A stretch of 63,070 nt of DNA, counting the filler, from Asterionella formosa (lineage: Eukaryota), in the NCBI GenBank assembly GCA_002256025.1. It is 12 parts of 12 records of this genome, joined end to end, with 100 filler letters (N's around TTAATTAATTAA, not from the genome) between each part and the next. Parts side by side here need not be neighbours in the genome. Positions count along the whole stretch, not along the records: positions 17,526 to 34,924 come from NKIB01004444.1; 11 more parts are not named here. One strand, given 5' to 3'. Made by a program: the position numbers and the translations under genes. Below the pieces are notes generated by a model. It worked only from the letters and a program-made list of their open reading frames with translations. It was not told where the DNA came from and did not search any database. This document shows positions 1 through 63,070 of this stretch, in pieces (within the stretch, counting starts at the first letter, position 1; every line of letters begins with the position of its first letter).

Positions 1-9
1 GAGTGTCAA

Positions 10-194
10 TATATATATTTAGCGATTTTGACAAGGAATCTATGTACGTATTCGCAAATTTCCACTGATTCAAATATTTCAAATGGAATCACGTCATTCA
101 AAAATAGCTAATTAAATTCTTAATTCCAGGGAATTTTCGCAACCCTAAGCAATCTTTTAATTTTTGCCTAGGGGTTCAAATGCAGCAACCTTAA
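10..194. mobile_element. Terminus of a putative DNA transposon, ending ...GGGGTTCAAATGCAGCAACC-TTAA; second copy at ~35375-35562
   Basis: About 185 bp aligns by eye with 35375-35562. Both copies stop at the same AACC|TTAA junction with unrelated sequence beyond. Here the junction interrupts the copia integrase. Confidence 0.65.
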
Positions 195-2943
195 TTGATT
201 TTTTTAGGGTGAGTTCAGCTTGCTTGGTCCAAGAGTTGATCCCACAGGTAAAGGGAGAAATCTTTGTCGACACTGGAAAAGTTGACAGCAAAATGTTTCT
301 GGAATGTGCAGATTGCCCGTTCAGTTGCATTGCAATGATGAACAGCAGGGGGCAGCCACCCACTGAAAATCGATAGATTATGCATCAATGAAATCCTTGA
401 GCAAGGTGGAGCATTCAATGTTGAGTTGTTTGAAGGCGTGGGCAAAGACCAGCTTTGCAGAGTTGTTGATGAAGATGTTTGTAAGCCACAAGGATGCAAG
501 GGGCAGTGTAATTGCAGAACAGGTGTGTAAAAATGAAATTACTATCAAAATCGCACATCACCATGACATTATTATTACCAGTGCTGGAAGGGAAGACGAA
601 TTTTACGGTTTGCTCTGTGTATATTTGGCCAGTAGGGGCCGACAATTGCAGCAAAACACATGTGAGTGTGTGGAAGCCAAAACTCCAGAGGATGGGTGGT
701 GTAAATCGATATCATCTGGGCATTGGGAGGTGGTGTGTGCGGCATGAGGAGGAGTGCCAGTGGTTGAGTGGACTGTTGGTTTTGTCGGGTTTGGTCAAGG
801 TGGCCTTTGATTGAGGGAATGGAATGCGGGGGTGTTTTCTTAGAGTTGTTAAGGTTAAGCCTTGACAAGGAAACCATTGGCAAGGGCCTTTTCCAGCCAA
901 TGTAGATAATGCTGAGTAGGATAGAGTGGTGGCATGGGCAAAGGCAACAAGATGGTCACCAGCATTGGGTTTGTGACCACCAATGGCAGATACTGTCAAG
1001 TTAATAGGGGCATGCATACTACTGGGGTCTGGAGTGGTGGAAGTAACATTGCCTGTAATATGCCATAATTTGGAGGATGCCAAGAGGTGGCCTTCTTGGA
1101 GAATACACTGATCATCTAAGAACACATTCATATATGGGTACATATGAAGGTGACTTCTTATCCAGAGTCACAAAGGTGCCCAATGGATAATAATGAGCAG
1201 TTGTGTAACCCAGGGACAAGGTGTAGCAGGGAGAAACATGGGAAGATTGAGTTCAGCCTCATGTGTAGAGACTACCTGCGCTCCATTTGGAAGTTGAATT
1301 GTAATTGGGCAGGATATAGGGCTCTGATTAACCACGGGGGCGGAGGGCCAAGGTGGAGTGATTTCCGGAACAACCAGAATCAGCAATTATGTGATAGGGG
1401 GCAAGTAAGCATAGCAGATAAACCAGGGTTACTAAAGTATTATCCAATATCATGACATGCTCCCCCCTAGTCAGGCAGGTGAAGTGGGGGTAATGGTTGT
1501 GTTGATACCAGAAAGAGAGATGATTGCAACATGTAGTTTGTTGTGTGCCATCACTAAACATGCGACCACTGCCACCCATACCTTTTTCAAGTGTGGAATT
1601 GGCTTGATGTCCTGTGTCAGGATGAGCACACATGACAATAGTGTGTTCATGGTTTTTTGTACAACCATGTGTCCAACAGTATCCCAGTAGTTGATTGTTG
1701 TTGCAAGAAAACATGTTTGTGACAGCTTGAGCACCAGCTGCAGCAAAGCCAGCGAGAGTGAAGCAGTGACTCATCATGGGTGCCATGATAGCCTGCTGTA
1801 CCTGCAGTTAAGGTGCGGATACATTCCTTTTTGCCATAAACGAAATGCGGACCAAAATTTGGCCAAATACGATCATAATCAGGACAATCCCGCCAGGTGT
1901 GAATGCTATGAGTATACACCTCTGCTTGTTCCAAAGCCAATAATGTCAGTTGCATAACAGTGTTGTCCAATAATGGTTCACTGCCAGCGGTTACAACAGC
2001 ATGGAGATGTTTGATATGAATCCATAAGTTTCAAGAGGTTTGTCTGGGTTCCATACAGCTGCAAGGCGCATTTGATTCCATTTTAAGTCATCAGCACTCA
2101 CCAGAGTAGCTAGCATGTGTGGTTTCCAGATGCACAAGGAGGGCAAGAACAATGACATCTGTATATCCAAATGTGACATCCTCAAGTACCTTGTAGTATG
2201 TAGATCAATGGCGAGCAGAATTTGTTGGCAAAGCGCCTCACGGACTTGCATATACAGACAAAAATGAACAAGAAGAGTATTGTATTGGTGGTTTGCTGCA
2301 TTGATTTGAGATTGAGTTGCAGTTGCAAGATGATTGTGCTGGTTATTTAGCCAGGATAGGTGACTGGGCGGGAAAATGCTTTGCCAGCACAACGTAACAT
2401 ATAGTATGTAGCAGTAGCCATGACAAGACCAAGGAAACATTCACACCACCACCACCAGTGCAGTAGTACACAGATCAGGTATTGGCGAAAAACTCTTTTT
2501 TCAATCAGATGACAGAGAGCACTATGGGTTTTCCAGCAACCGGCATTTAATGTGGATGTGGGGGGAAAGAGAAAGCTGAAGAGGCCAAGGGAGCCGCCAT
2601 GATTTGAAATGAGGAAGCAAAAGAAGTGCTGGAGGTGCAGCAGGAAAAGGCGACAATTGCGATGAATCGGGCGCTTGGTGCAATGCTCCTGTGCACTGTG
2701 GTGGCTTTGCTAGTATGGGGGAGCAAAGAGAAAAGAGACCACAACGTCAAGAAAGACGAAGGGAGGAAGAACAGATATTGTAGCTCTGTTGAGGGGAACT
2801 GAGATACAATAATATAATACTATTCTATTGCTGTTGTTGTGGCATGATTGGTGTACATAGATGTACCTACCGGTAATGTAGTCGGGATACACTGGTCCGG
2901 TTTGCACTGCGCTTGGGCGGTGCGCCGTACTCAGATATCAACA
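195..2943 (-). mobile_element. Degenerate Ty1/copia LTR retrotransposon, diatom CoDi-like (gag-protease-integrase, 3' truncated)
   Basis: Frameshifted ORF pieces: gag knuckle YCWTHGCTKNHEHT..C (~1620-1690), protease IIADSGCSG (~1370-1390), and integrase motifs IYTEQTVKF..SSTGNN..MVMCDFDSN and PPAVHHCNATERAICTFQKHF...LWDQL. Confidence 0.85.
2787..2943 (-). repeat. Candidate 5' LTR (157 bp, TGTTGA...TCAACA)
   Basis: Canonical 6-bp inverted termini, located upstream of the minus-strand gag. No second LTR in the window to confirm it. Confidence 0.55.
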
Positions 2944-3933
2944 CCTGTATCTTTTACAGTGTTGCATCCTATTGCTGGTTGGGTTACTATTTTATTTTGA
3001 TTTACTGAATTACAGCAAATATACAGGTATATCTATTACGGATTAATTATGTCGTTTATGGACGTTTGGAATGCACAAGGTCTGATTGCCGTCTACTTCA
3101 ATATCAAAAAGAAACATTCTTGTGCACAGCGGTTCAAGTACTTCAACATCGGAATAAAGTTTGTCCGATAGCCACTGAACTACCCACACAATTTTGCTCC
3201 TTCGCACTGAGGAAACCGACTCACTTTCACATGCCAAATGACCATTATAAAAAGTTGTCACAGTGCGATCTTGTTGCAACTGTGCTGACTGTATTTAACC
3301 ATAATTTGATTTTTAAAAACAAGAAGGTGCATTCTTACAATCCCGCCATTGTTTCAAGATTTTCGAAGCAGCAAGGATTATCACGTCATGATTCAAGATA
3401 TGGAATCAGCAATCTGCCTAACCGACTCTAGTACATCTCGACCAACGAGCAAGCTCATCGACTATACAAAAGCACGCAGACCTACTAATCAAGAAAATAC
3501 ATCTAAATTAGCACCGTCGTCACTCCACATTGATCCTCACCCAACACCGTCATTGCGCAAAACCAAGATCAAAAACACAGATTACATCCGATCTCTGCTT
3601 CAACAATCAATTTCAAATTCATCTGAATGTTCTGGAAAATCAGATGAGAGAGTGGAGTTCCTCATGAAAGTTCCTCGTGGATCTGAGGAACGAGCAAAGG
3701 CAAGAAAGGCGAGCAGTGAAGATCTTCGATATTTTTTGTCACAGCAAAGCAAGCATCATCGACAGCGTGATACTAGAACGAGTAGACCACCAAACGCAGC
3801 ATAATTAAAATTTTAAAAGTGTGCGTGTACCATCACTTCTCTAATCCGAATATAGTTGAATCATGCACAAACTAGGTTTCATGAAAACTTCTTATGTAAC
3901 AAGTTTACGTGTGGAATCACTCCTAAATATATC

Positions 3934-4791
3934 CTATTTGGCAGTGATTGTAGTAATCTCGGGAGCAACGATGCTGGAGATGGGCTCCTCATTCTCCATC
4001 GTTTTCTTGTCTTCGATCTTCATCAAGCCAAGAGGTCCAAGGATTGGAGGAGCAATGGTCATGAAGATTGGACTGAACGTCGCCTTGCCCTTGCCAAGGC
4101 CAGCCATAATGATACTTACAACCTTGCCAATTGCAGGATTCAGAAAGCCTTTGTCAAGACCGCAAAGCTGCGGCTTCACCTGTGCATCTAAGTCTTCCAA
4201 GCTCGTACCAGCCAAGCCGACCACCTTCAACGCGACAGCTTCGGCTACTCCTTCGGCGAATCCTAAGAGTGGAATACTCTTTCCCCAGAGCCAAACGCCC
4301 TTGGCTGCTTCGTATGCTTGCTGGGCTGCGTTTACAGCGTTTTCTTGTTCTGCGTTGCGAAGAGGATCAGTCATGTTTTCTTTGGCGTCTTGATATTCGA
4401 ATTCTTCGTCTTCTAGTATGGGTTCTCTGGAGTGAATCAACACGTCTTTACCGGATAAGCTGTCGTTGTAGTTGTGGATATAGTTCAACCCGTCTGAATT
4501 CCAATCATTAGAGTATTCGCAGGTTGAGATAAAATCGTCAGTAGCTACAGATTGGCCAGAAGCATTCGATCGACCCGATGAGAATTTCCCACCATTTCGA
4601 TTTCTATGAATCTGGGCAGCAAGAGCGAATGCAGACACGTTTGAAGTCTTCAGCTCCTGGGAAAGAAAAAAAGATTCGGCAGGGGTAGCCGGTGACAGAA
4701 TTGGATGCGATTGTGGACTATACACTACGAAGTGGTCGTCATCACCGCTGCCGTCATCATCGACCTCTGAAATCAAATCCGAGTTACTCAT
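3934..4791 (-). CDS. Hypothetical protein (acidic N-terminus, amphipathic helical C-terminus)
   Basis: Intact 285-aa ORF with normal CpG content and a helical core AYEAAKGVWLWGKSIPLLGFAEGVAEAVALKVV. Confidence 0.7.
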   Translation of the reverse strand: MSNSDLISEVDDDGSGDDDHFVVYSPQSHPILSPATPAESFFLSQELKTSNVSAFALAAQIHRNRNGGKFSSGRSNASGQSVATDDFISTCEYSNDWNSDGLNYIHNYNDSLSGKDVLIHSREPILEDEEFEYQDAKENMTDPLRNAEQENAVNAAQQAYEAAKGVWLWGKSIPLLGFAEGVAEAVALKVVGLAGTSLEDLDAQVKPQLCGLDKGFLNPAIGKVVSIIMAGLGKGKATFSPIFMTIAPPILGPLGLMKIEDKKTMENEEPISSIVAPEITTITAK

Positions 4792-5559
4792 GCAATTAAC
4801 ACGTCAAACTTCGATGTACACGATGAATCAAAGAAAACCGTAAATTGTTCCTAACTAAACTGCGGGCAAGGGGAAAGAGCCTTTGAGTGAGAACCATAGA
4901 AAACAATTAAATTAAAAAGAAGAAAAAAGAAGATTCGACGATGGGATCTAAAAAAATCGACAAGTACGAGAAGAGACGATTGCATTCCGATTGAAAAGTG
5001 ACGTGTAACAGTACCAGGTAGTCTTGGAAGAAAATCTCGTGACGAGCAGGTTGTTAGCCAATCAGCGAACTCCATGATGATACCACGCAGCAGCTTTGGA
5101 TATCGTCGAGAAATCCCGATGTTGAGCAATGTTCGCATCTTCACTTTCCAACGTTGGCAAGTGAGGATGTAGATCCAAGAACAGTTGATTCAGGCTGAAG
5201 CGTTTTCCATTTTGAATTGCTAAAGAAAGAGACTTCCGCTAGATGGATTTTGACAATATCGCTTTGCAAAATAAGCTTTCGAGAATGGAACAAATCCGTT
5301 GCTTCACTCTTCTTTCATTTGGTCCTTGTTCAATATCCACTACATCTGAATTTTCATAATCAACGCAATTGAAGTCTTACCTCACCTGACTTCTTCGTCG
5401 TCGTCAACCAAGCTATCATTTATGTGGGGAGAGCGATGTGTTGTTGGTTTGTGACCTCTGAGTGCAGCTGGTAGTGCAAACGTGCCAACCTGGTGCCAGG
5501 TACAGATTTCATATTCAGTGAACCGGTACCTATCTTACATACGGAGTGGGAGTATGCCA

Positions 5560-5655
5560 CCGCTACCTGGAACCAAAGTAAGGTACCCTGGTACCAGGTA
5601 CCAGGTACTTATTTACTACCAGGCTACTAGGTACCTGGTACCAGGTACCAGGCAC
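5560..5655. repeat. Palindromic CCTGGTACCAGG/GGTACC cluster
   Basis: e.g. GGTACCCTGGTACCAGGTACCAGGTAC and GGTACCTGGTACCAGGTACCAGG. Confidence 0.85.
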
Positions 5656-5666
5656 CCTAGAACCTG

Positions 5667-5754
5667 CAGGTTGCGGTCATTTTGCTTAAACTAACATTTT
5701 AATCTGGGATAAAGGAAGCTAACTCTTTAGTATCAGCAAAATTACCGCAACTTC
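5667..5754. mobile_element. ~88-bp MITE-like element, copy 1
   Basis: TIRs GTTGCGGTCATTTTGCT / AGCAAAATTACCGCAAC. Reverse-complement copy at 36641-36724 and a lone TIR at 62491-62511. Confidence 0.75.
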
Positions 5755-5834
5755 CTCGTCTCTCGTATCCCCCCATATACCGGTACCTGTACCTGTTTTG
5801 CAACCTCAAAAGGGACGACATCGGAGGCAATAAA

Positions 5835-6110
5835 ATGGACATCCGGCTCATAGTAAATCCGTGTGTTCACCTCCAGTTGGCTAAAAAATTCGATGTCAGT
5901 AGAATCACAATTTATCGAATCTGGAAGCGCGTGCACGAATCATTCACAAATGAAGATGTAGAATCCTACAGGTCACTGTCATTGAAATGTGTAGCAAGGC
6001 ATTTTTACTCTTGTTTTGTTGCATTTGTAGTATACCAATGCTTGAATATTGTGACACATACCAATACATGTAGAGCAAAACAACTGTGTTGGCTAGCGAC
6101 ATTCAAGTAA
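5835..6110 (+). pseudogene. Tc1/mariner (IS630)-like transposase N-terminal HTH relic
   Basis: HTH-like QLAKKFDVSRITIYRIWKR. No DDE domain recovered. Confidence 0.45.
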
Positions 6111-6609
6111 ACTCAATAGCCCTAGATGATTCCCATCTATTGCTATTAAGTGTTATACTCGCCTAAATATACAAATCTAACCAACATACCCATACTAGCC
6201 TGAGTCGTCTTGCAAAGAAAATGTATGTTACTTCTAGCTGCAGAGGGCTTCTTTAAATGACAGGGATCGAGTAGGGTTAGTTGCCGAGCACGTTACACCC
6301 ATACCGGAAAAGAGTGAGTAGGTCATTACCAGGTACTAACCTTTATCGAAATTAATGTAATAAGTGGAATAACACATTTTACAACCATAGTCTTTTCACT
6401 ACCAAATCTAAAACTTTCCAGCTTTTTAGCTGAGCGTGTAGAGATCCTCTATGTACGATATGTGTGAAGGAGCTACTGGTATACTGCAGTTCATTACCTT
6501 AGGGCTGATAAAATAAAATATTTCTGACAAATAAACTCGGTGTCGTGATGTCAAAAAGTATCCAAGCATATTTTTTTCTGAAAAACGAACCTAGAAAAGA
6601 GGCACATTT

Positions 6610-6653
6610 TTTAACAGAGAAATCGAGATTATAATCTCGATTTGGCTGTTAAA
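6610..6653. repeat. Hairpin with a perfect 24-bp palindromic core
   Basis: AAATCGAGATTATAATCTCGATTT (6620-6643), extended by TTTAACAG/CTGTTAAA. Confidence 0.85.
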
Positions 6654-6852
6654 CCGTGATGCGCTATTTGCGTAGCCAATCTTTATTTTGGTTCAGGGCG
6701 GGCATCATTGCTGTTTCCTTGGCTGGCTTGTTTGGCTAGTCTGGTCTGTTTGCTGATTGTCATATATATATATATAATTTTTACCCAAATTGCCATATTT
6801 CACAATCAATGAACAGTCATCTACATCAGCTACTTCCAAAAACCAACCACTC

Positions 6853-6880
6853 TTCCTTCCTTCCTTCCTTCCTTCCTTCC
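6853..6880 (+). repeat. (CTTC)n microsatellite
   Basis: cttccttccttccttccttccttccttcc. Confidence 0.9.
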
Positions 6881-7279
6881 ATGGTGGTTACAACATGGAA
6901 CAGCACTCCTCCGTTGTCTCCTGGCAGCAAGGGATCATCAGCTATTGGATCGCAAAGCTCAAGGATTCCACGTAACCAAGCACCTCCTGGAGTCACAGCT
7001 AACACTGAGCCTGATGAATCTGTTGCAAGAAGGCACCTCCACTTTCCCTTGCACATTGAAGAATATAAATTTTTATGTGTATCTCGTGCTTCTGCAACAG
7101 GTACAGAAAGCGGTACATTCCTGCCTCCTGGAAGGTCCGGTAATCAGCGAATTGCGCACACTATATACTAAAAATTCCACATAGCGGTTTCAACTTACTT
7201 CATTGGAAGTCTGTCCGGCTCACCAATTCCGAAATTATGAAAATCTCAATTTATTTCAATTTATTTAGATTACCTGTAA

Positions 7280-7898
7280 CCGTTACAACAAACTTTCAAA
7301 CGGAAAAGCGCTGCCACATTTCACCGCAGAATCGCTGACTACCAACTTCAACTTGCTGACTGCGGACTTCTTGTTGCTAACTGCTGACTTGATTTGCTGA
7401 AAATTTGAAATATGCGCTGACTGCTGACTGCTAACTTCAACATGCTGACGTCAAACAAGCTACTTTGTACATAGGAAGAGACTGACTACCGTTACCGGTC
7501 TACGAATCGTGTCTACTTTTCATATTAGAATAACAATGGAAACACATCATCTTTTTGTTGTTGGGATACTAAAAGCGATGCCTTCTACGTTCATACTAAA
7601 GTATCGGGAGTAACATAGACATACCTGGTACCTGGTACTCCGTATATGATAATAAACTGTGAAATCGACATTGATGCCTAAAACAATTCATTGCTATCTA
7701 CTTTGTGATATTGCTACCACCATGTACCGGTAATATTGTAAAAATGCTGACTTCAACTTGCTAACTACTGACTGCTGACTTGATTCGCTGAAAATTTGAA
7801 AAAATCGCTGACTGCTGACTGACTTCTTTTGCTGACTGCTGACATGAAATCGCTGACTGCTGAGTTCAAGTTCATTTTGACAATAAAACGTGTAACGG
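7280..7898. mobile_element. Putative non-autonomous element with two subterminal (GCTGACT)n arrays
   Basis: Related arrays at ~7333-7449 and ~7745-7872. Bounded by the short inverted pair CCGTTACA (7280) / TGTAACGG (7891-7898). Confidence 0.5.
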
Positions 7899-10559
7899 CT
7901 TAACGTCTATGTAAACGACTATTTAAAGAATATCGGAGTGGCGCAAAATCTAGGGGTTTGACAATTTTTGGAATTATACCCCTTCCTTTTTCTTGCACAT
8001 GAGTTGATGAACAGAAAACGAGCAACCTGCACGCTATGTGTGCTGATTACTGGACCTTCCTGCCTCTATGGAAACACTCCCATTATACTTCCACAACCCT
8101 GCTCATTTAAATGATGTATCATTGGTATATCCTCTACCTGGTACCAAACACCATGCAAATGTTGTCAGTTACCGAAATCCGAAACTTGGATACAGAGGAA
8201 GCACGATCCATGAATAAGGCTCTAGGGTATACTACTTTAAATAAGCGAGGCAACCACATAAAGAAAAGTGTATCAAGTTCCGGATCGAAATTTTCAATTC
8301 AAAAACGGTTGGTTACATGGTTTCATATCAGATACATGCAAGACCAGGTGAAAGTGAATGGCATGCATCCTATTTCGCTTTCCCACCATAAGTGGAGCAG
8401 TGCAAAAACTGCTCGGCTTGTAGAGATTATGATTGATACTAGCCATGCATGTTGCAACCAAGGATTGCTTTACTCCACCAACCTGCCATCCGAGGAGAGA
8501 TTGATGGGGCTCCAGGTGGGTCCATCACGTTTTGTGGGCAAAAGGGTTGATTGATGGCAAAACAATATTTTAATGCACTTTAACCGGATGGGAAGATGCG
8601 CATGAAATCGTCAAACTTGATTCAAGTTGAGACACATCATGTCAAGAACATGCACTGTCTCCATGAAAGAGAAAGTAACGATTAGCAAAATGGCTGGGAC
8701 CAAGCTTGGAGATGAGGTCAGCTTGACACCGAAATGTTATGCAGAAACTGCTGGAGGGATTTGAATATATGTTTGCCTGTACCAAAAATGTCACCAATTA
8801 AGGAAAAACAGGGAAGAGCAATGGATTTCATGGGAAGTATTAGATCATGTCTATCAGCGGAAGTGATATTGATTTCTATGATGCGAAAATTTTCAAGGCA
8901 AGCTCATCAGCACATATTGGCTTACCATGCCATGCCACTGACTCTGGCCAATTCAATTAAGCACTACAGCAGCAGTGTTATCAGCATGTTCCAGTGGCAA
9001 TCGAAGATATTGTAAAGAAGATCTACTAGAGACATGTGCATCAATGTGCCTTGGACTTTGATTACAAGCTTGTAATAAATGTCAATTGATTGGCTGAGTG
9101 ATTGCTGATTCTTGTAGTGTGATGGCAAACATTGTATACAAATGTTGAGGATAAATGACTACTGTTAGCAGACAGAAGTATAACTAGTGGTACTGCAATG
9201 ACTGCACAGTTTGCATGACCGACAATCATGATGAATTCCATGGAACAAGAAGGTCAGTTCAGAAGAATACATGCGGGATTCGTAAATGGAATAGCAATTC
9301 CTACAGATCAAGTCCAACATGCAAGATTAGGTTGTAAGACTGAAACGAATTTCGAATTGGTATGAAATCGACCAATGAGAAAGAGTGAATTGAGGTGAAG
9401 GACAAGTCCAAGAAAGCAAGATCAGTTTGGTAAGACCAAGTAATTTGGCAAGATTGATAGAACAGAAAACTGAAGTAATCACAACATTAGAAAAGGCAAA
9501 TCTAAAAAAGAATTAAAGTGTTGTCGAACTACTAGCTAGTGGAGAACTAGTACTGGACACTGGACATGTAAGTACTATCAAGGAGATCTGGAACATCTCA
9601 ACATAAATATATGAATCGATATATTTTTACTTAGAATATTCTCTATGTTCACAATCAATCTGCTATCAGACAGTCATTGATTTCTTCATGGCTTCTTCTG
9701 TGTTACAAACAGGGCGACTGATGATGATGATGATGAACGAAAATGTACATAACTTTTGCTAGACATCATCCTTCGAGGAAACTTAAATACATGAACAATT
9801 CTTTTTTTCGCACCTAATATTCCTAGCAAATTTCCCATCACCATGGAGCTCACATGTTGTTGCTTTTCTATTGTTCTCGTTGCGCTCAGCCCCTTCAAGG
9901 CCCGGTTAAAGTATTGTCATTGTCTGGAGAAGTAAGAACATCTCCTTGAAGGGTCTACTGCACATTATGACATTAGTTTTGACAAGCTTCACATTTGTCA
10001 GCACTGATACCTACATCTATGACTACACAAATTGCAAATATTGATACGATCAATCAATTATGAGTTAATGAATAACTCATTTCAAATCTTTTGCTTCAAT
10101 TAATCATGCTATTGTATTATTTGTTGTATTGTCTGTTGTGCAGCTACGATATAGTGACAAATCTTCTCTATCATTATTTTAATAACTGTGCATTTCGAAA
10201 TTACATGAAAAATGTGTTATCGGCGACTTCAATTTTCGTTGTCAATATTAGTGTTATTAGAATAATTAAAAATCTTATGTCTTGCTTGATGGATGTGTGA
10301 AATGAGAAAGTGTTGTTCTTAATGTTTGTGGAGATAATCTCTTTTTTGTCATGGTCAATATTGAGAGGACATGATGAAGGATTCTCCAGCCACTCACCAT
10401 GACTACTTATACTTTAGCTTTTTCTATTTATTAAAAAACTGCACTCTGAGTGAGCTTGAATCCAGCCATACCTCATGTGAGGCATCCAGGTCTTACATAC
10501 CCCATGTGATGGGTTTGCTAATGGTTTGTGGCAAGATTTTGAATAAGATTTTAAGCTCT

Positions 10560-10734
10560 AAATATGATCATTTGGCAGAAATAGCAAAATGTTTTGATTT
10601 GGCAGATAAAGTAAACTTTACTCAAATTGAGTACCAGTAAAATTTACTTTGGGTCATTGCTTGATTCGAGTAAAGTTTACTTTATCTGCCTAATCAAAAA
10701 CATTTTGATATATCTGCCAAAGTGATCATACTTA
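10560..10734. mobile_element. Fold-back / MITE with ~70-bp inverted arms
   Basis: TATGATCATTTGGCAGA..CAAAATGTTTTGATT.GGCAGATAAAGTAAACTTTACTC is mirrored by GAGTAAAGTTTACTTTATCTGCC.AATCAAAAACATTTTG..TCTGCCAAAGTGATCATA. Confidence 0.85.
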
Positions 10735-11109
10735 AAACACAAGTGATGGCATACCAACTTGAACAAACACATTAAAGTTTTAAGCTTTTGTATTTTGTAT
10801 GTTCACATAGGTATAATCATATACAAATCTGATCATTGCCATGTGGCCACTCAAGCAAAATGACCACAACTTACAGGGACAGCTATGCAGTCCAGGTATT
10901 ACTCCAAATGTGAACTTTTCATCCAAGGTTCGAAAAATAACGCAGCAACTACAGTACTTCCTTGCTAGACACATATACAACATTGCTTGTCCCAAAAGTT
11001 TACCAGAGAACATCATTGTGACAAGGTTAATGCAAACGGAACTTTTAATTTTGATTTGAGTCACCGAATTGTATGTGAAATGTTTCAAACTACATAAAGA
11101 TATTTGTCT

Positions 11110-14100
11110 TTATCTTGTTCCACGGTATGCTCGATTCATTTCTTGTCGGCGTCGGTCATCCATAGCCTGCTGTTGCTTCTTAAGCTGGCGAAACCGTTCC
11201 CTGATCGCCATACAATTTGGAACAGGGCATGTTATTGCCTTGCATTGTCTAGCATGAAGCTGCAGCAGAGCCCAAATGCGCTTACATACATGACAGCCCC
11301 CAGCCGCCTTTATGTTGCATTGTGTACCATGCTTCAGTAACCCCTTCATTTTTGTACAATTGGCTGATGGGCATTTCAGATTGACACATGTGGCAGCGTG
11401 GAGCAACAGCGTCATATGCAATTGAATACTTCGTTGTCGCTCTTTGCGTTGTGCCTCTGTGAGTTCGGCCTGCTGGCTCGATGTAACAGGAATCGGTTTA
11501 AGTGCATGTGGGTGGCGTGGGATGTTAGGGTTGGTGATACAATCATGGCATTGATCATAGTCAGCACAGATAGCACAGTGGTACCGGTACCCTGCCAAGA
11601 TCTCTCTAGAGCATGTCGCGCACTGCTGTACAAACTTGGGAGCATCACGATTATGCAAATGCCACAACACCATCATTGATGTATGCTTGGCACGTCTCAC
11701 TTGATCAAACTGGTAATGATTACCCTGGCAAAGGTTGAGAAAGGCTTGACGGTTGTTCAGGAATTCGCAGTCTAATTCCTCCTTGTCGTCGTCGATAACA
11801 GTGACAATCCGACCCCTACTGTCTTTGACCGTTTCTTTTTTTACGTCCTTCTCATTCGTATCATTTGATTTTTCTTTCTCAGTAGAATTGTTTATTTTTG
11901 AATTGCCGTCGACGTCACGTTTATTTCTTGCTGCCATGGCAGCAAACTTTCCCTCACGGATAACCGCCGTAGTTTGCAAGGATCCATTGATACCAGTTGC
12001 TGATTCGCTACTTGATACTGTACTATCAAGTGCTTTTATCTGTGCACTCTCGATGGAGGCAACAGATACGATTTCGGCAACTGATTTCAGAGGGTCCTCG
12101 GTTACACCGAAAACTGATTCCACGTGTGTGGAGCCAGATTTAATTCCTTTGTCGGTGGCCTCCGTAGCAAAAGGTGATTTGTCGGACTTTTTCTCCAGCT
12201 CTACAATTCCATGCTGTTCGCGGTACTCTTGGATCTCTTTCGGGACTTCCATGTCTTCTGGTTTTGCATGCTCCCAAGCTAGAAAAGCAACAATAAAACT
12301 TAACTTCATTGGTTCAATGGTCTCTCCTAATTTGACCATAACATAATCTCGTCCACCTTCTTCCAAACTTTTCTGGTCAATACCCACTGGCATGATACCA
12401 CTAGCCGCAAGGGCCTCCTCATCAAGACCAGTCGATCGTGTTCCGCCGCGGCCCTTCGTCTTACTTTTTGCCTTGTTGTCGTTCTTTTTCTTTTTCCCGG
12501 TCGCTGCGCTTTTCTTCCCTGTTTTTCCTTCTTCGATGTTTTTGATGATGTTCTCAACTTCAGCAGGAAAGTAGTCGCCATCCATGTAAGGTACAGCAGA
12601 TGCATCGCACTTGTCACCAGAAAAGTATAGATCATACATGTTCGTCAATTTTCCAACGATGCCTCGCCTTTGGCATTCAATAAGCATGTCAATATACCAT
12701 TGTCGCAATCGGTCATCCCTTGGGGTTTTTTGGTCTTCGGGTTTGGCATATAGAATATAGTCGTCGCCCTTTAAAGGAGGACAAGCCCAAATGTGAGCAG
12801 TGGAGAATCCTTTCTGCCTTACATAATCGAGATATGATATAAGAATCTCATGATAGATAAAGGTTCGCATGCTTCGTGGTCTCATGTAGTGCACACTGTC
12901 CAGATACGACACATAAACTGTTCGAGTGTTGGGAGCAGGATTGGTTTCATCGTGCTCGTACACATAAAGACCAAACAAAATGACATCTACACCATCAAGA
13001 TTCTGAAAAACAACGATACATTTGCACCTAAACGAAAATTCCTCAGGGTAGTTCTTGAAAGCGTATCGACGACGCATTCTTTCCCGGACTTCAAGTTTAC
13101 GATCCATGGAAGTGACCTGGCGGATAGTGATTGCACCACCCATTTGCAAACCTTTCTTCGCCTCTTCGAAAGGCATTTTCTAAATTAAAAAAGTGAGCTC
13201 TGATTCAAAAGAAGGGGAAAATGAAATGAATTGACTCACCTCTCTCTCTGCCTTTTCCTTTGCAGCATTCTCAAAATAATGGTCGACCTTTTGACGAACA
13301 TGCTTTTCAAGCCTTTCCGATAACTTTGTCCTTTGAAGATCCTCTGCCATTGGAGTCGTGGAAGTGCCATCTGAGCAACCCTTTTTCTTCCGATCATCTA
13401 TTGTGCAACGTGGACAAATGTACTCCGAGCGCTGGTCCTTGTTCTGACGAGTATTAAAGAGCGCACAGATCTGGTGGATCCACTTCTCGCATTTGTCACA
13501 TTGGACCCAGCTCTCTTCGTGCACCTCGTCATTTTTCTTCTTCGCAAGCTCCTCCTTGCGAATAGAGACATCACCAAGATCCAGTGACTGACCATCCTTG
13601 AGCTCCTGATAACATTGATGACACCAGTGATACTGATTGTTCCCGCCGACATAATAGTAGCTATTCCTCCGAATTCGCTTTGAAGGACAATTCATTCCGT
13701 TGCAGTAAAAAACTGGAGGTTCAAAAAGTAATTTTTCGCAGCCACACAACGAACATGCTTCTCCATTCTTTCGTTTCGCATCTTCTTCCGCTTGAATTTG
13801 CCTGACAAAGACCTCGTAATCGCTTGTAAACTTTGTCTTCATCTCCTTTGCCATATTGTAAACAACGGAACCTTCTGGATTATACAGCATAGCATTGTCG
13901 AACGTCAAATGCACGTGTCCCTCAAACTCTTCCAGGGAATGATAGCACCCATTCTCTAGTTTCTTCCGAATAGTTCCTAAGTCCATCGGTTTCTTGACAA
14001 CCTCGAAATAGTCTGGTAGGCCCAGCTCTACCGGGTCAACCGGTGTGTTGAACACCCACGCGTGTTGGTGTGATTGTACCACCTTGAGGGCGTCCAGACA

Positions 14101-16167
14101 TTTAGCCTTCAGTTTCGGCGGTGCCAGCTGTAGCCCGGTAATCAATGATGCAATATGCGTTTCGATCTGCTCAATCGAAAAACAGTTGATCAACGTGTGG
14201 TCTTCTTGAGGCTTCGGCCCTGTGTGTTTTGGCATGATAACTTGGCCATTCGAGTAAGCAACGCCGGGAGCAGAAGGATGAGGAACTGGAACTCCCGATA
14301 CGCCTTGAGGATATGCGTATCCGGCACTGACAGGCTGACCTGGAACTCCAGTCATAGCGACGTGACCAGATGGCTGAGCCACAGGTCGCTTGATATTGGG
14401 TTGGCTTGGTACCGGAGTAGCAACGGGATTAGGAACTCCTGCGTTGGATTTTCTGCGCTTAACAGCTGGCTCTCCAACTGCTGGTGCCGACGCCATCGGT
14501 GCAGCTGTCGTTGCTGCCGTACTCTGAACAGATTGCTGTGGCATTTCATTCTGTTGAACAGCTTGCTGATGACGTTGCTTCAAAGCTTGCATCTGCTTTT
14601 GTTTTTCGTGGCTCCGATGAATGGCCTCGCGAACTGGTCCGCAAACAGGGCAACGAACATCTTTACATCGATGATAATGACTCAAAACATAGCGAGAACT
14701 GACGCAATGAGGAACAAGACACTTCTGATCCTTGCATTCAGCAATGTGCTTCCAAAGCCGTTTCATGCCTGCACAATGAGGAGTCACTGGACAGTGGCCA
14801 TCGTCGTGTTGACATTTTGCAGCATGGCGCAATAACAAAAGACGTTGTTGCTGGTGTCTCAGCACTTGCTGACGATCTGAAACAGGCCTACTACCACCGG
14901 CAGTTCTTGTCGCGCTCGAAGGAGAACTTACTGACGGAAGGGAATGTACTCCCGGGGCAGGAGCTGGTGCCGGTGGATGTTGCTGGTATTGAGCATGTTG
15001 AATCTGCTGAGGCTGGGTGACTCCTGCAGCACCTGGTTGCACATGCTGTACTCCCATCATTGGATTGATTTCAGACATGTTCACCATTTGTCGCGGCGGA
15101 GCCGAACCTTGATTTTGAAGAGAAGGTGCTTGCTGAATTACTAGAGGTTGCTGAGATAGGGCATGCTGCTGCATTTGTTGCATATTTGGCTGAGGTTGCA
15201 GCGGTTGCCCCTGAGATTGTACCATTTGCTGAGGTTGAGGTTGATACTGTTGTTGCTGTGATTGATACTGCACGTGCTGCCCTTGCTGTTGTTGATGAGG
15301 TTGCATTTGTTGCTGTGGTTGCATTTGTTGCTGTGGTTGCATTTGTTGCTGTGGTTGCATTTGTTGCTGAGGTTGCATTTGTTGCATGTGCTGCTGAGAT
15401 TGCATTTGCTGCTGTTGAAGTTGAGCCTGTTGTTGCAGTTTCTTGCTCTTCATACCAATGTTAACCGCCAGCTGCTGCAAACGTTGCTTGAGTGTACTGG
15501 TGTCGTTATATTCTTGGAACGATTTCGCTGACCGATACAATGATTCCTCTAATCGCTTTGCCATCTGCGGGAGCTTCTTGAGCCATTCTTGGGGAGCATT
15601 GGGTTTCCGTTGCTGTAACAATTGTACACTGCGGAATGTAAAAAAGTGAGCAAGGAACCATTGAAAGAAAATGGAATGACGTCAATTACCAACTTACATT
15701 CTGGCAATCATCTTCCGTCGTTCGTTAACATCGTTGTCACTCTGCCACCCTCCATTCAAACCTTGGTGGGGGAAAAGCTGCTGCGGTGGCCCTTGAGGCT
15801 GCAAAGATTGCTCGCCCTGTCCTTGTGTCTGTTGAACATACTGTAGAGGTTGTTGCTGCTGATGTTGCATCTGCATCAGCTGTTGTTGTTGTTGCTGCTG
15901 CTGCATCCCTTGCTGTTGATGTGCCCCCTGCTGTTGCTGCATTCCTTGATGCTGTTGCACTGATTGCTGATATTGGACTGGCTGATATTGATTCTGTTGC
16001 GACGTTGGATGCGATCCGTTCGTGGGAGCAAGACCTGGTTGCAGGGACACCATGTTATGCGGGGGGGCTCCTATCGGCACACCCTGAGAGGGAGCAGTGA
16101 CCATACCTTGCGGCATCTGGACATTAGGGGCTCCTGCTGGAGCCACTCGAGGTGGCGCACTCTGCAT
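11110..16167 (-). CDS. CBP: CBP/p300-type histone acetyltransferase (KIX-like, Q-rich, TAZ1, bromodomain, RING/PHD, KAT11 HAT, ZZ, TAZ2). Exons 16167-15698, 15628-13240, 13179-11110
   Basis: TAZ ([14 protein letters not shown]), bromodomain ([30 protein letters not shown]), HAT ([26 protein letters not shown]), ZZ and TAZ2. GT-AG introns 15629-15697 and 13180-13239 join the ORFs in frame. Confidence 0.95.
15296..15385 (-). repeat. Coding 18-bp minisatellite (QPQQQM)n inside CBP
   Basis: About five tandem ggttgcatttgttgctgt units. Confidence 0.9.
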
Positions 16168-17082
16168 TCTGCCTGTTCGAGAAAATGAAATTCAAGTTTG
16201 GTCAAACTTTCAATTGACCTGGAATGAAAGCTAGACCCCGATCAATTCAAAAGATTTGTCTCTTTACTCATGAAGTGTAGAAACCAATTTATGGGGCAGG
16301 CCGCACGCTTGCTTGGGATCAGAGGAAGGCTCGTACTCGGAACGCAATCGGGCCTGTTCGTTGCAAGGAGAAAGGTTGTAAGTTAAAAGGGCAACTCGAG
16401 AAACGAAGTGAGACTAGCATGCCGTTTTGAGCTGAATCCAGCAATCTCCTTGATGAATAATTACACAGTTCGGTAAAGCGTATATGCTTTCGAATGTCAG
16501 CATGATAACCTTGTCATTGGCCTCGATGACATTTGGAAACCTTATCCATCATTGTACTGTCAGATCTATACCCTGTATTGAATTGACACCTTGACTAACT
16601 TGACTAAAAACAACAATACTAGTGTCTACCATGGACCTACGGGACCAAACACATCAAGGTTCAACTCTTCAACTGAGCCACCATGGCCAACACCCTTGCA
16701 TCGTATGCCGTACCTTGTGTAATGTAATGTTGTAATAAGGTCAAACAAACCAACGTTTCAACTCGTCGACGCGATGGGAAGAGGTGTCAAATGTACGGCG
16801 AAGAAAGATCACCTTACGTGGAGCTTGGTAATAACTCTACTAAAGTGGAATCGAAGAAGTTCCGCTGTCCAACGAATTATTGCTTCCTGCTTTGGCCACA
16901 GACGGGAACCACGAGAACTCCTCTTTTGTCCTCAAATTATATAACGAGGACCGGAAGATATTGAGGGTCACGTGACAGTTATTTGCGCTAACGCTGCGGA
17001 GCACTCCATCGAACTCGGCCGAAATGCGTTCTTCTTGGACGACGAAGGAAAATTGATGTCAGCCAGGAATAAAATACCGTCG

Positions 17083-17293
17083 TACCTGGTACCATACCCT
17101 GGTACCTGGTACCAGGTACTCCGGAGTACCTGGTACTGGCACCTGGTACCAGGTACCAGGGAGTACAACCTGTGTGATACAAGGGTACCTGGTACCAGTA
17201 CCAGGTATTTAGTGACGGTACTTGGTACCTGGTACCTGGTACCAGTGCTGGTACCAGGTATATGGTTGTCAACGGGTACCTGGTACCAGGCAC
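17083..17293. repeat. Largest palindromic CCTGGTACCAGG/GGTACC cluster, between divergent CBP and RRM genes
   Basis: More than ten GGTACC sites in about 210 bp. Confidence 0.9.
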
Positions 17294-17425
17294 CGGTGTT
17301 TAACGCCTGCTATGTTCCGGTTCCTCTGTGAAGGATGCGGTTAAATGACAAATCAGTGTGATGAACACATGCATACCACTCGGTAAGTAGAAATTCTAGT
17401 TTACTGGACAAACATAAACGGAGTA

Positions 17426-17525
17426 NNNNNNNNNNNNNNNNNNNNNNNNNNNNNNNNNNNNNNNNNNNNTTAATTAATTAANNNNNNNNNNNNNNNNNNN
17501 NNNNNNNNNNNNNNNNNNNNNNNNN
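17426..17525. other. Assembly spacer N-TTAATTAATTAA-N
   Basis: The identical 100-nt spacer recurs about ten more times between 34924 and 45671. Confidence 0.95.
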
Positions 17526-17847
17526 GGTACAGTACTGGTAGGCTCGCTCCATGTTAGTTTCACTTCCAGGTTCTTGGGAGTCGTCCTCGTGCACCACAGT
17601 CCAGCCGCCCCCATGCTGTGGTGGCGATGATGACGGCAGGCCGGCCGGCAGCGTTAGATTTCAAGCTCCACGTGGAGGAGTGTAACAAATGTGCGTCAGC
17701 CAACCACAAATTCTTCTATCGAAAGGTCTCTTTGGAATCATCGATCTAAAAATAACATCAGCATCATTGAGCACATCAACGTTCGCCAAGAAATACCGGT
17801 ACTCTCACACACACACAAAACATTTCCATTCCAACCCAATTTCACTC

Positions 17848-18645
17848 ATGCGCCTCTCATTTTTGCTTGCATTGACGTTGTCGTCCCTGCCATCGCTGAC
17901 GTCCGCCTGGGTCGTCAGTGGCAGCGCCGTTAATCGTCCAGCAGGAGTAGTAGGGCAACGAAGCGCCTCGTCACACAAGTTACACATGGCCCTGAATTAC
18001 AACGACCCTGTCGTCGCTGAAGAATTCGCCAAGGTCCAGCCTCTTGATTTCGATGAAGTGGAAGCTGAACTCCTTCAATCTGGAATTCGAGCTCCTCCGA
18101 CAATGAATGATATGGAACTCAAGCTGATGCTGGTAGAAGTTCGAATGCGCGCTGCTGGAAAAATGCCGGGCCAAAATGTTAAGGCTCCCAAGCCCACCAA
18201 ATTTAATTCCAAGTTCGAAGAAGCTCTCTACACCAAGCCAGCCTTTGAAGCATTTTACAATGGTCTCAAAAGCAAGGGTGATCATAACGCTATGAATGTG
18301 GCTTCTGAATATCTCAATGATCCGGTCTTGGCCACTCAACGGTATGGCAAGGACTATAAGGCAACGATTCGAGAATTGACCAAGGCGATGAACGCTGCAG
18401 CCCCTGTCACCTCGGCCAAGCTGACTTTTTCAGGATTTCCAGCAAATATGGGAGAAGCCGCTTGCAGAATGACTTTGGAAGCTGTGGGTGCTATTGCTGA
18501 CTTTCAGTGTGCCGAGAGTGAAGATCTTCCTGTCTTGACTGGAACTGTCACGTTTGAAGACATTGAAGATGCCAAAAAGGCAGTCAAACAATACAATGGG
18601 ATGGACATGGGGATGGGTACCAAGTTGGAGTTGGCTAGTGTGTAG
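17848..18645 (+). CDS. Probably plastid-targeted protein with C-terminal RRM domain
   Basis: Signal peptide MRLSFLLALTLSSLPSLTSA|W plus Ser/Arg-rich transit region. C-terminus LTFSGFP...GTVTFEDIEDAKKAVKQYNGMDMG resembles RNP2/RNP1. Confidence 0.8.
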   Translation: MRLSFLLALTLSSLPSLTSAWVVSGSAVNRPAGVVGQRSASSHKLHMALNYNDPVVAEEFAKVQPLDFDEVEAELLQSGIRAPPTMNDMELKLMLVEVRMRAAGKMPGQNVKAPKPTKFNSKFEEALYTKPAFEAFYNGLKSKGDHNAMNVASEYLNDPVLATQRYGKDYKATIRELTKAMNAAAPVTSAKLTFSGFPANMGEAACRMTLEAVGAIADFQCAESEDLPVLTGTVTFEDIEDAKKAVKQYNGMDMGMGTKLELASV

Positions 18646-18891
18646 TGCTTCAACGAAAAAGTTAATTTTCCTTCGCGATCATATGGATGGGTTCCTATTA
18701 AATGGCCATGACTTGGAGACACAGAAACACAAAGATGAAAGAAAAAGGATGTTTGAATGCGTGATGCAATCAAAAAACAAGAATATCATGATGGCGCACT
18801 ATAATCTAGGCTAAGAATATACTATTAGGACATGCAAATGTTTGTGAGAAAAAAGTCCACTATTCGTCTTTTATTTGCTTCACGTTCAGAT

Positions 18892-21800
18892 CTAAAGGAT
18901 AACACGTTTCAAGTCGGATGCCAAGGATTTACACAACCCTGCATGGGTAGACTTTATATCCACCTTAACAACTGAATCCTTCACTTTGAATAATACTCGG
19001 ACCTTTTGACCGCTCGATGAATTGGCTGCTAATGTACCAGCCAAGGGGCCAGAAATAGGCTCCACTTCAGCTGCTCTGAAAAAGGACTTTAAAACGGCCA
19101 TGACCTTGGTTGGATTTGTTTCTTTGAGTTCGATTTTGGTAGCACTGGACGTCCAGGAAGCAGACGAAAGGTCTGTCATGACGCCATCCTGCGTCAATCC
19201 TTCGGCTGGGCTCAAATGAAGACTAGCCGGGAGACTCAGTTTAATCGGTACTACGCTGCCGTCGGACATTGACAGAGCCCCTTTGAGTTCCAGTTCACAG
19301 TCCGATTGGTTCAACACAAAGGGTCCCGCCGAGCCCTCTCCAGAATTTCCTGCAGAAATGGATCCAAATACAACAGAATCCGATCGCCCTTTCCAAGAAA
19401 TGGACAAGTTGTCGAGAGTCCTCGGACTAAAATTGTCGGCCCTGAAGGAAAGAGAGGCAGCCGATGCTGACCCGGAGACCTTGTAGTAAACATTTACATT
19501 TGACCAATTTAAAGAGCCCTCCCCTTTTTCTACCTTAAGGACAGCTTGCATCCAAGGTCGCTTTTTTGAGATCGATAATGTTGACTTTTTTGTGGTTTTC
19601 ATACCAATCATTGGGTCTGCAGATGGCAACGATAGAGTAGGTGCAGATAAACCGAGCAAATCGTCAAATGCAGTGCTAATTGCATTGCCATCGGAAGAAC
19701 CAAAGGTAGTCGCAACTGAATTTCCAAGGCTAACAAGGCTAACGAACGTAGATTCAGGTTGCGCAACTGATGTTGTTTCACCAGACATTGTCATGCCGGA
19801 AAAACCGAGCAAGTCACCAACACCACCTCCACTCGACGGTGATTCCTTGGTTCCCTTTTTGCTGGCTTTTTTCTTCTTCTTCGCCTTCGCTTGTTTCTCC
19901 GCTTGGACGTGGGCATTCTGATTGCGTTTCTCCGGCACAACACGGTGCTTTCGTTCCGGCATTTTTTCGTCTTCACCAAGTGGCGTAGTTAAATCAACTG
20001 CTGCAAGTCCAGATGGTGTCCTTTTGGAGGTGTTATTTAGTATTCCAAGGAGATTGTCCCTATCATCATCCTCGTCGTCATCGTCGAACATAACAGACAT
20101 CGGAGTGTTCTTTATTGACGAAACAACAGGAGCAGATGGTCCTGGATTCGAAAAGATGGACATATCAGCCAGTGTTGTGTCTGCACTTTTGCTAGTTTTC
20201 TTTGCCTTCTTCTTCTTTTTCTTCCGTTTCATATCCGTTTCCTCATCACCTTCGTCACCACTGTCCAAAAGTTGGATGGTACCAAATCGATAGGAGCTAT
20301 CGGTGCCAAGGTCATTCGAAGAATCAATGGCTGAAGAATCCAAATAGAAAGGGTCCTGAGAGCTTTTTGTTTGATTGAGTCCACTTGATTCTCCTCCAAT
20401 TTCGAACATACCACTTCGCTGAAAACTAGTCGTGACTGACGCTTGCGTTGTCTGATGGTCGCTTGACCCGGATCCGCCGAAACCTGATACATCCATCATT
20501 GGTTTGGATTCAACTGCAGGTGTGTTCGACATGAGTCGCTGCTGGGTAAAACTCACTTGTTCCAAACCCGGTTTCTGACTTGTTTCTGTCATCATGCTAT
20601 CGAAAATGGATAAGTCGACTGCGGCATCTAGATATTCTTGGGAGAGACCAATGGGCGCATGTCGCTTTTTGACTTGCGCCTTGGCACTTACGGGCTTCAT
20701 GGCTTCGGCTTTGAATAAATAATTGAGAAGAGAGGAAGAAGAACGGCAGCGGGCTCCAAGAGATCCAGGTGTAGTTTTGCTTTTCGGTGACGTTGCTTTG
20801 TCCATGGTCCCCATCCCCAATAAATTGATATCGTCATCAGAATCCTCTTCGTCCATGTGCATAATCGAAGGTGGTCCATCCGAAACTGATGGCATTAACG
20901 ACAAGTTCCGCAATAGTTCATGAGACGTAAATGATCGTTCTTGGACTTCAACATCCAACGACGACATATAAACGGGCAAATTATGAACTAAGGTCTCCAA
21001 GCAAGCAATCAATTCTGTTTCTGACTGTGACTGGCAAGCTGCAGCAAAAACCTTCATCGCATTTTGCAAAAAGACAGCTTGTGTTGTTGTGGGAAGCAGC
21101 TGCGAATTATTCGTCGCAGTCAACGATTTAATCAACGCGTGGTATGTTCCTTTGCTTCCATTGTTTAGACTCTGGTGCTTCTTGGCATCAATTAAATCAG
21201 AGTATTCCCCGACAATCCATGCAATTGCAGGCAAAACTTGCGGGAGAATCTGCTTCTCGTGATCTTTTTCTAACAAAATGGTAACGGACTTCTCGACAGC
21301 GTAGCCTCTTACAGGCAAAACGCGCAGGGCCACGTCGGTTACTTGTTTTTCCAATTTGAGAGCGAGGTCGTCGCCTAATGAGCCCATGTGCGAAAGGTTC
21401 AATAAAACATCTAAATACCATCCAAAGTCGGCCAGCAAATTATATTTGTCACCAGAGCAAAGATCGATGATCTTGATGACCAAATCACGTTGGTAATCTC
21501 CACTTGCCAGGTCCACGTGCTGCAAAAGTTGGCCTACCAATTCCGGTAAATTCTTCCGGCTCGCCATGCCCTTTAATAAATCAAGTGCTCTCGTTCGAAT
21601 TGTGACATCATCGTCGGAAAGGCAAGCAAGAATAAGTGGCCGAGCATCAGATCCTTGAAGCGCTTTTGGCATGCTATCGAGTAAGCTGCAAAATCCAACC
21701 AGACCAAGGTATTTTAAATTTTGATCTGCTTCCTGGACGAATCCTTTCAATGTTGTATGACAAAGTTCAATCACTTGTGGCATATTTGTTGGCATGGTGC

Positions 21801-22659
21801 CATCCGCCTTGCGACAGTACGGTAAACAGAGAGTGATGGTATACACAGCTTCGTACAGCAACGACTTGGCTTGCGTTGATGTGACGATTTTGGAGAGCGG
21901 CTCCAACAATTTACGTGCCAATCGAGGTTCTTCTGGCACCAGACTCCCTAACAACTTCACGACCTTGATGAGCATCCAATTGTTTTGAGAGTTCACCAAT
22001 AGTTGGAAAAAAGCCGGGGCCAGGGGTAAGTAATTTTTTGGATTTTGCTCAGCTAATTCCGTCACAACATTGACTGCACAGCTAACAACGGATGGGTTTG
22101 AATCCTGTAAGGCTTGCTGAATCTTATCAAAGGTAAGTCTGAGTCCCTGCGGATATTTTAGAAAGGTCTTGTACAAGCACAATAGGGCCTTTTTTCGAAT
22201 GTAGGGCTGTTGATGATTAAGCAACGACGTTAGCTCTGGTAGCAAGTCCCGCGCCAGGTCTTCCGTGACAATGTTGGAGATGCAATTAATAGCAAGGCCT
22301 GCTTCGTACATGCCGCCTTCTCCAGAGGCCACTCGCAATTCTTTCTGTAGCAAGTTGGTACACAGCAAAATAACTTCGGTGTCTTGTGTAAACCCTTGCG
22401 ACGCAGATAAATATCCAATGCGTTTGTGCGCAAACCGCGGCGAGGACATGACTTCAATGCTGGCAAAGCTAGCCCAGCTCATGGAATACCCCATGGACTG
22501 CAAAAATGTGAGCTTGTTGAGTGCATTGGCCTTGACGTACAGATCCGTCGAATTGATTTCTTGCTTGATTTCAGCAATGCATTGTGAAATGTAGAGGGCT
22601 GTGTCTCGTTTCGATGCACGAATACCCTTGACAACGTCGGTCAGCGTCTTTTCAAACAT
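18892..22659 (-). CDS. AP3D1: AP-3 complex subunit delta
   Basis: MFEKTLTDVVKGIRA, FASIEVMSSPRFAHKRIGYL, LAEQNPKNYLPLAP, NNWMLIKVVKL. Intronless, 1255 aa. Confidence 0.95.
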   Translation of the reverse strand: MFEKTLTDVVKGIRASKRDTALYISQCIAEIKQEINSTDLYVKANALNKLTFLQSMGYSMSWASFASIEVMSSPRFAHKRIGYLSASQGFTQDTEVILLCTNLLQKELRVASGEGGMYEAGLAINCISNIVTEDLARDLLPELTSLLNHQQPYIRKKALLCLYKTFLKYPQGLRLTFDKIQQALQDSNPSVVSCAVNVVTELAEQNPKNYLPLAPAFFQLLVNSQNNWMLIKVVKLLGSLVPEEPRLARKLLEPLSKIVTSTQAKSLLYEAVYTITLCLPYCRKADGTMPTNMPQVIELCHTTLKGFVQEADQNLKYLGLVGFCSLLDSMPKALQGSDARPLILACLSDDDVTIRTRALDLLKGMASRKNLPELVGQLLQHVDLASGDYQRDLVIKIIDLCSGDKYNLLADFGWYLDVLLNLSHMGSLGDDLALKLEKQVTDVALRVLPVRGYAVEKSVTILLEKDHEKQILPQVLPAIAWIVGEYSDLIDAKKHQSLNNGSKGTYHALIKSLTATNNSQLLPTTTQAVFLQNAMKVFAAACQSQSETELIACLETLVHNLPVYMSSLDVEVQERSFTSHELLRNLSLMPSVSDGPPSIMHMDEEDSDDDINLLGMGTMDKATSPKSKTTPGSLGARCRSSSSLLNYLFKAEAMKPVSAKAQVKKRHAPIGLSQEYLDAAVDLSIFDSMMTETSQKPGLEQVSFTQQRLMSNTPAVESKPMMDVSGFGGSGSSDHQTTQASVTTSFQRSGMFEIGGESSGLNQTKSSQDPFYLDSSAIDSSNDLGTDSSYRFGTIQLLDSGDEGDEETDMKRKKKKKKAKKTSKSADTTLADMSIFSNPGPSAPVVSSIKNTPMSVMFDDDDEDDDRDNLLGILNNTSKRTPSGLAAVDLTTPLGEDEKMPERKHRVVPEKRNQNAHVQAEKQAKAKKKKKASKKGTKESPSSGGGVGDLLGFSGMTMSGETTSVAQPESTFVSLVSLGNSVATTFGSSDGNAISTAFDDLLGLSAPTLSLPSADPMIGMKTTKKSTLSISKKRPWMQAVLKVEKGEGSLNWSNVNVYYKVSGSASAASLSFRADNFSPRTLDNLSISWKGRSDSVVFGSISAGNSGEGSAGPFVLNQSDCELELKGALSMSDGSVVPIKLSLPASLHLSPAEGLTQDGVMTDLSSASWTSSATKIELKETNPTKVMAVLKSFFRAAEVEPISGPLAGTLAANSSSGQKVRVLFKVKDSVVKVDIKSTHAGLCKSLASDLKRVIL

Positions 22660-23302
22660 AATCGAGCTAGGTGCTACGGAGATGGATGGAGGTGTGATCA
22701 GCAGTCAGGGAGATCAGCTGATTGAATTGAATTGAAAGCGAGGAAATCAATGGAGTGCTGAACTGCTTCCATTACAGTGTGCGGGATTCTACCGGTAGTA
22801 CCGGAATCCTGATGCTCATTGAAAGGTTTTCCTTCTGAATGATGCTGTGATAAGGATGAGGATGGCTGAGCGAAGGACGAGGAAGGCAAACTGAAGTTTA
22901 CGTAGATAATGTGCGTATGTACATACCGGTATATGCATACGGGAAATACCGGTAGTGGTGGGCCTGAGATTGTTCGGGGTAATACAGCATGACAATTTCT
23001 ATTTAAGGCTCGCTGGACAACATGTGCAGGCACGCTCAAGCCACATTACATCATGATAGTACTGGTACCAGTAAATATGCGATTGATGACTACCGGTATA
23101 TATTTTGCTTGAAATTAAAACTAAGAATATTGGTACATGATATTTAAAATGCTCTGCTATGTGCATCATGGTAAACTATCCAGTCTGCGTACCGGTCTCT
23201 GAAATTCCTTGAGCAATACTGTACAACCAGCGATATTTAAGGAACAAGTATTACATAATACAATGATGAGAATTCCACATCCATTCACTGATCCCCATCA
23301 TC

Positions 23303-25989
23303 ATGGAACCCGAAGCCACAGAAAAGCAAGCTGCCATCACTCCCGATGGTGACAAGGGTGCCAATGATGACACATCGGATAGAGCAGATGGGATCGTCAA
23401 TCCGGTTGAGGCTGAGATTGATGTTGAGGTTGGAGGTGGCATGGAAGTCATTTGCTTGAATGAATATCCCCTTGGGAAAGTCACACTTGAGCACATTATT
23501 TCCTTGATTGGAAGTTACGAAAATGAAGAAGCCATCTCCTCCAGAAGAACAAGAGTCCAGGAAGGAAAGGATGCAGTTCGGGCCTTTGCCTATGAGACCA
23601 TTCAGCGTATAATGATAGACACGGCAAGAACCAGAAACATGCAAATAAATGGGCAGCTTGTGAGAACATTTAAGGACTGCTTGTCCTCTTGGGCTCAAGA
23701 TGGTACCACCGACCAACAAAGATGCATTTACGAAATGACATACGGGTACTTTGATAGGAACCCCAAATGGGACCTTGAGCTAGAAAAAGAATTCATGCAA
23801 GATCGGAACCTTCATTATTGTGACAGTTCTATACATGATGAGGCTGCATCGAATAAGGAAGAAAACGCCAACAAAAGAGGCATTAAGGGTTGCATTGCTC
23901 GCCTGCTTGGAAGCGTTAAAATTGATTTGGTGAAACGGATTCGAAGGAAAGGGGAGCGAACACATGGTGTTTGCATCAATATAAGCAGAGACAATAGTGA
24001 AATTGACGATTCGAACCGGTACAGAAAGCGCAGAAAGGGAACAGAATTTCGTGTTGTGATGAAACAGAAGGTATGGTCAATATCATTGATTCAGTTTTCG
24101 AATAAGCTACTTTTACTCAAAATAACTGCGTCACTCCTAATTTACAGAAACCATGTATTGATAATAAAGATGGTGATGATGAAGGAGAAGCAGAAAGCGC
24201 CAATGGCTCGGAGGACCATGTTGGCGATGATAATGAAGAAAATGTCCCGGTTTCAGCAACTTGGGTCACCATCGGCAATCCTGCCCAAGTAAATGAAGAC
24301 GACGCCACCGATAGTTGTACCAGTAGTGACAGCGGAAAAGCAGTTATCCATAGGAATGAATATCCCAAGGAAAAAGTCACGGAGGCCCATATCATGGCGG
24401 TTTTTGGTGATATAGAAGATGAAGGAGTCATGAGAGACTTGATTGAACGGGTCAAGAAGGGAAAGGATGATGTAAGGACATTTGCATATGAGTCGGTTCA
24501 GCACCTTATGGTAGAGAATGCACGGGCATTGAAGATGGTGGTTGAGGGGAAACTCGTGAACTCTTTTGAGGACTGCATGTCATCTTGGGCCCGAGATGGC
24601 TCAAGTGCCCAACAACAACGAGTCTACGAAATTACCTATGGGTACTTCGATAGAAACCCCAAATGGGATATTGACCTAGAGAAGAAATTCATGAAGAATC
24701 GAAAGCTTCGCTATTGTGACGAGGAAATTTCTGTTAATGGTGCGGTGGGATTAACTTATGATGTTAACACCAAAGCTAAGGCCGGCAAGGGGTGCATCGC
24801 TCGCTTGATGGGAGATATTAAGATAGATTTAGTGAAACGTATCCGGAAGAAAGGAGAGAGAACCCACGGTATCTGTATCAAAATTAGCAGAGACAGTTGC
24901 GACATTAACAGCTCTAATCGATACAGAAAGCGTAAAAAGGGGACGGAATTTCGTGTTGTGGTGAAAGGAAAGGTAAATACAATGTCCTTTCACGTCATGG
25001 ACAATTAATAATGTGCTCAAACCCTTTACTTTTACTGCACAGAAGCCGGTAATCAGCGACGATGATTATGTGGACGATACAGAAGAATACACGGAAATTA
25101 TTCACCCCATTTTGGTCGGTGCTAATGTACCAGAATGCGTCGCAGCTGCCCATCCTGCTGACGAGAATACCGAAGCTGTTTTTATTTGTGAGGGTTGTGC
25201 TAGTGGAACTGAAGCAATCCGTCTTAACGAGTATCCTGTGGGAAAAGTCACAAAAGAACATGTCGTCTCCTTGATTGGTAATGACGAGGATGAAGAAGCA
25301 ATTTATCAAAGGTTAACACGTGTCCAGATTGGTAAAGATAACGTACGTTCATTTGCATACTCGTCGATTCGGCGTCTCATGGTTGAGAAAGCAAGGTCTA
25401 TGGCGATGGAGGTCGACGGGCAACTCGTGATTTCCTTAGAGGACTGCATGTTGTCTTGGGCCCAAGATTGCTCAAGTGCCCAACAACGATGCATCTATGA
25501 AATGACCTACGGATACTTCGACAAGAACCCTAAATGGGACATTGAACTAGAACAAATTTTCATGAAGGATCGAAAACTTCATTATTGTGAAAAGGCCGTT
25601 TCTCCGGATGCTAATTTCGAATTGATTCCTAATAAAAACAAGAACAGAAAGGTCATAAAGGGTTGCATCGCTCGCTTGATTGCAGATGTAAAGGCTGATT
25701 TAGTGAAACGGATCCGGTCGAAAGGACAGGGAAGCCACGGCGTTTGTATCAAAATCAGCCGAGAAAGCTCCGAAATCAACGACACGAATCGATACAGGAA
25801 GCGCAAAAGTGGGGACGAGTTATACATTGTTGTGAAAAGCAAGGTAAGGTCGATTTGCTCCGTCAATTCTGCGAGTTAAAAAATAAGTGGATTCCCTCAC
25901 CCTCCCAAAACTTCCCTCATTAGCCGACATCCCGTGAGACTGGGGAAGCGGAAGCGGTAGAATCCATAACATCGTCTGTAGCGTCTTAA
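23303..25989 (+). CDS. Unknown protein (~819 aa) with three tandem ~200-aa repeats. Exons 23303-24070, 24148-24972, 25043-25843, 25924-25989
   Basis: Three homologous ORFs joined in frame by phase-0 GT-AG introns 24071-24147, 24973-25042 and 25844-25923. The last exon is less certain. Confidence 0.8.
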
Positions 25990-26141
25990 GCGGAAGTGCA
26001 TGTAATGCACAGTGACTCATATAAGAAACCACTCGTTCGAGTGGTTAACTAATCTGAATTGGTGATTCTATTTCAAAATGGATGCAAGCCCTTTTTCATT
26101 ATTAGCCATCATTGCTTAATTTTCATAATACTCTATTCACC

Positions 26142-28333
26142 CTATTGAGTCGTCGCCTCAGTTGTTTGCTCCGTGCGAAGTTCAGGACTAGGAGTAAATC
26201 CCTCAACAAATGGTTTGTAAACTTGTCCGAAAATGCCAGGATCTAAGAACTTGTACATTGGATCTCGCATGGACGCTTCTTTCAACATATCCAAATGCTT
26301 CCCAACACCGTTCATAGTATTGGCGGCAATCACACCAGAGGCAGCTGCCGATGGAGTCCCAATACCAGGAAAGCAAGAATCACCACATCGGAGCAATCCA
26401 TCCACTGGAGTCTTCAAGTTAGGAAAGGGAAATGCCAAAATGTTCTTCAACAAGCCAGCATGAGGAGCAGAGGTTCCTGCAGCCCAGGCCATTCCATAAG
26501 TACCACGGTCTCGTCGCAGAAAGGCCTCATGAGCCAACGGGGATCCGATAATGCTAAATTCCAATCTATCTCTAACATCAGGGATGCATCGTTCCACAGC
26601 TTCCCACAATACCTTGGCGCGATCCTCCTTGTAGGCTTCATATTCTGGAGAATTAGGAGTGAGTTTCTCCCAAGGTTCATAGGGCTCTCCACCTGAAGAG
26701 TAGACATGGATGACATGCTTTCCTTCTGGGCACAAAGTCTTGTCCAAAAGCGAAGGAATAAAAAAAGAGCACAAGTTTTGCGAATCCTGGAGCGAACGTC
26801 CCCAATCCTGAACTACCAAGTGAGCTGGGTCCTTAATGTGGGAGAGATCCAAATCTTTTGCATCAATGGCTAAGAACAAATGCATAATGGCACCGTGACG
26901 AGGTAGTTTTCCGAGTTCGTCTCTCCATGTGGCAACACCTTCGGGGAGTTCTTGCTTATCTCCTGTGGATATAAAGTTAGGAGGCCATGAGCACGAATAC
27001 ATGGACGACACTCCAGATTTGATCAAAATACGTACCAAGCATCTTGACAGTATCAAAGGGAGTCGCGTTACTAACGACAGCTTTCTTTGCGTTTACAATC
27101 TTTCCATTCTTGAGTCTAACACCAACAGCTCGTCCATCCTTGACAATAATTTGATCGACATGAGCATTGAGTTGAATCTTTCCACCAAACTTTTCTAATC
27201 CTCGCACTAGAGTATTTCCCATTTCACACGTGCCCCCAATGGGTACAGAATAACATGCCGACTCTTCAAAGAATCGCTCCAGAATATACAACATGTGCGC
27301 TGTCATGGCTCCCTTGGCTGGGAACCCACAAAAAATGCACATTGTGTCGATGAAATTACGCAAAAAGGGAACAGTAACAATTTGATCGACCGTTTTGTGT
27401 AGAGAATCAAATGTCAGGGGCAAGTCGAGAAAGACATCGGGGTGGGTAAGGACAAATGGGAGCGAACCCGCTGTAGTGGCGAGAAAGCCAGCGTCTTGGC
27501 GCAGATTCAACAAGGAAACTGCTGTCGTGGAGCCTCCAAGAGTCTTTAGGCGTTTGCGGAGGTTGTTCCATTCCTGAAAGTGATGTGTTTGTATGCGAGC
27601 AGGGGTTATAAAAAAATCGACAGCTCCTAACATGGACCAGTCAACTTCAGCATTCGCCAGATATTACTGAAAGAAGCAGTCTTACCTGCACAGCCAGGGG
27701 CCCATCTTCTGCCTGCTCCATGAGCAGGTCTTCAAACTGGGATGCGCTTCCAATAGGAAATCTCCAGTATCCCGTCGGGGTCCAGTAGCCCAGCCCCGTG
27801 TAGGTCTTGACAGGCATTTTTTCCTCAAGGACGTCGAAAATCATACGCAATGGATTGAGCGAGGGTCGGTCCAGACCTTCGAAGATGCTGGGCCCGACCT
27901 CGAATGAATACTTCCCGCCATTGTGCATTCTCGAGAAGGTATGAGCGGATCCTCCGCACTTGATGTGCGATTCCAAGACCAAGACCTTGTCGCCATACTT
28001 GGCCGATAAGGCACCACAGGCAAGGCCACCCATGCCGGAGCCGATGACGATGACATCGTAGTCACCTGATTCTCCAGAGAGGCCGTTACCTGTTCCTGGA
28101 TAGGTGGGCTTCTCGTATTTGGGTTCGATGGACATATCGTAACTGAACGTCATGACTCTGTCACGCGATGTGTCGGTGGTTTGCGCCACATTTTGATTTT
28201 GTTCTTCTGTGGTCGACAGAAGTGAGGTGGCTATGCGCTGTTGCTTCACCAGGGCTGGGCGGACAGGACTGAATGCGTCCACTGAGAGAGCCGCTGTTGT
28301 CAGCGCAAGGAGCGCTGTAGTGAATCGCACCAT
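26142..28333 (-). CDS. Carotenoid isomerase (CRTISO)-like FAD oxidoreductase, plastid-targeted. Exons 28333-27686, 27573-27036, 26962-26142
   Basis: Signal peptide ...SVDA|FSP, Rossmann motif [18 protein letters not shown]-terminal [21 protein letters not shown]. Introns 27574-27685 and 26963-27035 are in frame. Confidence 0.9.
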
Positions 28334-30046
28334 GATGGTGAGGCGATATTGCGATATCGGCGCTTTCAGGCGAGCGAGCAAAACGAGAAAGTGAGGGACT
28401 TGAAGCGGCGTCGAGATCTTTGCACGAGGTCCACTTATTCTTCCTTCGTAGAGTCTACGAGCCTTGGCAATACTGCAACTTCAAGAATCCACTCTTTCAG
28501 TGGTAAAACGTCCTGATTATTCCAGCTGGAAGCACCAACCATGCACTGAGGAATTCTTGCTCAAAAATCCTCATAATTATATCCATCATGTATAATATTT
28601 CAGTTGTTCACCATACATAGGTGGTGGCCTTGAAGGGGATAAATGTTATTCTCCACTTCCTGCAGAATAGAGCATGATATACGTTAAAGTTGTGATTCTT
28701 TTGGGTGTCCTTTAATGAACTAGTAGCTAGGTTTTGAACTACTACCGGTAGTACTACATAGGTGTATGGTCCTGCTGGTATGCATGCATTCATATTACTA
28801 CCAAGTAAAACCAGACATGAGGGATTAGCAGTGCTAGAGTACCGTACTACCAGTACTCTATGCAAAGTTGGTTATTGGCCACAGTATGCTGCTAGTGTAA
28901 TGTAAGTGAATGAGCAAGGTAGAGTTGTCTGGGCCAATGAATCTACCTACCAGAAGCTTCGATGATTTCTCACAGGCAATGAAAAATTTAGTGCTTTTGC
29001 TAACAAGTTGTTAGGTATATAGGCTCCCATTCTCCTAGCTGAAATAATGGGATTCTTTTGTATATAGAAAACAATAGAGTGTAGCAGTAGACATTCTTGC
29101 AAGAGGCTGGAGAATCCTTCATCATGTTGTCTCAGCATTGACCATGATGGAAAAAGCGAATATCTCCACAAAAACTGCAAGTGAGGCTTACCTATTTGGT
29201 ACACATATAAATCACGACATAAAAATAGAATCATAAAAGGTTCATCCTAGTAACATTAAACCCCATGCTTCGGTTTCCTCAAATTTACACACACACACAA
29301 ATTGATTCACTTAGTTGGGGAGAGGACAATGATGGCGATTTTGACATTGCCAATTTCCATTGATCAAAAGGTCATTCCTATTGTCAGTCTTTTCCATAAT
29401 TTAAAACATGCAATGTTAATAAGGAGTAATTTATGTTCTTGGTTGAATCGGTTTCTATGATCATTTGATTTTCCTAATTTTTGCGCACTTGTGTGCCAGA
29501 AAATTAGTACAAGCCACATACTTAATTTTAGAGTGCATATAGTTATATCTGCTCCTGTAGTAGTATATTTTTTATGGTCTACAAGGTTTGGTCTTGCCAG
29601 AATTTCTGCAAGCCAACCACATCCTGTTATTTATTTGTGCATCATGATGAGAAAATTCATCACCCTCAGGCCGAAGAAAATGATTTTGGCAGAGGGATTT
29701 TCGAAGCCAAATAGTACCAGAGGAGCCTATTCTGGGCTAACTGAGCAGATGAGGCAATGGAGGACCATGTTTGCTTCCTTACCTGTTCCAGCAGGAGACG
29801 ACAGTGCAATCAACCAAATTGTCAGCTCTTGCAGCTTTCATCAAGCGAGTTTTCTGCACATCTAAAATATTTGGGTGTGTAGCTAGCACCAGATGTACGC
29901 TGAAAGAGACCTGAAGAGACAGGTGCATGGGGGAGGACTGAAGCATGGGATTTACGGTACTGGTACGGTCCCAGGTAGTGGTTCACGGTGTACGACTGCG
30001 TGACGTAGCAAGCTGTCTTTTACTCCGTACCACATCAAATTCGTTT

Positions 30047-30569
30047 NNNNNNNNNNNNNNNNNNNNNNNNNNNNNNNNNNNNNNNNNNNNNNNNNNNNNN
30101 NNNNNNNNNNNNNNNNNNNNNNNNNNNNNNNNNNNNNNNNNNNNNNNNNNNNNNNNNNNNNNNNNNNNNNNNNNNNNNNNNNNNNNNNNNNNNNNNNNNN
30201 NNNNNNNNNNNNNNNNNNNNNNNNNNNNNNNNNNNNNNNNNNNNNNNNNNNNNNNNNNNNNNNNNNNNNNNNNNNNNNNNNNNNNNNNNNNNNNNNNNNN
30301 NNNNNNNNNNNNNNNNNNNNNNNNNNNNNNNNNNNNNNNNNNNNNNNNNNNNNNNNNNNNNNNNNNNNNNNNNNNNNNNNNNNNNNNNNNNNNNNNNNNN
30401 NNNNNNNNNNNNNNNNNNNNNNNNNNNNNNNNNNNNNNNNNNNNNNNNNNNNNNNNNNNNNNNNNNNNNNNNNNNNNNNNNNNNNNNNNNNNNNNNNNNN
30501 NNNNNNNNNNNNNNNNNNNNNNNNNNNNNNNNNNNNNNNNNNNNNNNNNNNNNNNNNNNNNNNNNNNNN
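30047..30569. other. Scaffold gap (N run)
   Basis: Continuous N run. Confidence 0.99.
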
Positions 30570-30635
30570 TGACAACAACAACAACAAGAAGCACGTACTG
30601 CTCTGCTCAATTGATCGATCTTAGCCGCGAAGAAG

Positions 30636-32501
30636 ATGACAGTACTCTCCAAGAAATGGATGTTTTTGAGCACTGGCGCCTTGGCTCTCTGGAGTACCCA
30701 GGCCTTTTCTTCTATTGGGACGACGTATACGGGTTATTCACCGGCTCAATTGTCAGCTACTCAGCTGTACGGCATGTCGCGCAAGGCCCGTCGACAAATG
30801 GAACAAGAAAACAAAACGTACAAGGGCAGAGACAAGAAATTCAGAGATGCCATTGAGGACATTGAAGGCAACGCCAACGACGAAGACAGGATGCAGATCC
30901 CCAAAACGCCAGACTCCTTTGAAGACCCGAATCAAGAAGCCAATCGACAAGCTCGTCAAGCGGAGCTCGATAGACGAATGACCGACCGACCCGACGTCTC
31001 CACCATGTACATCGACGAGCAGACTGGGATTGAGATTATCCGACAGGGTCGCAATGTTATGGATATCATCACAAGGAAATCTGTTCAGCTCCTCCCGAAT
31101 CCAGAATATCGTCTTGCACAAATGTTTCCAGGTGTCCCTCCAGAGATACGCGCCAAGTATAGGTTCAATTGGGTCACTGTAGAGGTACCAGAAATGGTCG
31201 ACCGATTGCGCGAGGCGTGTACCGTTACCCTGGACGATGGCTCCAGAGGCATCCCACCTGCTCCTTCTGTCGCCAACAAGGCGCTTGACTTTTGTTTGGC
31301 AAATCGCGATCTCTTGGGTCATCGCATGAAGAAGACGCTCGGGAAACTCATGATGAGAGCTGCATGGCAGGAAAATGAACAGGAAATGAGAGACTATAGA
31401 GCGCTACTGCAGAATTTCCTCATTATGGAAAATTACATTTCGGCACCGTTTCGTCAAATTCTCATGTCGGCAGAGACCAAAGTTGGACCCAACTTTGGCA
31501 ATTTGGACTTGAGGAAGTATTGCAATGGCAGCGTGTACGAACGAACGGCCAACTATATTGTCCTCAAGGGCATGCAGTGCACATGGGAGAAGAAGGTTCG
31601 CGACGCGGAAGTCATTGAAAGTACCAAGGAGACTCCGCAAAATGTCCTCATCTTGGTGGGGACCGGCGATCCCCGTCGGTACATGCCCAAACCCGAGGTC
31701 TTGTACGAACTCAAGGATTGTGCCCAAGTTTGTGCCATGGCACAGAAAATGGTCAAAACATTTCGTGAGGACAGTGTCTTGTTCGATGATTTGCCTGTGG
31801 AGATTCGTTTCCTGGAATCTGCCTTGTCGATTCAAGGTGGCACCGCCTTGCGCAAATTTATTGTCGAAGACTTTTGTCCTGCTGAAGGCATTTCACCCCA
31901 GGGTCTTCGTGAAGGTATGCGTCGATTGGTGCAGCAGCTGGACAATATGTACATGGACCCCTATAGCGACATTCGTAATGTAGTTGACAGACTGGCTAAG
32001 GCCATGGCAGTGGGTACAGATGATGAGAGAAATCCATATGCTCCGTATTTGAGCGTAATTGGCGACAAGTCGCCAGCATACTTTGAGACCTATACATTCA
32101 ATCACCATCCGATGAGTTTAGTGAGATTTTTGGATGAAAAGAAGTTCGCAGGTGGTGCAACTCAGTATGATGCCTCCAAAGAGAAGAAAGATAGCAATCC
32201 TTTTGCTGCTGTGAGTGTTAATATTTTGACTAATAACTATGATTGATTTTGTCCATTCTGAGACTCACACATTTCCTTCGTTCCAAAGATGTTCAATCTT
32301 GGAGTCGAGGACCCCAAGATTGATCCCGTAGATCGAGCACCTGCCATGAACTATGACGATCCAGGTCTTTACAATCCACCAAAGCAACGAGCAGCTGGGC
32401 GTCCTCATGAGACGGGCTGGTTGGAAAAGTTACAAGGGTTGGATACTGAGAGCGATAAGTTTGGCTTCGTGGCGCCAGGAAAAATCATTTATGAAGACTG
32501 A
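30636..32501 (+). CDS. Hypothetical protein, probably plastid-targeted. Exons 30636-32210, 32289-32501
   Basis: Signal peptide ...ALWSTQA|F, Ser/Thr-rich transit region, long ORF, and in-frame intron 32211-32288. Confidence 0.8.
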
Positions 32502-32598
32502 CTAAGTGTGCTGACACGAGAAGCAAACGACATACAGTAGCCATAGCTCTAATACTAGAAACACTGAATATGAACTTGCAAAAAAATTATTTGGAAAT

Positions 32599-34783
<2,185 letters not shown>

Positions 34784-35024
34784 GGTTTTGTATTCGTATG
34801 CTTGTTAATAAGTGGAAGGAGAGACGACGACACCAAACGATGATGAAAGGACACAGGGCGACGAAGAAAGAACGATGTGATGTCCTTCACTTTGATAAAG
34901 GTGTGCTCGCGGGCTGATGATACANNNNNNNNNNNNNNNNNNNNNNNNNNNNNNNNNNNNNNNNNNNNTTAATTAATTAANNNNNNNNNNNNNNNNNNNN
35001 NNNNNNNNNNNNNNNNNNNNNNNN

Positions 35025-35562
35025 GATTCACCTTCCAGAAACTTCTCCACCAACTCTTCGACTTCATCCCATCGGCACTGACATTCAGGGCAGCAAAAAT
35101 CGCAGCATTCGCAGAAGATGCGATCCTCACATCCCTCCACATACGACTCTACAATCAACCGGTCTTGGCAGGTAGGACAACTATCATGACTGTAGTTAAA
35201 TTCGTCATTACCATTGTCATCATTTTGATGTGTAATTTCGCTCATGGTTGATTGTTGCTTTTTTTTGTTTCTTACCGGTAGTCATCAACAATATTTGCCA
35301 TGCTGCCAGCTCGTCTGACACATATATGTTGATTGTATGATAGGGTATATAAACATTGAGCGATGGAGAACGTTTATGTATATATTTATTGAATTCGAAA
35401 AGGAATCTATGTATGTACGCGCAAATTTCCAGTGATTCAAATATTTCAATTGGAATCACGTTATTCAAAATTAACTCATAAAAATTCTTAGTTCCAGGGA
35501 ATTTCGGCAACCCTAAGCAATATTTTAATTTTTGCCTAGGGGTTCAAATGCAGGAACCTTAA
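35025..35562 (-). mobile_element. Second copy of the TTAA-bounded element end, with an internal Cys-rich ORF start (35245 to gap)
   Basis: Homologous to 10-194. ORF contains CPTC..CECCDFCCPECQC and is cut by the spacer. Confidence 0.55.
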
Positions 35563-36640
35563 GCCAGCAGGGGAATTACTATACAATACCAGGCACCAGG
35601 TACCCGATATCAGGAGTACCAGGGTACGGGTAGTCCCGGTTTACTGCTGGTAAACATTTATTTTCCTTGCCCGAAATGTCAGGGATGATAGAAATCGTCA
35701 TCGACATCCTAAACAACGTTTACTTTGTCGTCGAATGTTTAGGATGCTTCGATTCTGATGTCTCTATGGATGAAGGAATGTTCTTCTCCTGGTGACCCTG
35801 TCTTGCTGTGCAGGAACCCTTGTACCAGGTACCCGGTTCACAAATATAAAGATTTTACTTCTAGTTACCAGGTAGTCGATGTGAGCAAAGAATGCCCGGA
35901 TTGGTTATATAAAGGACTATGGGCATTTGTTGATAGACCCTAATGAAAATTCGGTGAAACTCGAAAAAGCATTTTTATCAATTTGGAAAAACAGGCTTAA
36001 ACACCCCAAAAAGCAACAACGTTTGACTACGCCGAAGGTTGCATGTAATTTGAACCGGAAAATGTCGTGGGAGTCAAAATGCCCACGGAGAAATGTTCTT
36101 AAGAATCNNNNNNNNNNNNNNNNNNNNNNNNNNNNNNNNNNNNNNNNNNNNTTAATTAATTAANNNNNNNNNNNNNNNNNNNNNNNNNNNNNNNNNNNNN
36201 NNNNNNNTCACACTTGTGCAGTCTTCCTCATTATGCTTATTTTTACTGTACAATGAATAAATACTTATAAATTAGTATATATTGTAATGCGAAACGATTC
36301 CCTTGACATTTTGTTGTTTTGTGGGACGGCATTATATTACCAAGCGACATGATGGATTCGGAATCTGGTACCAGGTACTACCAATTCAGACATGTGACAT
36401 GTGACACATTTCCCCAGCAACGAGATGGGGTCTGTCGGTTGTGTGTCGCAAAGTTCAATTGTCATACGGTAGTCGTCGGATGCAATCATTTAAGTCACAA
36501 CTTCGGTCAGTTTCTGGTACCTGGTACCGAAAGCTAAAAAGCATACTATCACACCTATCGATATATATAAAAAGATAATATAACAGAATTAAATAAAAAC
36601 CTGTCGATATAATACAATTAATTAAAGGCCAGCTATCTCT

Positions 36641-36724
36641 TCCGGTAATTTTGCTGAAACTAAAGATTTAGCTATCTTTATCCTAGATTAAAATGTTAGT
36701 TTAAGCAAAATGACCGCAACTTGC
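36641..36724. mobile_element. ~88-bp MITE-like element, copy 2 (inverted)
   Basis: Reverse complement of 5670-5752 with few mismatches. Confidence 0.75.
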
Positions 36725-37390
36725 CAGGTGCCAGGGTTACCAACTATACATAGCAGCAGTCATATGATCAGCGTTCTGGAAAAATTCCTTTTTAGGGCTT
36801 ACAGTGTGGGTGTGTTAATTAATTACAAATAGTAAGGGTAAAGTTTAGTACGGTGCACATGCATGTATATCACATTCTCCTGCACGTGAAAGGAAAATAT
36901 ATTTAGAGTCTAGAAAAGTGTAATAGGGCATTGGCAAGAATTATATAATTTTCATATCAATGAATGTCTACATGTTCCAGCATTTAAAGCAATAATTAAA
37001 ATCAGCAACATTGCATAGACAGTGCAGCAATGCGTTCGGTTTAAAATGACCAACGGTGGTGGAATTTTTTTCTACTTATGATGCACCTTCTTTATTGTTA
37101 CATCATTCGGATTTATGATGACCCTTCAGACGATTCATGTCAAAAGTAGGACGTTGAAAACAATAATAATTATATTAAACGAGAAATAAAAAGTCGATTA
37201 CTTGTTATCACGAGGTTTTATGATTGGTTAGCGTTTGCTTATTGTGCTCTCCCAGATCGCAGGTTTTACAGTGATAGTCTCGGAATCGTANNNNNNNNNN
37301 NNNNNNNNNNNNNNNNNNNNNNNNNNNNNNNNNNTTAATTAATTAANNNNNNNNNNNNNNNNNNNNNNNNNNNNNNNNNNNNNNNNNNNN

Positions 37391-37919
37391 AGGCGTCTCT
37401 TAGAATCTCCATACTATCTGCAGCAGCATATACATCTTGTTCGCTGAGCCCTCCGAAAGCGCTTTCGTCATCAAAAGGATTACTCCTGAAGTTTCTACCT
37501 TGCCTATTGAGAACAGGTTTCTTCGCATCCTTTCCTTTCGACATTGCTTCAACTCCACTATTAAGTCTTTCAATGGCAGGTTCGCAATCTCTGACCGTCT
37601 CGAACTTGTCTCTGGCATCTTTCAGTTTGAGAAGCGTGGATCCAAGATTGCTCGCTGCCTGTGACAACATGGCAGACGCATCATTGGCAGGCGAGGTCAA
37701 GCTATCCAAATGCCTGCTTCGCTTGCTGAGTTGATCACAACAACGGCTGGCTTCTGAACTCGTCGACTGCATCTTGGAAAGCGCTTGAGAGAGAGCTTGA
37801 ATACGCTTTTGAGCGTCGTTCAATTCTGCTCCTTTGCCTCCGGGAAGTTTGTCGACTGCCATAACTTGCTGCAGCACGGCAGAGCCTTGAAAGTAAGGCG
37901 GCAAGAGGCTTGTGGCCAT
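37391..37919 (-). CDS. Exocyst subunit Exo70-like N-terminus, truncated by a contig end
   Basis: Coiled coil followed by LDSLTSP..ASAMLSQAASNLGSTL..DKFE..EPAI, resembling the Exo70 N-terminal pattern. Recognised by eye only. Confidence 0.55.
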
Positions 37920-38573
37920 GGCGAAGGAAAGTGAAGCAACAAAACAGCTGCAGCAATGACACAGCCATCAAACAGAGCAATCGTTGGATTGATTGCAATA
38001 GAATGGTCAACAGAGCTGAGCTCCTGTAACGTATGAGAGTCGGAATGCGTTATAAATGTAAAATAATAGAATATATATATGCACTGTAAAAACATTACCA
38101 GCTACCACTATTTTATCATGTATCATACGCACATAAAAATAATACAGAGACAGGAAGCACCGGTACCGCCTACATATGTCACATCCCTACCATACACTAA
38201 TGATTCCCTCCAATTGATGCGTGCGTTGGAGCAACGAGAATACCAGTAAGGCCTTGCATCACCATCCTCGCAATCAACGAGCTGTGACGTCTTTATGTAT
38301 CATGTTCGTACAGGTGGGGGGGGGGACAAGATGAATATTTCTGGCCGGTCTGTCACCAGAGCATCAATCAGTGTTACAACCTCAATCATAGCTAAACAAC
38401 ATCCATATAGAACAGCACAATCTACTTCTCTGTAACATCGTCTCTCTAACAAGAACGTAATACATCTAGAATTNNNNNNNNNNNNNNNNNNNNNNNNNNN
38501 NNNNNNNNNNNNNNNNNTTAATTAATTAANNNNNNNNNNNNNNNNNNNNNNNNNNNNNNNNNNNNNNNNNNNN

Positions 38574-39560
38574 GTTCTGTTGAGGAGTATGGGGGGCAGT
38601 ATACTCAATCTGAATACCCTGCGTGGTGCAGACGATACTTAGACTGGTCATGTTTTCACCGGCATTTTCCAGCGTAGGAAGCGTACTACATAGCCCGCTG
38701 ACTTGAGTGTAGTCAATAGGGCATCTGCGATGCTCGCCAAAAGACTTTTCTTGTTAACAAAATAACTCCATGCCTTGCCTGTGTACTGATCCACGAATAG
38801 AATCCAGTAGTTGCTTCCAATTAGAGATTTCTCGTAGGGACCTGAAATGTCCACGTACAATCGTTCAGCAGGAGTAGAGGCCTTGAGGGTCGTGACTTTA
38901 GGTACCGCTTTGGCCTTTGCCTTAGCTAGTGCGCAGCCTTCACACGACTGAATCTTGCCCGTAGGTTCAATACCGAGGGACTTTAGCGTTGCGCGAAGGG
39001 ATGCCTCGCTGATGTGGCCGTATTTGTCGTGGGCCTCGTTGATGTCAATTTGCGTTGGTTTCTTGGTAGTTTATGCCGTAGGAAGTTGCGTCACTGTCTT
39101 GGTATTCGTTGGAGTAGGATCAGGTGTACGGTTTGTTGTCGAGTCGTGAATAGACAAGACCGTTTCGGACTGTAGGGTACGTTTTCCCTTGAAGTAGTAA
39201 AGGACGCCTTGATCCTCACAAGAAAAGGTTAGTTCGTTGTCGTACCCTTCCTTATGTAGACTCAACTCAGACCCCTTCATGCGTGCCTCGCACCCTCCGT
39301 TCTTGACAAATTGCCCGATGCTGACGATATTCTTGTGGAAGTGAGGAGTGTAGAGTACCTTGCGTAGTAACATGGAACACGTCTTGTTGGTAATCAGAAT
39401 ATCACCTCGTTTCGTGCATACCACCTCTTTACCGTCACCGACAATGACCGAGACGTTTACATTTTCGACGTTTGTCATGTATTTGTCAGTCTAGTGATGT
39501 GCGTGGTAGCCCCAGTGTCCGCAAGCCAGCGCTCCGTTCCGTTGCTTGATGCGCAGTATT
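38574..39560 (-). mobile_element. Ty1/copia pol fragment (protease, GAG-pre-integrase, integrase), disrupted
   Basis: WLADTGATTHI, VIVGDG..LYTP.FHKNIVSI, HDKYGH..CEGC, RLYVDISGP..YWILFVDQYT, IEYTAPHTPQQN. Confidence 0.9.
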
Positions 39561-39762
39561 GGTCTTCGTACCACTCGTCTTCCATTGTAGGGACGAAACA
39601 CACGCGTACCGGTACAGGTATACAGCTAGCTTTCCAGCATTCTAATGATAAGAGGTNNNNNNNNNNNNNNNNNNNNNNNNNNNNNNNNNNNNNNNNNNNN
39701 TTAATTAATTAANNNNNNNNNNNNNNNNNNNNNNNNNNNNNNNNNNNNNNNNNNNNGATAGC

Positions 39763-40146
39763 TGTTGGATCACAGTGGGTCGAAGATTGAAGCCAAGGTT
39801 CATCGTGATGTCACAACCTATGACACCGGTTACCTCCTGGGCACGCAATGACGTGTGGCACCGAATCCAGGTCGATGTTTAGTGATATATTTGTTTTGCT
39901 TCACCTCCCATGTATTCGAGGGGACTGAACGAATATTGCAGTGCAGTGTGGGCGCGTGGATGAACGTACCGTGTCATACGGTACAGGGGACTAACTAGTC
40001 ATTAGAGTGTTTTAGCGATAGTACAGCGTGCAAGCTTGGAGCAGCGAATGCGCTAGAATGGCGTAGGTTTATATATCTTTAAGTCTATCTTTTCAACCTT
40101 TATCTTTCTTTCCTTGTGCACCATGTAAGTTGTTCTGCCGACAACA
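39763..40146. mobile_element. Probable solo LTR (TGTTG...CAACA, 384 bp)
   Basis: Canonical termini. Flanks ATAGC / CTAGC are a 4/5 match to a 5-bp TSD. Confidence 0.65.
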
Positions 40147-40269
40147 CTAGCGTATTTATTCGAAGCAGCTCCGTGGTTAGGCAAACCCACTGTCAATAGT
40201 GTCGAAGCTCATCAGTTTGACAAAGAGCAAACATTTTGGCAAATTCCTAGTAAGCTGACAACTAGTGGA

Positions 40270-40604
40270 GTGATTGAAACTCATCATGTTAATGCAATCA
40301 CCTTGCCTCTCCTTCTGCAGGAACAGAAGCATTTTTCGGGTGTGAAAACTAGCCAAGGTTTAGCCCCAATCACCATGGGATTTGCCGATGCAAATTTTGG
40401 AGGGGCGGTTTTTGACCGTCTTGCCTATTCTGGCAGAGTAGTCATGATCAATGGTACAGCTGTTATTACATTGTGTCGCAAACAAAGTACCACTGCTTAC
40501 AATACAACAGAAGCTGAACTAGATGCTGCTACTACATTATCTAAACATGTGCTCTGGCTACGAATTTATATGGAAGACATGTCTCTCCCTTACCACACAT
40601 CTAA
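40270..40604 (+). mobile_element. Ty1/copia RNase H fragment
   Basis: GFADANFGG..DRLAYSG..INGTAV..RKQSTTA..TTEAELDAA..WLR. Interrupted by the repeat at ~40605. Confidence 0.85.
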
Positions 40605-40839
40605 GCCGCGAAATACGCCACTTTTCGAAATTTCGTCTACGTATGAGTGTTAATTATGTGGTACTTCACATGCATTAATGCCACTCTTCACGTAAAAAAG
40701 ATTACTTTTAACGGTTTCATGTGAAGTTTTAACTGTTTCATGTGAAGTTTTCACAATGAATTTTGAACGCGAGACTGAATTAGTTGATGTTTCAAATAAT
40801 TCATTTGACTTTTCGAAATTTCGTCTACGTACGAGTGTT
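40605..40839. repeat. ~188-bp-period repeat with 21-bp subunits; related copy at 44489-44650
   Basis: CTTTTCGAAATTTCGTCTACGTA at 40621 and 40809. Tandem TTTAAC(G/T)GTTTCATGTGAAGT units. Confidence 0.8.
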
Positions 40840-40939
40840 NNNNNNNNNNNNNNNNNNNNNNNNNNNNNNNNNNNNNNNNNNNNTTAATTAATTAANNNNN
40901 NNNNNNNNNNNNNNNNNNNNNNNNNNNNNNNNNNNNNNN

Positions 40940-42022
40940 CGTACGAGTCAAGTAATATGGCAAATGTGATTGCCTTGTCAGGTCAGTGGACAAAATGCAC
41001 GATTAACGAGAATGAGAACCCCGACATTTGGTTTGTGGAGTTGGATAGAATTCGAGAACGATTGAGTCATACGAGCTCCGCAATTTCGGATGGTGCCTAT
41101 GTGGCCCATGTTATCAACAACCTACCGGAAGTCTACAAGAGTTTGGTGGTTGGAAAATTTGGTCTCGCGAGCTCCGAGCTCACGATCCAAGAGGTCAAGA
41201 AGAATGTACGCGACTATTACGATTTGTATGTGCGTGACGAAACCAAGACGAATAAGAATGGCGAGCAGGCCTTCTTTTCAAAAAGCAAGTTTAAGGGAGA
41301 CTGCAGGAAGTGTGGCAAGTATGGCCACAAGGCAGTTGATTGCCGAAGCAAGGGCAATACTACAGAAAAGAGAGAATTAACTCCCGAGCAACGAAATAAG
41401 AGAAAGAATGTGAAGTGTTATAATTGCCAGAAGATGGGGCACTATGCCAGTGAGTGCAACAATCAAAAAAATGCACCAATCAAACAGAAGGGAGAAGACG
41501 CCAACACTACTACGCAAGGAATGTTCGTGGTGACGTGTATTGAGGCAAGGTACAATGAAGAGGTAAATTATACGTGCGTGCATAAGGACCGTTGGCTACT
41601 AGATAGTGGCGCTACGGTACATATATGCAATGATGAGCGCATCATGGAGGACAAGCGCACAGTGCGTGAAACTGTTCTTGTGGGAAACGGCGCAGCAATT
41701 GTTGCGACCGTATCAGGCACGGTGACCCTTATGACGACAGACAAAGGAAAAGTGCTGAAACTCACCAATGTGCTCTATGCACCGGAGTTCAAGCAGAACA
41801 TTATCAGTATTTCGAGAATTATTGACAAGGGAAATAAAGTTATGTTTGACGATGATAAGATGACGATCAGAAACAACAACGGATTTTTGATCTGTAAACG
41901 TGATGAAACGAGGACAATTGGTGCAATGTACCATGTGCAAGGAACGCCTATTCTAAAGGAAACGGTGTTGGAGGTTGAACAAGAAAGCGAGAAGCCAACA
42001 CAACAATCCATCGACTATGATA
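40940..42022 (+). mobile_element. Ty1/copia gag-protease fragment (open frame)
   Basis: Two CCHC knuckles (CRKCGKYGHKAVDC, CYNCQKMGHYASEC), protease WLLDSGATVHIC, NVLYAP..NIISIS. Confidence 0.92.
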
Positions 42023-42122
42023 NNNNNNNNNNNNNNNNNNNNNNNNNNNNNNNNNNNNNNNNNNNNTTAATTAATTAANNNNNNNNNNNNNNNNNNNNNN
42101 NNNNNNNNNNNNNNNNNNNNNN

Positions 42123-42455
42123 TAAACTAGCAACAGAACACCATATGTTCAGGACTGTTGCTACTGCAGTGGGACAGTAAATCATCATAGTTTTAGGATC
42201 ATATGATCGTAAAACTAAAAACAAATAGAACACGAAATGTCTATGACTGCTGCTACTGCAGCGGGACAGTAAATCATCATAATTTTAGGATCGTATGATC
42301 GTAAAACTAAAAACCAATGGAATACCAAATATTCAGGACTGTTGCTACTACCGTGGGACAATAAATCATCATAGTTCTAGGATTGTATGATCGTAAAACT
42401 AAAAACCAATAGTCGGAGTAATACCGGTAAGCGAGCAACAGAACACCATATGTTC
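42123..42455 (+). repeat. ~92-bp tandem minisatellite (about 3.5 copies)
   Basis: AAAACTAAAAAC recurs at 42211, 42303 and 42395 with a conserved body GACTG.TGCTACT..GGGACA.TAAATCATCATA. Confidence 0.9.
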
Positions 42456-42877
42456 TGGCATACCTACCCGGTAGTTATCATGATATTGCTTTTATGAATT
42501 TAACTGGCGCGATAATTAGCCAGGCTGACGAGTTACTACCGGTACCAGGTAGTACGTCTACATCTTTTATCAGCACCTACGGTTATGGTGGTACTATGTT
42601 TTTCCCTATTATTTTCTGTCGCAGCTCTGTACAGAGGCTGTGAAAGTCAAAGCGCTGCCCCCCGCCCCCCCTCTATTATACCGGAAAAATTTGGTACATC
42701 ACCCATTATCGTGCGTTGCAACGGCCCGCGACAGGGTGGCTGTGGTTATGGAGCAGGGGGTAGAACGCCACAACATGACGAAGTCCCAAGGATCATGAAT
42801 GGGAAGAAAACTTTGCTGCATTCTGGTGGTACCATTGGACTTGGGAAACAGCGAGGAAGGTTGTATCCCGCCGTATC

Positions 42878-43101
42878 AAACGGTTTCGAATAAGAGGAGT
42901 TGGAACGAAGAGATGTGACAAGAACTGACCTGACACTTCTGTCCGACTTGGTCGATGGATGTCTCCCGCCTATTTGTGACTTCCTGCGCAACACAACAAA
43001 ACTTGCCACAACGACGAATCAAACGGGTTTCGAATATGAGGAGTGGTTGGAACGAAGAGACTTGTCATAAACATGACACTTCTGTCCGACTCGGTCGATG
43101 G
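42878..43101 (+). repeat. Direct duplication of ~80 bp
   Basis: AAACGG.TTCGAATA..GAGGAG..TTGGAACGAAGAGA..TGACACTTCTGTCCGACT.GGTCGATGGA occurs twice. Confidence 0.8.
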
Positions 43102-43305
43102 AGCAAAAGAAACGACACCAGCGTCCGGTTATTTGCAAATGGCTGTACTTGATTAAAAACAAATAACCATTTTGTTAGTAACTATTAATGAGTAAATAAA
43201 AATTCNNNNNNNNNNNNNNNNNNNNNNNNNNNNNNNNNNNNNNNNNNNNTTAATTAATTAANNNNNNNNNNNNNNNNNNNNNNNNNNNNNNNNNNNNNNN
43301 NNNNN

Positions 43306-44388
43306 TCACAACTCCCTCCGAGGAGCCATGCCAACCGTTGTTGGTCAAAACCGAGGGCGAAATTCGGCCCTAACGTCCGAACTTTCGCGATCAATTCTGC
43401 CATGTGTGGCTCGGTACGTAGAACACGCCACCGACCACACGTGAACACTAAGTGTTCCAGCGTTTCTGGTTCATCCATACCACAAAATGGGCACTTCCTC
43501 AAATACCTATGAGGCATTCGCTTCCACCCCACCAAGGTGGGGATAGTTACAAATGCCCCAATCCGACACCGAACTATCAAAGCCAGTCCTGCTTGGTCTT
43601 TGGGACTGCCCCCCACACGTGACCGTGTGAGTGGATGCTTGTCAAATCCGGCTCCCTCATACCACACTGTGCGGGCCCCCGACGGACGAGTCAAGTTCCG
43701 TCGGATCCCACACTCTCTCTCCAAAATGCATGCTTTCACTACCTCAGCCAGTACCTTTGGTTCCAGGCTCTGCCATCCAGCACCCAAGTACCGGTACCTC
43801 TCCACAATAGACACCGGCGCATGGGGGAGCGCATAGCGTTTCAGCCAGCGCGGAACCCCCGAGCACCATGTCCATTTCTGACTTCGGAATGGTCTTAGGA
43901 CCAATTCCTGAAGCCAGGTTTTGAGACCCGAGGCCTTGGCATAAGCTCTGGCCCGTCGGGCACCCGCCAAGGCACACATTGGCAACATCCGTGCCTCCTT
44001 CCAAAGGCCTACTGATGGCACATCCCCTGCCCTCCTGGCTCCAATGCTAGCCCTAAGGCATCGGTTCAGAAGAACCTGCATTTTGTCCGTAAGGTGACGG
44101 TTCATACCATACAGCTCAGCCCCAAAAAGGAGGCGGGGGGCAACTACTCCTGCAACAGTCAGCAAACGCATGGCCATTGGTACCACCGGGCACCGTAGAA
44201 ACGGTACCAAGGTGGCAACTGTGGCCCGCCCTTGCTTGACTCTATGGTCCACCATAGACAAGATAGACAGACCTGGTGTCATGAGGACACCCAGATACAT
44301 ATATCTGTCCACAACAGGGAGTGGAAGTCCCTCCAGTTCCAGTCCGGCCACATCTTGTCCAGGGACAAGCGGTTCAGTGGCCGGGTCT
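43306..44388 (-). mobile_element. Non-LTR retrotransposon (LINE) ORF2 C-terminal fragment
   Basis: RT terminal motif YMYLGV, thumb region LLFGAELYG, and zinc knuckle CPFCG..ETLEHLVFTC. Confidence 0.85.
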
Positions 44389-44488
44389 NNNNNNNNNNNN
44401 NNNNNNNNNNNNNNNNNNNNNNNNNNNNNNNNTTAATTAATTAANNNNNNNNNNNNNNNNNNNNNNNNNNNNNNNNNNNNNNNNNNNN

Positions 44489-44650
44489 ACATGCATTAAT
44501 GCCACTCTTCACGTAAAAAGGTTACTTTTAACGGTTTCATGTGAAGTTTTAACGGTTTCATGTGAAGTTTTAACTGTTTCATGTGAAGTTTTCACAATGA
44601 ATTTTGAACGCGAGACTGAATTAGTTGATGTTTCAAATAATTCATTTGAA
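44489..44650 (+). repeat. Second copy of the 40669-40808 repeat
   Basis: Near-identical CATGCATTAATGCCACTCTTCACGTAAAAA...TCAAATAATTCATTTGA, with one extra 21-bp unit. Confidence 0.85.
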
Positions 44651-46109
44651 AGTTCAACTAAGATCCTGCTCTTGAGGCTAATACATTCGCAACACGCATT
44701 TTACTTAATGAAATAGTAAGGATATTTGTGGTGTCTAATGTCATCCATCTGAGATCAAAGTTTTACGGTTGTACACATCACATGAAGAACTGACACTTAC
44801 CGGTAAAAAAGCTCCCTCTTCCCAGTTTTCATGTTATGTAGGTTATTACCGGTACTAGGTAAATGTACTACTAGCCAGTGGTAGGCAACCCAATTTTTTT
44901 ACGTGATTATTATTAATCAAAATCAACACTGGTGGAATTATGTCTACTGATGAGGATGGTACCAGGTAGTATTGTTTGCCAAATATGTGCCAAACAAGGT
45001 CCATTATTTTAGCTACCTGTTATTCTTATTTTTCTCTCGCCAACACAGCACTGCAACGACAGTAAATATCATGGATCTGTGTGACAATAACGACGAGGAC
45101 AAATGTAAATTCTGTGGTAAAGGTCCTTTTAAATCAATTCGTGGTCATCACAGACACAGCAAAAGTTGCAAAACCAAGAAACATACTTCCATGCCTATCT
45201 CGGTTTAAAAAAATCAATGGTGATCTCGAACAGCCTACGTGCATCCCGACTTGGAAGAATGATCCCCATTCTTCCAGTTCCACTTCCTAAGAACACATAT
45301 CGGGTTGTGGTTAAATGGAGACTTCGAGTACTGCTTGATCAGCATCGTGACCACACTCACCGTATTTTACTTCGTCATTTCCTACAAGGTCATGTCGAAG
45401 ATACCGTGAATGCGGACCTTGATAGTTTATTGGACGTCATGTTTAGGAGACTGGAGTCAGTGAATTCGTCAACTTTCATTAAAAAGAAGGGCGGAAAGAA
45501 GATTGGATGGCATGCACTTGTTATTGATCATAGCAATGTCAAGTTTGCTAGAAGCTTTGTTGATGAGGTTTNNNNNNNNNNNNNNNNNNNNNNNNNNNNN
45601 NNNNNNNNNNNNNNNTTAATTAATTAANNNNNNNNNNNNNNNNNNNNNNNNNNNNNNNNNNNNNNNNNNNNTAATTCGCGTAGATTTCTTGCATGGTTTG
45701 AGGACTGGTTTGGTATCATTATGTACCGGTAGTCAGGAAGGAAAAGCACATGTTTGTAGCCAGCCCGTAACCGTTGAATTTTCGTGATACTTTTTGGTGA
45801 TACAATTTCATTTTTATTTTTGTGGAGAATGGATTTTTTCGGTTTAAATCGAGTAGCCGTTACATGATACTTTTTCAAAAAAATGATACCAAATCGAAAA
45901 TGATAAGAACGACCCTGAGTAGGACAGTCGTACATGTGTATATGTACATATCTGCTGTAGCAATCTAAAGTTTAGAAGTCATGATAGATGTGCATACCGG
46001 TATATGCAAATGCATGTTCGAGTCTACTTGTGTGTGAGTACTGGTACCAGGTACTACTGTCAATTGTATCATCTCTTGTACTACCTGGTACCCTGGTACC
46101 AGTAGTACC

Positions 46110-46375
46110 AATATGTTGCACAGATATTCTTGTATGTAAACGTATGTTCACGATTGATTTGAATTTTAATCATGGTGCCCATCATAGGGATTACCTACCG
46201 GTATATATGTAGCACACATATTTTTGGATGTAAACGTACGTACCAGTATGCATACGATTGATTTGAATTCAAATCATGTCCATCATAGTGACACCTATAT
46301 ACCGGTATGTTGCACAGATATTTGTATGTAAACGTACTACGTCTACGATTGATTTGAATTTGAATCATGCCTATG
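46110..46375 (+). repeat. ~95-bp tandem repeat, three copies
   Basis: TATGT.GCAC..ATATT..TGTAAACGTA...ACGATTGATTTGAATT..AATCATG occurs three times. Confidence 0.85.
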
Positions 46376-47464
46376 ATAGGGATAGGGTTAGGGAGTGACT
46401 TTGGTATACCGGTATCTAAAGTTGATTGATGGACGTAATATCACGTAGTCGTACAACAATGTGGCATTGGTATCTGTTGGTAATGAAGGGGACGCAATAA
46501 CAATTTCTCGTACAAACAAGGTTACATTGGTATCTATAGTCACCTCGTACTCAGGCTTATTTTAATTACTTACTTGTAGGTACAAGAGATGATGCGGAAA
46601 AATTCAAAAACAGTACGCACATCAGGTCGCGGAAAACAATGATATCCTCATGCATTGTATATATTTGAATTATGTATAAGCTTAATTGATGATAGTATAA
46701 ACATTATGTCTATTTATTTATACGTTTTCAAATTTTTATAAATGTATACATAGCCTATACATTTGAAATCATGTTTAGAGGTTCCTTGTTATGCATACCG
46801 GGACGACATGATCCTGAAATGAAAGATAATCTCTCCCCTGTGACAAGGACAACTGAAAGAACGACGCTTCAATGCAGACAATGATGACAAACATTGCGGC
46901 TTAGACTGATTGAAAATGGAAGAGTGAACTGAATCTAGCTATGGTATGTCAAGAGTACATGCCAAGGTGATCAATTTTTGGGTTCACAAAGACTAAATGA
47001 TTGCCTCCTTCCCTAGCAACAATTCAAAAGCACATTTCGCATTCAGTGGGACGATACCACCAATGTCGACCAAAAACTTGTAAATGCTCTTGTTGGATCA
47101 ATGAGCCACTGTTAGAATATCACTGACACATGTTTTTTTCAATCTTTCAGGATAATTATAATCAAAGAGTTTTGTTGTAAGTTATAAATGACATTGGTGC
47201 AACGATTTATTGATTTGTACTTATGTGATCATTGACTGACACACTATTTTACTGAATTATGCGAAAAGTTCATCGATTTCTGGTAAGTGGAGCATGCTAA
47301 AATGGGACTGCAGTGTTGAGACATAAACAAAACATGGCTAACGAGCTTGTAATTCCTTCTCATTGTTATTATGATTAGGAAATCAAATAGATAAAATAGA
47401 ATCGGATCAAAAGGAAATGGGATTTGCAGCATGTAGTCAGATGAGTTTCAGAATCAGAATGGAT

Positions 47465-47640
47465 GGGAGGCGGGAGGCATGCATCAAGAGATTTGAAGGC
47501 AGGAGGCAATACATCCTCAAGAGCATTGAAGGGAAGTGGGAGGCATGTATCCTCAAGAGCATCATTGAAGGGAGTCGGGGGTGGCATGCATCCTCGCAAG
47601 CATTGAAGGGAGGCAGAAGGCATGCATCAAGAGCATTGAG
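47465..47640 (+). repeat. Degenerate ~35-bp minisatellite
   Basis: GGCATGCATCCTCAAGAGCATTGAAGG-like unit, about five copies. Confidence 0.75.
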
Positions 47641-49689
47641 ACAATAGAAAAGGGGAACATTGGCTGTTTAACCGCAAAACAAAATGTAGAAACATAAAAA
47701 TTATTTCGTGATATAACAGTAAAATTACAATCCATTTCAACCTATTTTTAACAGCTATTTCGATTAGAGTTACCATCATGTAAGGCAGGATAGGTATATG
47801 ATAAAAGAATATATATCATAGGGTAATGTTTTGAAAATTATATGGTGGTTTGATTATGATGAGTAAGCTTAGCCTGTTCACTTTCATAGTATGAATTTTT
47901 CATACATATAACGAAATCTGTATCATGCACAGAAAAATTCTGTGCCAGTTATCGTATGATACCCCTGATCTTATAAGTACGATATTTTTTATTTGCAGAC
48001 GGAAGAAAGGCTGCATGACAGTCATGGAAGAAGAAGGTTGCGAAGAGCGGGTGAAGGGCTGCAGCAATCTCTGATGAGGAGTAATTGGAAGGAGGGGGAG
48101 TGACTAGCTAGTGGAATAGGGAGTTGAAAATAAAACCACATATCATGGAAGCCGACTTCGGAGGGGCGAATTGGCTTGGTTGTGGTGGGGTCGGCGACAT
48201 AAGAGGGAGCTAGAGAATTGGAAGAGCTTCGATATGTGGGTAGTTGAGGTGGGAGGGGGACCATAGGCTTCCTTTTCGCTGTGTGGGCGCTATCTTGTGG
48301 CGGAGCCTCGTAGGAACCTGATGGTTGCGTTTGGGAGGAACGCTTCTTCGTGTTCTTGTGAAGCGGTGAGTCCAGCAGGGTTGAGAGGGAGGCTGAAGGA
48401 GATGAGGACGGAGAAGCCGGAGAAGGAGAGAGAATAGGAGGTGCAAGAGAAAGCGTATTGCGCCGGAAATAAGCGCCGAGATGAGGTTGCCCACCAGCGC
48501 CAACTGATTTTTTCGAGTTTGGACCTCGTTGCTTTGGGGCGTGGCGCGGAGGGAAGGGATGGGGATGGAACGTTGGCTGTGGCGGCCATTGGCATGTCGA
48601 TAGGAGGTTGGGTGAGGGAAGGGCGGGTAGCAGCTGGGAGCGCCATGGCGGAGGATGTTGAGGTTGACAGCAGCAGCATAGAGGCGGCCGTAGGCCATGT
48701 GCTAAGAATTAAGATATATGAATACCGGTAATAACTCGGAAAGTTAAATGTTGTGTTTGGAAAAAAGTGATTGTATCTATCTACATAAGAACCAATGTAT
48801 TTATCGATGACCACTCTTTGAAGATGTATTGTTGTTGATCGTATTTGTTGATTTGTATAGTCTTTGACCATGATGTCAATATTGTCACCAAGCAATGCTT
48901 TTCTTGTACTAATGCGCTGTGCTGCATTTATACTACGAGTTCGTATCACAAGCTATGTTAAAATATTCAGCTAGCTTCCTGTTGATCACAATCAATCAGA
49001 ACGGATTGGAATGGAATGATCAGGGCTGTTTGATGGGAGAAATGACTGTGGGCAGAAGGACTGCAAGCAACTTGGGTCAGGCTAGTCTACTTCAGCAATG
49101 TTCATGGTTGCAGCAACGACCAGATCATCTATGCTACATCACGATGTAAATTTCAATTGGGTTGATGCTTTTTCTTCTTATCTGTTTCATTTTGCTCTTC
49201 GATGGCTGGTGTGATGGAATTTTGCATGTGTAAGTGCTACAATGAATATATCTCCACTGTGAAACTCCTATTTTTTACTGTATTTCTAACACAAAACAAT
49301 ATTTTCTATTTCTCATTTGACGCTACTTATTACATTGCATGTCATACTTTGGTTGCTCCAAACATCATGTTCAATTTTCATTGAGATTGCATCTTTCAAA
49401 TCATTTGTGTGTGTTTGATGCTTGTTTTACTATTTCTGTATATATTACCATTATTCTGGCTGTCATGCTAAAATCGGCAATTTTTATCCCGGAAAATTCG
49501 ATGTCCCCCATATTGCCCCTAAATAAAAATTACTTAGAGCCTAAAAATTACTCAGAAGTACCCGAATGGCAAGACGATAGCTGGAACGGGAATTGACGAC
49601 TCACTGGGAGTTGACGGAAACCCGAAGTACGAAAAGTCACGTACAAAAACGGTGTTTTATCTAAAATCGACCTCGCATCCCGTTTTCCC

Positions 49690-49835
49690 AAAGGACCGCA
49701 AAAGAATGCGAAGTTCGCAAAAGTTCGCAAAAGACCGCAGAAAAACGTCGTATATCCGGGTTTTCCCATTCTTTTGTGGTCGTTTGCGAACTTTTGCGAA
49801 CTTATGTGAACTTATGCGGTCTTTTGCGGTCTTTT
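49690..49835. repeat. Inverted repeat built from (GTTC/GACC)GCAAAA units
   Basis: GACCGCAAAAG..GTTCGCAAAAGTTCGCAAAAGACCGCA versus TGTGGTCGTTTGCGAACTTTTGCGAAC..TTTTGCGGTC. Confidence 0.75.
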
Positions 49836-50179
49836 CGTTCGATCTCCTTCAGTGTGTTAAATATTTCTCAATCATATCCACTGGTCAAATGGATTATGAC
49901 TGCTTTTTTGAAACCAAGAACGATGCATTGAGCATGGTGTGACAACGAGTATCAAAAATAATATGTACCAGTAATGTGTATTACCGCTATATTTTATTCC
50001 TTGAACATAATTCCGTGCTATATAGGATCTATGGTTTTCTATCTACACAAAATCGAGCATACTCAGGACTCAGTACATACCAGGTAGTAGGGGATACGTT
50101 CGGTTCTGAAACTACCGGTATATTATCATCCGGATACCGGCACGATGTGGTGCCGATATGTACCCTGATGGTATCAGGT

Positions 50180-50320
50180 ACAACTGGTACCTGGTACCTG
50201 GTACCAGGGTAACTACAGGAAGAGGGTTGGATGATTAAAAACGGAATACCGGTACTCCACCTGGTACCAGGGACTCCGTACCAGGTACCGGTATCGGTAA
50301 CGGTACCGGACACCGGTATA
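50180..50320. repeat. Palindromic GGTACC/ACCGGT cluster upstream of the TBC gene
   Basis: CTGGTACCTGGTACCTGGTACCAGG; CCAGGTACCGGTATCGGTAACGGTACCGG. Confidence 0.85.
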
Positions 50321-50980
50321 CTGTGTGATGAGCAATGTTATTGCCCGTGGATGTTTAATGCCTGATCAGAGCTCAAACTCGATTCGACGAAATGGTAGTC
50401 GCGCGTACTTTTCAAGAAGTACGCGAACTTCGCAAAAGAACACGCGACTAGAATTTTGCAAGATATTTGGAAAAAAAACAGCGAGGTCTGTGCACGATAC
50501 ACAAAAGGAATTTTCCACGTAGCGAGGAAGTACGGAGTTTCCTGTACCTCCCTGGGCAGCCGTTGGAGTTTATTTTCTTGTCGTTTTCGTCATTTTTATT
50601 ACTGTAGTCGTTGGTACATCAGGTACCTGGTGATGCATACCTACAGTATCACTACCCGGTCCTCGTAGTCTGGACTACATATATGGTTACTTACGACATA
50701 CTTACCAGTGATTAAACCGGTTCTGGTAGTCTACTACCTGTACCGTCGTACCGGTAGGTGAAATGGCTGAGTGATGGCTGCTGCTGAATCATTCTTCAAA
50801 ACCCTCAAAAATGCTCTCAACATACATTTGTCGTTTCCTTGTTCCCATCAGCAACCCAAACTGCCTCACTGTTGACTTGACCGCTTGTCCACGCTTCTAC
50901 TCGACTACCACTTCAGTTGCTTGATTTGTTTAACAGGCAACAACCAACGAAGCAATCCAAAACTCCTTCTGTCACTCAAC

Positions 50981-53900
50981 ATGAGTGAAGCGCAGCCGAA
51001 TAGGAATGGTTCCATGGTGCCCAAAGACCTAGTACGTCGGAAGAAACAATTAAAGTATCAAAAGCATGGTTCCAATCGCGGAGGGAAACCCACAGCACCG
51101 CAGGAATCACAGCAGCAAGTCGACGTTGCTACAAAAGACGAAATTTCAACCTTGAACCAACAACAAACACAACAATCCCTATCTGAACGAAAGACGCGCA
51201 TCAAACGAAGACAACAACGAGCGGGTGGCTACAAAGAAGGTCTCGTGAAGAAATTATCAACAAAATTGAATCATCAAGTTAGAGAATCCAAGGATCTGGA
51301 CCCTGCCCCTCCGACTGCTGTGGAGGACGACGACGACGACGAGCCACCACCCGGCCCACCACTGGAACCCCCACCTGAATTTTCAGATGACGAATATCAA
51401 CACTTTGACATCCATCGATCGAAAGATGTTGATGTAGTTTCTTCCGATGAAGATGGTAATGATGAATACTATTACGGCGCCAATCAAATTTACGACGACG
51501 AAGGGAGCGATATCGAAGAGTATGATCCCTACAGTTCAAACGACATGTATGTCTCGGCGACGCTTCCCCATAAAACTGCCCTTGCGAATACTTCGACTGA
51601 ATCGTTGCAGGTCGACGACAATCATGTTGATAGTCATGTTGTCGAACTTTTGTACCAACGTGAAGAAGCCGACGAGAGTACGAGTGAGGTTTTCGAACAA
51701 GCGCTGACGACTGGGTGGGATACCAGAAATGTGTTGGACGATCCACCGCAACCAGCAAAGGTTGACGATGCATGGGACAACAATGTCAGGGCTTCCTATG
51801 TAGACTACGAAGAAAATAAATCCAACGACGAAATGACCAACAGTGCCACAGACGGCTGGGACACCACAAAGGTCATAGTCTTTGGTCATGCTAGGGAGAC
51901 TACCAGCAAACAAGACGGGGCAGCCGATTTTTTTGACACTTCTTCTACTGTCACATCAGAAGTGGCCTTTTCTGAGGTAAGCTTGTCTCGAGTTGAACAA
52001 ATGGTGCTAGATGAAGTGAAACAACGACGAAAGCTGGACCCGCCAGCTCTGTTTGCCCATGAGGCAATCACCGAGGATGTTGTTTTGATGAAAAGTGTAT
52101 CCTTGGAAGCATATTCTGCCCTAGTTTCGGAGGTGAGCTTTCTCGGTGTAGAACAAAACTTTGTGAACGGAAAAGCCAGTACTTTGACGGATCACGTGAA
52201 AGAACTACCCCCTCCAAGCATATACGAATCGTTGTTAGCCCAAGAGGAAACCAGAAGTGATATTGTGTTCGACGACGCGGTTGATAAAGTGCATGACAAT
52301 AAAGATTCGATTTCTCAAAAAGATCGCATCGACAATTATTTGAAAACAAACGAAGACTACATGAGTTCTGATGATGAGAATGCTCTGAGACAACAAGGTG
52401 TGGAAAGCGAGGAGGAGGAAGCAGATGACGACAACGTGGATGTGCAATATGTACTGCATGACGCAAATTCAAATGAGCAAGAGTTGAACGAAGCTCCTAC
52501 TGTTGTTTTGAAACAAGAGGAGGACACTGGGTTGTATGCGTATACTTCGTTTGAACCAGCAACTCTGGCTGCTGTTGCCGCTGGTGAAAGCACTCTTGAC
52601 GAAGGAATCGAAGTAGTACATTCTCCCGCTGAAGTTTACTCTTCTCGTCCCAAGGTGGAAATGGAGAATTTGGACATGCTTAATATAAGCGAGGATCATT
52701 CCATGTTTGAGTTTTCATTGGAGTCGTCTGTTTGGGGGGACAGCTTGTTGGCTGGTAGCAGCTTGGCTGGATCAAGTATCTTGTCTCGCAAGACGGCGAA
52801 GTCACCTTCCCAACAGGAAGGTGGTAGTGGAAAGAAGACACTTCCGCTGATCAAACCTCCACCGGAAGAAAAATTGAAAAAATGGGAACAGCAGAAACTG
52901 CGGCCTTTCAAGCACCTGGAAGCCATGAAGAAAGAGTCGAATGGCGTGCCCCTTGTAGACGACACGATTTATCCGGTCCGAGTCAAGCTCGGTTTGGATG
53001 ACAAAGACTCGGCCGTGTACGCTAAAATGACAGTTGGTGCAATCACAGAACGCCAATCTGGGTCTGTGAACAAGAACAGTGCAAAGGCTAAGTGGAAAGT
53101 GTCACGAAGGGAGACTGATGCACACCTTTCTGAATCAAATTACCAATCGGAACCAGAAGGGATTGATCCACTCTCGATTGCATCTACTGAAACACCAATC
53201 GAAACCGTTGGATTAATCGAAAGAATTTCAGATTCAATTTCTGGTTTCCTTGAGGGATCTCCTGAATTTCTGCGTGACCCACTACGCGATAGGCCATCGT
53301 CAAGCCAACAGCAACAAGAATTTTCATTGAGTGGTAGTGCTAAATTGGACGAAGTAACAGATGTGAATGGCAAGAGTGCCTCATCGGCTTTACCATCGTT
53401 TGCATTGAGCGAGGCGAAGTTCAGCTCACCGCTCTTGACGAATCCAGACACTGTAAATAATTCCAAAATTGCAGCTCAGACCGCTGTGTTGAGTTCTCAA
53501 GCTATGCGCACATTTGAGGAACGATTTATGATGGAAAAAGCAGCCATTTCTGCAAAAGATAAAGAAATTGCAGAGAGTGTGCCAATTAAGGTCGTTTCTG
53601 ACAGCGATGGCATGGCAGCCGGATCGACTTCATTCTTCTCATGTGGCGCTGGCGCAAATTTTCTCGATGTCTCAGGCTTCGACAATCCAATTGAAACTGT
53701 TCCGGACAACGAGCTCTTTGGCCATATATCATCAACGACGAGCAAATTTTTTCCCGGAAGGAAGGTTGTGGCTGGTGTCAATTTCGCAGATTATCCTGTG
53801 GGAGACAAATCTCACAATACTGGAGTTGATCTTATTGGTGGCGCATTTAGTCCATGGAAAAATGCATCCTACGCACAGACAGCTCAGTCAACACGGGTAG

Positions 53901-56215
53901 ACTCGATGATCGACGAGGATGTTGACAGCAAAGCTGTTAAAGCAGCAGCCATCGCAACCGGCTCCACGGTCGAGGATGCCCACTCTTTATGCGAAAGTGA
54001 TTTGATACTGTGGCTGCAGCAGGATGTTTTTGAAATATCAGGAAAGGAATCGCATGTTATTCCAGAGGAAGAACCCACGCTCGAGAGCATTCTCCGAGAG
54101 AAGGGCAAATTGGCCATTCTCTGCGAATTTGTTGCTGAAAGGATCAACAAAACCATCAATTCAGGGATGAATACATATCATCGAAGTGAGTTGACAGTAC
54201 CAAACTCCGAACAGATGACAGTCTCAACGTTATCTCCCCCCGAAACATCCAGAGGCTCTGCGAGTGTGCTGGCTGCAAACTTTGTCAGTTTCCTACAACG
54301 CGTTTCCAAATTTACTGGAGTAATGTCCCCTTTCTCTGATGAAAACCCGTTCCTTCTCGACATTATTGGATCGTCTCTGATCTTGAAAGGGGAGACGGTA
54401 TGTTCTTCAGAGTTTCCCGTAACTATTCAAGATAAAGTCTTTAGTCATGAACAAGGAAAGCCTGTGCAAATTGTCAGCTTTTTTTACGTTGCTTCCGAAT
54501 CAGCACTCCAAATGCTTGGAAGTCAAAGTAAGGCAGTTGAAGTCAACACGCCAGCTACAAGGAATCGGTCGGTGGCATTTCCGGATGTTAATGAACCAAC
54601 GATAAAGCCAATGTCGCCACGACGATACCACACGGCTCCTGAAGTCAGCCCTGGCCCGTTCGAAACTACTTTCTGGAGTATGCCAAGTGTTGTTTTGATA
54701 TCGCTAGGCTTTCTTGGCGATCCTGTGGTAGTATGTCGTATGAAAATGGTTAATCAGTACTGCAGTCGAATAATTACTGAGAACGAGCACACAGTCATGA
54801 GGGATGCCGTTAGACTCGGAGGAATGAGTATGAATGTTCGCCCTGCGTTCTGGATGTGGATTACATTAGAGAAAGCCGTCAAAACCAAAATTCCCTCTGT
54901 TCGCCCACCATCTACACAAGACAACATCATTGATACAATTCATCATCCCCCCAGTGCCGGAATGTCTTTAAGCGAGTTGGAAAAATTGGGACGCTTAGGA
55001 AAGTGGCATCATGTTATCGGTCGTGATGTCGCTCGCGCCTTTGGCAACATGCCTCCTCATAAAACAGGAGCAAGATTTCGCGCCGACTCAATTGTTCGTG
55101 CTCTCATCACCTGGGGCCAAGGTCGCGTGATGAAGAGGGGGGTGAAAGGTGGTGGAGAAGAGGCACCAACTCCAGCATTAGATGGGCGACGCCAACGTGT
55201 ACGACCTCGTCAATCAATGGCTCCTCCACCATGGGAAGTTGGTGATAATAATTCTAAAAACAGCGACGAAAGCCAGGCACCAACTGAGACTGTAAGCGAC
55301 TGGGGCGGAGTGTCACCTGTCGGAAGTTTCTCAAGTTCTATTGGCGAAGACCATGCGCAAAAGATTGCGAGACAGAACAGTAATTTAGACAAATCAAACT
55401 CTCCTGAGCGAAGGAGACGTTCCAGAGCCGTTGAAGAGTTCGCACTGAGCGGGAATGCGTTGACAAGCGATATGAAGCAAGGCCTTCAGACCCAACTTGG
55501 TTTCATCCTACATGCACTGGCAGCAGCTCACCCGGATGTTGGATATTGCCAAGGAATGGACTATGTGGTTGCTCACTTGCTTCGTGTACTTCAAGATACT
55601 GTGCGATGGTGCGCAGTGAAAGGCACATTACCTTCTGTTATCAATGGCACTGAGAAGGTTCCCCACGTGAACGTTTTGGATTCGTCCCAGATTGACAATA
55701 AAACTGTTGATGATAGTTTGGTGGTCGAGGAGACTGTCTTTCGTGTGATGGATTGTTTCTTCACCTTATATAATCTTCGCCACATGTACTGGCCTGAGTT
55801 GCGATGTTTGAAGACATGTTGCCTTGTTTTTGAACGCTTGATTCAATTGAAGCTCCCGGTTCTGGCTGACCATTTTGAGCACCACGAACTCAATGTCGGT
55901 CTCTTCGCACTTGGTTGGTTCCAAACCCTTTTTCTATATCTCCCATCCATGCCCTCTGCAACAGTATGTCACATGTGGGATATTTGGCTGGTGGAACGAA
56001 GCTTCAAGATTTTCTTTCGTGTCGGTACTGCCATTTTGTTTTTGAGTCAGCCACTTCTCCTCAACCATGATATGGAAGGCATGATGACATATTTGAATAC
56101 GTTTCCTGATGCCACCCTTTTAAATCCTGACATTCTCATAGCTTGCGCCCTGCAAATTAAGGTAACAAATAAGATGTTGGTGGAAATTGAGAAGGAAGTG
56201 ACTGGTGGCATCTGA
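50981..56215 (+). CDS. Large TBC-domain Rab GTPase-activating protein (~1744 aa)
   Basis: R-finger VIGRDVAR, Q-finger GYCQGMDY, and C-terminal WFQTLF..HMWDIWL..IFFRVG. First ATG at 50981. Confidence 0.9.
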   Translation: MSEAQPNRNGSMVPKDLVRRKKQLKYQKHGSNRGGKPTAPQESQQQVDVATKDEISTLNQQQTQQSLSERKTRIKRRQQRAGGYKEGLVKKLSTKLNHQVRESKDLDPAPPTAVEDDDDDEPPPGPPLEPPPEFSDDEYQHFDIHRSKDVDVVSSDEDGNDEYYYGANQIYDDEGSDIEEYDPYSSNDMYVSATLPHKTALANTSTESLQVDDNHVDSHVVELLYQREEADESTSEVFEQALTTGWDTRNVLDDPPQPAKVDDAWDNNVRASYVDYEENKSNDEMTNSATDGWDTTKVIVFGHARETTSKQDGAADFFDTSSTVTSEVAFSEVSLSRVEQMVLDEVKQRRKLDPPALFAHEAITEDVVLMKSVSLEAYSALVSEVSFLGVEQNFVNGKASTLTDHVKELPPPSIYESLLAQEETRSDIVFDDAVDKVHDNKDSISQKDRIDNYLKTNEDYMSSDDENALRQQGVESEEEEADDDNVDVQYVLHDANSNEQELNEAPTVVLKQEEDTGLYAYTSFEPATLAAVAAGESTLDEGIEVVHSPAEVYSSRPKVEMENLDMLNISEDHSMFEFSLESSVWGDSLLAGSSLAGSSILSRKTAKSPSQQEGGSGKKTLPLIKPPPEEKLKKWEQQKLRPFKHLEAMKKESNGVPLVDDTIYPVRVKLGLDDKDSAVYAKMTVGAITERQSGSVNKNSAKAKWKVSRRETDAHLSESNYQSEPEGIDPLSIASTETPIETVGLIERISDSISGFLEGSPEFLRDPLRDRPSSSQQQQEFSLSGSAKLDEVTDVNGKSASSALPSFALSEAKFSSPLLTNPDTVNNSKIAAQTAVLSSQAMRTFEERFMMEKAAISAKDKEIAESVPIKVVSDSDGMAAGSTSFFSCGAGANFLDVSGFDNPIETVPDNELFGHISSTTSKFFPGRKVVAGVNFADYPVGDKSHNTGVDLIGGAFSPWKNASYAQTAQSTRVDSMIDEDVDSKAVKAAAIATGSTVEDAHSLCESDLILWLQQDVFEISGKESHVIPEEEPTLESILREKGKLAILCEFVAERINKTINSGMNTYHRSELTVPNSEQMTVSTLSPPETSRGSASVLAANFVSFLQRVSKFTGVMSPFSDENPFLLDIIGSSLILKGETVCSSEFPVTIQDKVFSHEQGKPVQIVSFFYVASESALQMLGSQSKAVEVNTPATRNRSVAFPDVNEPTIKPMSPRRYHTAPEVSPGPFETTFWSMPSVVLISLGFLGDPVVVCRMKMVNQYCSRIITENEHTVMRDAVRLGGMSMNVRPAFWMWITLEKAVKTKIPSVRPPSTQDNIIDTIHHPPSAGMSLSELEKLGRLGKWHHVIGRDVARAFGNMPPHKTGARFRADSIVRALITWGQGRVMKRGVKGGGEEAPTPALDGRRQRVRPRQSMAPPPWEVGDNNSKNSDESQAPTETVSDWGGVSPVGSFSSSIGEDHAQKIARQNSNLDKSNSPERRRRSRAVEEFALSGNALTSDMKQGLQTQLGFILHALAAAHPDVGYCQGMDYVVAHLLRVLQDTVRWCAVKGTLPSVINGTEKVPHVNVLDSSQIDNKTVDDSLVVEETVFRVMDCFFTLYNLRHMYWPELRCLKTCCLVFERLIQLKLPVLADHFEHHELNVGLFALGWFQTLFLYLPSMPSATVCHMWDIWLVERSFKIFFRVGTAILFLSQPLLLNHDMEGMMTYLNTFPDATLLNPDILIACALQIKVTNKMLVEIEKEVTGGI

Positions 56216-57853
56216 AAGTATGTTTCTTGATTTGCATGAATTTAACATGGAATAAGGGAGGAACATCTAATCTGCAATTTTGATTTGTTAACCTGCCTAA
56301 TTTTTAGATTTACCATGGTCCACATTAATTGGTTCTTTTTAATTAGCTGTTGTGGAACCCATCTAGCATTAATTTCAAACCTGAAACAGAAAAATCTACC
56401 ATTGAGTATGCCTATCCCTGGTAAAATGGATCAATTGCGTAATGGGAATGGACATGAGATTGAACTGGCCATAACACTTTTTACCCTACCCCTACACAGG
56501 GGAGTGACTGCCACCAACATCTGCACTGCCCCACCTTATATTGGACATGGCATGCAGAATGGACTGGTAATCATGAACTGTAAAACGATTGCTATATAAT
56601 GAATGATCAATCGACATTTTATTTGACTGTTAGATGTTTGACACTGGGAAAAATTATCCATGTTCCAACCAAGTCAGAAAATTGCTGGTGTTTGCATGGA
56701 ATACCCAACCACCTAGACAAACCATGAATTTTTGATAAGAATGTATTTTTAATTTAATGTAATAGCTTCAATTTTACAGCGCCTTAAAGCTACTCTATTG
56801 GAGATAGAGCAGCTTGTATGACACTTTGCTCCTAGCATGAACAGCCTGGGTTTAGAAAATTCTAACCCTCTTGATATCAACATAACATATTTATTGACTT
56901 CTGGGGCTCTCAAGCTGGCTGGGATCGCCTGTCAAGGTGTAAGTAAGTGCAGAGTGGTGCTGTGCGGTGCAGAAGGTGCTTGAGTGTTTCAATTCTTCAC
57001 ATTGTCATATGACCTGTGAAGAAAGTGTTAATCTTAGTTTGTGCTTTTTGTGGAAAAGGACTTGGTGGCCACCCTGTTGTTTTGGCTGATAGTTGCTGGT
57101 CCCATCTTAAAGCATTTTTTGTGCATTTATATCAAATGGTTTCGAAATCTTTGATGGAAGATGCATACTTTCATTTGCATGGATGTGTAGTGCTGTCTCC
57201 ACTGATAATCTGGTATTCTGTTGTGCCCGCTTTGCCGACATTGGAGCCAGTGTCATTATGTTTGCCATTTTCTTTCCTTTCAGGATAGAATTCAACTCTT
57301 GTTCTTTCTGTGGAAAGTTTATACCCTCACTCTGCTTGATGCTTAAATGCTGAGAGGTTGAAGATTAAAATTTCCTCATGTATGTATTAACGATGACATT
57401 AGAAACTTTTATATCTCAAGAAATATTGAGTTCACCATACCCCGGTAGTTATTATTGGATCTAGTAATACCCGAGAAGACAAGCTACAATAACCTTCGTA
57501 CTTGCTTCAACATAACCATGTAGTCGGACTAAAATAATTTGAGTTGTAAAAAACAGGAGGGTAAAATAAGGATGACTCTCAGTTTTTAGGTGGTACCTGA
57601 TACCCTGGAAACGTTTTCTCCCATACCGGTACTCAGATGTAGCTTTTGTCAACTCTTATTGGGCAATTTCTACTACTGTACCAGGTAGTCTACCAGTAGT
57701 ACAAATTACCGTACTGCTCTATACTTTTCTCCCGCGTGCACAAGTGTGAGGATTGAAGACAGGGCATTTGAATTCCCTTAAAGCGAGCCTCAATAAACGA
57801 GACAGAGTAAAGCACGGCAACGCAACGCCAGCAACTCCGAGGCTTCAGAGCAA

Positions 57854-58432
57854 ATGAGCGACGAACAACGCCTTGTCGACGCCTCGTCGCGGCGACGACC
57901 GAATATTCTCATTACGGGAACTCCTGGCGTCGGCAAAACAGCAACAGCTTCTCGTCTTGCCGAACGAGCTGGAATGCGACATATCCATGTTACGGAAGTC
58001 ATCAAACAGAACCAGTGCTTTGATGGTCGCGATGATGAATTAGACAGCTTCTTTCTAGATGAAGACAAGTTGCTAGATATCATGGAGACGATGATGGAGG
58101 CTGCTGCAGACGACGGAGCGGGAATTGTTGCAGACTATCATTCGGCGGAGCTCTTTCCCGAACGGTGGTTTGACTTGGTTCTGGTACTGCGGACATCGAC
58201 CGACGTTCTGTTCGATCGGCTAACAAAGAGAGGCTATTCCGAAAAGAAGCGAGCAGAAAATATGGAGTGCGAAATTATGCAGCTGCTCTTGGATGAAGCC
58301 AGAGAGGCCTATGCACCAGACATTGTCCATGAATGTCCGTCCAATACACTTGAGGATATCGAAACCAACGTGGATCGCGCCATAGCGTGGTGCGAGCACT
58401 GGGTTCTGGACAACGGAAAGGAGCAGTCATAG
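57854..58432 (+). CDS. AK6: Adenylate kinase 6 / Fap7 / CINAP
   Basis: PNILITGTPGVGKT, DYH..LFPERWFDLV, LFDRL..RGYSEKKRAENMECEI. Confidence 0.93.
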   Translation: MSDEQRLVDASSRRRPNILITGTPGVGKTATASRLAERAGMRHIHVTEVIKQNQCFDGRDDELDSFFLDEDKLLDIMETMMEAAADDGAGIVADYHSAELFPERWFDLVLVLRTSTDVLFDRLTKRGYSEKKRAENMECEIMQLLLDEAREAYAPDIVHECPSNTLEDIETNVDRAIAWCEHWVLDNGKEQS

Positions 58433-58556
58433 ACTAGGCTAAAACGAGCTAACCCCAACTGCTCTGCATTAGGTCACCATTACCATGCTGTTTACTAGTA
58501 GGATTAGTCACTCCGTATTTGCCATTAATATGCCAGCGCCGATTCCCTGTGCCTTT

Positions 58557-61514
58557 TTACTTCCAGTCCTGTATTAGGGGGAACCGTGCCCTCACAGCAG
58601 TTACCCATTTCGATCGAGCTTCGGCAGCGTCGTTCCCGAACGCAGACAAGGAATCCAGGGCCTCACGACAATGGGTCACAGTTACGCCGCGTCCAGAGAG
58701 ACCACCATCTACAATGAGATAGGAAGCATCGGAAACTGACAGTTTCTCGATCTTTACGAGAGCCTTGGCCATTTGTACTCGCATAGGCAAGGATGAGAGG
58801 GGATCACTCTTGACCTTCTCGAACGTGGCCAGGACATAACCGACGATATCTGATCCCTCGAACAATACTGGAACTTCGGTTTGAACCACGGCACGGGCTA
58901 CTTCACTGCTGATCCAAGAGTCTGAATTTAGGCCGAAATCAACCACGCGAGAAAAAACGTCCGAGCTTTCAGGTGCCAATGCCTTGGCCTTGAACAGAGC
59001 CTGAAGTGCCATGAGGCCCTTACCACGACGGCTCGCCACATCGTAATGCAACAACCACGTCCACAAACGGTGCGACGCATTTTTGGATAAAACGGAGGAA
59101 AATATTGTGGCTTCTTCCAGTGGATCCTTCTTAAAGAGAAAAATTCCCTCCGGATCATCGTCAGTGATTTCTTGCAACGCAGGCTTCTTCTTTTTGCCGC
59201 CATCGGCTGCAGAAGCATCAACTGACTCTGCTTCTTTCGTTTTCTTCTGTTCAGCGTCCTCCGTGGCCTTCTTTTTCTTCTTCCGTGCAAGCGCTTTGGC
59301 TTTCTTGCGGTCCGCAGCAGACATGCTGGCATAATCAGGTTCAGATTCTTCTGCCAAAATCGAGGGATTGTCGTATAGGTGGAGATAAATCTTGATAATT
59401 CCTTCGGCGGCTTCGCAGTAATAAGGTTGACCCAACAAATTATCCTCCCAAAGTAAGACATTGCTGTATGCGCGAAGGGTAACTTTTCGAATACAGTACG
59501 AATGAAAGTCAAATTGGTCCTCATGAAAGTCGTCAAAGTGCTTCACAACGGCATCTGGTGTTGGCAGAGGATTCAAGTGTGTTAGGTTGCACACATTGCA
59601 GAGACAATGGACTCGAGAGGAGCAATTCTAGTTTACTCACGATATTTCTTCAAACTCATACCCCACTTTTCCTTTTTTGCCAGACACGCAGCGAGCTCGA
59701 GCTCATACCAACTGCATTGCATCAGAAATAAATTATGTTCGGGGTTGCCTTCGTGTTTTGTGAACAGTGAGATTCGCTCTAAAGCAGTATCTTCCATTCC
59801 AGCTTGCAGCATGTATTTGCAAGTCTGATTGTTAATGTACCGATCCTGTTTATCGAGATCTCGTCCCTTGTCCAAACAGTCCACAGCGGCACCCATGTCC
59901 CCGGCAGCCTTCAGTAGACTAGCTTTGAGTTCGTACACGTCCACAGCCGTTGGTGTGTGCTCCAGACATTTGTCCAGCAAATCAATTCCTTGCGAATATT
60001 CATTGGCAAGTTCATGCAACCCAGCCCGTAAATACCATGCCCATAGAATCGTCGATGGCGATTCCTCCGTCTCATCCTCCTTGGCAAACCTATCACACGA
60101 TTGCAAATTGAAAATATATCCATCGGCAAGGTCCACAAGCGTCACAAAGATAGGGTGCGATAGAACGTCCACACCATCCGTGACTCGAACCAGTCGCCCC
60201 TTGTGCTCGTGTAGCAGTAGCGAGCTGAGGTCCATACCCAGGGAAGGGACCCCCTTGCTGAGTCGCTTCCGGCAATATGCATCCACGGCGGTTTTGAAGG
60301 CTTCGCCTTCGAGTAATGTGAGAGGTATTCGGCTAATGGCTTGGCTCCGTACGAATCGGGACTGAAGGTCCCCTTGGTAGCATTCTAGCAGCCGACTCTT
60401 CTGCTCGGTCGTCAATGGGCTGGTAGTCGCCAACGTATCCATCCCCTTGCAATTCAAGGCCTCTCGGCACGTCGCGGCATCCATTTGTAATACCGCACAC
60501 ATGTACCCTGAGTGAACGACATAATCGTCCGTCACACCACGTTCAAATACAGACAAATACGATTGTTTCGCTTGGACAAACTGTCCCAACTGCAATTGAT
60601 GTTTTCCTTTGGCCATGAGCCATGCACCTCGATCCATGACCAAATTCTCAATACTAGCCAAATGATCCAATGCTTCTTGGTCGTTGTTGGGAATTTCTCC
60701 AATAACTTGATTCATAAACAAAGCCAATTCACTCGATTCAAATCCACGTTCCAGCTCTGACGCACCTGGCGACAAGGTACCCAGATAGGCATGAAGGACT
60801 TGCAGTGCATCGCGATGGTCTCCAACCAGATGTTTGGCCAAGGCAAAGGACAACCAATTGCCCTTGGCATTGGATTTCATGGCCAGTAATGTATTACGTG
60901 TCGTGACAAATCCATCCAAGTCTCGCATCTGCACCTGCAAGAGAGACAAATCGCGCAATATTTGTCCATTTTCAGGATCAATTTTGAGTGCCTGTTTGTA
61001 CGCCTTGATGGCTTCGTTGTAATTCCGTTCCGCTCTATGTAGTAACCCATAAACGTGCCAACAAACATGCGAGCTTTGCCCAGGAGATATATAGATATGT
61101 TTATGAATAAGCATTTAAGAAATGGTGGTGATTGTTTGTCAATATCACAGAACGAGGCAGTTGGTGCGCTGTGTTAGTTTTGTGTGTGTTGGATGAAAAT
61201 GAACTGAAGCATGTCGACGAGCAAGAAATGAACTACATCAACATGAACAGTAGCATGACGTACCGCATATCAAACATGAGACCTTGCTTCACAAGAGCAT
61301 GAGCTTCGTCGCGCTTGTTCATGTTGTTGAGAGTCAATCCCTTCATTGCCAATGTTTCCCCGTGGTTCGGAAACTTTTTGAGAATCATATCTGATTGCTT
61401 GATGGCCTTTTTGTATTGTTTGGTTTCATAATGCTTCACAACATTCTTAAAAAGGTCTGCTTCCTTCTTTGGAAGAGGACGACCTTGGCCAGCTTGTGGG
61501 TGGTTGTCTGCCAT
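58557..61514 (-). CDS. NAA15: NatA auxiliary subunit (N-alpha-acetyltransferase 15/16). Exons 61514-61264, 61073-59641, 59554-58557
   Basis: LPKKEADLFK..YETKQYKK, HGETLAMKGL, SHVCWHVYGLL, EDQFDFHSYCIRKVTLRAY. Introns 61074-61263 and 59555-59640 are in frame. Confidence 0.95.
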
Positions 61515-61807
61515 GGCTGACTATTGTGAATAATTGGTACTCCGTATGGTAGCGAACTGCTGCAATCTGGTATGCGGGTTATACCCGGTAGTTCACTCAA
61601 TAATTAATGCACACAACAGTCTTCAGCAGTACGAATCGGCTTGCCTTGTCAGTTCCTGCAAGCAAGCACGCTTAAATAACGTCGACCTATTCACTCCTTC
61701 TCTAATGTATGATAGCCAAAACAGCTAGCAGGAGCAGATCAATGATGTGAGGTCCAATACAACCAATCGACTTTTTGCCCACTCTTATCATGTGGTCACA
61801 ATCGATG

Positions 61808-62482
61808 TCGTACCGGTACCTGGTAGCTAGGAATCTATTTCTGTACTAGTATTATTATATCGTACACGGTGCACGAAATAGGTATGTATTGCCTCTCGTT
61901 TCTAAGACTGATCCAACACTCCTGGTACCATGGTACCAGCTACTGTCTCTGATCAATGTATATATACCGGAATATGTTTCATAATAACATCTGGAGTAAT
62001 TCATAACCATCCATCCACCTCCATCAAGTGGATACATACAGGTGGTACCTGGTACCAGTGTCACGAAATACATACCGGAATATGAGGCGTAGCATGCAAA
62101 ATCCTGCCTACAATGCATGCAGTGATGGTGCGTATATGCCAGGACCGTTAGGAGTATCGTGCTCCGTAACCAGGTACCAGGTACTGTACTGCTGTATTAC
62201 TTGTAAAATTCAACCCAGGTTGTATTTTTCTGTAGGCCTCAAGTATCGTTCTACTGCGGATGGTAAAATACCTTGACGGTATTTTTCCGTACTTGATCAC
62301 GAGAAAATACAGTATTGTACAACAAAGAAAAAATCAACCCGGTTGCATTGACGGTTGATTTTGTACTCCCTTTTTGGTTGAAAAATCAACTCTGATTAGT
62401 CGTAGAAAGTCCGGGATGTGCGTGATGATGCATAAAAATATGCAGATGAAGCAAGATGGTGGTACCTGGTACCAGGTACTCA
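61808..62482. repeat. Scattered palindromic GGTACC clusters upstream of NAA15
   Basis: GTACCGGTACCTGGTA (61811), CCTGGTACCATGGTACCAG (61921), GGTACCTGGTACCAG (62044), GGTACCTGGTACCAGGTAC (62461). Confidence 0.8.
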
Positions 62483-63070
62483 GCTTACCGGCAAGTTGCG
62501 GTAATTTTGCTAAACGAGCAGTATCCAAACTTTAGTGCTACATACGTCATCGTGCTGGCAATAGTGATTCCAATTCCAAATTGATTCATGTGTATCTCTT
62601 TTGATTTTTCATTTAATAAACCACCTGACCACCTGGTTGTTTGGAATTGTCTGTAACTTTAATCTGATTTAGCCTACAATATTGAGACCTAGGATCTTTT
62701 TACTTATTCTGCCAGTTGGTACCATAGTAGCTAGGATTTGCTTAATGTTTGACCATTTTGATTAAAGTATCAATTTCCCTTGATGTGTGATGTCATCATT
62801 TCAACCCAAATGCCATCACAGCCGCATACCAACATAAAACTGTAGTTAATGATGATACAACATACCGGTAAACATAAGGTGAAGTAAGCAATGTATTGCC
62901 CATGAAACATGCAATATATCATACACCTTTTGATGGATTCATGTACAGGGTACCTGAGGTAGCCCACATAGGCACTAGAATGTAATTATTTAGCTTAGAT
63001 TATGCTTTTTCTATATTTAATACACTACAGTGTAGTCATTCTGAATGGCTGGAGAGCGAATATTGCATAA

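Follow-up and report, generated by a model that had tools for sequence, protein, structure and literature searches.

The window analyzed in this study, 63,070 nucleotides joined from parts of the Asterionella formosa genome, filler included, contains on its plus strand one gene (23303-25989) whose four exons join into a single frame of 819 amino acids (Table 1). All exon lengths are divisible by 3 and all frames are open. Three of the exons encode an acidic linker followed by a copy of the same domain, giving three repeat units of about 205 amino acids, and pairs of repeats share 56-60% identity across 213-215 amino acids (E about 1e-80 to 1e-88). In each repeat an AAG/GT donor is located at the identical place downstream of the domain, ten codons past its basic tail. 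These features, together with the motifs quoted for the repeats, had been proposed in an original prediction and are confirmed in the sequence, as are the stops that intron retention would bring into frame at 24292, 25008 and 25879. The symmetric phase-0 structure proposed for all three exons holds for exons 2 and 3, but not for exon 1, which carries the ATG.

Table 1. Positions of the three-domain gene, its parts and its neighbors in the window
Feature	Position	Strand	Basis or remark
Upstream neighbor, adaptin large subunit (which we take to be AP-3 delta-like)	18892..22659	-	Adaptin_N E 2e-101; divergent, ~640 bp away
Exon 1: ATG, acidic linker (to 23446), domain copy 1; 256 aa	23303..24070	+	Open frame
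Domain copy 1, 208 aa modelled	23447..24070	+	94-sequence alignment; AlphaFold2
Basic tail of copy 1, RYRKRRKG; common to the family	24017..24040	+	94-sequence alignment
Intron 1, 77 nt, GT..AG, phase 0	24071..24147	+	Spliced in 4/4 runs
Exon 2 (phase 0-0): acidic linker followed by domain copy 2	24148..24972	+	Sequence, RNA
Domain copy 2	24343..24972	+	Sequence
Basic tail of copy 2	24919..24942	+	Sequence
Intron 2, 70 nt, GT..AG, phase 0	24973..25042	+	Spliced in 4/4 runs
Exon 3 (phase 0-0): acidic linker followed by domain copy 3	25043..25843	+	Sequence, RNA
Domain copy 3	25214..25843	+	Sequence
Basic tail of copy 3	25790..25813	+	Sequence
Intron 3, 80 nt, GT..AG, phase 0	25844..25923	+	Spliced in 4/4 runs
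Exon 4: 21-aa tail and stop	25924..25989	+	Open frame
Downstream neighbor, FAD-dependent oxidoreductase (presumably carotenoid-isomerase-like)	26142..28480	-	NAD_binding_8 E 1e-12; convergent, ~150 bp away

The predicted splices are all seen in the RNA runs of Table 1, which come from 3 studies and represent 4 of 14 listed runs (six with a small or no word share were left uncounted). A single contig spans all four exons in three of the four runs, and contigs of the gene start at 23207-23305. Contigs spliced across the exons rule out three separate genes, and with them three independent transcripts. It had also been suggested that the exon structure would allow isoforms with one, two or three domains; this is not borne out, as no exon-skipping joint is present in any of the four runs, whose assembled contigs drop rare forms. 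Intron 1 is kept in one 135-nucleotide contig (run X1, one of the four runs) of depth 24, compared with 52 for the spliced form and about 8 for intergenic contigs, which is at most a weak hint of retention. The stretch can be found, whole or in part, in 12 public runs (11 recorded as RNA) from lake, freshwater and algal samples, and the spliced 819-amino-acid protein in six database entries. We regard it as virtually certain that this is a real spliced gene, and the proposed amplification of one domain within it is supported. The CpG dinucleotides are kept, as originally observed (observed/expected ratios of 0.67, 0.89 and 1.2 in the three domain exons), but this level is like that of the neighboring host genes (0.89 and 0.66) and therefore ordinary for a gene in this genome.

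The three repeats are under purifying selection. The repeat-versus-repeat dN/dS ratios, a comparison that the original prediction had called for, are 0.26 (bootstrap range 0.16-0.40), 0.19 (0.08-0.30) and 0.44 (0.31-0.63). The dS value is lowest for copies 2 and 3 (0.68; 1.20 and 1.50 for the other pairs), whereas copies 1 and 3 are the closest pair at the protein level. Among 16 coding variants from other strains, 4 non-synonymous and 6 synonymous variants are located inside the domains (pN/pS = 0.19, P = 0.01, binomial test), and 5 non-synonymous and 1 synonymous are in the linkers and the tail. By our reading of the alignment, the four amino-acid-changing domain variants sit in loops, off the conserved columns. 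The introns and linkers show no significant DNA similarity among the repeats, so the duplication breakpoints could not be placed.

The domain family and its predicted fold

A full HMMER scan identified 347 clusters of relatives at 50% identity (E up to 0.001), and 110 at 1e-10. The domain is therefore not lineage-specific, as had been supposed; it is the triplication that is lineage-specific. Almost all relatives are single-copy. More than one copy is found in 6 of the 152 proteins examined, namely the 819-amino-acid protein (three copies) and five proteins of Seminavis robusta, encoded by three genes, which have two copies each together with Tudor and DUF6824. S. robusta is likewise the only source of named members among 20 clusters looked up. 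We found no orthologue with conserved neighbors in other species, and a search for longer proteins returned only the 819-amino-acid one, although this search was weak and also missed known relatives of 519 and 564 amino acids. The domain was not found in prokaryote genome contigs; in viral contigs there was one pattern match, on a phage contig and judged to be chance from its ORF list, and none by protein search.

Identity to the window repeats is at most about 38% among their nearest relatives (P0006-P0012 and others), and one of these, P0011, has a Cys-rich C-terminal domain of the transposon-gene type (E = 3e-11). In a quick, unrooted tree of 84 rows, which does not fix the direction between host and transposon, the three window repeats cluster as one group (SH-aLRT 99) in a subclade without any member of known transposon context. 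Families linked to a transposase (see below) fall in both halves of this tree (6 and 9 of 15).

No recognized family contains the domain, in agreement with the original prediction. Pfam gave no useful match, whether searched with the 3 exon products (E up to 5) or over the domain region of 149 family members (E up to 0.01). There was also no useful match in the ESM Atlas or in a profile search of PDB sequences, and a word-indexed homologue search retrieved only the domain itself. An AlphaFold2 model of copy 1, built on a 94-sequence alignment, is confident (pLDDT 94, pTM 0.89) and nearly all helical, with two very long helices at residues 27-62 and 149-172. The suggested Foldseek comparison of this model with PDB and viral models found no solved match (best E = 0.7), and in a wide VIA-align comparison there was no match above chance (best Z = 4.7) and no helix-turn-helix chain stands out. 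The domain fold thus matches no known DNA-binding domain, which speaks against DNA binding, and the missing structural match for the model does not prove that the fold is new. In the VIA rows, residues 10-141 are weakly similar to histone-fold chains (TAF8, Z = 4.5, rmsd 3.5, 78 aligned); such chains make up about 10 of 50 rows, all with Z under 5, which is below the usual chance level for the structure library compared. A homodimer prediction (score 0.00; alignment not used and fold uncertain) gives no evidence either way.

Across the 94 aligned sequences, W108 is invariant, and E113 (94%), M117, Y124, C149 (93%), K158 and H173 (90%) are near-invariant. The share of K or R is 97% at position 158 and 83-90% at positions 163, 181, 191, 194 and 195, with K163 and R181, both within the last helix of the domain, each conserved at 86%. 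A net basic charge is seen for residues 147-174 in 92 of 94 sequences and for residues 175-200 in 91 of 93. The basic end had been taken to suggest a nuclear or nucleic-acid-binding role. The tail is common to the whole family, which would be compatible with such a role. The tail could also be merely a nuclear localization signal.

CACTA elements that carry the domain

Metagenome contigs were searched with a degenerate pattern, which gave at least 120 stretches, of which 80 are listed; 78 of the 80 match the domain profile. The domain loci among these listed matches belong to 31 families at 70% identity, and all 78 transposon-type loci among them lack the three-domain form. In 15 of the 31 families (matches listed), an ORF of 1,030-1,170 amino acids is located upstream of the domain gene, in tandem or divergent orientation. 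Among the same matches, this ORF is present in 13 of the 15 families that have 1.5 kb or more of upstream DNA, in all 12 that have 3 kb or more and, counted by locus, in 19 of 22 with at least 3 kb; for each of the three loci that miss it, another locus of the same family has the transposase. There is no transposase in families F4 (1.6 kb upstream) and F5 (3.0 kb), and none within the available contig DNA in 16 of the 31 listed families.

The model of the upstream ORF matches RAG1 (VIA Z = 14.6, rmsd 4.7, 474 aligned; Foldseek E = 6e-7) and, after it, the Transib and P-element transposases. Its Atlas neighbors include a Plavaka cluster (0.93) and a Transposase_21 cluster (0.90), with PF18759 Plavaka in 35-100% of members. 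The ORF is accordingly classed as a CMC-type DDE transposase. Pfam gave no transposase match for any of 12 upstream ORFs. The transposase has an N-terminal Cys/His region and could itself bind the end repeats.

Both element ends are contained in 5 of the 37 loci of at least 3 kb (2 families; matches listed), most of the others being too short for both. CACTG terminal inverted repeats were found in four elements of one family (L017, L019, L040 and L048; 6.4-6.7 kb), and CACTA terminal inverted repeats in a fifth element (L087; 8.2 kb). In L040, L048 and L087, one 9-mer occurs at both ends with 11-17 copies per 500 bp; the subterminal repeats are in both orientations, and the 9-mer motif differs between the families of these three elements. 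A 2-bp target-site match is present in 1 of the 5 complete elements (L040), a number that chance allows. It is worth noting that metagenome assemblies of multi-copy elements may join the flanks of different insertions.

Downstream of the domain, a chromo-like segment was found in 15 of the 22 listed families with at least 1 kb of downstream DNA, using our own profile, which was seeded from the same loci and gave several weak matches; two ORFs pass the Pfam Chromo cut-off. A Cys-rich segment is present in 9 of the 31 listed families. The diatom elements also capture host-type genes, including DnaJ, DOT1-like and HA-domain ORFs. A Harbinger origin was considered and rejected: the Harbinger-looking fragment in L004/L007 lies beside a decayed copy and has no Pfam support, and the metagenome partner is not of the PIF/Harbinger kind but RAG1-fold with CACT ends. 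These results indicate that the domain family is very probably transposon-borne, and a domesticated transposon domain, a side guess of the original prediction, is now the main reading.

Origin and possible role of the three-domain gene

In the window, we found no match in a transposase profile search, no chromo-like or Cys-rich segment and no pair of CACT ends closely bracketing the gene. The only CACT pairs in the window (four at 13-of-16) span 22-55 kb of host genes and are taken as chance. Exon 4 occupies the place of the linker, chromo-like and Cys-rich exons of the transposon gene. The window locus is a derivative, not an element. Elsewhere in this genome there are at least three domain fragments, as well as transposase pieces on at least three contigs, both counts being lower bounds from own-genome searches. 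These other copies have stops or frame changes or are partial, and are never side by side. With one intact expressed copy, no mobility features and purifying selection, the window gene is likely to be a domesticated copy. We also considered whether the domain is tied to this genome's GGTACC/TACCGGTA arrays and dropped the idea, as the arrays are rare in transposon loci and no link was found (TGGTACCA: 4 in 310 kb of transposon loci versus 26 in 63 kb).

The introns of the window gene have counterparts predicted from sequence in the transposon genes. Donors were scored in 20 of the 31 families, those with a domain ORF ending at most 80 amino acids past the domain inside the contig, and the other 11 were left out. 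The best-scoring predicted donor past the domain is of phase 0 in 19 of these 20 families, which share ancestry, versus 40% in equal control windows inside the domain (P = 3e-7). When only intron-side bases are scored, the proportions are 16 of 20 versus 31%. The intron that follows the domain seems to predate the window gene and appears to have been inherited from the transposon gene. The symmetry of the exons would therefore need no special explanation, since tandem duplication of any stretch containing the domain and this intron keeps the frame.

We favor, with moderate confidence, the explanation that the window gene arose by domestication and triplication from the second, accessory gene of a diatom CACTA/EnSpm (Plavaka-like) lineage. 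As the domain is normally part of a CACTA helper gene, the alga seems to have retained part of a transposon and tripled it for its own use. In relatives, the accessory gene of the element encodes the domain, followed by a predicted phase-0 intron, a linker of low complexity and, in many cases, segments that are chromo-like or Cys-rich and zinc-finger-like, and it adjoins a RAG1-fold DDE transposase between CACTG/CACTA ends with clustered 9-10-bp repeats. One genomic copy may have lost its transposase, element ends and C-terminal domains, and the unit of linker, domain, donor and intron may then have been duplicated twice in tandem, the frame being preserved by the inherited phase-0 intron. The outcome would be the constitutively spliced three-domain protein of 819 amino acids that we observe under purifying selection. 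Against this explanation stand the subclade of the nearest relatives (P0006-P0012 and others), in which no member has a known transposon context, the presence of a target-site duplication in just 1 of 5 elements, and the lack of a transposase in F4 and F5.

It is also reasonably probable, judged from context and residue conservation, that the domain binds DNA. Much as TnpA binds subterminal repeats, the basic C-terminal helix and the K/R tail of each copy would recognize a short DNA motif. Three linked copies could bind avidly to clustered motifs, and the protein might act in the nucleus to regulate transposon ends or host sites where such motifs are clustered. A bolder proposal, which we put forward only tentatively, is that the domain represents a novel type of DNA-binding fold and the non-homologous replacement for TnpA in diatom CACTA elements, joined to chromo-like and zinc-finger-like readers, three-headed in the window gene and, separately, two-headed and Tudor-fused in Seminavis. 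The element would then read its own end repeats together with host chromatin marks, and the three-headed binder of clustered motifs would regulate transposon ends or host promoters.

The domain might instead bind protein, either the transposase or histones, with the transposon origin retained, the tail acting as a nuclear import signal and the triple protein serving as a scaffold or decoy for transposon or chromatin proteins. We consider this unlikely. The weak histone-fold likeness of residues 10-141 would agree with it, and so would the fusion partners of the chromatin-reader type (chromo-like in 15 of 22 listed families, Tudor in Seminavis) and the interaction of maize TnpD with TnpA (PMC1636069), but all structural scores are below the usual chance level of the library, and the basic residues are conserved along the entire last helix (K158, K163 and R181), beyond the tail. 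It seems very improbable that C149 and H173, together with E113, form a catalytic or metal site that acts on chromatin or DNA. These residues are indeed highly conserved, and other Plavaka-type accessory genes encode enzymes (10.1101/2025.02.11.637652); however, no enzyme fold was matched, and in the model C149 and H173 are at opposite ends of one 24-residue helix, a distance too great for them to share a site within a monomer.

The direction of transfer could also be the reverse, such that an old chromatin or transcription domain of the diatom host was captured by CACTA elements and the window gene was never mobile. The absence of known transposon context from the window subclade, the capture of host-type genes by the elements and the Tudor-fused members in Seminavis could be explained in this way. 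We nevertheless hold it to be improbable: transposase-linked families are in both halves of the tree, the near relative P0011 has a transposon-type C-terminus, decayed domain copies exist in this genome, and named members only from S. robusta among the 20 clusters looked up are unlike a conserved single-copy gene of well-sequenced diatoms. The possibility that the gene is a stranded transposon gene without host function, transcribed but undecayed, whose repeats diverged inside the mobile element, appears more improbable still. No phenotype is known, and the repeat dN/dS could reflect selection within the element, but neither element ends nor a transposase are left in the short spacers on the two sides, the strain variants avoid amino-acid change in the domains, the gene is the one intact copy found, with all genome relatives found broken, and the three-domain form is in 0 of the 78 listed transposon-type loci.

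Comparison with other transposon accessory genes

Plant En/Spm TnpA (maize TnpA, Arabidopsis TnpA-Spm1) is, like the diatom gene, the second gene of a CACTA-ended element, apart from the DDE transposase. According to a recent preprint, Spm ends carry dense clusters of family-specific motifs to which TnpA binds, and this binding requires the clustering; the DNA-binding domains of TnpA, two tandem three-helix helix-turn-helix units described from flowering plants only, are bordered by disordered linkers and a splice junction (10.64898/2026.08.24.746577). Similarly, the diatom element ends are lined with family-specific clustered short motifs, and the diatom domain is flanked by linkers and a splice junction. 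Unlike TnpA, which was compared by description, the diatom domain has no helix-turn-helix match above chance, and no TnpA-type Pfam family was found in the 3 exon products (E up to 5) or the 149 members (E up to 0.01). Also unlike TnpA, the domain of the diatom elements is joined to chromo-like and Cys-rich domains, and its DNA binding is deduced from context and conserved basic residues, whereas that of TnpA is demonstrated. The diatom domain may be called TnpA-like by position and architecture, rather than a demonstrated member of the TnpA family.

The Plavaka (EnSpm) elements of red algae and fungi have the same kind of transposase. In a report on them, the accessory genes are PAG1-3 in red algae and TET/JBP in fungi and are tied to chromatin, the repeat arrays are proposed as self-binding sites, and the named domains are methylase/SET, ParB-like and 2OG-oxygenase, with no known domain given for PAG1 (10.1101/2025.02.11.637652). 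Unlike these accessory genes, the diatom gene matched none of the named domains, PAG1 being outside the comparison, and the diatom elements are smaller (6.4-8.2 kb versus 17-19 kb).

ALP2 and HDP2 are Myb/SANT-like proteins. As proposed here for the window gene, they are host genes that arose from a two-gene DNA transposon (Harbinger), specifically from the gene that does not encode the transposase. They differ from the window gene in superfamily and fold, and the domain is tripled in the window gene. A partner derived from the transposase was kept along with them, whereas the transposase copies found in this genome are all broken. In the portions of other articles available to us, the function of Ectocarpus EnSpm accessory genes is given as mostly unknown (PMC12477816), EnSpm is listed for the diatom Cyclotella without a gene-level description (PMC7466962), and non-plant CACTA elements have 2-bp duplications and unrelated accessory proteins (PMC1636069). 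Our literature search, with subscription papers and Repbase outside it, found no description of the domain or of a diatom CACTA accessory gene. The elements may already be among the diatom EnSpm entries of Repbase. Domesticated accessory genes of transposons are as such known; what is new is the undescribed domain on which this one is built.

If the preferred CACTA origin is correct, at least 347 unannotated protein clusters can be given a name, as the accessory gene that a CACTA lineage of diatoms carries, and the window gene would be a clean case in which a captured domain could multiply in frame by means of the phase-0 intron that the transposon itself supplied. A confidently modelled domain without a solved look-alike, together with candidate target motifs taken from these same elements, makes binding directly testable. 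Recent work has derived the TnpA DNA-binding domain from the helix-turn-helix of a transposase, and the diatom domain, if structurally different, would be a second independent solution. Transcription and silencing factors of diatoms are poorly known, and the domain is a candidate source of them. A parallel to the window protein is found in three Seminavis robusta proteins (CAB9531459.1, CAB9521973.1 and CAB9514479.1), which have two tandem domain copies together with Tudor and DUF6824. Their copies are 34-36% identical to one another and 20-27% identical to the window repeats, which points to a separate duplication.

Transcription of the three-domain gene

RNA contigs in all four runs extend from the three-domain gene across the 150-bp spacer (25989-26142) into the convergent oxidoreductase gene, which suggests that the 3′ ends of the two genes overlap. 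One RNA contig starts at 23207, upstream of two out-of-frame ATGs that lie 37-40 nucleotides before the start codon and open a short frame (23263-23352) overlapping the main ATG. Intron 1 is retained in one contig (run X1, 24041-24175) at a depth of 24, compared with 52 for the spliced form and about 8 for intergenic sequence. A retained form would stop at 24292, with one domain.

Intergenic clusters in the window are formed by two palindromes, TGGTACCA (26 copies) and TACCGGTA (30 copies). One such cluster sits in the promoter of the three-domain gene; a tie between the clusters and this gene was looked for and not found.

Complete elements, remnants and neighboring ORFs

The transposases of the five complete CACTA/EnSpm elements have open frames, are not recognized by Pfam, and the subterminal motifs of the complete metagenome elements are family-specific. 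These elements apparently constitute a distinct lineage that has not been described before. The A. formosa genome contains broken members of this transposase family, and one fragment there (L138) is bracketed by two perfect 16-bp CACTG/CACTA inverted pairs (680-5648 and 850-5476). Beside a decayed domain copy in L007, one ORF end is reminiscent of the N-terminus of a Harbinger-type transposase, with no Pfam match in support of this likeness.

Additional ORFs of three kinds recurrently adjoin the domain or transposase genes. In L047, the DOT1-like ORF is flanked by separate 32-bp inverted repeats of its own (2668-5792), and together they are perhaps a nested element.

Features of the window and of loci (L-numbers) with the domain or the transposase
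Feature	Location	Strand	Details
Complete two-gene CACTA/EnSpm elements	L017, L019, L040, L048		6.4-6.7 kb; aquatic metagenomes
Complete two-gene CACTA/EnSpm element	L087:193-8358		aquatic metagenome
Broken copies, same transposase family	G000:C553:21600-24080 (L136/L137); C5593 (L138); C12692 (L139)		A. formosa genome
ORF end beside decayed domain copy	L007:2-331	-	
Copia-type integrase fragment beside same decayed domain copy	L007:6926-9996	+	rve, E 2e-7
DOT1-like methyltransferase ORF	L038, L047, L053		E about 1e-9
DnaJ-domain protein ORFs	L032, L054, L066		
HA-domain protein ORFs	L025, L064, L073, L083		about 440 aa
Palindrome clusters	window 5500-5800, 17070-17300, 22790-23200, 46000-46420, 50100-50300, 61800-62720		

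Relatives in Seminavis robusta

Three Seminavis robusta genes (P0112, P0191 and P0201) combine DUF6824 repeats and a Tudor domain with two copies of the domain found in the window gene, possibly representing a second, independent domestication of the domain.
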